From Octopus bimaculoides (lineage: Eukaryota): DNA of 63,368 nucleotides. Below are positions 1-63,368 of this stretch, piece after piece. Position 1 is the stretch's first letter. Every line of letters begins with the position of its first letter. Below the pieces are notes generated by a model. It made no database searches, was not told the origin of the DNA, and saw only the letters and a program-made list of their open reading frames with translations. The position numbers and the translations under genes are program-made. Location of the stretch: positions 120,189,460-120,252,827 of the forward strand of contig NC_068983.1 of assembly GCF_001194135.2 (NCBI RefSeq), written 5' to 3'.

Positions 1-244
1 CAGATAAGGGATCGGGGGCCCTGTCAAAGGCTTTCTCCATGTCAACGAAAGCCAGGTACAGAGGTTTATCCTTAGCTAGGTATTTCTCCTGCAGCTGTCT
101 CACTAGAAATAAGGCATCAGTAGTGCTTTTACCTGGCACGAACCCAAACTGCATCTCATCTAAATTGATTCGCTCCCTAATTAGTTGGGCTATGACCCCC
201 TCTCTGTAACTTTCATAACCTGATCTAACAGCTTGATGCCTCTG

Positions 245-246
<2 letters not shown>
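1..246 (-). mobile_element. RTE-clade LINE reverse transcriptase fragment (frameshifted)
   Basis: Minus strand reads YRGIKLLDQVMKVTER/(+2G frameshift)/VIAQLIRERINLDEMQFGFVPGKSTTDALFLVRQLQEKYLAKDKPLYLAFVDMEKAFDR. Confidence 0.9.
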
Positions 247-292
<46 letters not shown>

Positions 293-1141
293 TGTATGCA
301 TAGGCATTGCTGTGGAAAGAAGCTTGTTTCCCAAGCACATGATTCTCAGTTCACTTCTACAGCATGTGATCTTGGGTGAGTGTTTTCTACTATAGTCTTG
401 GGCTGACCAAAGCCTTGTGAGTTGATTTAGTTAACAGAAACTGAAAGAAGCCCGATGTGTGTGTGTGTGTGCATGTGCGTGTTTGTGTGTTTTGTTGCAT
501 TTGGGATTTATGAAAGCCATTCACTGAAAATGATGTTGTCTTTGCTACTTCTATTAATAGATCACCTGCATGTGTTAAGCCTGCCTTCAGGGACCTCTCA
601 TTTGAAAAGCAGGTAAGGATTAATAACAGAAAGGGCATCCAGCAATAAAAGAAAATATGCCTCAATAATATAATGCACATATAAAACAAATGAATGAACA
701 AATGTATGTATAATAATGTTTGTTTTTATGTATAGTTTTATATGAAAACAGTCAAACCATTAGTAAAGGATCAATATTCTGGACATTTTAGTTGGATTAT
801 TCAATTACAAGTTTTGGCAATATTCTATGTTAATTAGATGTAGACAAACAGATAGATGGAGGGATTGATAGCTGGATGGATAAATAGATGGATGGAGAGA
901 GAGTGAGAGAGGGTGTGGGTAATGGTGAGGAAGAGAAAATTTGAGTAATGGACAAAATGTAATTCTGTAATTAACGGTTTCATGTGATTAGTGAAACCAA
1001 AGACACATGATGTTTGAAATGTCACCAGAGAATTTTATGAAGTATTAAAGAGATCTCAGCTACTTACATTCATAAAACATTCATTTTGACCTCATACAAA
1101 GCCTACATTACAACATGCAGGAAATTCATTTGAACTACTCA

Positions 1142-1144
<3 letters not shown>

Positions 1145-1198
<54 letters not shown>
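1145..1198. repeat. (TG)n microsatellite
   Basis: Direct reading. Confidence 0.98.
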
Positions 1199-1202
<4 letters not shown>

Positions 1203-2450
1203 GCTGTGTGGTAAGAGGTTTGCTTTCCAACTGCATGGTTCTAGGTTCGGTCTCACCTTGGGCAAGTGTCTTCAACTATGGCCTCAGGCCAATCAAAGAC
1301 TTGTGAATGGATTTGGTAGATGGAAACTGAAAGAAGCTTATTGTATGTGTATGTGTATGTGTGTGTGTGTGTGCATGCATGCGTTTGTGCATTTGTGCAT
1401 GTGTGTGTGTGTGTGTCTGAGGATGTTCCCCATTATCACTTGACAGATGGTGTTGTGTTTCCATCCCCATAACTAAGCAGTTCAGCAAAAGAAACTGATA
1501 GAATAAATACCAGGCCTGAAAAAAGTCCCTCAAGGGCATGTCCTGACATATCTTTGCCACCTTTCTCTGGCTATTGCTCTCCTTATCTTACTCATTGACT
1601 CACTAATCCTCTTTATCCTACTCTCTAATTCACCCTCCTTTTTTTCAACTGGGGTAACCTTTATGCTTCTTATTTCTCATCAACTGGCACAAAGCTACCA
1701 TCACCCTCATAACTAACCCCTTCCCCCAGCTGAAGGGGGTTTTCTCTTGCAAAATTACTTGGTGACCATGTTGATGCTGGTGCCAAGTAAAAAGTACCCA
1801 GTACACTCTGTAAAATGGTTGGTGCTAGGAAGGGCATCCAGCCATGGAAACCATAGATTCTGGTGCAGACAATGGAGCTTGGTGCAGTCCCTGGCCATGC
1901 CAGGATGGAAAACAGGTGTTAAATGATGATGATGACAATGATGATGATGGTAAATTCCTGATTTATTAAAATTATCTCCTTCTCTGAAGGATATCAGTTC
2001 TTTAAAATGATGCTCTTGTATAGCAAGAAAAGCTTGTGTCTCATACAGCTGCTGACATAGAGTCATATATTCCATTAACCTTGAGGTGATGTTATATGAT
2101 GTCACTTTTAATTCCCTTCAACTTGATATATATAGCAATTACAAAACAATGAAACATCTTATAACATTAATTGACAGTTGAAGTGGGAATTTTTTTGAAG
2201 TCAAAAAGCAAGATTTTTGGTAATTGCCCTCATGAGTGTAAATCCATTTAAGTGATGTTATTTCCCACTTTAAACTTGAACTCAGGAAGGATATTTAGTG
2301 GGGGAATAAAAAGACAGAGAAAAGACGAGTTATTCCCCATGGATTAATGTTGCATGTCAAACTGCAAAAATGTGAAATGAAAAATGTTAATAGTAGTAAT
2401 TCATTTTACTCTAGGCACAAGGCCTGGAATTTCGAGGGAAGGTGTTAGTC

Positions 2451-2623
2451 CAGGGGTCTCCAAAGTACCCAATATTGACCCCTGGTAGTTGATGGGACTA
2501 TTCACGGGGTCAATAAATGCCTAGAAACTGCACATCTACATTATTATTATCATTTATCTATTTTCTTGTACATGCCTGGGGGTCGATGAGGGGTCAATGG
2601 TCTAAAAAGTTTGGGGACCCTTG
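2451..2623. mobile_element. hAT-type MITE inserted in a SINE remnant
   Basis: Imperfect TIRs CAGGGGTCTCCAAAGT / AGTTTGGGGACCCTTG. Imperfect TSD TGTTAGTC / TTTAGTC. The flanks rejoin as SINE sequence. Confidence 0.7.
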
Positions 2624-2701
2624 TTTAGTCGATTACATTAACCCCAGTGCTCAACTGGTATCTGTTTTATAGATTCCAAAACTGCCATACATACTCACCT
2701 T

Positions 2702-2777
2702 GTCTCTGATGATGGAATACCCAGTGTACAGACATGGTAGCCTATCACTTGGGATATTCCAGAAACAACTGTAAGAC
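2702..2777 (+). ncRNA. Type I hammerhead ribozyme motif (Penelope pseudo-LTR / retrozyme-like)
   Basis: Stem I GTCT(2702-05)/AGAC(2774-77); CTGATGA 2706-12; long stem II TGGAATACCCAGTG/CACTTGGGATATTCCA; GAAA 2762-65; minimal stem III CAACTG; GTA cleavage triplet 2771-73. Confidence 0.75.
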
Positions 2778-2981
2778 TTCAAATTAACTTTACCTTAATT
2801 AAAGTATTATAAATGGCATGAGATACTCGTCCTGCATGAGATTGTGTTGTCCTTTTCCTCTAATATATACCTGCTAACATGAAAACCTAAAATGGATCCC
2901 TAGCTCCAGCCTCAACTGTGAACTTGGGACCTATTGGATGACCAGTTTTAGCACTTACTCAGAATACCTATTCGTTTAGAT

Positions 2982-3260
2982 CAGGGGTTTTCAAACTGTG
3001 GTCCGCAAGGACAAGACAGGGGGTCCGTAAACAGCAAATACTTTTTATGGGCAATTTGATTTTATATATGTTTTTTAATCGAAATCTTTTAATTGACAAT
3101 AAACCTATTTGTTAAATACTGTTAAATAAATAAATGTAAAAATATATGTTATTTTCAGCAAATATTTATGTATAAATTTCATAAGCATTTATAAGAGGGT
3201 CCCTAAGGTAAAGCCTGAAATATAAAGGGGTCCGCGAGTCAAAAAGTTTGAAAACCCCTG
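2982..3260. mobile_element. hAT (Charlie-like) MITE
   Basis: Perfect 16-bp TIR CAGGGGTTTTCAAACT. Perfect 8-bp TSD GTTTAGAT (2974-81, 3261-68). Confidence 0.95.
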
Positions 3261-4360
3261 GTTTAGATCACCAGTGAACAAAACACATCATNNNNNNNNN
3301 NNNNNNNNNNNNNNNNNNNNNNNNNNNNNNNNNNNNNNNNNNNNNNNNNNNNNNNNNNNNNNNNNNNNNNNNNNNNNNNNNNNNNNNNNNNNNNNNNNNN
3401 NNNNNNNNNNNNNNNNNNNNNNNNNNNNNNNNNNNNNNNNNNNNNNNNNNNNNNNNNNNNNNNNNNNNNNNNNNNNNNTATATATATATATATATATCAG
3501 GGGTGTATATTCCAGGTGTGCTAGGTGTGTGCTGCACATCTATCGAAAATGGCAAATTCATTATAAATATTAACTTTATTCATTAATTTAATAATAGATC
3601 TTAAAGGAAAACTTTTGTTATACGTCTGCTTGAAATTTAGTGGTATTGAGTGTGGCAGCACACCCAGTACCACAAAATACAACAACCATATGCCACTGAC
3701 CGACCTTCCTTCCTTCTTTAAGGAGCATGCACTGCCTAGACTTAACTGTTATTGCTGATGATATCTTCCATTTCCTTTAATAACAATTTGGTTTCTGTCG
3801 TTGTCATAACTAATCCATGGGGAATAACTCTTCCTTTCTTTTATATATATATATATTTTTTTATATTAGATTTTCACCTCCAATTTTTTTCCCCCAAAAT
3901 ATCGTTCCAGCCTTTTACTACCACTAAGCAAATCAGAAGTGTGTGTATTTCTAGCGCTAAAAAGATTTGCTACTACCAGCAGATCTGAAAAGTCATCAAT
4001 ACCATAAAGTGATAATATTTGATGGTAGGTAAAATCTCAACCTGTTATATGCCAAATGAATTGACCCTGGTACTTTTTCCTCTTCTTGTTAAGACTGGTA
4101 CTTATTCTATCGGTCTCTTTTGCTAACCCGCGTAGTTACACACCAACACGAGTTATCAAGTGGTAGTGAAGGAAAACAGAGGCAAACATACACACACAGA
4201 CACAGGAGTGGCTGTGTCGTAAGTAGCTTGCTTACCAACCACATGGTTCCGGGTTCAGTCCCACTGCGTGGCACCTTGGGCAAGTGTCTTCAACTATAGC
4301 CTCGGGCCGACCAAAGCCTTGTGAGTGGATTTGGTAGACGGAAACTGAAAGAAGACCGTC

Positions 4361-4495
4361 GTGTGAAAAAGTGCCACTCCCTAACAGTTGAGGGAACCCG
4401 TGGAAGAGGTAGGCCCAGGAAGACCTGGGCTGAGGTGGTGAGGCAAGACCTTTGAACGTTGGGCCTCACCGAGGCGATGACTACTGACCGAGACC
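4361..4495 (+). mobile_element. RTE LINE 3' coding fragment joined to a SINE 5' half
   Basis: Encodes RGRGRPRKTWAEVVRQDL..LGLTEAMTTDRD, nearly identical to 33182-33280. Directly follows the SINE head at 4205-4360 and ends at a gap. Confidence 0.85.
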
Positions 4496-5553
4496 NNNNN
4501 NNNNNNNNNNNNNNNNNNNNNNNNNNNNNNNNNNNNNNNNNNNNNNNNNNNNNNNNNNNNNNNNNNNNNNNNNNNNNNNNNNNNNNNNNNNNNNNNNNNN
4601 NNNNNNNNNNNNNNNNNNNNNNNNNNNNNNNNNNNNNNNNNNNNNNNNNNNNNNNNNNNNNNNNNNNNNNNNNNNNNNNNNNNNNNNNNNNNNNNNNNNN
4701 NNNNNNNNNNNNNNNNNNNNNNNNNNNNNNNNNNNNNNNNNNNNNNNNNNNNNNNNNNNNNNNNNNNNNNNNNNNNNNNNNNNNNNNNNNNNNNNNNNNN
4801 NNNNNNNNNNNNNNNNNNNNNNNNNNNNNNNNNNNNNNNNNNNNNNNNNNNNNNNNNNNNNNNNNNNNNNNNNNNNNNNNNNNNNNNNNNNNNNNNNNNN
4901 NNNNNNNNNNNNNNNNNNNNNNNNNNNNNNNNNNNNNNNNNNNNNNNNNNNNNNNNNNNNNNNNNNNNNNNNNNNNNNNNNNNNNNNNNNNNNNNNNNNN
5001 NNNNNNNNNNNNNNNNNNNNNNNNNNNNNNNNNNNNNNNNNNNNNNNNNNNNNNNNNNNNNNNNNNNNNNNNNNNNNNNNNNNNNNNNNNNNNNNNNNNN
5101 NNNNNNNNNNNNNNNNNNNNNNNNNNNNNNNNNNNNNNNNNNNNNNNNNNNNNNNNNNNNNNNNNNNNNNNNNNNNNNNNNNNNNNNNNNNNNNNNNNNN
5201 NNNNNNNNNNNNNNNNNNNNNNNNNNNNNNNNNNNNNNNNNNNNNNNNNNNNNNNNNNNNNNNNNNNNNNNNNNNNNNNNNNNNNNNNNNNNNNNNNNNN
5301 NNNNNNNNNNNNNNNNNNNNNNNNNNNTTTTTTATCTTTTAGTTCTTTTCAGTCATTTGACTGTGGCCAAGCTTGGGTACCTTCTTGAAGGGTTTTTAGT
5401 TGAACAAATCAACCTTAAAACTTATTTTTTGAATCCTAGTACTTATTCTATCAGTATCTTTTGTCAAACCACTAAATGCGGCAACATAAACACACCAACA
5501 CTGGTTGTCAAGCAGTGGTGGTGGACAAACACACACATACACACACACATATG

Positions 5554-5598
<45 letters not shown>

Positions 5599-5839
5599 TC
5601 TGACGTGTAATCACGGGAATGTGAGTTCGAGTCCACAGCTAACCACCTACACTTATATATATATATATTCCATGCATGTGGGAAGAGCGCTGGCAAGATA
5701 TGCAACATGAAGGAAGCTTGAACATCAACAGTGGAAAACATAAAATAGAACTGTAAGATGAAATGCAATTATGTTAAAAGAACGTGCATTTATAAAACAA
5801 TGAAAAATTATTGCCTAAATACTTTTAAGTGTTCCAAGA

Positions 5840-6070
5840 TATCACAAAGGAATTTAATATGGCTGCTCTTGGAAGCTCCTCTACTCTGATGACCTTGTTC
5901 ATATTGCTGAATCACTACAGAAGTAGAGAAGACATTTCAGGTATCAAAGCAAGGGCTAGAGTCAAATGACCTCAGAATTAATTGAGCAAAGACCAAAGTC
6001 CAAATAAGTAAGAAAACAGACAAATCACAGATCCCTTCAGGGAGAAACTTCATACAATGTACCCAGTGCA
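5840..6070 (+). mobile_element. Degenerate RTE RT fragment
   Basis: GCSWKLLYSDDLVHIAESL...KQGLESNDLRIN.AKTKVQISKKTDKSQIPSGR, homologous to the 29.2-kb copy. Confidence 0.75.
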
Positions 6071-6350
6071 AGAAGTGTATTGTTTGTTTATATATAACAA
6101 ACAATTATATAATCAAATATTGTTGCATACAAAATGAAACTGAAGTGAAGTAAGTCAATATGTAGATATATAATAGCAATGCAATCTTAGCATTACTAAT
6201 GTTGAAAATAAAAATATTAAAAGAATATCTATTGTTCTTAAAGCAATGAAAGCATACAACAGTTCAAAATATAAAATTTAGAGCAGACAGCTATAAAATG
6301 AAATATTGCAAAGCATTGTTAACACAATATGAACATGATGAATAAAGAGT

Positions 6351-6620
6351 GAAGGCGTGTGGCTTAGTGGTTAGGGCATTCGGCTCACGATCGTAAGGTC
6401 GTGAGTTCAATTGCCGGCAGCGTGTTGTGTCCTTGAGCAAGACACTTTATTTCACGTTGCTCCAGTCCACTCAGCTGGCAAAAATGAGTAGTACCTGTAT
6501 TTCAAAGGGCCGGCTTTGTCACACTCTGTGTCATGCTGAATCTCCCTGAGAACTACGTTACACGTGTCTGAGGATTGCTCAGTCACTTGCACGTTAATTT
6601 CACGAGCAAGCTGTTCTGTT
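6351..6620 (+). mobile_element. Related tRNA-headed SINE (variant head, 3' truncated)
   Basis: TGGCTTAGTGG A box and GTTCAATT B-like box. Shares its body (CTGAATCTCCCTGAGAACTACGTT...) with the 47914 copy. Confidence 0.85.
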
Positions 6621-6689
6621 CTCACGATTTCTCCAATAAAAGGTCCTGTCCCAAAGTGTCAGATACCATGAATGAATAAAAGACAGTGA

Positions 6690-7073
6690 CAACAGAGACA
6701 ACATTTCACACAGAAAAGCAGCTTCACATGTGCTTTTGAGAACCTGATATATGCCCTAACTTGCTTTGGGTGTCAAGAGCAATACATAGGCCAAACAAAA
6801 AACAGTCTACATCAAAGGATGGCTCTGCACAGATCCCAGATCAAAATTCCCAAAAGCAGAAAAATAGCATTCAGCCAATACATCGACATTTGCGCCAATA
6901 ACAAAAATCCAAGCTTCAGAATTTTTCCCCTCTATCAATTCAGGGATGATACAACCTGTAGCCAACAAATTAGTAAAGAGTCTTTCTTTATCACAAAATA
7001 CAGACCCCTTTTGAATGCATCTACAACAAATGACATATCCACCACAACCTTAGAACACACACACAAATATTAA
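6690..7073 (+). mobile_element. Penelope-like element GIY-YIG endonuclease fragment
   Basis: Open frame FTCAFENLIYALTCFGCQEQYIGQTKNSLHQRMALHRSQI...FRIFPLYQF...KESFFITKYRPLLN. Shows LIY...CxxC...YIG, a downstream R/H and the C-terminal E...P.LN motif. Confidence 0.8.
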
Positions 7074-7399
7074 AAATGATACATTCAAAAGAAATACCCA
7101 AGAATTCATTAAAAACAGTCCCAATCACTGCTATAATCCACAAGCCACTTTTAGGTCACTTGACCATTTAACATCCTACTACTATCATACCATCCCACAT
7201 TATTCTTTCTTTTCATCTCCTTCTCCTTCTTCTTCTTCCTCTTCACCACCTCCTTCCTTACTTTACTACTACTGCTGTCTAGAATAACATAACCATTTAA
7301 CATCCTACTACTATCATAGCACTCCGGCATTCTTTTGTTGTTGTTGTTGTTCTTCTTCTTTTTCTTCTTCTTCTCCTCCTCCTCCTCCTCCTCTCCTCC

Positions 7400-8400
7400 T
7401 TCTTGATGGGTGCCTCTTGCAGTAGGTGTTAAGAGAGTTACCACCAATGCTGATACATGTCATCATTCCATCATGGAACTTTTCATTCAATGTTTTGTCT
7501 TTTTTGGTTGGGCTGGTCATAGTATGCAACACAAAAGAGACATTATAAATCAAGTGATGCACTGGCCTATTAAAGTGATGAAGGGTCTAACACAGGTCCA
7601 ATCCTACTCTCTAAGTAGGCTATGCATTTACCCCAAAAGAACTAGAGAACTGGTCTACATCATTGGATGCAAATAAAGTTGCAGGTGTTGTATTAGCTTT
7701 CCTTCTCTTAAAGAAATGTCTAAACAAAGACTACGGGGTCTCTCACCCCCAGCTATTGGATGGCTTTTAACTCAATTGGATTCATCTTCTTTTTGACAGT
7801 TTAGTTTTGTCCTACTGGCTGTCCGATGAAAACCACTCTCCTTTCCAAATAGGATTGGTAGAGCTGCTGGTTTAGTCACTGACCATGCAAAATAAATTCA
7901 TATGATGGCTGTCCACTTGTGACCAAGGAAGGCCACCACTGACCATTGTCCATATAAAGCACCAGCAATACCTGTGCATAATGTTATTTCACCTTCGGTT
8001 GGCTTCAACTAGTTGTGCACCTGCAGCTTCCAGGCTTGCATGCACCCCCTCCCATTTCACCAGGTATCAGAAAGTTACTTTGCTGGTGATTCCACAACTT
8101 AAATTTTAGACCTAATAAGGCTTGCACAGCACCTCACAGACCCTCTCCACTCTACTGATGTGATCCAGAGACAGGCATGGCAAGATATCCAGAGTCAATA
8201 GGGGTCGCAGGCTCAGGAATGTGAGAGTGCCATGATTTCAAAGGCAAGCAAAAGATACCCCAAATGTTGGATGCCATTCCCTGCATGTCTGGTTTTATAT
8301 CTGAGTGACTTTCACATAGACACATGGTTTAACAAAAGCTGAGGGGAGCTTCACTCCCACAGGTCTTCCAGCAAGCTGGATAACAACCCCGAATTTCTGA
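7400..8400 (-). mobile_element. Possible highly degenerate LINE 5'/APE-endonuclease remnant
   Basis: Only weak motif similarity (TSPTKKDKTLNEKFHD resembles YAPT...E.FYDD). Confidence 0.3.
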
Positions 8401-8559
8401 AGGTCGTGCTATATTGCTACATATTCGTTGAACCTAGACTTGGTACATTCGTCCTTTTTAACATGTCTGTACATACATACGTACATAAACCGGCTTTCTC
8501 TATCGACAAGAAATCTTGGAATAAAAATGAATTATCACACACACACACAAACACACATC

Positions 8560-8820
8560 CATCCATACAACTGCACCCGCACGCGCACAGCCACGCTCAA
8601 ATGAGGGCTAAGAGTCTATTTTCAAACTAACATGATAACGAAACTACACTGTGCACAGACACACAACCACGTGTGACGTAACAAACATTTTCTTTCCCGC
8701 TGAAGTGAAAGACAAAAGGGAAACAATTTTGCCGTACAGCTCATGTTAAATACAAATACTGTATCTAGCAAAGAGGATAAATACATACGTTACATATATA
8801 TATATATAAATACATACGTT

Positions 8821-8899
<79 letters not shown>

Positions 8900-9327
8900 C
8901 GTATGTATGTATATAAATATATGTGTTTACTTGCTCTTAAATATCATCACTGCCACTGTCACTTACAATGTAATAAGTCCAAATGTTTCCTTGTTATTGA
9001 ACTTCCATTATTTTATTGCGTTCATGCCATATCCGCTTGCAGAAGATATTATTTAATTTTGTTTCTCTAACTCCGGTATTTCTGTACACTTGTATACACA
9101 CACACACACACACAATCTTCATCTGTTTGTCTCTATACAAACACATATATTTATATATTCTCACACACACACATATGTAACACAGACTGATATCAATACA
9201 TACGCGTACACAAAGACACTATTACAAACTGACACAAATTACAGGCTGACATTTCGTTGTTACTGTGGTGGTGATAGTGTTGTTCTGTGACAGTGTTCAT
9301 TCTGACGCCGAGGAGACAGAGAGTAGC
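8560..9327. promoter_or_regulatory. Probable promoter / 5'UTR region of the GDE1-like gene
   Basis: CpG is retained locally in an otherwise CpG-poor window. Adjacent CACGTG (8668-8673) and TGACGTAA (8674-8681). Lies immediately upstream of coding exon 1. Confidence 0.4.
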
Positions 9328-9663
9328 ATGTATCTCTGGAGTCCGTTCACCTTCTATACATTTTGGATTGGGCTCTTTTTCTGTGTGGCTTTTGCAGGCG
9401 TTTATGTATTCGTGTTGCTGTTGACAGTGGGATGGGCCATTCTCTGGTGGTACCATATTCCCCAACTGCCCGAAGAACGGGTGACATGTGTCCTCGGTTC
9501 ACTTAATTCTACCAGCGGTTCAGTAGAACAATGCAGTCCACAAAACATCAACTGCAATTCAGACGAACACGGCGACAGACGTAGCATCGCAGCACCGTTT
9601 CTAGTCGCACATCGTGGTGGTGCTATTGATGCGCCTGAGAACACCATCGAAGCTTTCAAAATA
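9328..9663 (+). CDS. GDE1: GDE1-like glycerophosphodiester phosphodiesterase, coding exon 1 (N-terminal hydrophobic segment and catalytic HRG motif)
   Basis: First in-frame ATG after an in-frame TGA at 9247. Reads MYLWSPFTFYTFWIGLFF...FLVAHRGGAIDAPENTIEAFKI, matching the GDPD motif AHRG..xxPENT. Donor GTAAGT at 9664, phase 0. Confidence 0.93.
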
Positions 9664-9815
9664 GTAAGTTTTTTTAATTTTTTTTACCGCATATACATAT
9701 ACACTTATATGAAAACTGGAAAATTCATGCATACACACTTAAATACAAATATAAACAAGTAAACGGCCTGCCGGGCGATCACGCTATTTATTATACCAAA
9801 TAGGTTCTACTTCTA

Positions 9816-10106
9816 GGTACTACTAAAGCAGCACGGACCCGAACGCGCAGTCGCGCGTCCGCGCTAGCTAGTCTTGAGTGGTCGATCCTAACCCTAACCC
9901 TATCCCTAACCCTAACCCTAACCCTGTCCCTAACCCTAACCCTAACCCTAACCCTATCCCTAACCCTAACCCTATCCCTAACCCGCGTGTGCAAATGAAT
10001 ACATGTTTAGGGTTAGGAATAGGGTTAGGGTTAGGATCGACCACTCACGACTAGCTAGCGCGGACGCGCGACTGCGCGTTCGGGACCGTGCTGCTTTAGT
10101 AGTACC
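9816..10106. mobile_element. Foldback/Mutator-like non-autonomous element containing telomeric repeats
   Basis: About 100-bp TIRs with 3 mismatches, starting GGTACTACTAAAGC. Perfect 9-bp TSD CTACTTCTA (9807-15, 10107-15). About 16 CCCTAA-type units at 9887-9984 and TTAGGG units at 10007-10035. Confidence 0.9.
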
Positions 10107-11209
10107 CTACTTCTATAGATCAGAGATTCTTTCCATACAGAATATAGCAGGAAGCTGACAGCACAAATGATGTTGCATTTGCCAAGTTTCATCAACCAAA
10201 TGACTTTCTCTTTTAATTACGCAATCGTCTTTAGTGATCTCTTAAATCATTTACAACGACATTAGTTTGTCGTCTTTTGCGAAACATAATGTTCTGTGTA
10301 GCATAACCTCATCTGGTCCGTATTAAAATAACTTACTACTTCGAAAACTCTTCATTCCCTGTGTCCATGCGAGTTCACGTGTGTATGTGTAAGTGAATTT
10401 GTGCGCGCGCGCGTGTATGTATGTATGTATGTATGTAAGTATTAGTGCGTCTATAGAATGTTGTATGCTTTCTGTGTTTATATATATANNNNNNNNNNNN
10501 NNNNNNNNNNNNNNNNNNNNNNNNNNNNNNNNNNNNNNNNNNNNNNNNNNNNNNNNNNNNNNNNNNNNNNNNNNNNNNNNNNNNNNNNNNNNNNNNNNNN
10601 NNNNNNNNNNNNNNNNNNNNNNNNNNNNNNNNNNNNNNNNNNNNNNNNNNNNNNNNNNNNNNNNNNNNNNNNNNNNNNNNNNNNNNNNNNNNNNNNNNNN
10701 NNNNNNNNNNNNNNNNNNNNNNNNNNNNNNNNNNNNNNNNNNNNNNNNNNNNNNNNNNNNNNNNNNNNNNNNNNNNNNNNNNNNNNNNNNNNNNNNNNNN
10801 NNNNNNNNNNNNNNNNNNNNNNNNNNNNNNNNNNNNNNNNNNNNNNNNNNNNNNNNNNNNNNNNNNNNNNNNNNNNNNNNNNNNNNNNNNNNNNNNNNNN
10901 NNNNNNNNNNNNNNNNNNNNNNNNNNNNNNNNNNNNNNNNNNNNNNNNNNNNNNNNNNNNNNNNNNNNNNNNNNNNNNNNNNNNNNNNNNNNNNNNNNNN
11001 NNNNNNNNNNNNNNNNNNNNNNNNNNNNNNNNNNNNNNNNNNNNNNNNNNNNNNNNNNNNNNNNNNNNNNNNNNNNNNNNNNNNNNNNNNNNNNNNNNNN
11101 NNNNNNNNNNNNNNNNNNNNNNNNNNNNNNNNNNNNNNNNNNNNNNNNNNNNNNNNNNNNNNNNNNNNNNNNNNNNNNNNNNNNNNNNNNNNNNNNNNNN
11201 NNNNNNNNN

Positions 11210-11213
11210 ATAT

Positions 11214-11256
<43 letters not shown>
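11210..11256. repeat. (GATA)n microsatellite
   Basis: Direct reading; adjoins a gap. Confidence 0.95.
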
Positions 11257-11592
11257 TGCGTGCGTGCGCATTTATATATCTATACGTGTGTCCCCGACAA
11301 AGTCCTAGTTTCGAAGATCAAATTTTATCCCTTGTGATGATTGTTCTCATTGTCGATATTTTTCGATTAAGTCTAGCAAATCAATCAAGTAAACATGAGG
11401 ATTACAGTTGTTAGCAGTAATCACTTCGAGTTAGCTTGGATAGATTGTGTTGAGCTGTTATTATATCCTCTTGCGATCCGGTTGCCAAGTTGGAATAGCA
11501 GCACATCTTAGATCTGATTACACTCCAGACACGATAGATTGTCGGAGTTAAGTGTTCATATTACTCAAACACATGACTGATAAATAAATGAC

Positions 11593-11700
11593 ACGTAGAT
11601 GCATCGGGACCTCTGTACTTAAATACAGAGGTCCCGATGCATCTACGTAACCCTAAAACCAACCCTGATACTAACCCTAACCCTAGCACTAACGCTAACG
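11593..11700. repeat. 56-bp near-perfect palindrome followed by degenerate CCCTAA-like repeats
   Basis: ACGTAGATGCATCGGGACCTCTGTA-CTTAAA-TACAGAGGTCCCGATGCATCTACGT (11593-11648), then aaccctaaaaccaaccctgatactaaccctaaccctag. Confidence 0.85.
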
Positions 11701-11941
11701 AATTTGCACTGCAAAACCGTATCGTTACGTATTAGTATCGGGAGCTTTGTATTTGTTTCCTACACATTTTTTTACACCCGTTGCACTATTTTTTTTTCTG
11801 ATTTTCGTTTCCGAGTAAAGTTGTAAACATTAACCTTGACTTTTTTTGATCGGGGCAGAAAGTCCAAAATATCTGGTTGGAACACGTGGAAAATGGAACT
11901 TTGGAAATTGTGAAGAAATATTTGAAAATGAAGAGGCAGAG

Positions 11942-12024
11942 GTAAAGAATACGTACACCACCCATTTTCGGCGTAACAAAAACCCTAACCCTAACCCTAA
12001 ACACCGGGTGTACGTATTCTTTAC
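11942..12024. repeat. 18-bp inverted repeat enclosing (CCCTAA)3
   Basis: GTAAAGAATACGTACACC (11942-59) / GGTGTACGTATTCTTTAC (12007-24). Internal aaccctaaccctaaccctaa. Confidence 0.8.
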
Positions 12025-12993
12025 TTTCGCCAACTGAAGAAAGGGACATAATGCTTCCATTATTTCAATACTTACATCCAATACTTTCCTTAACATTCAG
12101 GAATTTTTCGATGGAGTTTTGGAATAGCTGTCCCACGAAGTCCCATACATCGTAGGGAAGGGAAAGAATATAGAAATGGGGCAAAACTGTAAAAAAAAGG
12201 AACTTTGATGAGCAAATTTTTTTCAGAATATTATTTTGTTATATAAAACNNNNNNNNNNNNNNNNNNNNNNNNNNNNNNNNNNNNNNNNNNNNNNNNNNN
12301 NNNNNNNNNNNNNNNNNNNNNNNNNNNNNNNNNNNNNNNNNNNNNNNNNNNNNNNNNNNNNNNNNNNNNNNNNNNNNNNNNNNNNNNNNNNNNNNNNNNN
12401 NNNNNNNNNNNNNNNNNNNNNNNNNNNNNNNNNNNNNNNNNNNNNNNNNNNNNNNNNNNNNNNNNNNNNNNNNNNNNNNNNNNNNNNNNNNNNNNNNNNN
12501 NNNNNNNNNNNNNNNNNNNNNNNNNNNNNNNNNNNNNNNNNNNNNNNNNNNNNNNNNNNNNNNNNNNNNNNNNNNNNNNNNNNNNNNNNNNNNNNNNNNN
12601 NNNNNNNNNNNNNNNNNNNNNNNNNNNNNNNNNNNNNNNNNNNNNNNNNNNNNNNNNNNNNNNNNNNNNNNNNNNNNNNNNNNNNNNNNNNNNNNNNNNN
12701 NNNNNNNNNNNNNNNNNNNNNNNNNNNNNNNNNNNNNNNNNNNNNNNNNNNNNNNNNNNNNNNNNNNNNNNNNNNNNNNNNNNNNNNNNNNNNNNNNNNN
12801 NNNNNNNNNNNNNNNNNNNNNNNNNNNNNNNNNNNNNNNNNNNNNNNNNNNNNNNNNNNNNNNNNNNNNNNNNNNNNNNNNNNNNNNNNNNNNNNNNNNN
12901 NNNNNNNNNNNNNNNNNNNNNNNNNNNNNNNNNNNNNNNNNNNNNNNNNNNNNNNNNNNNNNNNNNNNNNNNNNNNNNNNNNNNNNNNNNNNN

Positions 12994-13298
12994 GTTTATT
13001 GAGCAAAAACACCTAAAGCTCCACGTGGCTCCTGCAGGGGATGGTGGCGAACCCTGCTGTACTCTTTCACCACAACTTTCTCTCACTCTTACTTCCTGTT
13101 TCTGTTGTGCCTGTAATTCAAAGGGTCAGCCTTGTCACACTGTCATGCTGAATCTCCCCGAGAACTACGTTAAGGGTACACGTGTCTGTGGAGTGCTCAG
13201 CCACTTGCAGGTTAATTTCACGAGCAGGCTGTTCCGTTGATCGGATCAACTGGAACCCTTGACGTTGTAAGCGACAGAGTGCCAACAACAACAACAAC
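12994..13298 (+). mobile_element. Same SINE family, 5' end in gap
   Basis: Body nearly identical to 48001-48295, with an (AAC)n tail. Confidence 0.9.
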
Positions 13299-14662
13299 TG
13301 ATACCTCCACTACATTAACAAAACACTGTTCGGGAACTGACATTCTGTTCTTGCAGGAAAGTCTAGGCATAGTGACTTGAGTGTTGAAGCCATCCCCTGA
13401 CTTTGTTTCTCCTTGACTATCTTAAAAATGCATATTTTTCAGTGAAATTTTCCACAGATATTTTTTATATGGTATTGATTACAGTTGCATGCAAGGGTTG
13501 GGGGAAAGGAAAAAGGTATTCTCCTCACTACAGCCTTTGTTAGTGATGCATATATTTTCAATGAAGTTTTTCAGAGATAACGTTTCCAATGGTGAAAATT
13601 ACGATTTGTTTTCTTCAAATTCTATCAAGATAATGGTAGCCTGCATTTTTGAAAATGGATAATGTATCTCAGGGACATTTCATCTAAAAATCATCATCAT
13701 CGTTTAACGTCCGCTTTCCATGCTAGCATGGGTTGGACGATGGCTACACAAGGCTCCAATCTGATTTGGCAGAGTTTCTACAGCTGGATGCCCTTCCTCA
13801 CACCAACCACTCCGAGAGTGTATTTTAAACAAAATTATGAAGAAACAGAGTTGAGAAGACTCACTTCTGTACAGGAGCGTGCCTCACCTGCTGTGCACTA
13901 GGGGTAGGAGCGGAGTGGTCCTCTTCGGGCTTTTGGGTCTAGTGCCACTGTGGTTACCAAGAAAATATTTTTTCAAATTTTGTCAAGGTACATGCATGGC
14001 TGAGTGGTTAAGAAGTTTGCTGCTTGACCATGTGGTCTTGGGTTCAGTCCTACTGTGTGACATTTTGGGCAAGTATCTTCTACTATAGCACCGAGATGAC
14101 CAAAGTCTGGTAAATGGATTTTATAGACTGAAATTGAACGAAGCCCGTCGAATATACATGTGTACGTGTGTTCGTACATACGTATGTACACTCATAAATA
14201 CATAGGTATGTCTTTGTGTTGTGTTCATTTCCTACCATTGTTGGTTTGTTTACGTCCCCATTACTTATCAGTTTGGCAAAAAAGTTTGATAAAATAAGTA
14301 CTGGGGTCAGTTTGTTTGACCGAACACTTCAAGTTGGTGCTCCAGTATGGCCGTAATCCATCTAAAATAAAATATAAGAATTNNNNNNNNNNCCCCCAAA
14401 TAAAACTCTCTTTTTAGGACCGTCTTAATAAAATTAGACTCCCCTTACATAGATTGACATTGGCCAAGAATCCATGGAGCTACTGGCCAACTGCTCAGTA
14501 TGGCCATATCTTAAGACAGCACAGCCATCCCCCCACCGTAGCAAGCAAGAAAAAAGTAAGTTTGAAGTATCTTACTTTCATACTAACTGAAGAAAATGGC
14601 ACAAAAAGGAGTGTAAAAAAGAAAAATAAACAGGAAAAGAAATCAGTCTATAAACAAATAGG

Positions 14663-15117
14663 CATAGGAGTGGCTGTGTGGTAAGTAGCTTGCTTACCAA
14701 CCACATAGTTCAGGGTTCAGTCCCACTGCGTGACACCTTGGGCAAGTGTCTTCTACTATAGCCTCGGGCCGACCAAAGCNNNNNNNNNNCCCACTGCGTG
14801 ACACCTTGGGCAAGTGTCTTCTACTATAGCCTCGGGCCGACCAAAGCCTTGTGAGTGGATTTGATAGACGGAAACTGAAAGAAGCCTATCGTATATATAT
14901 GTATATATATATATATATGTATGGGTGTGTGTTTATGTTTGTGTTTCTGTGTTTGTCCCCCCAACGTCGCTTGACAACCGATGCTGGTGTGTTTATGTCC
15001 CCGTGACTTAGCGGTTCGGCTTAAGAGACTGATAGAATAAGTCCTGGGCTCGACTAAAGGTGGTGCTCCAGCATGGCCACAGTCAAATGACTGAAACAGG
15101 TAAAAGAGAGTAAAAGA
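14663..15117 (+). mobile_element. Second SINE family copy spanning a 10-N gap
   Basis: Same head and tail as the 39939 copy. 58 bp are duplicated on either side of the gap. Confidence 0.85.
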
Positions 15118-15239
15118 AATAAGTAGGCATGCGCCACTCACTGTATTATATATGTTTGATAATGTGCTAGTGTATATAAGGCAACATGGTTATAGTATAA
15201 TATATTAAGACAGCAGGCTAACAACATCAGTGGAAGAGG

Positions 15240-15490
15240 AAGACGGTGAGCTGGCAGAAACATGAGCTGGCAGAAACATGAGCTGGCAGAAACATGAGCA
15301 TGCTGGGTGAAATGCTTAGCAGTATTTCATGTGTCTTTTAAATTCTGTCTTTCAAATTCTGCCGAGGTCAGCTTTACCTTTCATTCTTTCGGGGTCGATA
15401 AATTAAGTACCAGTTGCGTGCTGGCATCGATCTAATTGACTGGCCCCCTCCCCCAAAATTTCAGGCCTTGTGCCTAGAGTAGGAAAGAAC
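15240..15490 (+). mobile_element. Third SINE family (GGTGAGCTGGCAGAA head), head 16-mer triplicated
   Basis: GAGCTGGCAGAAACAT x3, then TTCAAATTCTGCCGAGG...GGGGTCGATAAATTAAGTACCAG...GGCCTTGTGCC. Other copies at about 19826-20065(-), 21535-21720, 29745-29950(-), 31040-31245, 44690-44870(-), 55660-55865(-) and 61820-61915. Confidence 0.8.
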
Positions 15491-18400
15491 ACGAGTGGGA
15501 GAGGTTAGGGAGATAAAGGAGGGGGGGGGGTGGACCTTTTCTTATCTTCATTGAACTTCTCTTAATTTATTCAGTTACAGTATTTCACCCTCCTACTTTA
15601 CCTTCATAACCTCTCCTACTAAAGGTGTTACCCTGTTGTTCTACTATACTATACATATTTTTAAGTTGTACCTTTTTGACATGTGACTTCTTAGTCTTTG
15701 TTTCTTTGTAGCTTTATTCAACAAGGAACAACTTTGTAACTAGACACTAACTGAAGGCAGCATTTCACAATAAATAATATAATCCAAGTAAGACAAAGAA
15801 ATACTTTAACACATCTTTAAATAATTAGTTACAATTGTTTCTGTACCAACTCTGCTTACAATGACAGTTTATGCAAAAATTCTAAGCATCTAGGAACTTA
15901 AGCCAAGAAGTGTAGAGCAGGTGTGCCCTTTAAGACAAGCCTATGCAAATGAAATTATGATAGATCTGAGATGGTGTGTTGGAACTGAAATAATTATGCT
16001 TTGATAGAAGTATGATAGTAATTCAAAGCAACAAATATATTATTATATTCCCTTTTGTTTAATTGTAATTGTATTGTTTATTTATAATTGTAACTGTTTC
16101 ATTGCTCTCTGCTAGTCCCAAACCTGTGTGTTCCACCCACATGTCCTGTTTCACTGTATTATTGCTATCTGCTAGCCCCTAACCCATGTATTCTACCCAC
16201 ATGTAACAAGAAAACGTTTTACTCACCCTATCCCAACAAACCAATCTACATCTCCACATCTCTTCTCTTCCTCACATTTCCTCCTTCATACACTATGCCT
16301 TGCTCTCACTCCCCCATCCTGTCCTCATGGCTCTGTTCCTCTTAATTATGTTTATCCGGTAGCCCTCTGACTATATATACCAAGGTTTTTGCCACTCACT
16401 TCTCTCTCTGCACCCTTTAATCACACTTCCTTTGCAATATTCTGCCATTTATATTATGGTGTTTGAACCTCAAGGGTATGCCCTGGCACTTGCCACCATC
16501 TACACCATCTACATCTCTCTCTTCCTTTACTCAACCATCCCATTTATATTCTGATCCCCACCCTTGTGAGTATGCCTGGCATTTTGCCACCATCTCTATC
16601 CTACTGTCTCCCACTTTGTCTCTTCTCTTGGGTAACCATGTATTTCCTTTGCAGTAGCGTACCTGTTTCTGTTTCCATTCCTGATCTCTCTCTCTCTCTG
16701 GCTGGGTATCCTTGTACTTCCTCTACAGTAAGATACCTGTTTCTGTCTCTCTGTCTCACTATAAACTTTCATCATCTGACACAAGATCACCTCCTCCAAT
16801 GCCTCCTCTTCTCTTGAAAGCTTTTTTTTTGCCTTGTAAGTACTTGGTTACCCTGTCAGTGGAGGTGCCACTTAAAAGTGCCCAGTCTTCACTGTAAAGT
16901 GGTTGGTATTTGGAAGGGCATCTAAATGTAAAAACCTTTCCAAAACTGACCTTGCCTGTGCTTGTGCCATGTAAAAAGCACTGAGTCCACTCTGCTGAGT
17001 GGTTGGTGTTAGGAAGGGCATCCAGCTGTAAAAATCCTGCCAAAACAGTCACAGAAGCCTGGTGCAGGCATGTTGACCTTTGTGGGTTTGCGCTTGGAAC
17101 TAAATATTACAAGGTGTTTTCATCTGATGCTCTAACAAACCTATAAATCATTGAATATCAACATATTTCATCATACATTTTATGACACAATCCCTGAGAA
17201 AAGCATGTAAGGGAGAACAACTTAGTGGAAATTTTATATCTCAGTCCACTTTTTTAAAGCATATATTGTTGATCGTAAAACAATGACCTTTTATTTAATT
17301 ATTTGATTAATTTTATCTTAATGATATAAACAATGAATATTATTAGTAAACAAAACTATTTGCATTTTGTCCATATGTATGCTCCCAAATAGCAATGAAA
17401 TAATACAAAGTGTCCATCCACATTTTTTATATTTTTGACTTATTTATGTTTGCATAGCTCACAAAACTAAGTTGACAATTGACAGTTCTATGTATAAAGC
17501 TATTGACTTGTAAATTCTACATTTCATGACAATAGACACCAAATGAAAATATTCTCCAATTATTACTATGCAAAATCCCACTGTCCCCTGACTATTCATC
17601 CAATATGATGTTTGCACTTTGCAAATAGAGATTCATCAGTCTTAGCATGTTCACTGCCTAATTTAATTTGATTGACAAATAAATATAGCCATTCAATCTC
17701 AATCTACTTTGATGACCAATCCACTTTTGCTCATTAATTTCCTTTAACCTTTATGTGTGTGTGTCAATGGTGGTGGGAGATAAGAGCCTTTGTTTCTAAG
17801 TAACCTTTTGTTATTTAAGTAACCTTGGATCAGACCTGACTAAAGGTGTGCTAATGAAGTATCTTACTCATTTATTCAGACATAGCATATTTATGACTCC
17901 ATTGACTAATGTATCCTCCCCTTTTTAAGATTTGAGGGAGCTTTGGCTTTATTTTTTAACAAGACAATTGACTGTGTAGAAGCTCCTCATGTCAGCTTAT
18001 GTATGTAATTGTTCAATTATATAATTAGTAAAGATGTCAGTCCATATGGGGAAAACATAACTAACACAATATTCTGTCTTTCTTCATGTATATCCATCCA
18101 GATCAGGTGACTTTCCTGGACCAGTGTAACTGCTCCATGCCAAATGTCCTGATCGAGTGATGAGGCATGCATGTCTGGTCTGGGTTTTAGTTACATTGGT
18201 CTTTCACCAGCTGAAATATCTCATCTGGGCATAACACAAATATATGATAGCAGTAGGTCGCTAGCTGAACTGGCTGATACTGGCTGTTGTCATTTTGTTG
18301 TCCATTTGTTTGCTCAGCATCTAGTGATATTTGCCATTGACTCAATAAGTCCATCTTCTGAAATACTTTACATCTACCATGCTGCATCCCATGATTTCAA

Positions 18401-21400
18401 CATTACCTGGCTCAAGTGGTTACATGCTATTTAATCCATAGATGGGACCCTGACTAGTGATTCTACTCATGGTCAGTGTAAACCTGGGAACAATAGTGGC
18501 TAAGATGTGGTTCCACACCCTTCAAATCCCTGGAACGCCCAAACCAGAGCCCCACTACTGGATGCTGTTTTAAGTCATGTATGAGTAAGAACTAATTATT
18601 GCTTTCTTAATATTGGTAAGAGGCCAAATAGTTTCTATTTCTAGTCCTATATCAGTAATATTCGATTGTCAGATCAATTGACAGATTCTATCTCTTCAAG
18701 AAAATCTCTTAAGATATTGTATTTAACTTAACCTTTTGTCTCATTTGTATAAGTCAAACTTATGTTACTACAAATTTAAAATAGTCATATGATCTTTAAT
18801 CAGCATTAAAAAAATAAATAAATCATTATATCTCCCATTCATCAACCTTGATGTAATAAACGAAATGATGATTATTATTAGCAGAGGTCGACATTTACCT
18901 CTTTAACTGAGTCCTCATCAACTTGAGTATTGGGGATCAATCAACTATCCCCCCCCCAAAAAAAAATTGCTGGCCTTGTTCCAAAATTTATTATAAAATT
19001 ATAAAATTATCACCTTGATAAATAAAGAAAAGGTTTTTTTTTTTTTTTACTTCTGATAAGCTCATTTCATCTGTTCAATATCTACCTTCCTTTCCGTAAC
19101 AAATTCTGTTTTATCTGTTTAATTTGAGGAACATTAACACCTAATCATTTAATCTGCTTTTTGACTTTAATACATATCAAATAAAAAACAAAAAAACAAA
19201 AGACCTTCCATTACACATATATTATTCTTTTAGTTGAATAGACCTTATTGCTCACTATCTCTTCCTTCTCTCTCTCTCTCTCTCTCACCTAGCAACAGTC
19301 TCCTACCTTTAAAACTAAAAGTCCACTAATATATCCTTTTTTTTTGTATATATAATTAGGCTTCTGTCTTTTGATTTCATAACTGATTAGAATTTAATAC
19401 TAACATTCACCCACCACCAAGTAATAAATCAAGGGTTGATAACTGGAGGAAACAATTTTAGATAGAAGCCTCTGAAAAGAACCATTTGAAAAGGTACATC
19501 AATTTATGTAAAAATCTTCCAAAATAGCATCAGTATGCCATTAACTTAGCATGAATACATTATCAATACTATATGAACACACAGTTAATATTACCATCAA
19601 CTCACCATCAACATATCATAAACATACCACTGAGCTGGTCATGAATAGAGGAACAAAGGCTATTATAACATGTTATAAGAGAGAAACATAAAATAGCTAT
19701 ACAGTGGTACAGTAGTTGTTGGCTCTTTGCTGGGGCCAGTTGTTTGCTTGTTTGTATGGTTATATTTTCAAGCAATGAATCCGATGTTAGTGTTACAGCA
19801 CCAGATTGATTTCTTGCTTCACAGAGGTATATTTATTTCTTTATTGCCCACAGGGGGCTAAACATAGAGGGGACAAACAAGGACAGACAAAGGGTTTAAG
19901 TCGATTACATCGACCCCAGCAAGTAACTGGTACTCATTTAATCGACCCTGAAAGGATGAAAGGCAAAGTCAACCTCGGCGGAGTTTGAACTCAGAATGTA
20001 ACACTAGACGAAATATCGCTAAGCATTTCACCCAGCATTCTAACGATTCTGCCAGCTCACCGCTTCCTATTTATATTATAAATGTAAAGAGACAATGTGA
20101 ACCAGCTGAATATTTCATCTGGTTAATTAATTTTTTTATATTTATGGTTGGAAGTTGTCATAAATTTAAGTAGCCTGGATTTCATATTTACTCTTTTGCT
20201 GTGGAAATTAGATATATCCACTCAAAATTTCATTATCCTAACTATGAAAAGCAGTTAAGAGTTATGAAATTTTAAGTGGATATATCTGATTTCCACAGTA
20301 AGTCAGATACATCCAGTCTATTTTTTGAGGAATGTCATGTTCAAAACTACTTTTGTTCAGATATGTCAAGTTTATTGAAGTAATGTGACTTGCAGAAGAT
20401 ACTAGTTCCATTTTTTTGGTTGATACTTGACATCATTACTGGAATAAGCACAAAATTTAATTTCTCATTTACAGGGTGAAACTCTTTAAAAAACTGTTAT
20501 TGTTGTGTAGTTTGCACTTTGCCATTCTTTTGATTTATCTTCTTAAATATTATCTAAATCAGTCTCATTGAGTATAATAATTTCCTGGCTTTATTATTTG
20601 ACATCTTGGGACCTTGAAAGTTCAGTTAACTTCTTCATGTACTTTATGAAACATTCAGTTTTGCTGCTGCAACTCAAGTTACTGTTTAGCCCTTTAGCAT
20701 TCAGTTTTCTCTGTCAAATTTAATGCTTATTTATTCATAATGTTTTGAATTAGTCAAATATCTTGTAGCTTTGAAATTTCAATGATGTGATTGATTATTT
20801 TTAGAATGACATTGTAGGGTAGGCGTGAGGAGCCTGATCTGGTCAGTTCAAACACATATCTTGCTCTTTTCATCCCATTTAACACTGAAAACATGAGCAA
20901 TTTTCACCGCGTAGCAGTGATGGGCCTTAGCATATGCAATTAGCTAATTTCAATTCTCTGAAGACATAAAATATAAGGAACACAGTTTTTCACGAAATAT
21001 TTGAAATGTTTCAAACCTGCAGTCTCTTTTACAGCATCACCTAGACTTATGTTCAAACCTGTCCCTGACACAGTGCCAGTTTTGTAATGTTTGAATTCTT
21101 TTCTAGTATTACCAATGCTCCAACAATTACAAGTGATATCACATTTTCTTTTGGGTTCTTCACTGAACAATCACCACTTCCTATTTATAGATTTTGAATT
21201 TACACCAAGTTCTAAATGTTCTAAGTCAAAGTAGAATGATATAGAGTGGGAAGACTCACTAACTGTTGTTCACAAGTAGACCATTGGAGAATTTTGCCTT
21301 TAAATAATAGTGGTTTCATCAGTCATAATAGACATTTTATATTGTTTGGTAATTATATCTTTCACTAGTGTTTTCACATTTGATTCCCTCTGTCATGTGC

Positions 21401-24077
21401 AATATATGCATATCTCTTACAAGGGTGTGCAACATATCCTAAATTATGACCATCCTTGTCTTTCATTTCAATATCATAAGACATATCTGTATATGGCCTA
21501 TCTTTCTGTACAATATTATATTCAGTTCTAAAGGCAGTGAGCTGGTAGACTTGTTAACACATTGAATAAAATACTTAATGGCGTTTCTTCTTCTTCTTTA
21601 TGTTCTAAGTTCAAATCCTGAAGTCATCTTTGCCTTTCATAAAATAAAGGATTAGTCAATAAAGTGTTGGAGTCGATATCATTGACTTGCTCACTCTGCT
21701 AAAATTGTTGGCATTTTGCCAATACAATTCCCAAAACTTGACCTGATTTTGCTTTGTCATTTATCAATGACACACTGTTTTTCAAAGCAGCATTAGAAAA
21801 AAAGAATCCATAAAAACGAACAGTGCAAAATCACGATGTCTAGAAAAAATATTCTTTGGTAACCTCCTAGTAAAATAATACTAGCTGCATTTTGACGTGC
21901 TGAAAAGTTTTTGTTATATTGAAGGAGTGTCAAACAATTAAAAGAATATTGTTCACAGTTTTAGCAGTAAGAATGTTTGTCAAGTACTCACATGTGCCAT
22001 TGAAAGATTTTCTCTCAAATTCTTTCAAGGCCATATTAGATAACTCTTCTGGTGTATGCATGTGTCTTTTATCTTTTACTTGTTTCAGTCATTAGACTGC
22101 AGCCATGCTGGGGCACTGCCTTGAAGAATTTTTAGCTAAATGAATCAACCTCAGTACTTCTTTTTCTTTTTCTTTTTAAACCTGGTACTTAATCTATCAG
22201 TCATTTTTGCTGAACTGCTAAGTTATGGGGATACAGATATACCAACACTAGGTGTCAAGCAGTGGTGGGGGACAAATACAGACACAAACACATGATGGGC
22301 TTCTTTCAGTTTCTGCCTACTAAATCCACTCACAAGGCTTTGGTTGGCCCAAGGCTACAGTAGAAGACACTTGCTCAAGGTGTCACACAATGGGACTTAA
22401 CCCTAGGACCACATGGTTAGGAATTAAGCTTCTTACCACACAGCCACACCTATGCATATGTGTCTTTGTGTTTGTCCCTCCTTCTACAGCTTGACAACCA
22501 GTGTTGGTTTGTTTATGTTGCTGTAATCCAGCAATTTCACTAAAAGTGACTGATTGAATAAGACTTAAAAATATAAGTACTGGAGTCAATTTGTTTGACT
22601 TAATCCTTCAAAGCAGTGCTCCAGCATGGCCTCAATCCAATGATTGAAACAAGTAAAAGAAAAAAAACCATTCATCTAATTCACTTGTTTATTGGCATGG
22701 AAGAAAATGAGCAACAAGAGAATCAAGGAGGAAGAGTGAGAGAGAGGGACTCTCCCCTTCACCGTTCCCTCCCTCCCTCTCTCTCTCTCACTTTTCCTCC
22801 TTGACTCTCTTGTTGCTCACATGTGACCAACAGCCATCCATCTTTCTTTCTTCTACTTCCTTCCTAAAGACAAGATGTGCTTTTACCTGTCTCTTCTCAA
22901 AGCTTATTTTTCTAGCACTCACCACTTCACATTGTCTTGGCTTAATGGCCCTCACTGTTCGTTTTTACTATTTTGTTCTCACTGTCTTGTTTTGTCTACG
23001 TTTTTTTTGATGTCCTGTACCCATGTATGCATGTATATGTACATATATATGTAGGTATGTACATATATGTATGTATATATGCATATATTTATATGTTATA
23101 TATATATATAATGTATGTAAGCAAACACACGATTACACAACATATACATGCAACTGTGTGCATATATGTATATGAATATAAAGAGTTGCATATAAATACT
23201 CATGCATGTTTCAAAACACTTCTGCTTCAAATCCAATCAGAATGCTGAAGCCATGCTTACTGTTAAACTATAAATGAAGATCTGTTATGTTTTATTATCA
23301 TAATAAAATAAAAATAAAATAAGCATACATTATTATTATAGTTAAACAAATATATTTTTATTGATAGAAACTTGACAAAGGATATCTTGTAACATATATC
23401 TCTATCAGTAGATACTGAACTTAAAAAATATACCCTAGAAATTGAGAAGTAGTTATATGTTATACTCTGCTTGCCCCTTTGTTTCTATCATTGTGTATAC
23501 AACCAGGTGTAAGACACCTGATGATGATCAGAGATTAAAATAGAGTGAAGTGTATAGATGTAAATATTCAGTAATGTTTCATTTCTGCAGATTTAGACAT
23601 TTTCAGCCTAAACTTTTTTGTGTTTCTATGGCAAGATAAATATGGTTTATAATCATCATTGTTCTCAATCTACAACAACTCCAGTGTCTATTATGTGTCT
23701 GTTCTTTGGTTACACTTCACTTGTGCAGCTGTGAAAGGCAGTGAAACTTGTTACAGCCTATAAACAGACAGGATGTAACAGCTTAATCAGAAATCTGCAT
23801 AGACAAACATGGGCAAAAGCTACAACTGTTACTTATCAGAATCCTTAATTTAAACTAGACACTTAGGAAATCTACATTTCCATCTCAAACATCATTACAG
23901 GTATTTATAAGTATTTAAGTTTATTTCAAAGTTCATGGTTATTTACTTTATAGAAGATGAAGTAGTTTAATTCAGTCTTTGTTGTATATTTCCAAGTCAG
24001 TTTTAATTAAGCAGATTTATGATTAATGGTGTTCCAGTCACAGTCATCCTGTCCTTATCTGGGACTGTTATCTAATG

Positions 24078-24327
24078 CAGGGGTTTTCAAACTGTGGTCC
24101 GCGGACCACAGGGGTTCACAAGGACAAGACAGGGGGTCCGTGGACAGCAAATACTTTTTATGGGCAATTTGATTTTGGATATGTTTTTTAATCAAAATCT
24201 TTTAATTGACAATAAACCTATTTGTTAAATACTGTTAAATAAATAAATGTAAAAATATATGTTATTTTAAGCAAATATTTATGTATAAATAAAGGGGTCC
24301 GCAAGTCAAAAAGTTTGAAAACCCCTG
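24078..24327. mobile_element. hAT MITE, same family as 2982-3260, in GDE1 intron 1
   Basis: Same 16-bp TIR. Perfect 8-bp TSD ATCTAATG (24070-77, 24328-35). Internal sequence nearly identical apart from indels. Confidence 0.95.
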
Positions 24328-25173
24328 ATCTAATGTATCCTTCCTTTCTGAAATACGTAAATCTCAAACTAACCTGATTATATATTTCAGAGTTGTACCT
24401 TCATGTCATGTAACTTGGTTGTTATTTGGAGTGAGGCAAATGACCTGTTATTGTTAACACAATGATAAGCACTATTGAATACAGTTAATTAGTAAAAACT
24501 GACAAGATTAGTGTTGGGTTTTGCCAGCAAAAATCCAGTCAATGATATTAATCAAATAAGTCAAATTTGCAAACAGTCAACTGGAGAGGTTTAATAACTA
24601 AAATTTGTGTATTATTTCAACTATCAGTAATAAAGGCAATGAGCCAGTTAAGAAAGCTTCATGTGGTTCCTTAATCTGCTAGAATAAGCAACTAAATCAC
24701 TCTCAAATCACACCTAACCATTTTAAGAATGACACATTGAACTCTCCCCTCATTTTCAATGTATGAGTATCCAATTGTTTGATTTACTACACAACCTGTT
24801 GATTGAACAAAGGTGTAATGTTGTAACGTATTCCACAGACATGTGTATACCTTAGTATGATTCTCAGGTAGAAAACAGTTTAATATGTTGGTCTCAAAAT
24901 GTTTCTACTGTAGTAAATGTGTTTTGGGTCCTAAACAACCATACAATTTTTGTTGTATGATTGAAACTTGTATGGTTATACTGTATGTGTTTGTGTGTGG
25001 GGGGGTGTTTGGGTAGGTTGTATCTAACAAGTAGCCATAAAGAGTATCAGAGTGTAAAATTTTTGATAATATGGGCAGTCTGAGATTTGATATTAAAATA
25101 TCCAGTAGAGTACGATAAAAGAATTATGTTTGTACCAAAATATTTAGTCTCTAAATTAAATTTTCTTTTCTAG

Positions 25174-25349
25174 GCTAAGAAAAATGGTGCAGTTGCTGTA
25201 GAATTTGACCTTGAATTTACTGGAGACTGTTATCCTATTGTTATGCATGATGATACCCTTGATCGCACCACAAATGGAACAGGTTTTGTACGTGACCACA
25301 CCCTCGAAGAAATTCTTGACTTGAATGCTGCAGCTAAACATGAACACAG
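25174..25349 (+). CDS. GDE1: GDE1-like exon 2 (176 nt)
   Basis: Acceptor ttttcttttctag. Reads AKKNGAVAVEFDLEFTGDCYPIVMHDDTLDRTTNGTG...AAAKHEH(R), with the E-x-D and HD catalytic motifs. Donor GT at 25350, phase 2. Confidence 0.95.
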
Positions 25350-27897
25350 GTATATTTGCTGATAGTTTTCTTTGTGCTAATAAATATGTTTGGAGATTTT
25401 CTAACTTGATGTTCACCATAAACCTAGTTTAACATTTGTCCATCCATCTTAACATAGTCTAAGTGTCTACATGAAGTCAGTTTAATTATCTTTTGTTTGT
25501 TTCTTTCATTTTATCTAATTTTTTTGCCATATGAAGAGGATTGGCCTGCAACAGTCCTGTGCTGGTGCCACATAAAAAGCACTCGTGCTGGTGCCATACA
25601 GAAGTGCTTGTGCTGGTGCTACGTTAAAAGCACCCAGCACACACACTGTAAAGTGGTTGGCATTAGGAAGGGCATCCAGCTGTAGAAACCAAGCCAAATC
25701 AGACTGGAGCCTGGTGCAACTCCTCCAGTTTGTCAGTTCTGGTCAAACCGTCCAATCCATGCCAGTATGGAAAATGGACATTAAAGAATGATAATAATGA
25801 TGATGATGTTCATTTTTAAGTCATTCTAATTTGTTAATATGGATAGTTGCCAGGGTTGGTAGGCTAATGAGGGTCTGATTTGCTATAAAATTGAATGGCT
25901 CCACTCAGAATACTGATCTCTCTTTTGTTCCATGGCACACCAGTACACATATCTTCTGTTTAAAAGAATCAATTATATCCTAAGCTGAGATGAACTGATA
26001 ATAAGTCTGTAAATATAGAAATTGCTATCAGCATGAAGAAACCTATGTCCAAAGTCTATCCACTGTTATAAAAGTTCAGTAGAACTGGCAGATAAGTTCT
26101 GGTGTGTCTGTGTTGTAATCAGTGCTTGAGATAGAGGAGCTGCTATAGAGTCTTTTCTGATAACAAGATTGACTGTATAATGTGTATCTCAGGTGTCTCA
26201 GGGCATATGTCGGTGAGCCCAGGTGGAGCAAGCATAGAGTTGTGACTGTACAATCTATTGTGGCTCTCTGACTACTTTGTTGATTTTAATTAGAAATATT
26301 TTGTTTACAGATACATACTGTACATAGTCTGAAGTTCAACATATTTGCTAGTGTCATTGTCATCAACTAATGACAGCCATTATAAAACATACAACTCATC
26401 ATTGACAAGCTTCCATTCATTGTACTTATTGGCAAACATAAAACACAGATGAGTTTGATACAGTATTCTGGCTTGTAAATAAAACTAGTGTGTGTATTGA
26501 GTGCTTTGTATCTCTGAAATTTCTTCCTTAAAGTATTATGCAGTAATCTAATGGATGCACTACTTGGGTCCATTATATAACTCCAAATATATAACTGGAA
26601 TCCTTTGATGTTCATTTTCCTAAATGTCTTATGGTGTAACACCACCACTTGGTCCTTGGGTACTTTTAATGGCATTTATTCTGTTGAAAACGTTTAGGCT
26701 AGGTTTTCAGTTTGGGGATGCATTTCCCCTTCCTCCCATCAGTTTTTGCTGCCTTGTAAAAGGTCAGAAGCACTGCCCTTCCCTCCTACTAAACAATAAA
26801 AAACAAAACAAAACAAAGGTTGAAGACACTTCACTATAGAGTCTGTTCAAACATGTTTCTTACATTGAAGACATTTTTTCTCAAGAATAGGATGTTACAC
26901 ATTATAGAGCAACAGTGAGATTAAAAATAATCCCCATTAGCATGAATATTAGTTAATGATGTTTCATGGCCACTGGCATATATGTCATGAAAGTTTACAT
27001 TATCATCAACAGAGAAGGTTATCTGTTGATCATTTCCTTGTAACGTTGCTTCTAATGACCAAGTTGACATCCTTGCTCAAAATAACTAGCATTCTTTTCC
27101 ACGTTTTATCTGGGAAAAGGCTTTCCAAATCAATGAGCTGTATCAACAAAGAAGTAACAAGAGAGACATACAAATATTCTATTTTATGTTTAAATTCGAT
27201 TGGTTACACAGTCTAATCATTATATAATATTTCACTCAGTTTTCATCTGTTATATTCTTCCTGATATTTCAAATGTGTGTGTGGGGAGTGTCTATGAACA
27301 ATCTGTTATCTATCATCAGTCAGCAACAAGCATGTGACGTTTGGAGGTTGTTTTCCTTTTACTTTGCACAACTGAATAGAGACGACAATAATATCCTAAA
27401 GTGGATGTTTTCTTGGTACAAGAAGGAAGCAGGATTGACACAAGAATTGCATGCTGTCACTAACAATGTAGATTCCTAAATGTCTATTTTAAACTAAGGT
27501 TCTGAGAAGCAACAGCTATAGTTTTTGCCTATGTTTATCTATGTAGATTTCACCTGGAGTTATAAAGAATTATTGTCTGTTCACAAGATGTAATAAGTGT
27601 TTCTGCCTTTCACAAGCTGTACAGGTGAAGTGTTGCCACAGAACAGACACATAATGGACACTGTTGTTGTGGATTGTGGACAGTGATGTCTGCAAACCAT
27701 TTTCTGTCACTAGAAACAAAAAAAGTTTTGGGTTGTTTTACTTGCTCAAAACTAACCTACCACACTAGGAAAACGAACCTCATACCTTACTTCTCCTTCC
27801 CAGTTTGCCTCTGCATGTATGCATATATGTATTTGTGTATGTGTGTGTGTGTTTGTGTGTATTTTCATGTTCTCTATTGTTCTGTTTTCTATTCTAG

Positions 27898-28003
27898 AGC
27901 CAGTTATGGAAAAGTGAGGGTCCCACAACTGGAGGAAGCTGTTATGGTTTGCTTACAATTGAAACTAAAAATGTTTATTGACTGCAAGAGGAGTGCAGCT
28001 GAG
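27898..28003 (+). CDS. GDE1: GDE1-like exon 3 (106 nt)
   Basis: Acceptor ttttctattctag. Reads (R)ASYGKVRVPQLEEAVMVCLQLKLKMFIDCKRSAAE, the IPTL.E / F.D.K region. Donor GTAATT. Phase matches exons 2 and 4. Confidence 0.9.
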
Positions 28004-28343
28004 GTAATTCTATTGCTTTCTTATTGTGTGGTGTGTATGTGTGTGTGTGCGTGTGCATGTGTATGTGTGTTAGAGTTTGTATGTATATGTGTTTCTGGTG
28101 TCCAGGGTGTCCCTAAAGTCTAGACACAGGCAAAATGTATATTTTCTAGAAATACACATAAAATTTTCAACAACAATTTATTCAATTGGAATATTAACAA
28201 ATAACATCTTCAATATGATTTCCACCATTTGTGATGCAAAAGTTGATGTGCTTTGCAAGATTTATATGAGTCCAATGCAATAACTCCACATAGGGCCAGC
28301 TCAAAGTACCAGCAATGTAACACCCACGGCAGTTGAAGGATAA

Positions 28344-28388
<45 letters not shown>

Positions 28389-28408
28389 TATATGTAGATT
28401 CATATATA

Positions 28409-29186
28409 TTGGGTCATCCCATAAATAATGCGGTTTTTTCAATTGCATGAACTAAAAGTTAGAGGGGTTGGGATAAACTACCTGCATCACCTTACTATAA
28501 AAGCAGGTAGTAATTTTACCTTATACTTATTCTTAGTGCAAGTTTTGAAGAATGCAGTTCGATTTTAACAGTTATTTCTTCAAAGCTATAATGGAAGTGA
28601 CAAGGAACATATTTGACATATTTTGATTTATGAGTTCGACAAAGGCAACAATGCAATGGAAAGTGCAAGGAATATTAATGCAGTATATGGGGATTGAACA
28701 ATAAGCATAAGCCAGTGTCAATGGTGCTTCCAGAAATTCTGAGCTGGAAACTACAGCCTAGAAGATGAGCTTCATCCTTGAAGATCTGTAGAGCTTGATG
28801 AGGATGTCCTGCAAACCCTGTTGGAAAAAAATGCCATTGTAACTATTGAGGAACTAGCAGAAAAGCTTGTATTTGGTCATTCAACTATTCATTGATACCT
28901 GTGTGCCATCGGAAGTCAGCAAATTAGGTCAATGGGTTCCTCACAAACTTTCCAAGTCTAATCGTGTGTAGAGAGTGAATGTGTGCTCTTCTTTGCTGTC
29001 ATGTCTCACGAATGAACCTTTTTTGGACCAAATAGTGACTGGTGATGAGAAATGGGTTCTCTATAAAAATGTCAAACGCTGAAGAGAGTGGGTAGGGGAA
29101 GGAGAAACACCAGCACATCAAGCTAAAGAAGGTCTTCACCCACATAAGGTGTTGTTATCTGTTTGGTGGGATATGAAAGGTTTAGT
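28409..29186 (+). mobile_element. Mariner transposon 5' half (pseudogenised transposase) in GDE1 intron 3
   Basis: TA|TTGGGTCATCCCATAAATAATGCGGTT TIR. ATG at 28591. Frameshifted motifs YEFDKGNNA, GQWVPHKL, IVTGDEKWVLY, KVLLSVWWDMKG. Confidence 0.88.
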
Positions 29187-29395
29187 CACCTACCTGAAGG
29201 GGTGTGTGATATGTTCGCTTACCTGTTTACTAGAACTTTGGTCTTTGCAACATTGACTCTAAGGCCTTTCGATTCTAAACCTTGCTTCCACACCTGAAAT
29301 TTCTTCTCTAGTTTTGGTAGTGATTCTACTATGAGGGCCAGGTCATCAGCATAGAGGAGCTCCCAGGGGCAACCTGTCTTGAATTCCTCTATATA
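29187..29395 (-). mobile_element. RTE RT fragment abutting the mariner
   Basis: EEFKTGCPWELLYADDLALIVESLPKLEKKFQVWKQGLESKGLRVNVAKTKVLV (YADD motif). Confidence 0.9.
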
Positions 29396-29452
29396 TAATT
29401 CATAATTCATTCATGGTTACTTCCTACTAATGATATATTTCTCATGTTACAG

Positions 29453-29545
29453 ACTGTTGTTGTTCTCAGTCAGTTGTTTACCAAGTACCCAAATCTTTAC
29501 AAAGAAGCTATTGTGTGTTCTTTCTACCCCAATATTATCTACAGG
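29453..29545 (+). CDS. GDE1: GDE1-like exon 4 (93 nt)
   Basis: Acceptor catgttacag. Reads TVVVLSQLFTKYPNLYKEAIVCSFYPNIIYR (VCSF.P..IY motif). Donor GTAAGT at 29546. Confidence 0.92.
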
Positions 29546-32500
29546 GTAAGTGTAATACGTTTTTACTCTACAGCTTCCGTTTTCTTCTCTTTCATCTTCC
29601 CATAGTTCTTTTTCCTCCTTCCATTGACTCGGCTGAGAGTCTAAGCATCAAAATTGCATCCCTTCCACTTATTCATCATCTGTATAACATATGGAATATG
29701 TGATAGTTATGTTTGTGTTATACTATTGATTGCAAATAATTTTGGCACAAAGCCAACAATTTTTTTTTGGGGGGGGGGGGTTAAGTCAATTATATTGACC
29801 CCAGTACTTAACTGGTACTTATTTTATTGACCCTGAAAAGATGAAAGGCAAATTCAGACTTGGTGGAACTTGAACTCAGAATGTGAAGGTAGACAAAATG
29901 CTGCTAAGTATTTTGCCCAGCATGCTAGCAATTCTGCCAGCTCACTGCCTTTGTGCTACAATATTATGTGTTGATTAATCTCAGATCAACCTTTTTCTAG
30001 TAAACCTATGAACAGAGGATTTCCAGCTGTTACCATCTCATCCTTATTTTAACTGGCTTATCTAAGGTTATATTTTTCAATGTGCCCTAGCTTTTGCAAG
30101 ACAACTGGATGTGATATAAAGTGAGGGAAATTTGGCTACTATTTGTAGCAGATTGAGCTACTACATAGAGGTTTCCATGTTGTTTCAGATAGTACATGTA
30201 TTGGCTCTACTGTTTTTCTCAACATCTTTTACTCGTAACTGCAATTATTGGCAGATGTATAAATATGTTTTGTCTGTCCTCATTTCCATTCAGTATCTGG
30301 CAAGTTGAGCCAATAAGAGAACCTTTAAATGGTTGCTTGGCCTGTTAGACATAGCGGTGAAATGTCTCTCAAAATCAAACCCTACTATATTAAAGCAAGA
30401 AGGACATGTTGGTCAGTGCAGTTCTATATATGCAAAATATGGGATAGTCAAAGCCGGAATGTTTCTGATCATCTGTCTTCTCAATCAGATCTGACCTGGG
30501 GTTAAACAATAATTGTGCAGTAAACAAGATATCTTGTTAATTTTAGTTAAATACAGGGCAAGTACAGTCTGTGCAATCCAGTCACACTCTTTAGACTTGG
30601 AGTTCTGACTACAGTCGCTCAGTGAGCTAAGATGGTTTTGGTGACCTGCAAGCTGTAGGCTTTACATTGGAGTGGCCTACCCCTAGGTGAATTGACTTAC
30701 ATGGTTGGAGAGCTCCACCTATGCTGTAGGCCTCTGCTCCTTGAGTTGCTAGCAAGGTTGATTCCCATAGTCTTTACCTTTCCCAAGGCAGTGTGGATTT
30801 ATATATATATTATACACATTACACATTACATACACACATATACTTACTACTGGATGGCTGTTGACTCTCATGAGTTCCTCTGCACTTTGACAGTCTTGTT
30901 TTTTGTCCCACGAGGTGTCCAAAAATTACTCTCTTCATCAAGCAAGCCTTGGATGGTTGCTGTTTTAGTTATCAATGACCTGACCACATGACTGATTGTA
31001 CTGGATTACTTGTTGCCTATAGTGCTTGAGAGCAACAGCCTGACCCTATATTGTTAGCATGCCAGGTAAAATGCTTGGTGGCATTTTGTTTGTCTGTATA
31101 TTCTGAGTTTAAATTCTGCTGAGGTTGATTTTGCCTTTTATCTTTTTGGGGTTGATAAAATTGAATACCAGTTGAGCACAGAAGTCAGTGTAATTGACTT
31201 AACCTCATCCTTGAACATGCTGGCCTTGTGTCTAATTTGAAGCCAATACTATGATAAACTTTTGTTAGCCACAGTCACAACAATGATGACAACATCAACA
31301 CCATCAACAGACTTTCAAATGTGAATAAGTAATATAAAACTAAATAAAGTGGATTCAATTCCACTGCATGACACCTTGGACAAGTGTGCTCTGCTATAAC
31401 CGTGGGCTAGCAAAAAGCATTGTAAGTGGATTTGGTTGACAGAAACTGAAAGAAGCCTGTTGTAGTGCGTGCGTNNNNNNNNNNNNNNNNNNNNNNNNNN
31501 NNNNNNNNNNNNNNNNNNNNNNNNNNNNNNNNNNNNNNNNNNNNNNNNNNNNNNNNNNNNNNNNNNNNNNNNNNNNNNNNNNNNNNNNNNNNNNNNNNNN
31601 NNNNNNNNNNNNNNNNNNNNNNNNNNNNNNNNNNNNNNNNNNNNNNNNNNNNNNNNNNNNNNNNNNNNNNNNNNNNNNNNNNNNNNNNNNNNNNNNNNNN
31701 NNNNNNNNNNNNNNNNNNNNNNNNNNNNNNNNNNNNNNNNNNNNNNNNNNNNNNNNNNNNNNNNNNNNNNNNNNNNNNNNNNNNNNNNNNNNNNNNNTGC
31801 GTGCGTGCGTGCGTGCGTGCGTGCGTATTTGTGTTTGTCCCCCCCAAACCACTTGACAACAAGTACTGGTGTGTTTGCTTTCCTGTAACTTAGTGGCTCA
31901 GCAATAAAGACCTATAAAATAAGCACCAGGCTTTAAAAAAAAGTACTGGGGTCTAACCCCAGCCTGGTTGCTGTCTAATGACTGAAACAAATAAAAGATA
32001 TATAAAAGATAAAAGATATATAAATTATAAACAATAAATTAATACTCTGATTTGTTTAGGCATATGTGTATGCATATATAAATGTGGTGCATTTAATTTT
32101 ACTGAATTGTAGCAAAAGGTAGGATTGAAAAGTGGCAAAAGAAAGGAGGTGAAAATTAAAAAGAAACTGAGAAGTGTTGAGTATAGTTGTAAGGCACAAA
32201 TAAGATTGCTCTTACCTCCAGATGCAATTAGTAATAGTATATCCAAACTTTGAGTCACAGGAACTAGCAAAACTCAGGAATCATACTCTCAGATGCACTC
32301 TGCCCAAGCTTCTGGCCAGAAATGACTATTACCCTAAAAGGATTCTCCAAAACATGTCTGTTGCACTCAATGCCCTTTTGAAGAAAAAAAGCTGTTCAAA
32401 GACCCTGCTTTTTGGAGTGACGTCACTTCCCCTCACTTCCAGTCCTCTTCTCCTTATTGCTCCCTTCATTCTTCCACATGCCCTCTCCTGGTCTAAAGAT

Positions 32501-33181
32501 CATTGCTCTTCTATTTCATTTCAAAATCGTCTATCTACCTGGGTGAGTGACATTCCTTTTAGGGCTGGCTTCTCTCTCCTCTTTGTCATCAGAGGAGCTA
32601 ACCACCCTCCAAACATCCAAGATGTGACATGACAAACTGACTTAGATGCTCTCTCAATTAGCTTGTGCCTTATGTATTAGTAACGATGGTGAAATGGCTG
32701 AGTTAATAAGATGTTAGACTACTTCCTCATACATCATGAGTTCAAATCTGTTACATGTGCTTCATTGTGTTTCTGGTGAAAATAACTTTATTTTAGAGTT
32801 AATCTAGTTGTAGATACCATCAGAAAACAAGGCAAATGTTTCCTTTATTTAATCTGCATCCTATCAAAGAAAAGATTTAGCTCTCATCTGTGTAATGTCA
32901 TAAAATTGGGATTAAAAAGGCCTATTCTTAATCTTCTCCAACAGATTAAGAGTCATTTACAATATATGTGTTTATAGAATTGTCATTAATAGCTTTAAAT
33001 CCAGTTTTAGACAGAAAGTTCAAACTCAATTATAAGATATGCATGCATGTGTGTATGCATGCACATATGCACACACATGCATGAGGATAGATTAAGAAGA
33101 CAAATTAACTAAAGGTTTAGAATTTTAAATTTAATTTTTGAGTGTTAGTCATGTTAAAAATTATATATATATATCATAATA

Positions 33182-33717
33182 TGCACCCGTGGAAGAGGTA
33201 GGCCCAGGAAGACCTGGGCTGAGGTGGTGAGGCAAGACCTTCGTACATTGGGCCTCACCGAGGCGATGACTACGGACCGAGACCTTTGGAAATGGGCTGT
33301 GCGTGAGAAGACCCGGCAAGCCAAGTAAGATCGTTGCCAGTGCCCCTGGACTGGTTCTTGTGCGGGTGGCACATGAGATGCACCATTTTGAGCGTGGCCG
33401 TTGCCAGTACCGCCTGACTGGCTCCTGTAGGATTTTCGAGCGAGATCGTTGCCAGTGCCCCTGGACTGGCTTGTGCGGGTGGCACATAAAAGACACCATT
33501 TCGAGCGTGGCCGTTTTCGTGCAGGTGACACGTAAAAGCACCCACTACACTCTCTGAGTGGTTGGCGTTAGGAAGGGCATCCAGCTGTAGAAACTCTGCC
33601 AAATCAGACTGGAGCCTGGTGTTGCCATCCGGTTTCACCAGTCCTCAGTCAAATCGTCCAACCCATGCTAGCATGGAAAGCGGACGTTAAACGATGATGA
33701 TGATGATGATGATGATG
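33182..33717 (+). mobile_element. 5'-truncated RTE LINE (C-terminus, 3'UTR and (GAT)n tail) in GDE1 intron 4
   Basis: CTRGRGRPRKTWAEVVRQDLRTLGLTEAMTTDRDLWKWAVREKTRQAK* (stop 33326-28). Internally duplicated 3'UTR. Ends ...GGACGTTAAACGATGATGATG. Confidence 0.92.
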
Positions 33718-33847
33718 CAGTTTTCATTTATTTTTATTTTTATCATTTCTTTAATATTTTCAGTTTCAACAATTACTTATACATTTAATTTGAACTTTTA
33801 ATTATCATTTAATAAATGTTTGCTATTTGTGTTTCTGTTCCTTTTAG

Positions 33848-34062
33848 GTGAGAAAAGCAGATCCAAATATTTTGACTGCTTTAACTCATAGACACCAAAT
33901 TTATTCTAAATGTTTCATTGATGGTGAGGAGCGACAGAAAACATTCTGGCGGCAGATAATAGCACGACCCATAGACATTATTTTAGAAGTTGGTCAGTAT
34001 ACATTTCTGTGGTATCTCTGCGGTAACTCAGCATTTCTCATGAATAGGGACACATATTCTGG
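33848..34062 (+). CDS. GDE1: GDE1-like exon 5 (215 nt)
   Basis: Acceptor ttccttttag. Reads VRKADPNILTALTHR...LWYLCGNSAFLMNRDTYS(G), matching the TALTHR and LWYLCG.SAFL motifs of GDE1. Donor GTAAGT at 34063, phase 2. Confidence 0.93.
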
Positions 34063-34149
34063 GTAAGTTATATTTTTCTGGACTGCTTTTATTTGTTATC
34101 AACAGCAGTTTGTCTCTCACTTTGAGAGGCCTAACTCTGTCTACACTAT

Positions 34150-34850
34150 ATTCATAGACCATAAGAGAGGTATTCAAAACTGGCCATCCATCCATGGAAA
34201 CTCATAAGTGCTGATGACCTAGTTTACAAATCTAATTCGGTTTAAAGAACTGGAAAAAATTTCTAGACATTCCAATAAATCATCAAATCAAGAAATCTAA
34301 AATTAAATCTGGCAAAGAGAAAAGCAACAAAGAATACAAAATATACAATTGTCTGGAAAGTGGTCATGCTTGATATACAGAAAAGCTGTCAGTAGGATTT
34401 CCATATGGTGTACCTAAGGTAAATGATGAACTGGGATTACAGGCAGAATGACAGTGAAAAAGGATTTTGTAAGTAACAGATACATGGGAGTAGTAAGTAG
34501 TGTGAATTTAAAAGATTCTTTATCCCTAACTGGAAGCTCCATAGACATAGCAAGGTTAGTTAACTCATAGTGAAAACTTTGTAGTGGCCAGAGTAAGAAA
34601 GGGTTGTGGTAAAATTCTGGGATCTGTTACTTCTGATGGTAACTCAAGGATTCTCTATCTGGTTGTATAAGGAAATGTTATATGCTGCTTATGTACAAAA
34701 TGCAATACTGTATGTTAGCAAAATATGAACATAGAATGGAGAGAATTTGTAAAGGCTGGAAAGAAAAGAAGTCAATATGCTTTACTGGATGTGTAGTGCT
34801 AATGAGAATGAATGATGGAACATGTAAATAAATGAAAAAAAGTGGGACAC
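34150..34850 (+). mobile_element. Old degenerate RTE RT/C-terminal remnant
   Basis: Decayed FKTG.PW.L..ADDL and RVR.G..KF..L remnants, collinear with the RTE ORF. Confidence 0.55.
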
Positions 34851-35888
34851 AGTTAGTGTCAAAGATGTGTTCTTCAAGACTTTTTACTGTGTTTCTTCAA
34901 TACAGAAGCTTTTGAAACTTTTGAAGGAAATGTTTAAATAGGAAGTAGAAAAATCAGTAATAACTGTTGTTATTAATATCTGTTTTGCCTACGATATTGA
35001 CATAATGAAAGAACTTTGAGAAGTCTAACAACACATCTTGATACAACTGCTAGAAGGTAAGGAATGGAAATATAGACTGAAGAAAAGCAAAAATAATGGT
35101 AACTATTAAACACAAATAGTAAATCCAACTGAAATACAAGGGAAAGAACTCAAACAAGTTGATGAATTAAATATTTGGGAAGGACCGTACTATAAGTAGT
35201 GGGATCAAGGAAAGAAGTCAAACGCTAGTTGCAGCAATTTAGCAATTATAATGAATTCCCAAAATTTTATTGACTGTTGTTGAGTGAAGATCACTGTCAA
35301 ACTTCATTCAAAACTGTGTTTAAAGTGCAGAACTAAGGTTGTATAAACATCGACTATCCGGTTCCTCACTATTCAATTATAAAATAAAATTACGTGATGA
35401 ATTATATTTTTTTCTTTTAATTAAGTGCAAAGCTTTAGAGTTTTATAGGAAAGAAAATGCAAAGTTGGGACGTTCGAGTATTTACGGAGATTATTTGCTC
35501 GGCAAAGCAGCTGTTATCATTAATTGACACTATAGTATAAAGGAGTTATCTCCCTTGAATTATTTTCATTTGCCTACTACCTTTACTTCCAGTATGCGTA
35601 AACAGCAGGCAAATTGTCATATAGAAATGCATGAATATCACACAATCACTTTTCCCATTTGTGATGTAATATTATGGCATTTAGTCTTCGTAAGAAACCA
35701 GTCTTTTATTGATATTCAGTGATAGTATAGAGACAATTGAAATTCTAAAACATAGCTGGGCTAACTTTCAATAACTATACACGGAAAATGAAACTATTAT
35801 GTATATTTGTGTATGTAAGTACTGTATATGCATGTGCATTTGTGTATGTATATACACATGCATACATGCACACACACACACACACATA

Positions 35889-36346
35889 CAAGGGGTGTTC
35901 ATTAAAGATTTCTCCTGACCCACTTCCCAAAGACTGGGATAAATGAAACTTGGTATAATTTTTAGTCCTTGACTACATAGCCACCATCAATGGTGACACA
36001 CTTCTCCTGTAGTTTTATGCAGCTATGAAGACCTCGTCTGTAGAAGTCCGTTGGTTGCATCTGGAGTCAAGACTTTACCTTGGAAATAATTTCATCATCA
36101 TTCAAAAAAACTTCATGGTTGGAAAGAGGTGGAAGTCAGATGGTGCGAGGTCAGGAGAGTAAGGATTTCATAGCTGCAGGAGTGTGCTTTCATCTGGGTA
36201 ACATCAGCATTGTGAACTGGGGAGTTGTCTTGGAGGAGGCAGACTCCTTTGGTCAGCATGCCATGCCTCCCTGCTTTGATGGCATCCTGCAATTTCTGCA
36301 GCTGAGAAGCATAATATGCTCAATTAATTGTGGTTCCTTTTACCAT
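35889..36346 (-). mobile_element. Mariner (irritans-like) 3' half with terminal repeat
   Basis: TA|CAAGGGGTGTTCATTAAAG end. Minus strand reads AYYASQLQKLQDAIK...LLQDNSPVH...YSPDLAPSDFHLFP...EKCVTIDGGYV. Confidence 0.85.
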
Positions 36347-37590
36347 GCCTTCGTTTGTTCATTCGTACGCCTGTCAGTTTATCTATTAATAAACTTGCTC
36401 ACTCACCCTTTGTCATCTTCTCTCTTTAAGACAAGGAAATATTGCTGTACTGCATTCAAAAGTAAAATAATGCATGTTCTAGATGGTCAAGCAATGTCCT
36501 AGAAAGATCTGTACTGGAAATTTTTGACCACACTAAAATATCCTTGCTTTATTTAGAAATATAAGTTTCCTAATAAATTCTTGCCAACATGGAGCAGTGA
36601 TTAACTTAACTTACTCTGCTAATGTGGGAATCTCTCTGCAATCACCCAACCAGCTAAAATTGCAATGAAATTCCTCTGATTCAAACCATACCATCTTAAA
36701 TAGGATGGACACGTATATACATAAAGACAAGATATTCATATGAGACTATCTTTGAGCATTGGTTTATTGGTCTTCTTTTTTGAGTGCACTATACTGAATG
36801 TCTCCTTGCAGTGAAAATGATTGACTAACATATTTGGGCATTTTTTGAGGACTTCCTAAATCCACCACCATTTACACCAATGGGCTCCAAATGGCTTTCT
36901 TTTTTGTAGATTAGAGGAGCCAGTATTTGAACTCAGGATACACTGAGCTGAAACAAACACAGTTTCTTGGCAAGCAGTTTTTAACATTCTGCCAATCTAC
37001 CATTCCAGGCTGATACTTTTTTCTATTGACTCTGAAAAGATAAAAGGCAAAGTTGACTGGAGCAGGATTTGAACTTGCAACATTGAGAGTTGGAACAAAT
37101 ACTGCAAAGCATTCAATCTGATGACTATCAATTCGACATTGTATATACTAGATATACAAACAATCAAAGAAGCTTCTACATAGCCATGCAACCTGCCAGA
37201 AATACCAACCAAAACTCCCTCAAGTTGCACACTATTATCTTAAAAATGGAAGTACATATGGGATAATATAGTTCTAGAAAGAATGATTAAATGGAGGAAA
37301 GCACTTTGTTTCACATCTGCTGGTCATATGCAGTACAACTGTTATTCAGTGGCAGGTATAGGTTTTAAAGACAAAGTTAGAGTATATTTTGAATGTTTAT
37401 AGTTGTTGTCAATTCTTGATGGTAGAAAAGTGATGGCATTTAATCTGTTAATTATTCATCATCGTTATTGTTGTCATTATCATCATTACCATCTTCATCA
37501 TTATCACTGTTGTCATTGTTGTCCTTCCCATGCTTAAATAACATGCTAAGCAGCAAAATAATTCTAATCTATATTGTTCTTATATTCCAG

Positions 37591-37717
37591 GTTATACCAT
37601 AATTTTTGGAAGAAGCGTGGTGTACGTGTGTTTGTCTGGACAGTTAACGACCCTAATGAAAAGCAATATTTTCTGAAAACAAGACAGTGTAGTGTCATTA
37701 CTGATAGTCTGCTATAA
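37591..37717 (+). CDS. GDE1: GDE1-like exon 6 (terminal, stop TAA 37715-37717)
   Basis: Acceptor tatattccag. Reads (G)LYHNFWKKRGVRVFVWTVNDPNEKQYFLKTRQCSVITDSLL*, with WTVN and ITD motifs. Spliced CDS is 1053 nt = 350 aa plus stop. Confidence 0.93.
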
Positions 37718-37896
37718 CAAACATGCTCTTAGGCAATCATTCATTGATGACATATTGATACTGTATTTGTTTTCTCTATGCATTCACTGCTCATTTGAGC
37801 ATACCACTGAATGTAGTATCAATTGTGTGGACATGGCCACAAGGACTTGTCATTCTATACCAGTATGACATCATGACATTATTTTTAGGACATACA

Positions 37897-37975
37897 AATA
37901 AATCTAGAATGAATTCATTCTAGATTTTCTTTATTTTGATATACCATATTTTTGTGAGCAAAAGATAAAAATAAA
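37897..37975 (+). terminator. Candidate polyadenylation signals of the GDE1-like gene
   Basis: AATAAA at 37897-37902 and 37970-37975, followed by AT-rich sequence. Confidence 0.45.
37900..37927. repeat. Perfect 28-bp palindrome in the GDE1 3'UTR
   Basis: AAATCTAGAATGAATTCATTCTAGATTT. Confidence 0.9.
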
Positions 37976-39599
37976 AGCTATTGTCTATTAAGTAATTATT
38001 TGATTATGTTGGATGCCAGCCCACAGTACAGAGAGAGAGAGAGAAAGTATGTAATTAAGGTACTGAACCACTGACCAGTTAGTCCTCATAACAGCAGTTT
38101 CCTTGCTTCCTCATATTCTTATCCAATACACTGACTATCTAAATACTTTTGACAAGTTTCTCACCTCTTAATTAAGCTCTTACCTGACCACCACTGACCT
38201 GTCCCCTTTAGATGAAAAAAAAAGGGGAAAAACCATCCACATTATTCTGCTGCACAAGAAACCCTCCATTCTGTATTTTTTGTTACTTCAAGTCAATTTA
38301 CTGATGAGCGCTCTGCCAATTCTATCCTGAATACTTGTGGTATTTTCCCCTTTGACCCAACACATGGTAGGTATGTCCCTTTACATTTCATACACATGAA
38401 AGCCAACATTTCTCAACCCTTCTATGTGGTGTATTCACAACTGTAATACAGCAGTGCAGGTAAATAATTCAGTCTACAATATGTACAGGACACCACCATT
38501 GGTTATCTATTATTATTATAACACCAACAAAATGATTGTTAGATGTGCAAAAGTTATCTTCATGCAATGCAGAGCCTAAAAGCTACTTCACTTCTCAAAA
38601 ACTAACCAGTCTGGTTATCAGTCTGCCAGATGACCATTTTGATTTCATCTAAGAGAGAAACATGAATGTAGAATTTTGAAGAAAAAAAAAGAAGAAATCT
38701 TCTCAATGAAGATTTCTATATTTGCTTAAACCAACACTAGAGGTGGAGTTAGTGATGATTGTGTTAGCTGTAACTAGGCAGGAATAAAAAATATCTAATG
38801 AACTGTGAATTCAGTAGAAAGCAATGTTTCCTGCATGTCTGGCATGGTGATCTCTATAACAATTAGTGTTGACTTTTCATTAACCCTTTAGCATTTAAAC
38901 TGACTATATCAGGCCCAAAATATTGTACCTGTTTTATGTCTATATCTCTTTTAGGGAAGAGGGTATCTAGAGTGTGCAAAGAATATTAGCTTAAGAAATG
39001 CAATGAATAGATGCAATTTACATCTCACAAAAAGCTCTTTAAGCAGAATCTGAATATCTTGTAAACGATAAGAGAAATTATTAATTAACTATGAGATGTA
39101 TATAGAAGTTGGAAAATAGTATAAAACTGTTGGAAGATATTAAAGATTCTGAAGGATATATAGTATAAAAAGTATAAAAAGAACTCAGAAGATATCAAGA
39201 AAAAGAAAAAAACTATTTTGTGAGAAAGGAAAATATATGTTTGAAACTTTTAGGAAAGTTGATGAATTCATAGATGTGGATAAATTATTGTTGTGGATTA
39301 AAATATCAGACCTTAAAGCTTTTGATAATAAACCTGGCTGAGACTAGTCCTAATTCTATGATACAAAGCTTTTCATTTTAAATTCTTCATAATTAAATTA
39401 AAACATTTCATCATAATTTTATGTAAGAAATTTTTATTAAGATATGTATGAAAAAGTAGTTTAATATTGAAAAAATTTACTTATTTTACTAATTCCTTTT
39501 ACACTGTGAGTATTTTCATAATTGATTGAAAAACAGACTTCATGAAAAAATTAGTCATGAACCTGAAACTGAAGTACTGAACTTTGTAAACATAAGAAC

Positions 39600-40490
39600 A
39601 GTTCTTTGCAAACAAACTTCTATATTGGTAAAACAACTGAATGTGAAATGAATATTGAGAAAGTGTACAAGTAATAAGTGAATGCAGTAAATTAATTCAG
39701 AAGGGATATATAAGACATGATAACGTGGCCTGGACTACCTATAAAAAATTATATGCAAAGTATAAGTTATAAAGAACAGAGAAATAGCATAAACACCAAC
39801 TCCCAGTATATTCAAGACTCAGGACATCAAAATCCTTTGGGAATTTCATCAGTTAATGTGGTCATAGGATAAGAAGAGCAGAAGACCTGATATGGTTGCA
39901 GTGAATAAAAATGCTAACAAGATATAAATTAATTATCCAGGCGCAAGAGTGGCTGTGTGGTAAGTAGCTTGCTTACCAACCACATGGTTCTGGGTTCATT
40001 CCCACTGCGTGGCACCTTGGGCAAGTGTCTTCTACTATAGCCTCGGGCTGACCAAAGCCTTGTGAGTGGATTTGGTAGATGGAAACTGAAAGAAGCCTGT
40101 CGTATATGTGTATATATATATATATGTATGTAGTATATGTTTGTCCTCCCAACATCGCTTGACAACTGATGCTGATGTGTTTATGTCCCCCGTAACTTAG
40201 CGGTTCGGCAAAAGAGACCGATAGACTAAGTACTAGGCTTACAAAGAATAAGTCCTGGGGTTGATTTGCTTGACTAAAAGCGGTGCTCCAGCATGGCCGC
40301 AGTCAAATGACTGAAACAAGTAAAAGAGTAAAAGAGAGAGGGTATACAAGAATTGAGATCAAGGAACAAGAATCAGGAGAGAAGTACAAGAAACTCAAGT
40401 GAAAGATTACAAATATATAGTTACAAAGGAAGATACATGTAGTAACAATAGTGATAGGGTCTTGAGATATGGTATCTAATATACTAGATA
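39600..40490 (+). mobile_element. R4/Dong-like (restriction-like endonuclease) non-LTR remnant split by a SINE
   Basis: ECSKLIQKGYIRHDNVAW (39680), IKILWEF (39826), RRPDMVAVNK (about 39880). After the SINE: TRIEIKEQESGEKYKKLK...VVTIVIGS. This is the CCHC/RHD + PD..D + K..KY architecture. Confidence 0.7.
39939..40338 (+). mobile_element. Second tRNA-headed SINE family (internal microsatellite, AGTAAAAG tail), best copy
   Basis: GAGTGGCTGTGTGGTAAGTAGCTTGC...GGGTTCATTCCC head, central (TA/TG)n, tail GAAACAAGTAAAAGAGTAAAAGAG. Other copies at about 296-470, 1198-1515, 4205-4360, 5329-5550(-), 13990-14360, 14663-15117, 22070-22450(-), 31350-31990, 41180-41540 and 46445-46590. Confidence 0.9.
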
Positions 40491-41781
40491 TATAGTTAAG
40501 CAAAGTTAGTCTCACAGAGGTGATGACAAATGACTGAGACTTTTGGTGATTTGCTGGGCTTGAGAAAACACATCAAGCTAAGTGAAATGGTAGTTGTGTC
40601 AGTGCTGGTGACATGTGAAAAGCACCTGGTATACTCTGTGGAGTGGTTGGCATTAGTAAGGGCATCCAACTATAGAAACCAAACCACAACAGACTGGAGT
40701 CTGCTGCAGCTCGCTGGCTTACCAGTCCCAGTCAAACTGTATAACCCACACCAGCATGGAAAATGGACGGTGAATAATGATGATGATGAAAGAAAGGAGA
40801 TAAATTTTTGATATCTAGTTAGACAAAACAGATAATCTTTAACAGACTAGACAAATGGCTAACTGAAATAGAAAGATGTGCAAGTATAGATTAGATAAAT
40901 GTTTAAAATCAGAAGTAATACATTTTGTAGATATGGCTACTAATAGATTTAAATAAGTAGTTAACTGAAATGGGAATCAAAGTTTGAACAGACTGGTTCT
41001 AAATATTACTTTACCGGGAATATCTAGAGAATTAAGTACAGTGTTAGAAATATGCATTAAATACCAAATAAAGTAAGTATAAAAGGATTTTGTTACCAGA
41101 AATTATGAGCTTTGATTTGCTTCTAAAGGCATGAATTTTAGAATAAGATTATTGAAATTGGAAAAGAGAAATAAATAAATATGTGACTGTGTGGTAAGAA
41201 GCTTACTTTCCAACCACATGGTTCCAGGTTCAGTCTTACTACATGATACCTTGGGCAGCTGTTTTCTACTATAGCCTCGAGCTGACCAAAGCCCTGTGAG
41301 ATTTGGTAGACAGTAACTAAAAGAAGCCCATCATATAGGTGTGTGTTTGTGTCTGAGTTTGTCCTCCCCTATCACTGCTTGACAACCAGTGTTGGTGTGT
41401 TAACGTTTCCTGTAACCTAGCAGTTCGGGAAAAGAGATTGATAGTATAAGTACTAGGCTTAAAAAAAAAAGTCCTGTGGTCGATTTGTTCAAGGCAGTGT
41501 TCCAGCATGGCTGCAGTCAAATGACTGAGATAAGTAAAAGAATAATAACACTGGTTTTCTTATTTTGGCATGCGGAAAAACACACTTTTAGGGGAAAGAT
41601 GTAGGTGTTTGAAATAATTCTAGTAGTTAACTGTTGCATATTTTGCTGCATGCAGGCAATGATTTTGAAGAAAGCATCACATACATGCCACTTAGACACG
41701 TCATTCCAGACATGTCCCAGTTCAGGGAATAGAAATTAAGAAAATACCATCCAATAGGATATGAAAAACTGTTTTCCTTAA

Positions 41782-42003
41782 CCCTTTCATTACCATACTT
41801 ATTTTGTGATGCTCTGTGTTTCTTTCAATTAATTTTAAATATAACAAAGAATTTAGTAAAATAACTTAGTTATCATTAAACTAGTGTTAGGAACATAAAT
41901 TGTGACTAAGGTTTGGTGGAAGATTTTAATTCAGAACTTATGATAACAAGACATTTGTACTACAGAGCCAGAGGCAGTTTCAGCCGGGTTGGTATCGAAA
42001 GGG
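41782..42003. mobile_element. piggyBac-type MITE
   Basis: TTAA|CCCTTTCATTACCA ... TGGTATCGAAAGGG|TCAA: 14-bp imperfect TIR with TTAA/TCAA target duplication. Confidence 0.7.
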
Positions 42004-42369
42004 TCAAACTGCACTCCAACAAAATCGCTGCACACATAAAAGAAACACTATGTTTCAACTTTATTATACATGAAGATTATACAGTTAAATCGTCTTAGAG
42101 TTGCTACAAATGCTAGATCTCACAATGGTGACCATGTCTCCTACATAGCTAGAATTGCATTCCAAAAACCACACTTCTTTTATCAGAACCAAGCTTGAGC
42201 TTCTATGAGACCACTTGATATGCTAGAAATAGTAGCCAAATCTTAAATCACAACCTATCATCTTAAAAAAAAATAAAAATAGAAGACACATTGTAAAATG
42301 TAGTTCTAAATATACAAAAAGATGTGATGGTAATAGCTACAATGCTTTTGATCATAGTTGTGCATTGTT

Positions 42370-42700
42370 TAGACTAACCTGGTACCAAACATCAAAGTCA
42401 CAACTTCAGCTCTGAACAGTTGCTGAGTCTCGACAATGCCATAAGCAAAACCTATATTAGAATACTGCTTACATGTCTGGGATGGTGCTATTGATACACA
42501 AATAGCATAGATCATCACCACTAAAAAGCCATTTGGTTGATTGGTAAGCATTACACTACCAACACAGGCATGCTGTCTCTTCTACATCTACTACAGCTGC
42601 TTCCATGAACTAGTTAACAGTGCACTATATCTACTTGGCTCTTTTCAACTTGTTCTTTCTACAACATCTGTTTTACCTCATAAATTCAGTGATTCACTCT
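42370..42700 (+). mobile_element. CR1/L2-type RT C-terminal remnant
   Basis: KPILEYCLHVWDGA matches the RP.LEY...VW motif. Confidence 0.45.
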
Positions 42701-43139
42701 TATCTTTCTTAATGCCTGACCCTAACCCTAACCCCTCTACTTGCATGGGTTAGACAGGTCTGAAGTGCAGTATATTGTAATTCTGAAACTCCTGTATAGG
42801 GCCTTCTTCTCACTGCAGGTATCTGGAATACCGTCAAAGTCTACATTTACCTCACAGAAATCAACCCACAAACTAGTAGGTGAACATCAACTTCAATCTG
42901 CAAGGACTTCCAAATGTCTTGGATACATCTCCCTTCACTCCAATTTCATGGTTCTTGATAGCACCTCTGAATGAAAACAGGGTGTAACAATTCGTTCACA
43001 CCAACTTGGGAAATTTCACTTTTGTGAAATTTGGCATAACATATTTTTATATATTTGATTTGCAAGATTCTTGATGTGAAATCGTGTGTTGAAACAGTTA
43101 TTGTTATACTTGGGGATGGTCATATTTTGCCAATTAAAC

Positions 43140-43363
43140 ACTATATGTTTGATCTTTACTTTAACTTTATTATTATTATTTTTGTTCCTTTGTCAAAGCT
43201 CTTTTGTCACACATCATGTGACCTCTTCAGTGACTGTTTATTGTACGTGTCCACATTGACTAAGCAAAACAAGAGGAGACACGTGGGAAAAAGAGTCACT
43301 GAAGAGCTTTGACAAAGAAACTAAAATGATAATAATAAAGCTGAAGTAAAGACCAAACATAGT
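43140..43363. repeat. Inverted repeat (~65-bp arms) carrying a degenerate hammerhead motif
   Basis: Arms 43140-43203 and about 43302-43363. Minus strand 43234-43192 reads GTCA-CTGAAGA-GGTCAC..GTGAC-AAAA-GAGCTT-TGAC. Confidence 0.7.
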
Positions 43364-43853
43364 GGGTATGTTTAACTGGCAAAATATGACCACCCCCGAG
43401 TATAACAATTTTTGCATATACTTACATGAGAAGCAAGGATCTTTCAGGTTGATCTGCTGTGCCATCTACTTTACCTTAGTCATCCATCAGAGAAAACCTC
43501 TTTGACTTTAACTACTAGATGAAGACATAAAATGCATTTCTGTCTTTTCTACAGTCAGTTATTTACCTACCCAGAACTTCAACTATCTAGAATTCCTTCT
43601 TGGTTTATTCTTCTAATAAATATATTTTAACATCCAGTTTAATGTTCAACTTATTGAAATATTACTTCATAAAAACTGCATAAAAAACATAATTGAAAAA
43701 CAACAAAACATGATTATTATTTCCATATATTTATTATGTAAGTAAATAATGTTTGTAATAACAGAAAGCAAATCAATGAAAACTACAAAACAGATAATTT
43801 AATGTAATGTTCAGTAAAAAAAACATGAAAATCTGGTAACTCTATTATTAAGT

Positions 43854-43994
43854 TTAACAAAAACAATGATACAATACAGTGATACAATGTTTCAATGGAT
43901 CCACAACAAGATAAGCAAATGTTTGAATATGTGCATCATCAGATGGATATATCATGGTGTCATCTTCATCCTGCAACATAGAAGAGAGATCTGA
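43854..43994 (-). CDS. Candidate terminal coding exon of an unidentified minus-strand gene
   Basis: Pyrimidine-rich acceptor (ttttgtttcttttgtggtaactttacag; alternative in-frame acceptor at 43970). Reads SDLSSMLQDEDDTMIYPSDDAHIQTFAYLVVDPLKHCITVLYHCFC*. Minus-strand AATAAA at 43730-43735. Product not recognised. Confidence 0.5.
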   Translation of the reverse strand, partial: SDLSSMLQDEDDTMIYPSDDAHIQTFAYLVVDPLKHCITVLYHCFC

Positions 43995-44082
43995 CTGTAA
44001 AGTTACCACAAAAGAAACAAAAATCTTAAAAGTATTTATTTCTAAATGCAACTAATTTTTCCCAAAATTATCCCTGATATTT

Positions 44083-44235
44083 GGTGGGGTGCTGAAAAGT
44101 TTCTGGCTTTCAGGGTATTGTGAAAGGCCTTTTGAGTTCTTTTACAGGGCTTAGAAAAACTAAAAGACTGGTTCAATGTGTGTGAATCTGAGAGGGGACT
44201 GTGTTGAATAAGATCATAATTAACTGATCTTGGGT
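44083..44235 (+). mobile_element. Internally deleted mariner remnant
   Basis: GGGGTGCTGAAAAGTT end-like sequence followed shortly by (K)CVNLRGDCVE*, a transposase C-terminus. Confidence 0.4.
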
Positions 44236-45989
44236 TCAAATTTTGTTGATAAATTTCTGTAATTATAATTATTATTTTTAAAATAATGATTTATAACAGT
44301 CACAATATGCAAATCTAAGAAATAATAAAATCAATTGAATTGAGCCTGATACAAACTTGGTATGTAGTTTATGGAACACAGACGAGCAAAACAAAACAAA
44401 GTTAATCTCAGCAATATTTGAAGCTTTAGTATAACAGGAAATAATGAAAATACTGCAAGCTATTACATCTTATGGTCTATTGCAGTGATTGCCAACATGG
44501 GGCATATGCCTGGGAAAATTGTGGTGGGGCGTAGTGCCATATTCACCAGGTCCAAGGTCCTCATTAAAGTGACTCACTTTTTTTTTTCTCTTAGTCAATG
44601 ATGTACTTCTTTTGTACTCAGTATTTAATAAAAGAGTTACCAGTAGATTCCTTTGTTTTAAATAACAGTGATAAAATATTTTTTTCTACTCTAGGGACAA
44701 GACTCAAATTTTTGGGGAGGGGGCCAGTCGATTAGATTGGCCCCAGTACACAACTGGTAATTAATTTATCAACCCTGAAAGGGTGAAAGTCAAAGTTGAC
44801 CTCAGTGGAATTTGAACTCAGAATGTAAAGACAGATGAAATACCACTAAGCATTTTGCTCGGCATGCTATCAAAGTAAAAGAACACCAAAATTGAAATAA
44901 GTAAAAGTAAAAACAGAACCAATAATAATTGTTGTTTTTTCTTTGAAAAAGCATAAAGAAATACACATAGAGAAGCTCACAGATTTTATATAGTCCAAAA
45001 GATATCACCAGCAGGCCCAGCATAGATTCTTTCCAAGCAGTGGCATTGTACAGGGTTTGGCACCCTGTGTGGTAACCAAATTGGCCATCCACTTCCTTGA
45101 ACGTAACATACCATTCAACTCAGTAGTAAATGCATATAATGGCTACCCTGTGTAGTTTCCACACCTCACATACCTCATGCTGTGCCACTGTTTGCAAGGT
45201 ATTTTAAATTATCTAATCTATAGACATCATCATTTACATTATTTACAATTGACGGATATTTGTCCTCAACTTGTTTGTTGAACTATAGCCATCATATCCT
45301 GTAATATGAGTTCTTAAAACTTATAGCACACCTCACATAACACATACTCAAAATAATCATGTTTCAATTCTTAACATATCTCACAAGGCACATATTTATA
45401 CATAATCACTTCCCAATACTGTAACAACAAAATTATTCACTATAACACAAATTATACAGCATGTTTTCAAAAGAATCACCTCTAAATGCCATAAAATTAC
45501 TCAGACAGCACATATTCTAGCAATTACTCCCCATTAATGTAACAAAAATTATACAATGAATCATCATCATCATCATCATCCTCATTATCATTTAGCATCC
45601 ATTTTCCATGCTGGTATGGGTTAGATGGCTTGATTGGAACTGGTAAGCTGGAGAGCTGAATCACATTCCAGTCTGTTTTGGTTTGGTTTCTATGGCTGGA
45701 TGCCAACCATTCCATAGAGTGTACTGGTTGTCTTCTGTGTGTCACTGGCATGGGTGCCTTTTACATGTCACCAGCACAGGTGCCCAATGAAACAAACAGG
45801 CATAATACATGAATTTAGGTGTACCACATGTTCCCTCTTAATCTCCCTTCCAAAGAAAAGCACAACACTGTACATAACATTGGTGGAGTGATGCAAAAAA
45901 TTACATGCTAATGCTGTGGGTAGATGTGAGTAATAATAATAATAATTTCTGATTTAGACACCTTCCAGGATTTGAAAAGTACTTTATTT

Positions 45990-46048
45990 TACTGCTGCTG
46001 CTACTACAGCTACTGCTGCTGCTACTACTACTACTACTGCTGCTACTG

Positions 46049-46091
<43 letters not shown>

Positions 46092-46115
46092 CACTACCAT
46101 GATGATGATGATGAT
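45990..46115. repeat. Compound (CTG/CTA/GAT)n trinucleotide repeat
   Basis: Direct reading. Confidence 0.95.
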
Positions 46116-46587
46116 GAAAACAGTGATGACAACAACAAGAATAATTTTGGTACGAGGCCAGCAATTATAAGAGAAGGGTTTAGTTGATTAAATTGACCAC
46201 GGAAGAGATTATGAAGATGATAAAGAGAGAAAAAGAATGAGAAATATTTCTCAATCTCAACAACCTGTTAAATATCAACATAATAGTACACTGATCATGT
46301 TATTTTTATATTTGTTTTAGATCTTTAAACATTTTTTTTCTAATGGCATAAAACTGTGAGTAATTGAAGAGGGAATAAGATACTGTGATGTTTTGGCCTC
46401 TCTACAGAATTTTATAGCAATATAACCCCGTGTGTGGTTTATAGGCAGATATAGCTGTGTGGTTATGAAATTTGCTTCTCAACCATGTGGTCTTGGGTTT
46501 GGTCCTACAGTGTGGCATTTTGGGCAAATGCTTTCTACTATACACTCAGGCTAACCAAAGCCTTATGAGTGCATTTTGTAGCTTTGG

Positions 46588-46671
<84 letters not shown>

Positions 46672-46921
46672 NNNNNNNNNNNNNNNNNNNNNNNNNNNNN
46701 NNNNNNNNNNNNNNNNNNNNNNNNNNNNNNNNNNNNNNNNNNNNNNNNNNNNNNNNNNNNNNNNNNNNNNNNNNNNNNNNNNNNNNNNNNNNNNNNNNNN
46801 NNNNNNNNNNNNNNNNNNNNNNNNNNNNNNNNNNNNNNNNNNNNNNNNNNNNNNNNNNNNNNNNNNNNNNNNNNNNNNNNNNNNNNNNNNNNNNNNNNNN
46901 NNNNNNNNNNNNNNNNNNNNN

Positions 46922-47209
46922 CTCATCGATGAAAATCCACAGTCACATATAGAAAATTAATAAGTAAAAGCACAATAAATAAGTATAATATAATACAAAG
47001 TAAATATCATAAGATAAAGATAATAAAACGACTACATGTATTTCATTTAAATCGATTTTTTTCTTTCTATTTCAAAATTGGTTATGAAACACGTGTAGTC
47101 GTTTTATTATCTTTATCTTATGATATTTACTTTGTATTATATTATACTTATTTATTGTGCTTTTACTTATTAATTTTTCTATATGTGACAGTGGATTTTC
47201 ATCGATGAG
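46922..47209. repeat. Long inverted repeat (~125-bp arms, 37-bp spacer)
   Basis: 46922-47046 is the reverse complement of 47084-47209 with about 4 differences. The left end is cut by the gap. Confidence 0.9.
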
Positions 47210-47256
47210 TTCATGAACCTTGGTTCTTTTCCCTAAAACTATATATTTATATATAC

Positions 47257-47292
<36 letters not shown>

Positions 47293-47635
47293 ATGTATTT
47301 ATATGCTTGAGAGAGACAGAGAGAGAGAAAGAGAGAGAGAGCACATGAGTGTGTGTGTCTTGATATCATGTGATGGTTGTAAACCAAGCATCACTGTTAT
47401 GTTAAATAATGCTCTTTATTTCCAGTTTTCCATTAAAAAAAATGTCTGGAAACATATGAGGGTTGGCAACAGAAAGGGCATCCAGTTGTAGGAAAAAAAA
47501 AAGTCTGTCTCAGCAAATTCCATCTGATCCATGAATGCATAGATGTTAAATGATGGCGATGATGATGAATCAATTAAAGACTGCTACAAGAGAGATTTAG
47601 CTCTAATTTCTAATGGGCAGAGCATCCATCTAGAG

Positions 47636-47856
47636 TAGCGGTTCTCAACTAGGGTCCGCACAACCTTTAGGGGTCCATATAAGAATTTGATGTTAAAATT
47701 TACATGCAATAAACTGTTTATACTTCTACAATACATAAAATATTTGAATACTTTTTCTATACAATTTCTAATAATATTTAATTATGACAAGATGATAGGA
47801 TTTTTAAACATTGAATGGCCAGGGGTCCATAGGCAAAAAAGGGTTGAGAAACACTG
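47636..47856. mobile_element. hAT MITE, older family
   Basis: TIR TAGCGGTTCTCAAC / GTTGAGAAACACTG. Degenerate 8-bp TSD ATCTAGAG / ATGTAGAT. Homologous to 61929-62177. Confidence 0.75.
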
Positions 47857-47913
47857 ATGTAGATGCTCTCTCATTATCTCATGGACATTTTTTTTGTTTG
47901 ATACTGTATCAGC

Positions 47914-48295
47914 GTGGAGGCGCAATGGCCCAGTGGTTAGGGCAGCGGACTTGCGGTCATAGGATCATGGTTTCGATTCCCAGACTGGGCGTTGTGAGTG
48001 TTTATTGAGCGAAAACACCTAAAGCTCCACGAGTCTCCGGCAGGGGATGGTGGTGAACCCTGCTGTACTCTTCCACCACAACTTTCTCTCACTCTTACTT
48101 CCTGTTTCTGTTGTGCCTGTAATTCAAATGGTCAGCCTTGTCACACTGTGTCACGCTGAATATCCCCGAGAACTACGTTAAGGGTACACGTGTCTGTGGA
48201 GTGCTCAGCCACTTGCACGTTAATTTCACAAGCAGGCTGTTCCGTTGATCGGATCAACTGGAACCCTCGACATCATAAGTGACGGAGTGCCAACA
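47914..48295 (+). mobile_element. Full-length tRNA-headed SINE (family with (AAC)n tail)
   Basis: A box TGGCCCAGTGG, B box GTTTCGATTCC, tail GGAGTGCCAACA. 11-bp TSD ACTGTATCAGC (47903-13, 48296-306). Confidence 0.92.
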
Positions 48296-48394
48296 ACTGT
48301 ATCAGCAATCAGCAAGGTAGCAGTAAGCATTGTCAGATTAAATATCAAACTTAGAACCTAGAAGATATGCTTCCTTCAGCTGTATTGTCCTCAT

Positions 48395-48508
48395 AAGATA
48401 ATGTTTTATAACTACATTGCTATATAAACTTGAAGATAATGTTTTATAACTACATTGCTATATAAACTTGAAGATAATGTTTTATAACTACATTGCTATA
48501 TAAACTTG
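48395..48508. repeat. Perfect 38-bp tandem triplication
   Basis: AAGATAATGTTTTATAACTACATTGCTATATAAACTTG x3. Confidence 0.95.
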
Positions 48509-48549
48509 AAAATTTTTGTATTCATTGCTGACAGTACAAGAAAATCACT

Positions 48550-48899
48550 TGTGCTGGTGACATGTGAAAAGAACCCATGCTGGTGATATGTAAAAAGCAC
48601 CTGTGCCAGTGACATGTAAAAGGCACCTATGCTAGGGGACATGTAAAAGGCACTCCTGCTGGTGACAATGTAAAAGGCACCTGTGCTGATGACACATATA
48701 AGGCACTTGTGCCAGTGACATGTAACAGCATCCAGTACACTCTGTAGATTGGTTGGTATTAGGAAAGGCATCCAGCTGTAGAAACCAAGCCAAAACAGAC
48801 TGGCACCTGGTGCAGCTCTCCATCTTACCAGCCCCAGTCACACCACCTTACTCATGCCAGAATAGAAAATAGATGCTAAATGATGATGATGATGATGAT
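48550..48899 (+). mobile_element. RTE-3'UTR-derived short element with a ~26-bp minisatellite
   Basis: About 7 units of (T)GTGCTGGTGACATGTAAAAGGCACC, then GGTTGG..TAGGAAAGGCATCCAGCTGTAG and a (GAT)n tail as in 33540-33717. Other copies at about 1770-1949, 13686-13820(-), 16820-17070, 25550-25808, 40595-40790 and 45551-45790(-). Confidence 0.8.
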
Positions 48900-50699
48900 C
48901 CATATGGAATCAGAAATATTCTTCCCAATGTTTTCATTATACTATGATCAATGTTACAGTGACAAATAAATGTAGCTAGTATCTTGCTTCTATGCACTTA
49001 CATATTTTAAACATATAATTTCAGAATGATTCAACTGAACTTTTGCAGTCTATAGTAATATTTATGTCCTGATACAATATCAAATCTGCAAATAAATGCT
49101 ATATCTCTTCTATTTCTTGCCGAAGTAACCAAAAGTACTTAATTTTATTTTCATCCCATTTTACAACTCCCAATAAAAAATAAGAATTACTTATAATTAT
49201 TTATAATTTGTTCCAAAGAATACTTGTTCCAAAGAATACTTGTTCCAAAGCAAATGCAAATTGAAATTGAATGTTACATGTTTTTACATTAATTATTTAC
49301 TATAATTGCCAATTAATAGAATGATTAATTGAAAGTATTTGTTAAGATAAATTTCACTCCCAAACCCAAATCTTGACTGCAATATGAAGTATTTTAAGTC
49401 CTTCATATGTTTCCTCTCAGACATTTATATAAATAAATCAAAATTAATCTGTTCTCTTCATGATATAATTAATATAACAGCTTATAATTTATTGTTCAAT
49501 GAAAAACCCAATAAGATAGCACCATTTTTAATAAGAAGTATGTCTAGATTTGTAAGACTCATGCATTATTTGATTAGTGTAAGATTAAGCAAATTTTATG
49601 TCAAACCGAAAGAAAGGGAAATAAAAAAATTTGCATTACATAAATTTATATAAACTAAAGCAAGTTTTCAATAAAAGAGTAAATGTACCTAAGGAACAGT
49701 GAAAATGTTTTTTAACAAGTGAAATTATGTGACACATGATTGGCGAAATATTAATCTGCAAGAGTGTCACGATCATTTGTTGGTATTTAAGCTTAATTAA
49801 GATGTCTGGAACCAAATCTGTGTGGCTCCATATAATGTAATATTTATTAGATATACATATTTTCTTTCTAGAGATAGTGACTGCAAATTCTTTAATAAAC
49901 ATGCTTCAAATGGAATGAGATATAAAACATAGTTTTTCTTCCTTTATTAAGACGTTATTACATAAGTTTAAAGCAATATGTACCTTTGATAAGTCACAAA
50001 TGCAGTCAGAAGCTCTTTTATTAAATAAGATAAATACTTTTATTTCTTTTCTTATCAAAATTTTATTACTTTTCAATTATCCTTTCCATAATAAAACTTT
50101 TATAAATAAATTAATGAACACCACTTTTTTAACAACTTATAAAAGGTAAGTTAACTGGAGATTTCTAGCAGAAACATTGCCAATAATATAGGACACTTCC
50201 TCTAAAACAAAGCCACAGAATCTTGATACTCACCACCTCAAACAAATACCACATAAATTACATTAATAATATGTCAAAATGTTTACTAACATAGTGGGTT
50301 TTACTTACAGTTTTATTACACATCAATAAAAAGAAATCTTATACGATAACATGTGCAGATTGAATAGTCAATAAACAAGTCCGCAAAATGAGGACGTTTG
50401 TTACACATCTGAAATTTTTCAGTTTCCTATTAGTATCAGTTCTCACCTAGTACTATTTCATTTCACTAATGCTGCTTTTAGTAAAGGCATAAAATAGACT
50501 AGTTCCCTTGACAGAGACATGAATACTGCAATGTATCATTTACTTAACTCTCTAAATGTATGTGAGGAGCATTGCTGTTGTTCTTAAGATTATAATTTTC
50601 TAGAAAAATAACCTCCTTAGATTGCATTATGAACATGATCATAATTATGTCTCCCTCACTCTAATTCTCCCCCTCCTCCTCCTTTTTGAGAGCCAAATG

Positions 50700-52183
50700 A
50701 TCATTATTATCACCTCATACTTTTTTTATTTTAAAAAAGGCAAGAAAGGGGCACAAATCTGCAGGAAGATATGTGCTGAGTATGGAGAAGATAATGTTGA
50801 GGAATGTGTGTACTGGAAGTGGTTTTCACGGTTTTGACCAGGAAATTTTTTAGTTCGAGGTGCACTATGCTCTGACCAGTCAACTGAGATTGTTGTTGTT
50901 GGCACTCCGTCGCTTACGACGTCGAGGGTTCCAGTCGATCCGATCAACGGAACAGCCTGCTCGTTAAATTAACGTGCAAGTGGCTGAGTAATCCACAGAC
51001 ACGTGTACCCTTAATGTAGTTCTCGGGGATATTCAGTGTGACACAGTGTGACAAGGCTGGCCCTTTGAAATACAGGTACAACAGAAACAGGAAGAAAGAG
51101 TGAAAGAAAGTTATGGTGAAAGAGTACAGCAGGGTTCGACACCATCCCCTGCCGGAGCCTCATAGAGCTTTAGGTGTTTTCGCTCAATAAACACTCACAA
51201 CGCCCGGTCTGGGAATCGAAACCGCGATCCTATGACCGCGAGTCCGCTGTCCTAACCACTGGGCCATTGCGCCTAACAGTGACATAATATAGGAGTTAGT
51301 CGACCCAAACTCCTGTTATACAACAAGGATAATTGCAGATGTTCTCCAAATATCCAAACCAAATGTTGTAAACCAAATGTTGTAAACCAACTGCATCAAA
51401 ATGGTTTTGTCAGCAGGTTTGATGTTTTGGGTCCAACATCAGTTGAATGAGGCTAACCTTACCCAACAGATTTCCATCTGTGATTCATTGCAGAAACATG
51501 AAGAAAACGATTCTTTTTGGAAGAGAATGGTGATAGGGGTAAAAAATAGAATGCCTATAACAATGTGAAGTGCAACTGATCATGGGAGAAGCATGGTGAA
51601 CCATCACAAACTTGCTCCAAGCAGGAGTCCACCTGAAGAAGGTTATGTTTTCAATTTGGTGGGGCTGGAAGGGTGTTATCTTTTACAAGTATCTTCCTAC
51701 GAACATGACCATCACTTCAGATGTGTACTGTAATCAGCTCCACAAATTAAACACAACAATCCACCAAAAGCATCCAGCACTTGCTAATTATAAGGGCATT
51801 GGTTTTCATCATGACAATGCCAGACTATACACTTCTTTGCAGACAGAGCAGAAGTTACTGGGGTTTGGCTGGAAAGTTTTCCTGCACCCTCCATATTCAC
51901 TCAAACTTGCATCTTCAGATTTCCATCTGTTTCAGCCTTTCAAAAATTCATTGAATGGATAGACTTACATCTCTGAAGAGGATGTAAAAATTCACTTGGA
52001 AGAATTTTCACTTTTTAAGACAAGAAATTCTTTGAGCAGGGAATATCAGATCTGCTCACAAGATCACAGAAGATACCAGAACAAAATGGTAATTACATGA
52101 TTGATTAAATAGATTTCTTTATGTTTAAAATTTGTGTCTTATTTTTGCTTAAAAAGACCAAACAAACGTTTTTGCCAACCCAA
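50700..52183 (+). mobile_element. Mariner transposon remnant interrupted by a SINE
   Basis: FYFKKG..., KKVMFSIWWGWKGV, FHHDNAR, LHPPYSLKLASSDFHLF. Right end TTTTTGCCAACCCAA|TA at 52183. Left TIR not seen. Confidence 0.88.
50892..51274 (-). mobile_element. Same SINE family, inserted antisense in the mariner
   Basis: Reverse complement of the 47914 copy. The mariner frame resumes across it (TEI|NSDII). Confidence 0.92.
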
Positions 52184-52289
52184 TACATCACAAGGTTGTA
52201 TTAGTGTAGTCATCTCTGTTGCACACTTCATCTAATTCCGCTCAGTTCCTTTGTACATTCATGCACACTAACATTACATGTTTACTTCA

Positions 52290-53850
52290 ATACTCTCCAG
52301 CTTTCACACAGTCCCTGCAATCCAATGCCAACAATGCAATACCACATTGTGTATACAAACATGATGAATGAACAAAGGGGACAGGCACGGAAAAAATAAA
52401 TGAAAAAGGAAATGGAAGTAACATCAGGTGATGAGGAAGAGGGCAGACATGAGCATTCAAAGAGATGAGCTTTAGGGCTTGAGAGCTTGTAAAGAGTCTA
52501 AGTCTGAATTGGTAGATCATATAATGAATTTCTGCAACTGGAGAAATGGTTGAAAGTGGGATGTGATAAGTTACAGCAATGGTAGACACCCCATAAACCA
52601 AATAAACACATTTCTTGTTATGGAAGTTCTGGCATTGGGAGGTAGTGAGATTAAGATCAAAGACAGATTGTTTTTGTAGAGTTTGATGGCAAACAATGGA
52701 CATTCAAGAGATTGAATAAATATGGTGAGCCATTAGGAATGTTCTTCAAAAGATGTGTGTAAAAGAGAGAGAGAGAGAGAGAGAGAGCTAGCTCAGTTCA
52801 AGAGGGAGGTGAAGAGGTAAACTGAAGGGAGTATTCAAATACTTTGGGAAAAAAGTAGGAAGTGGAGTATTGTCATTGCTGACAGTCGTTTAATCAAAAG
52901 AAAAGAAAACAAAGGTTTGACCAATGCTAGATTTTGGGGTATGAAATAGCCACATGGCCAATGAGGTCATAAATGTTTTTGGAGAGATCTTGTGAAAGTT
53001 GAGTTAAATGACTGAGCTTCTACGAGCATTAGTTTGAAATTAGCCAATGTGCAGTTTTGCATGATTGAGAAATCGTGAAAATACCAGTTGGCAAAATATA
53101 AGGACAAAAGACATACTGTTTGATCAGGATGGGGTTTGGAATGAAATCCATGATTAAGATCATGGCACCAATTCACAAGACAATATTTAGAAAATTGGAC
53201 AGAATAAAAGAGACCATTAACTTCTGCAGAGTGATATTTCATTGGACAAAAGTACTGACAGCAACAGAGGTTACAGGTCATCTGAAACGTTTGGGGTTGA
53301 TTGACCAACCAACAAAATTGAAGGCCGATGAACAGTGTTGGGGTTCAGGTGAAGAAAGATGGGATGGATAAGCTGGTATTTCAGAGAGAAGATTCCCAAA
53401 CTGAAAAACAATCTGAGTCAATGGGCAAATGTTCTTGCCGTAGGGAAGGCAAGTAGACCACTGTCATATCATTGCATAGCTCAACACTGCTTATATTTAT
53501 GTCAACAAGAAAGTTAATTGAGAGAGCTGAGGAGATATGGTGAGGGATAGGACAGTTGCTATAATGAAAGGCATTGTGGAAAGTGTCAGAAAGGAGGAGC
53601 CAGTGAAAGGGAGCTGATAGAGAATCATTTGGTGTGATGCAAGTAAGATAGTAATAGGGGTTGCTTTAGAAATAAATGACACTGAGGTTGAGAATGTGGC
53701 CTGACTTAGGAAAAGAGGCATTTGAAACCATATGAATGTATCTGAATAACATGCTATGTTGAAGAGCATAAATTTGGCTTTGAAGTGGCAGGGGCTGTGC
53801 ACTGTGAAATTCTGAACTAATTTGTCTAATGTGCCCAACTGGATGAGTGC
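52290..53850 (-). mobile_element. Degenerate CR1/L2-type LINE remnant
   Basis: Minus-strand remnants LPT..PKVFE and IALLALD in RT order. Many stops and frameshifts. Confidence 0.45.
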
Positions 53851-54455
53851 AATTAGTTATTACAAATGCAAAAAGAATTCAAACAAAAGAAGATAGGGAG
53901 ATGATTATTAAGCAATGCCCACCTTGGTGGATGAATAATTATGAACTGGTGTGAGGTGGGAGTCAGGTTGGGTTTTTCAACTGCAGGTCGCTATACATAG
54001 AAATGGTAACAATGTTATTTTTTATTTGGTTGTTGATTTAGATTTTCATTAGCTTGATGTTGTGTGAAATGATCTGCTTATGAACCTAAGGCACTTTCTC
54101 TGTCCACAAAGATATTGTACAAAACGACAAGGTGTTTATGTCTTTATATGCAGTGTTGGTTAAAATCTGTAGATACTGCAGTAAAATATGAAAGTCTCTA
54201 AAAATACAACAAGATTCAACAATTTATTTCTGTGCCAAGATATTGTTCAGTGTATTTGTGATGAAAATACAATCTAAATAATTCGTGTAGGGAATAATTA
54301 ATGTCCCTACTCCACTTATTATTGAAGGATTACTTGTCTATCAACTTTGCCTCTACTTTATGTTATGCATTTGGTTTAGAATACTATGTAAACAAGAATG
54401 CTGAATACTATTAAAATGAAATATTTCATTCTATTCATGTACTCATTGTAGTTAC

Positions 54456-54612
54456 CTTTTCTTTCAATAATAGTTTAAGCTTTTCATGAAACCTTGTTTG
54501 TCTAACATCAGCCTTTTGAGTATAGGAGTGCCAAAAAATTTCTTCTGAATTGCATAACACAATATTAATACCACACCTCAGTCTTGACACCTTTGACTTC
54601 CTTGTGCACAAC
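54456..54612 (-). CDS. Candidate internal coding exon (157 nt), possibly the same minus-strand gene
   Basis: Bounded by tatacag| and |gtaact. Only one open frame: LCTRKSKVSRLRCGINIVLCNSEEIFWHSYTQKADVRQTRFHEKLKLLLKEK. No homology recognised. Confidence 0.35.
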
Positions 54613-56588
54613 CTGTATACTAATCATTTAATAGTAAAAGTTCCTAGAAATAAAACTAGTATTCAATTTAATTTTTTAAATAGCTTTGTCACAAGAGATA
54701 GGACAATATCCATGATGTTTTTTCAGGGAACTGACAGGAAGAGTTTCCCAAAGAATGGTAACCTGACTCTTATGCTTGCAAAACAGTGCATTCTGCTAAA
54801 AGCATTTAAAGGCCATATGGTGGAGTTAAATCAAATAAGAGAATAAGTTAGCAACACAACAACAAGAATGGTCCCTCTCATAATTTTCCTATAGTTTCCT
54901 GTCTACTAAATTCCATTGACAAGGCTTTGGATGCTCTGAATTGGAGTAAGAAGATCTGAGAAATTGGTAGAAGATGCTGAAGGTGCTACATGATGGGATT
55001 GAATGCAAAAGGAAATAGTTGCCAAAGCAAACTTATCCATTTGAATAGTTGCCATATTGTATTGTGAATCTTTCTAACCCACTTCTGTTTTAATTGCTTT
55101 TGGGTACATATGGTATGGAATGGTACAGTATATCATGATATTCCCATGTTATGTACATATAAAAGTAAGCGACAAGTCCACAGCTACAAGTAATATCAGT
55201 GCACAGCTCATACTTGCAAGCCAAAACTGTTTGAAAGGCTCAGTTTATAAAACGATTCCACAAAATGCTAAATGATTAGAAGTTGATCATCTTAAATGTA
55301 TGTATGTATGAACTGAGTATCCTGCTTGCATCTACTTAACAGGAAAGTTTGAAGGTTCATATTCCACTCTTGGTGAAGTACTGTCATACCATCTTGATAA
55401 AGGTTTGAAGTGCAAAAAACCCAGGACACCTAGCTATTATTAGGTACTGTGAAAGAAGCATGATTTCTGCTGCAGACAGCAGAATCTAATCCTGAATTGG
55501 TAATTTTTGTTAAAGAGGACATATATGCCACTTCAGTTGTGACTAAATGTTTTTCAAAGACAATCATATGGCTCATACTATCAAACTCAACATGATGTGA
55601 TTGACAGCTGATCAATAAAATGACTGAATGGATTTATTAAGGGAAAAAGAATATTACTTTCAAGTTTTGGTGCAAGGCCAACAATTTTAGAGGAAGGAGC
55701 AGTTGATTACATTGACCCCAGTGCCCAACTAGTACTTATTTTATTGACCTGAAAAGATGAAAGGCAAAATTAACCTTGGTGGAATTTGAACTTAGAACAT
55801 AAAGACAGATGAAGTGCCACTAAGCATTTTGCCTGGTGTGCTAATGATTCTGCCAGCTCACCACTATAAGGAGGAACAGAATATTGAGCATTGCATATCA
55901 AATTAACCTGATGCAAGGCATATCAGTTTGAAGACACCTAATCTTCCATTCAAATACTGCAAAACCAATTCTTAGAAAATGAATTTAAATAAGGTTTTCA
56001 CATCAGTGGTGAAATATGGTAAAAAAATAAAAAAAATAAGGATATCTCTGACTTATTCCAATTCTAATGGAAAGAGAACACGTCTCAATAAAAAAAAAAA
56101 AAAACATATATACATGATGCTTCCCAAACAAATGAAAACACGATCAAAGCTATTTGTGTATTCATTTTCTATTTAGAGCTGAACAGATAAATAAATCTCT
56201 GATTTTGATTAAAATTAATAATATTGGTTTCCACACATCAATATCTATAACCAATATAACCAGAACTGGTTACTTGGAGAACATATCTATCTGTAAACTT
56301 AAATGGGAGGATAAATNNNNNNNNNNNNNNNNNNNNNNNNNNNNNNNNNNNNNNNNNNNNNNNNNNNNNNNNNNNNNNNNNNNNNNNNNNNNNNNNNNNN
56401 NNNNNNNNNNNNNNNNNNNNNNNNNNNNNNNNNNNNNNNNNNNNNNNNNNNNNNNNNNNNNNNNNNNNNNNNNNNNNNNNNNNNNNNNNNNNNNNNNNNN
56501 NNNNNNNNNTACAAAAAAACAAAAGATGAAGACAGGTATGTAAACAACAAACAGATGTATTAGTTTAATGCTCAGGAAGTGAGAAAGT

Positions 56589-56624
56589 CTTTTACGTTTT
56601 GAGCCTACGCTCTTCGACAGAAAG
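56589..56624 (-). ncRNA. Degenerate minimal hammerhead motif (Penelope type, ACGT stem III)
   Basis: CTTT-CTGTCGA-A-GAGC-GTAG-GCTC-AAA-ACGT-A|AAAG. A6 and G12 are mutated relative to the consensus core. Confidence 0.55.
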
Positions 56625-57447
56625 GAACACAGAAATAAACAGGGAGAGAAAATAGAAAAAGGTTTAGTGGCTAGTGATCTATCATAGCGAATCATATATA
56701 TTTGTCCAAAATCACACAGTAGGAGTGAATGGTGAAGGGAGAGGAGAGAAAATAGTAATTCAGTAGTGAGAGTAATAGCCATCTGAGAGAGAGATAATGA
56801 GAGAAAGTAATAGCAATGAGAGAGAGGAAGTGGCAAGTGTCATGTATCTTCTACTATAATAATCTGCTATAATAATACTCTTGTGTATTTCTTCGTCACA
56901 AGATATGAATGAGAAAGGAAGGGGTGATCCACTGATAGAAGTAGGATGGTGAAAAGACAATGGTGAAACAAAAATCAAACAGCACTTCAACTCTGTGTGA
57001 GTATATATATGTGTGTAAAAGGGAGGAATGTGAATGTTTGTGTAAAGTATATTTATATATTTGAGCGAGTGTATATGTGTTTGTGTATGTTTATTTAAAA
57101 AGATACATAGAAAATAGAATTACAGATATATGCACATTCACACACATATATATAAACAGACACAGTTAAAAGGGTAGGCTGTGACAAAGTACAGAAAACT
57201 GCGTTTGCTACAGTCTGTGCTACTCATACATATGAATGTATATATATACACACACACACTTTGTATATATAAAATACGACAATCAGCTGTAATTTTTGAC
57301 AGTACGAGGTCAGCTAGTAACTTGATAAAAATTTTATCAAAATTACTTTTGTAATGAAAAGGAAAACTGTTAAAATCGACAAGGCTTGTCAAATATAAGG
57401 GAGACAACTCTAGAATTAAAACGTTAAATGGGGAGCATATAATGAGG

Positions 57448-57859
57448 GGTATAATCATGGTTTAGTATGGTAACAGCTCAGGACATATTTCGGATCTATT
57501 TTAAAATGGGGGCGCCAGTTTTCATTTATGTTTTATGTAGTGTTTTTGGTACGGAAAGACTTTCAAACTTCGTATACTTATCTATTTTGTGTTATAGAAC
57601 AGAAAAATATTTTTGTATTCGAATTTATTTCATGTAAAAAATTGTCTTATTTCGATAATTTCTACTAATCACTGACGTCTATTCAGTTGAAAACAGTTAG
57701 TGCTGTAACGGTGTATGTCGTATTAATCCCCTAACCCTAACCCTAACTAGACTGTTAACCCTAACCCTAACCCTAAAACTAACCCTAACTCTAGAATCCG
57801 AACTCTAAAATTGTTACACACATAGATACGCAAAGCGTAATTTATTATATAAACAATAT
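57448..57859. mobile_element. CpG-rich element with interstitial telomere-like repeats, right end lost in a gap
   Basis: CCCTAA-type units at about 57730-57790. Starts GGTATAATCATGG. Runs into the N-gap at 57860, so TIR and TSD cannot be verified. Confidence 0.45.
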
Positions 57860-58585
57860 NNNNNNNNNNNNNNNNNNNNNNNNNNNNNNNNNNNNNNNNN
57901 NNNNNNNNNNNNNNNNNNNNNNNNNNNNNNNNNNNNNNNNNNNNNNNNNNNNNNNNNNNNNNNNNNNNNNNNNNNNNNNNNNNNNNNNNNNNNNNNNNNN
58001 NNNNNNNNNNNNNNNNNNNNNNNNNNNNNNNNNNNNNNNNNNNNNNNNNNNNNNNNNNNNNNNNNNNNNNNNNNNNNNNNNNNNNNNNNNNNNNNNNNNN
58101 NNNNNNNNNNNNNNNNNNNNNNNNNNNNNNNNNNNNNNNNNNNNNNNNNNNNNNNNNNNNNNNNNNNNNNNNNNNNNNNNNNNNNNNNNNNNNNNNNNNN
58201 NNNNNNNNNNNNNNNNNNNNNNNNNNNNNNNNNNNNNNNNNNNNNNNNNNNNNNNNNNNNNNNNNNNNNNNNNNNNNNNNNNNNNNNNNNNNNNNNNNNN
58301 NNNNNNNNNNNNNNNNNNNNNNNNNNNNNNNNNNNNNNNNNNNNNNNNNNNNNNNNNNNNNNNNNNNNNNNNNNNNNNNNNNNNNNNNNNNNNNNNNNNN
58401 NNNNNNNNNNNNNNNNNNNNNNNNNNNNNNNNNNNNNNNNNNNNNNNNNNNNNNNNNNNNNNNNNNNNNNNNNNNNNNNNNNNNNNNNNNNNNNNNNNNN
58501 NNNNNNNNNNNNNNNNNNNNNNNNNNNNNNNNNNNNNNNNNNNNNNNNNNNNNNNNNNNNNNATATATATATGTATATATATATA

Positions 58586-59032
58586 TATAGTCGTTCAAAA
58601 GAAAGTAAGAAAATGGAGATATAGCATTAGATAAAAAATTTATTATCTACAAAAATCAAACATAGTCCCTTACAGCTGTTTCAATTAAGCCTAAAAGATT
58701 AAATAGCAATTTTAAAATCATTATATTAGGCAAAATCTCTGCAGAGGGATAGAAAAAAGATATACCGTTAGGTTTTTATATGTTGTAATTTAGAATCCTC
58801 ACAGCAGTCTGCTGTGAGGATTCTAAAATACAACACATAAAAAAACCTAATGGTATGTCTTTTTTCTACCCTTCTGAAGAGATTTTGCTTGATATAATAA
58901 TTTTAATAATTGCTATTTAATCTTTAGGCTTAATTGAAACAACTGTAAGGGACTATATTTGATTTTTGCAGATAATAATTTTTTTATTAAATGTTATCTT
59001 TCCATTTTCTTAGTTTCTTTTGAATGATTATA
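58586..59032. repeat. 447-bp imperfect palindrome (1-nt spacer at 58808) with two opposed hammerhead motifs
   Basis: Centre GAATCCTCACAGCAG-T-CTGCTGTGAGGATTC. Plus-strand motif: CCTT-CTGAAGA (58874-80) ... GAAACAACTGTA|AGGG (58936-51). Minus-strand motif: TCCCT-CTGCAGA ... GAAACAGCTGTA|AGGGA (58749-58666). Confidence 0.9.
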
Positions 59033-61107
59033 AACCATTGTTATAAACTGTTTTATGAATATTATTATTCACAACAAATATTAGGTATTGAGCCAGTAAT
59101 TCATTGGATGATACCATCCCTTAATGAGGCTAATTTAACCTCTAATTGAATATATATATATTATTAATATTTAGAAGAAACAATAGAGTGACTCAAAGGC
59201 CAAGATTTTCATGCATTAGCACTGACTAGACAATTAACAAATCAAGGAATTTTAAATCTATATAATGGTATTTCCCTGGATAGTTCTGGAACAAATTATT
59301 AAAACAATAACGATGTGGGTACTTGACATTTAAGTGTGTGTCAGTATGCATAAATTTTCCTTATTTGTTTATGTATTTATTGAATGGCAAAATGGGTAAA
59401 CTATTGGAAAAACATGGATTATCCACATGACATTGTAACTGTTTTTATATATCCTTCCAGAACTATCCAGCAAAATATCATTATAATCAGGATATAAATT
59501 TATAAACCCTTGGTTTGTAACTAGTTTGGTAAGTATTAACATAAGAAACTTTTGATCCTTGAACCATTCTGTTGCTTCTGCTAAACATTAATGAAATGTG
59601 TGTGTTGCATGTGCACGCGTGTTGCATGTGCGTGTGTGCATGCATGTGTGTAAAATATTTTATTGGAATATAACAATATTTCATGTTCTGGAAGGCAATG
59701 ATAATAACTGAAGAAAATCTTGACAGTGGTCTCAACATCTGACTAAAAGGATTATTTTGCAGATTCTATTAGGGCAAAGAAAGACTGAAACTATAGCTTC
59801 ATACAAGTGTCAATTTTCTGAGATAATGTACCTTTCCTTCACAACATTATTTGTGGAAAGCTAAATTAAAAATCCAAGTGTACCTTTCTATGGCTTAATT
59901 TGTTATTTCATTCAGTTTTTGTAACAGGATGTTTGGTAATTATCCACAAAACAGTTTATAGGTAATGTCTATATTTTTGAAAAAAAAATAGTTTCTGCTT
60001 GAGTACACATTTTCCACATCATAACCACTTATTTTGTACTTTTGTACAATCAATGTGTCTGTAGCCTAAAACTGGGGCCTTCACCTGGTAGGAAAAATAT
60101 AAACAGGCAGTTAATAAAAGCTATACCAAAGTGTAAACTTTGAACCTCTGATGTAAACTTAGGGTTAGAGCAAATATGTAGGGCATGGAGAACAAAAGTA
60201 TTGCAGGGAGTGGGGAATTGGGGAAAACAATAAAAAAACAGAGGGAGTCAAAGGTTTATTACTATGATATTGACACAACTCTTTCTTCTGTACATGTTAA
60301 ATATTGGACTGCATGAGAGATAGTGTGAAAACAAAATGTAAACCATTAAATCAGAAGAGTAATTATTGTGATATTGAGGATATTAAAGAATAATTAAGCC
60401 ATAATTGAAAGAAGGTGGATCTAAGAAAATAATATTAACAAAAGTTAAACCTAAATATACAAAGGCAAGTCTATCTCTTGATGTTTAATAAAGCTGAAAC
60501 ATGTCTAGAGTTGATTCCTATTCTAGCTAAAAATGATTAAAATAGTATTTATTATTCAGCTTCTGTTGTCTTTTCCTCACTACATTTTCTAACATCAACC
60601 TAACCTATTTCATAACAACCTGTCAAAGGTTGGCTCTGGTTATATAAACTTGTTTGTTAAATTAAATTCTCAACACTAACATTTTTCAGTAGATCAAGAG
60701 TCAATAGGTTGGGGAAAAATTCTCCCTCTCCACAGCTCCATGCAAATATAATTATGTAAGATCTATTTTAATTTTGTGTGTTTTGAAAAATAGACAACTA
60801 ATAATGGATTCATTATAATAACTGAGAGTCACCTTTCATCTTATAATAATTCTGCTTGTCATTGTGTTATTTAGCCCATTGGTAATGCTTTCACATGATT
60901 AGAAAAAAAGAGGGAGAAAGAAAAGAAGGAAAGAGAAAAGAGGGAGGGAGAAAAAGAGGGAGAGAGAGAAGCATCCATGATGTGAGGTGGAGGAACGTAA
61001 TATTTATTATGTGGTTTAAAAAGTTAATTGAAGGTAGAGGAGGAGAGTTAAAAATATAATTTTAGCAGAGGGGTGATGTTCTGATGGTAAGATTAAAGAA
61101 AGGCACC

Positions 61108-61180
61108 GAGAGAGAGGAGGGGGGAGAGAGAGGAGGGGGGAGAGAGAGGAGGGGGGAGAGAGAGGAGGGTGGAGAGAGAG
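61108..61180. repeat. Purine-only 16-bp tandem repeat (GAGAGAGAGGAGGGGG x~4)
   Basis: Direct reading. Confidence 0.9.
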
Positions 61181-61928
61181 TAAGATGATGATGGTGGTGG
61201 AGATGGTGATTAGATAGTGAAAAGTGTATTTCTTTTTAATTGAACCAAGTTTTTTATATCACATATCACTTAATGCAATTCCATGAAATATTCATGTTTA
61301 TTTACTTGGCAGATATATGTAATTTAACTAAAGGTTGTATCATATGTATGGGATATTTTTGCTTATGCGAAAATTGGAAAAATAAGAGTGAATATTTATT
61401 TTATGAATGCTGTATATTAAGTCTATAAAATGGTGCCTAAAGTATATAAAGTTAAACTTTATATACTTTATACACCATTTTATACATTTTATAGACTATA
61501 CAAAGTGCATTAAGTAATCATCATATTCCAATTTCTTTCACTTTTCAATGAGTAGCAGATGAGTGACTATCTTTCCATAAAGACACAACACAGGCTACGC
61601 TTTCAGAAATAACTCAATAGGTTTACCATTCATTCTGTGAAATATTCACAGGTCTCACTAGTTTTAATAATTGAGAATCCATGATACACTTAGGTACATG
61701 TCAGCAGGTTTTTAAAAAATGGTGAGGAAAGCATTTTATTAAATGATAGTTTAGGCATAAAACATATTGCTATATAGGTGGACAATGCCAATTTGTCATC
61801 TATGTATTCAACTATGTATGTAAGATAAAATGCTTTGTGACAGATGTTGCTTTCCGCAGTCTGAGTTCCAATCTCACTGAGGTTGGCTTTGCCTTTCAGT
61901 GTCAATAAAATAAAGGATCAGTTTAGAG

Positions 61929-62177
61929 CCATAGTTCTTAACTGGGGTATATATGGCCCTTAGGGGTCCTTGTTAAAATTTATCTGCAATAAATTGTTTA
62001 TACTTCTACAATGTACAAAATATTTCATTTTTTTTTTTCATACAATTCCTAATAATATTCAATTATAAAAATACAGAAGGATTTTTGTTTTTTACATTGA
62101 ATGGCTATGAGAGTTCACTTGAGTAAAAAAGGAACCAAAGGGGTCCCATAGGTAAAAAAAATGGTTTAGAACCACTG
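61929..62177. mobile_element. hAT MITE, same family as 47636-47856
   Basis: TSD GTTTAGAG / GTTGAGAG (7 of 8). Ends in AGAACCACTG. Internal homology to the 47.6-kb copy. Confidence 0.75.
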
Positions 62178-62914
62178 GTTGAGAGAATGGAATGATGGAA
62201 TTGTTTGAGCACTGGACAAAATGTCTTGCAGTATTTATTCTGGTTCCTTGCATTCTGAGTTCTTGGATTGTAGATTTAATCCACTCTATTGAGAATTTGG
62301 GTGAGACCTTCAGTTTGAGAATAATTTCCTTCCTTCTACCAGTCTCAGAAGTACAGAAAAAATTAAGACTTGTGGACTTTGTCTCTCCCTCCCAGGTAAC
62401 ATGGCGGGGGATTGATTTACCTCATATTTCTGAAGCAATGCTGAAGTTTTCTTGTTACTGCACATTTATTAATTATGTTTTGTACATAAGAATAAGGTGG
62501 AAAGTTTCAGCAATGCAAACTGATTAATGACAATTAATGCTTATCATTTTGTAAAACAAATAATTATTTTAAAAAGTATGAATATTTAATAAATTTCAGG
62601 TTGCTAAGATACAAGCAACAAATGTTTCTTTAGCCTAGTTAGCATGTATGGTAATTTGATAAAAGGGTCACTCATTATAATATGAGTTAAATTTAGTCCT
62701 TTTATTTTTCTTTTATTACTTAAATAAGAGGGATGATTCTTGAGATATCTTTGATGTTGTTAGAGATCATGTACTTGATCTCATTGTGAATATATTTACA
62801 AATAAGGACGATAAAACATCAAATTAGAAATCTAAGCACACATAACCACATACTAAATGGGTATATAGAAATACATCCCTGGTTAGATATACAAAAGAAC
62901 ATTTTAGCTGATAT

Positions 62915-62961
<47 letters not shown>

Positions 62962-63101
62962 CATACATACATACATACATACATATATGTATGTGTGTGT
63001 GTTTGTTTTTATGTTCAGTTATAATAAAAGCAATTTTACATTAATCTGATGGGTTACTCTATACTTTTGTAGAGCACAAATTTATTATTCTTATACAAGA
63101 A

Positions 63102-63199
63102 TGTTGTTGACAATGACTTTGAAATTTCGGCCAGCTAGGACTGACCACAGTCCAATGATGACTTAGCTGGCTGAAACTTCAAAGTCACTGTCAACAACA
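63102..63199. repeat. Inverted repeat (37-bp arms) with hammerhead-like remnants
   Basis: TGTTGTTGACAATGACTTTGAAATTTCGGCCAGCTAG / TTAGCTGGCTGAAACTTCAAAGTCACTGTCAACAACA. Contains GAAAC-TTCAAA-GTC|ACTGT. Confidence 0.7.
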
Positions 63200-63214
63200 T
63201 AAATGTATAAAAAT

Positions 63215-63275
63215 TATATATATACACACACACATATATAATATATATATACATATATACACACATATATATAGA

Positions 63276-63368
<93 letters not shown>
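63215..63368. repeat. Compound (TA)/(CA)/(TC) microsatellite
   Basis: Direct reading. Confidence 0.95.

Follow-up and report, generated by a model that had tools for sequence, protein, structure and literature searches.

The GDE1-like gene and the element in its first intron

The window, by which we mean the whole stretch of 63,368 nucleotides that was analysed, carries on its plus strand a GDE1-like gene (9328–37714) whose introns are crowded with repeats. Exons 1 and 2 match the Pfam GDPD family at 5e-23, and the best named homologues are vertebrate GDE1 proteins, with a nematode GDE1 also among the named ones. The gene is laid out as follows.

9328–9663, plus strand: exon 1 of the GDE1-like gene, with the ATG at 9328; it encodes a transmembrane segment and the beginning of the GDPD domain (HRGG...APENT)
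9664–25173, plus strand: intron 1, about 15.5 kb, with the donor GTAAGT at 9664; it holds the element
25174–25350, plus strand: exon 2 of the GDE1-like gene (AKKNGAVAVEFDLEFTGDCYPIVMHDDTLDRTTNGTG...), with the acceptor tttctag and a match to Pfam GDPD
~27896–28006, ~33848–34060 and ~37586–37714, plus strand: further exon blocks of the GDE1-like gene, colinear with vertebrate GDE1

A previous reading, made from the sequence only, had described a 291-bp element with a perfect 9-bp target-site duplication about 150 bp downstream of the GDE1 exon 1 donor. The distance, measured from the GTAAGT at 9664, is 152 bp, the gene is GDE1-like, and every boundary of the element was borne out. Its parts are listed below.

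9807–9815: left copy of the 9-bp target-site duplication CTACTTCTA, which is present as a single copy at the empty site in the related contig L001
9816–9886, plus strand: left outer domain, 71 nt, 61% GC with 10 CpG, 5′ start GGTACTACT
9887–9984, plus strand: left inner domain, 16.3 CCTAAC (CCCTAA-type) units
9985–10006: unique 22-bp core GCGTGTGCAAATGAATACATGT, without coding capacity
10007–10035, plus strand: right inner domain, 4.8 TTAGGG units
10036–10106, minus strand: right outer domain, 71 nt, with 2 mismatches against the left outer domain
10107–10115: right copy of the 9-bp target-site duplication CTACTTCTA

The element proper (9816–10106, 291 bp) has CTACTTCTA on both sides, identical at 9 of 9 bases, and because the bases on either side mismatch the duplication is exactly 9 bp long. 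Its arms (9816–9915 and 10007–10106) form an inverted repeat of 100 nt that is 97% complementary, with three of the 100 positions differing; between the outer domains (9816–9886 and 10036–10106) the mismatches lie at position 22 (A/T) and position 59 (T/G). Both termini begin with GG (GGTACT). The outer domain is 61% GC against 36% for the whole window, and a 35-nt piece of it matches only the two arms within the window and matched in 0 of 100 shuffles. The chance that a perfect 9-bp repeat would exactly abut a 100-nt inverted repeat is about 4^-9. The modular organisation of the ends that had been claimed, in which a GC-rich outer domain of 71 nt is followed by hexamer arrays of unequal length (16.3 units on the left, 4.8 on the right) around a 22-bp core, was likewise recovered. 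The open reading frames across the element are repeat-derived only and gave no homologues in protein searches; the element lacks coding capacity and is essentially one 100-bp hairpin with a loop.

The sense RNA of 9807–10115 is predicted to fold into a 100-bp stem (−206 kcal/mol, z = −24), as anticipated by the claim of a long hairpin in the pre-mRNA, and the same interval as single-stranded DNA has a predicted fold of −127 kcal/mol. In an Rfam scan no match reaches the gathering score, and the sub-threshold 'miRNA' matches were set aside as generic hairpin matches. The main local consequences of the element would be structural, namely a long intronic RNA/DNA hairpin, a C-rich/G-rich tract and a CpG-rich island. 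Lying 152 bp into intron 1, a hairpin and a CpG-rich island would plausibly be acted on by double-stranded-RNA editing or give rise to small RNAs.

The empty site and the age of the insertion

A search with the open reading frame covering the upstream exon found L001, a Logan contig of run SRR11869390 from a related genome. Its gene shows 71–74% protein identity to that of the window, and the exon, the donor site and the intron are all present. The insertion point in L001 reads GGGTTCTACTTCTA|TAGATCAGA, with the 9-mer present once and the element absent. When the window flanks were joined with one copy of the 9-mer and then aligned to L001, the two were colinear through the junction, with 22 of 22 bases identical there and 438 of 518 aligned bases (~85%) identical overall. 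The single 9-mer and the absence of the element in L001 therefore show a real insertion with the 9-bp repeat as its target-site duplication, and a duplication of this length in turn implies a 9-bp staggered cut at integration. In the same intron, ~50 bp upstream of the empty site, L001 has at 601–650 an extra ~33 bp (GGGTTTCAAAAACCCATTTTTCG...) relative to the window; this stretch holds a short palindrome (GGGTTT...AAACCC), and the indel is unrelated to the element.

Judged from this alignment, the insertion is younger than the divergence of the two genomes, or, should L001 be a paralogue, younger than that gene duplication. Precise excision in the L001 lineage is a possible but unusual alternative to insertion, precise excision being unusual for cut-and-paste elements. 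The ratio of observed to expected CpG is 1.5 in the outer domain, where 10 CpG have been kept, against 0.29 in the window. The description of the element as a young transposon stands up well on these data: its arms differ at 3 of 100 positions, its duplication is perfect, its outer domain is CpG-rich, and it is absent from a relative whose flanks are ~85% identical. Its apparent age could be too low if the arms have exchanged sequence. Between close relatives it is a plausible presence/absence marker.

Taken together, a length of 291 bp without coding sequence, 100-nt ends at 97%, a perfect 9-bp duplication and the empty site in L001 give the element the structure of a MITE, and its composite ends, each a 71-nt unique domain plus 16.3 or 4.8 hexamer units around the 22-bp core, give it the structure of a Foldback-like element. 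In our judgement the element in intron 1 of the GDE1-like gene is very probably a MITE built as a foldback, hence a DNA transposon of the cut-and-paste type that is non-autonomous. It would have been mobilised in trans by a transposase encoded elsewhere that recognises and binds the unique 71-nt outer domain. Such a transposase would be of the type that leaves 9-bp duplications, from the Mutator/Phantom lineage, as for some Foldback-like elements such as Tm1, or from Merlin.

Order and orientation of the telomere-type arrays

Read inward from the outer domain, with each unit given as the three letters that follow CCT, the left arm runs AAC, AAC, ATC, AAC, AAC, AAC, GTC, AAC×4, ATC, AAC, AAC, ATC, AAC. 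Its variants are CCTATC at units 3, 12 and 15 and CCTGTC at unit 7, and the order of units 1–4 recurs at units 13–16. The right arm, read in the same way, runs AAC, AAC, ATT, AAC and a partial unit; its third unit from the outer domain is AATAGG (reverse complement CCTATT), and the left arm has a variant at the same position. Since this variant third unit is common to both arms, the arrays are best regarded as homologous parts of the inverted end that were not independently added, and separate telomerase addition to each arm is ruled out by the same observation.

The hexamers would have been inherited with the inverted end and not added later by telomerase, because both arms start with the same unit order (AAC, AAC, variant, AAC). 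The simplest reading of the unit order is that an ancestral arm of about five units may have expanded by about 12 units on the left, with contraction of the right arm as the alternative. The array could then be a passenger microsatellite module in which a gain on the left or a loss on the right of ~12 units occurred by slippage or unequal exchange. A change in copy number is usual for tandem repeats inside Foldback-type ends.

The arrays are oriented (CCCTAA)16...(TTAGGG)5, so that from either terminus the C-rich strand runs inward in the 5′ to 3′ direction. An interstitial telomeric sequence (ITS) left by telomere fusion needs the head-to-head order (TTAGGG)n(CCCTAA)n, to which the orientation in the element is opposite, and this origin was rejected. 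The orientation is likewise opposite to what would result if telomerase had healed two internal breaks that were afterwards rejoined, and this origin is ruled out too. Ordinary ITSs, be they fusion relics or products of telomerase break repair, resemble the element in having a short internal TTAGGG-type tract with variant units. They differ in lacking inverted ends and a duplication as boundaries, and fusion relics read (TTAGGG)n(CCCTAA)n whereas the element reads (CCCTAA)n...(TTAGGG)m.

These features also bear on two explanations that dispense with a transposon. One is that a staggered double-strand break took up, as a single event, a DNA fragment that was palindromic or came from a telomere; the element would then be single-copy and belong to no family. 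One copy was indeed observed, and four other telomere-like tracts in the 63 kb would fit insertion related to telomerase or repair, but an exact 9-bp duplication that abuts exact inverted-repeat termini is the signature of integration by a transposase, the repeats run opposite to those in telomere–telomere fusion products, and outside the repeats lies a unique 71-nt outer domain of a kind that telomerase addition cannot make. We regard capture as very unlikely on these grounds. The other is that a chimeric palindrome arose as an artefact of the library or of the assembly, and to this we attach next to no weight. Artefactual palindromes do occur, and the draft assembly has gaps, with ten runs of N in the window; against this, the arms are unequal (16 versus 5 units) and differ at 3 positions, and they are bounded by a perfect duplication of a 9-mer that is single in the relative, which artefacts do not produce.

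Placement of the element and other repeats of the window

Transposon superfamilies differ in the size of the duplication they leave, which is 8 bp for hAT, 7–8 bp for P (Galileo-type foldbacks), 2–3 bp for Tc1-mariner and 3 bp for PIF-Harbinger. With a duplication of exactly 9 bp, the element is excluded from hAT, P/Galileo, Tc1-mariner including TBE, and PIF-Harbinger. MULE duplications are 8–11 bp and typically 9 (PMC6446971), a range into which the element falls. Merlin elements have inverted ends of 24–462 bp, a conserved terminal 5′-GG and 8- or 9-bp duplications (PMC8101967), and the element, with its 9-bp duplication and 100-nt ends that start with GG, agrees with these as well.

Among Foldback-like elements, Tm1 of Meloidogyne (root-knot nematodes) has composite ends, a variable number of tandem repeats and 9-bp duplications; its autonomous member encodes a Phantom/MULE transposase, and MITE-like members exist (PMC3169594). 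The element shares with Tm1 (PMC3169594), Drosophila FB and Tetris (PMC4079207) composite ends that make up most of its length and 9-bp duplications, and in all of them tandem repeats, unequal in number between the arms, come after a terminal part that is unique. In these systems the repeat number also differs between copies, and short non-coding, MITE-like members exist. They differ from the element in their repeat, a family-specific unit of 10–31 bp in place of a telomere-type hexamer of 6 bp, and of the element one copy was seen. Rehavkus, which is related to MULEs, combines a 9-bp duplication with a minisatellite (PMC6446971), and the 100-nt ends of the element lie within its range of 26–400 bp; however, Rehavkus has a PHD-finger transposase and its minisatellite lies only before the 3′ end, whereas the element has no open reading frame of that kind and carries its repeat in both arms. 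Merlin resembles the element in its 8–9-bp duplication, the length of its ends (24–462 bp) and the terminal 5′-GG, and differs in that a tandem-repeat inner domain, present in the element, is not reported as one of its traits (PMC8101967).

Of the sequence-only reading's assignment to a Foldback/Mutator-like element, the architecture and the 9-bp duplication hold, both fitting the Tm1 type; the lineage does not follow from them, as Merlin, with its terminal GG and 8–9-bp duplication, fits equally. The more specific proposal, that the element belongs to Foldback/Mutator (MULE/Phantom), is moved by a MULE-type DDE transposase and is one of a young multi-copy family that disperses telomere-repeat arrays, seems to us a serious possibility, though one that falls somewhat short of even odds. 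It draws on a duplication inside the 8–11-bp range of MULEs (PMC6446971), on a long modular end with unequal numbers of tandem units that matches Tm1 (PMC3169594), and on Rehavkus, which likewise joins a 9-bp duplication to a minisatellite (PMC6446971). Because the array belongs to the inverted end itself, sister copies would be expected to carry it. Set against the proposal are the lack of a MULE transposase in the window, where the long open reading frames, scanned against Pfam, yielded a mariner fragment only, and of any other copy there, the fact that Foldback-like architecture is not monophyletic and gives no evidence of common descent (PMC3169594), and the agreement of Merlin with the two measurable features as well. 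A place in the Merlin superfamily instead, as a MITE moved by a DDE transposase of the IS1595 kind, is rather unlikely: 100-nt ends beginning with GG and a 9-bp duplication are Merlin traits (PMC8101967), but the GG at the termini carries little weight as evidence, Merlin is not described as typically having modules of tandem repeats within its ends (PMC8101967), and no Merlin transposase was seen in the window. We thus describe the element as a foldback-type MITE and leave its superfamily between MULE/Phantom and Merlin, with the repeat module tipping the balance somewhat towards the former.

Tandem repeats of variable number are a familiar feature of the ends of Foldback elements, and ciliates are known to have transposons with telomere-repeat ends. 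Tetrahymena Tel-1 is one such telomere-bearing element. Among transposons whose ends contain telomere repeats, the TBE family of ciliates comes closest as a precedent: the TBE of Oxytricha (PMC4724952), like the element, has inverted ends that bear telomere repeats with the C-rich strand running 5′ to 3′ inward. In TBE, a Tc1/mariner element of a ciliate with a 3-bp duplication (ANT), the repeat forms the outermost tip (PMC4724952), whereas the element, found in an animal, has a 9-bp duplication and carries its repeats behind 71 nt of outer domain at either end. A telomere-bearing element of the TBE kind was rejected accordingly, the repeats lying 71 nt inside each terminus and not at the outermost tip. 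In keyword searches of a literature library, no paper came up that describes a MITE or foldback element of an animal whose inverted ends contain telomere repeats.

No second copy of the element occurs in the 63-kb window, and a sensitive blastn search of the window and the loci L001–L007, with the outer domain and the core as queries, matched only the two arms. An exact scan for three pieces of the inverted end (the terminal 21-mer, an internal 27-mer and the junction of the outer domain with the telomere units) gave 0 matches in metagenome, prokaryotic-genome and viral contigs, collections that are unsuited to animal repeats. Both stop-free frames of the inverted end (outward 'RV', inward 'LT') had no homologues in protein collections, and an exact-sequence look-up of four open reading frames across the element returned nothing, short-read contigs breaking at multi-copy palindromes. 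Since these collections could hardly show an animal repeat, their negatives count neither for nor against a family.

Three earlier suggestions concern the telomere-type sequence itself. That the element spreads interstitial telomeric sequence is not established, one copy having been seen in the window, and that it recruits telomere proteins is speculation. That TTAGGG is the telomere repeat of the source organism is also not established, with four other short CCCTAA-type tracts in the window giving only indirect support.

Several plant transposons have short subterminal repeats as transposase-binding sites, and telomere-type tracts are prone to breakage, able to fold into G-quadruplexes and able to bind telomere proteins. 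Subterminal transposase binding, as in those plant elements, and telomere-protein binding are alternative putative roles for the hexamers. We consider it improbable that the element is a copy of an active multi-copy foldback MITE family with the host telomere repeat as its inner module and with functional hexamers. Were there a foldback family with a telomere-repeat module, transposition, and not telomerase repair or chromosome fusion, would be a source of ITSs in animals; were the hexamers functional, they would be subterminal sites for a Myb-type partner of the transposase or recruiters of telomere-binding proteins. If a whole family resembles the element, it would be a transposon route that scatters telomere-type repeats, an animal counterpart of the telomere-bearing elements of ciliates; as a single copy, the element is an anatomical curiosity of a well-known class.

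The four further CCCTAA-type tracts have the C-rich strand on the plus strand in 4 of 4 cases, and with the element they make five telomere-like sites in ~58 kb of resolved sequence, a high density. At 11593–11648 a near-perfect palindrome of 56 nt (96%) is followed by a degenerate CCCTAA-like tract (~11649–11700) and then, at 11724–11754, by a third, diverged copy of the palindrome arm that is 81% complementary to 11621–11651. Across 11593–11754 a telomere-like tract is thus again found between inverted repeats, although no clean target-site duplication was apparent. At 11935–12031 an inverted repeat of 25 nt (88%) encloses a 47-nt loop with a perfect (CCCTAA)3 at 11983–12000; this second small hairpin with telomere-type units shares with 11593–11754 a sequence island of 1 kb that has an assembly gap on either side. 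That two other tracts of the window lie between short inverted repeats hints that the association of telomere tract and inverted repeat could recur. The two remaining tracts, short and interstitial, are at 42714–42735 and 57729–57793, the latter with two perfect (CCCTAA)3 blocks and degenerate units, ending ~70 bp before a gap of N.

The source genome seems rich in hairpin elements. AT-rich foldback or palindromic MITE-like elements, self-complementary over nearly their whole length (74–90%), lie at 46922–47209, 58586–59032 and 43100–43409, and also at 20196–20301, 22708–22819, 61412–61496 and 63080–63221; their sequence is unrelated to that of the 291-bp element, and two of them directly adjoin assembly gaps. 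The window as a whole, a draft scaffold, has many TA, CA and TGTA microsatellites and short dispersed repeat families whose copies are 75–94% identical (for example 4188–4365, 14650–14892 and 39938–40111). An open reading frame at 51612–51962 on the plus strand matches the mariner transposase domain (Pfam PF01359, 6e-19) and represents a Tc1/mariner fragment, near which two ~300-bp repeats (47918–48297 and 50895–51274) are 93% identical and mutually inverted.
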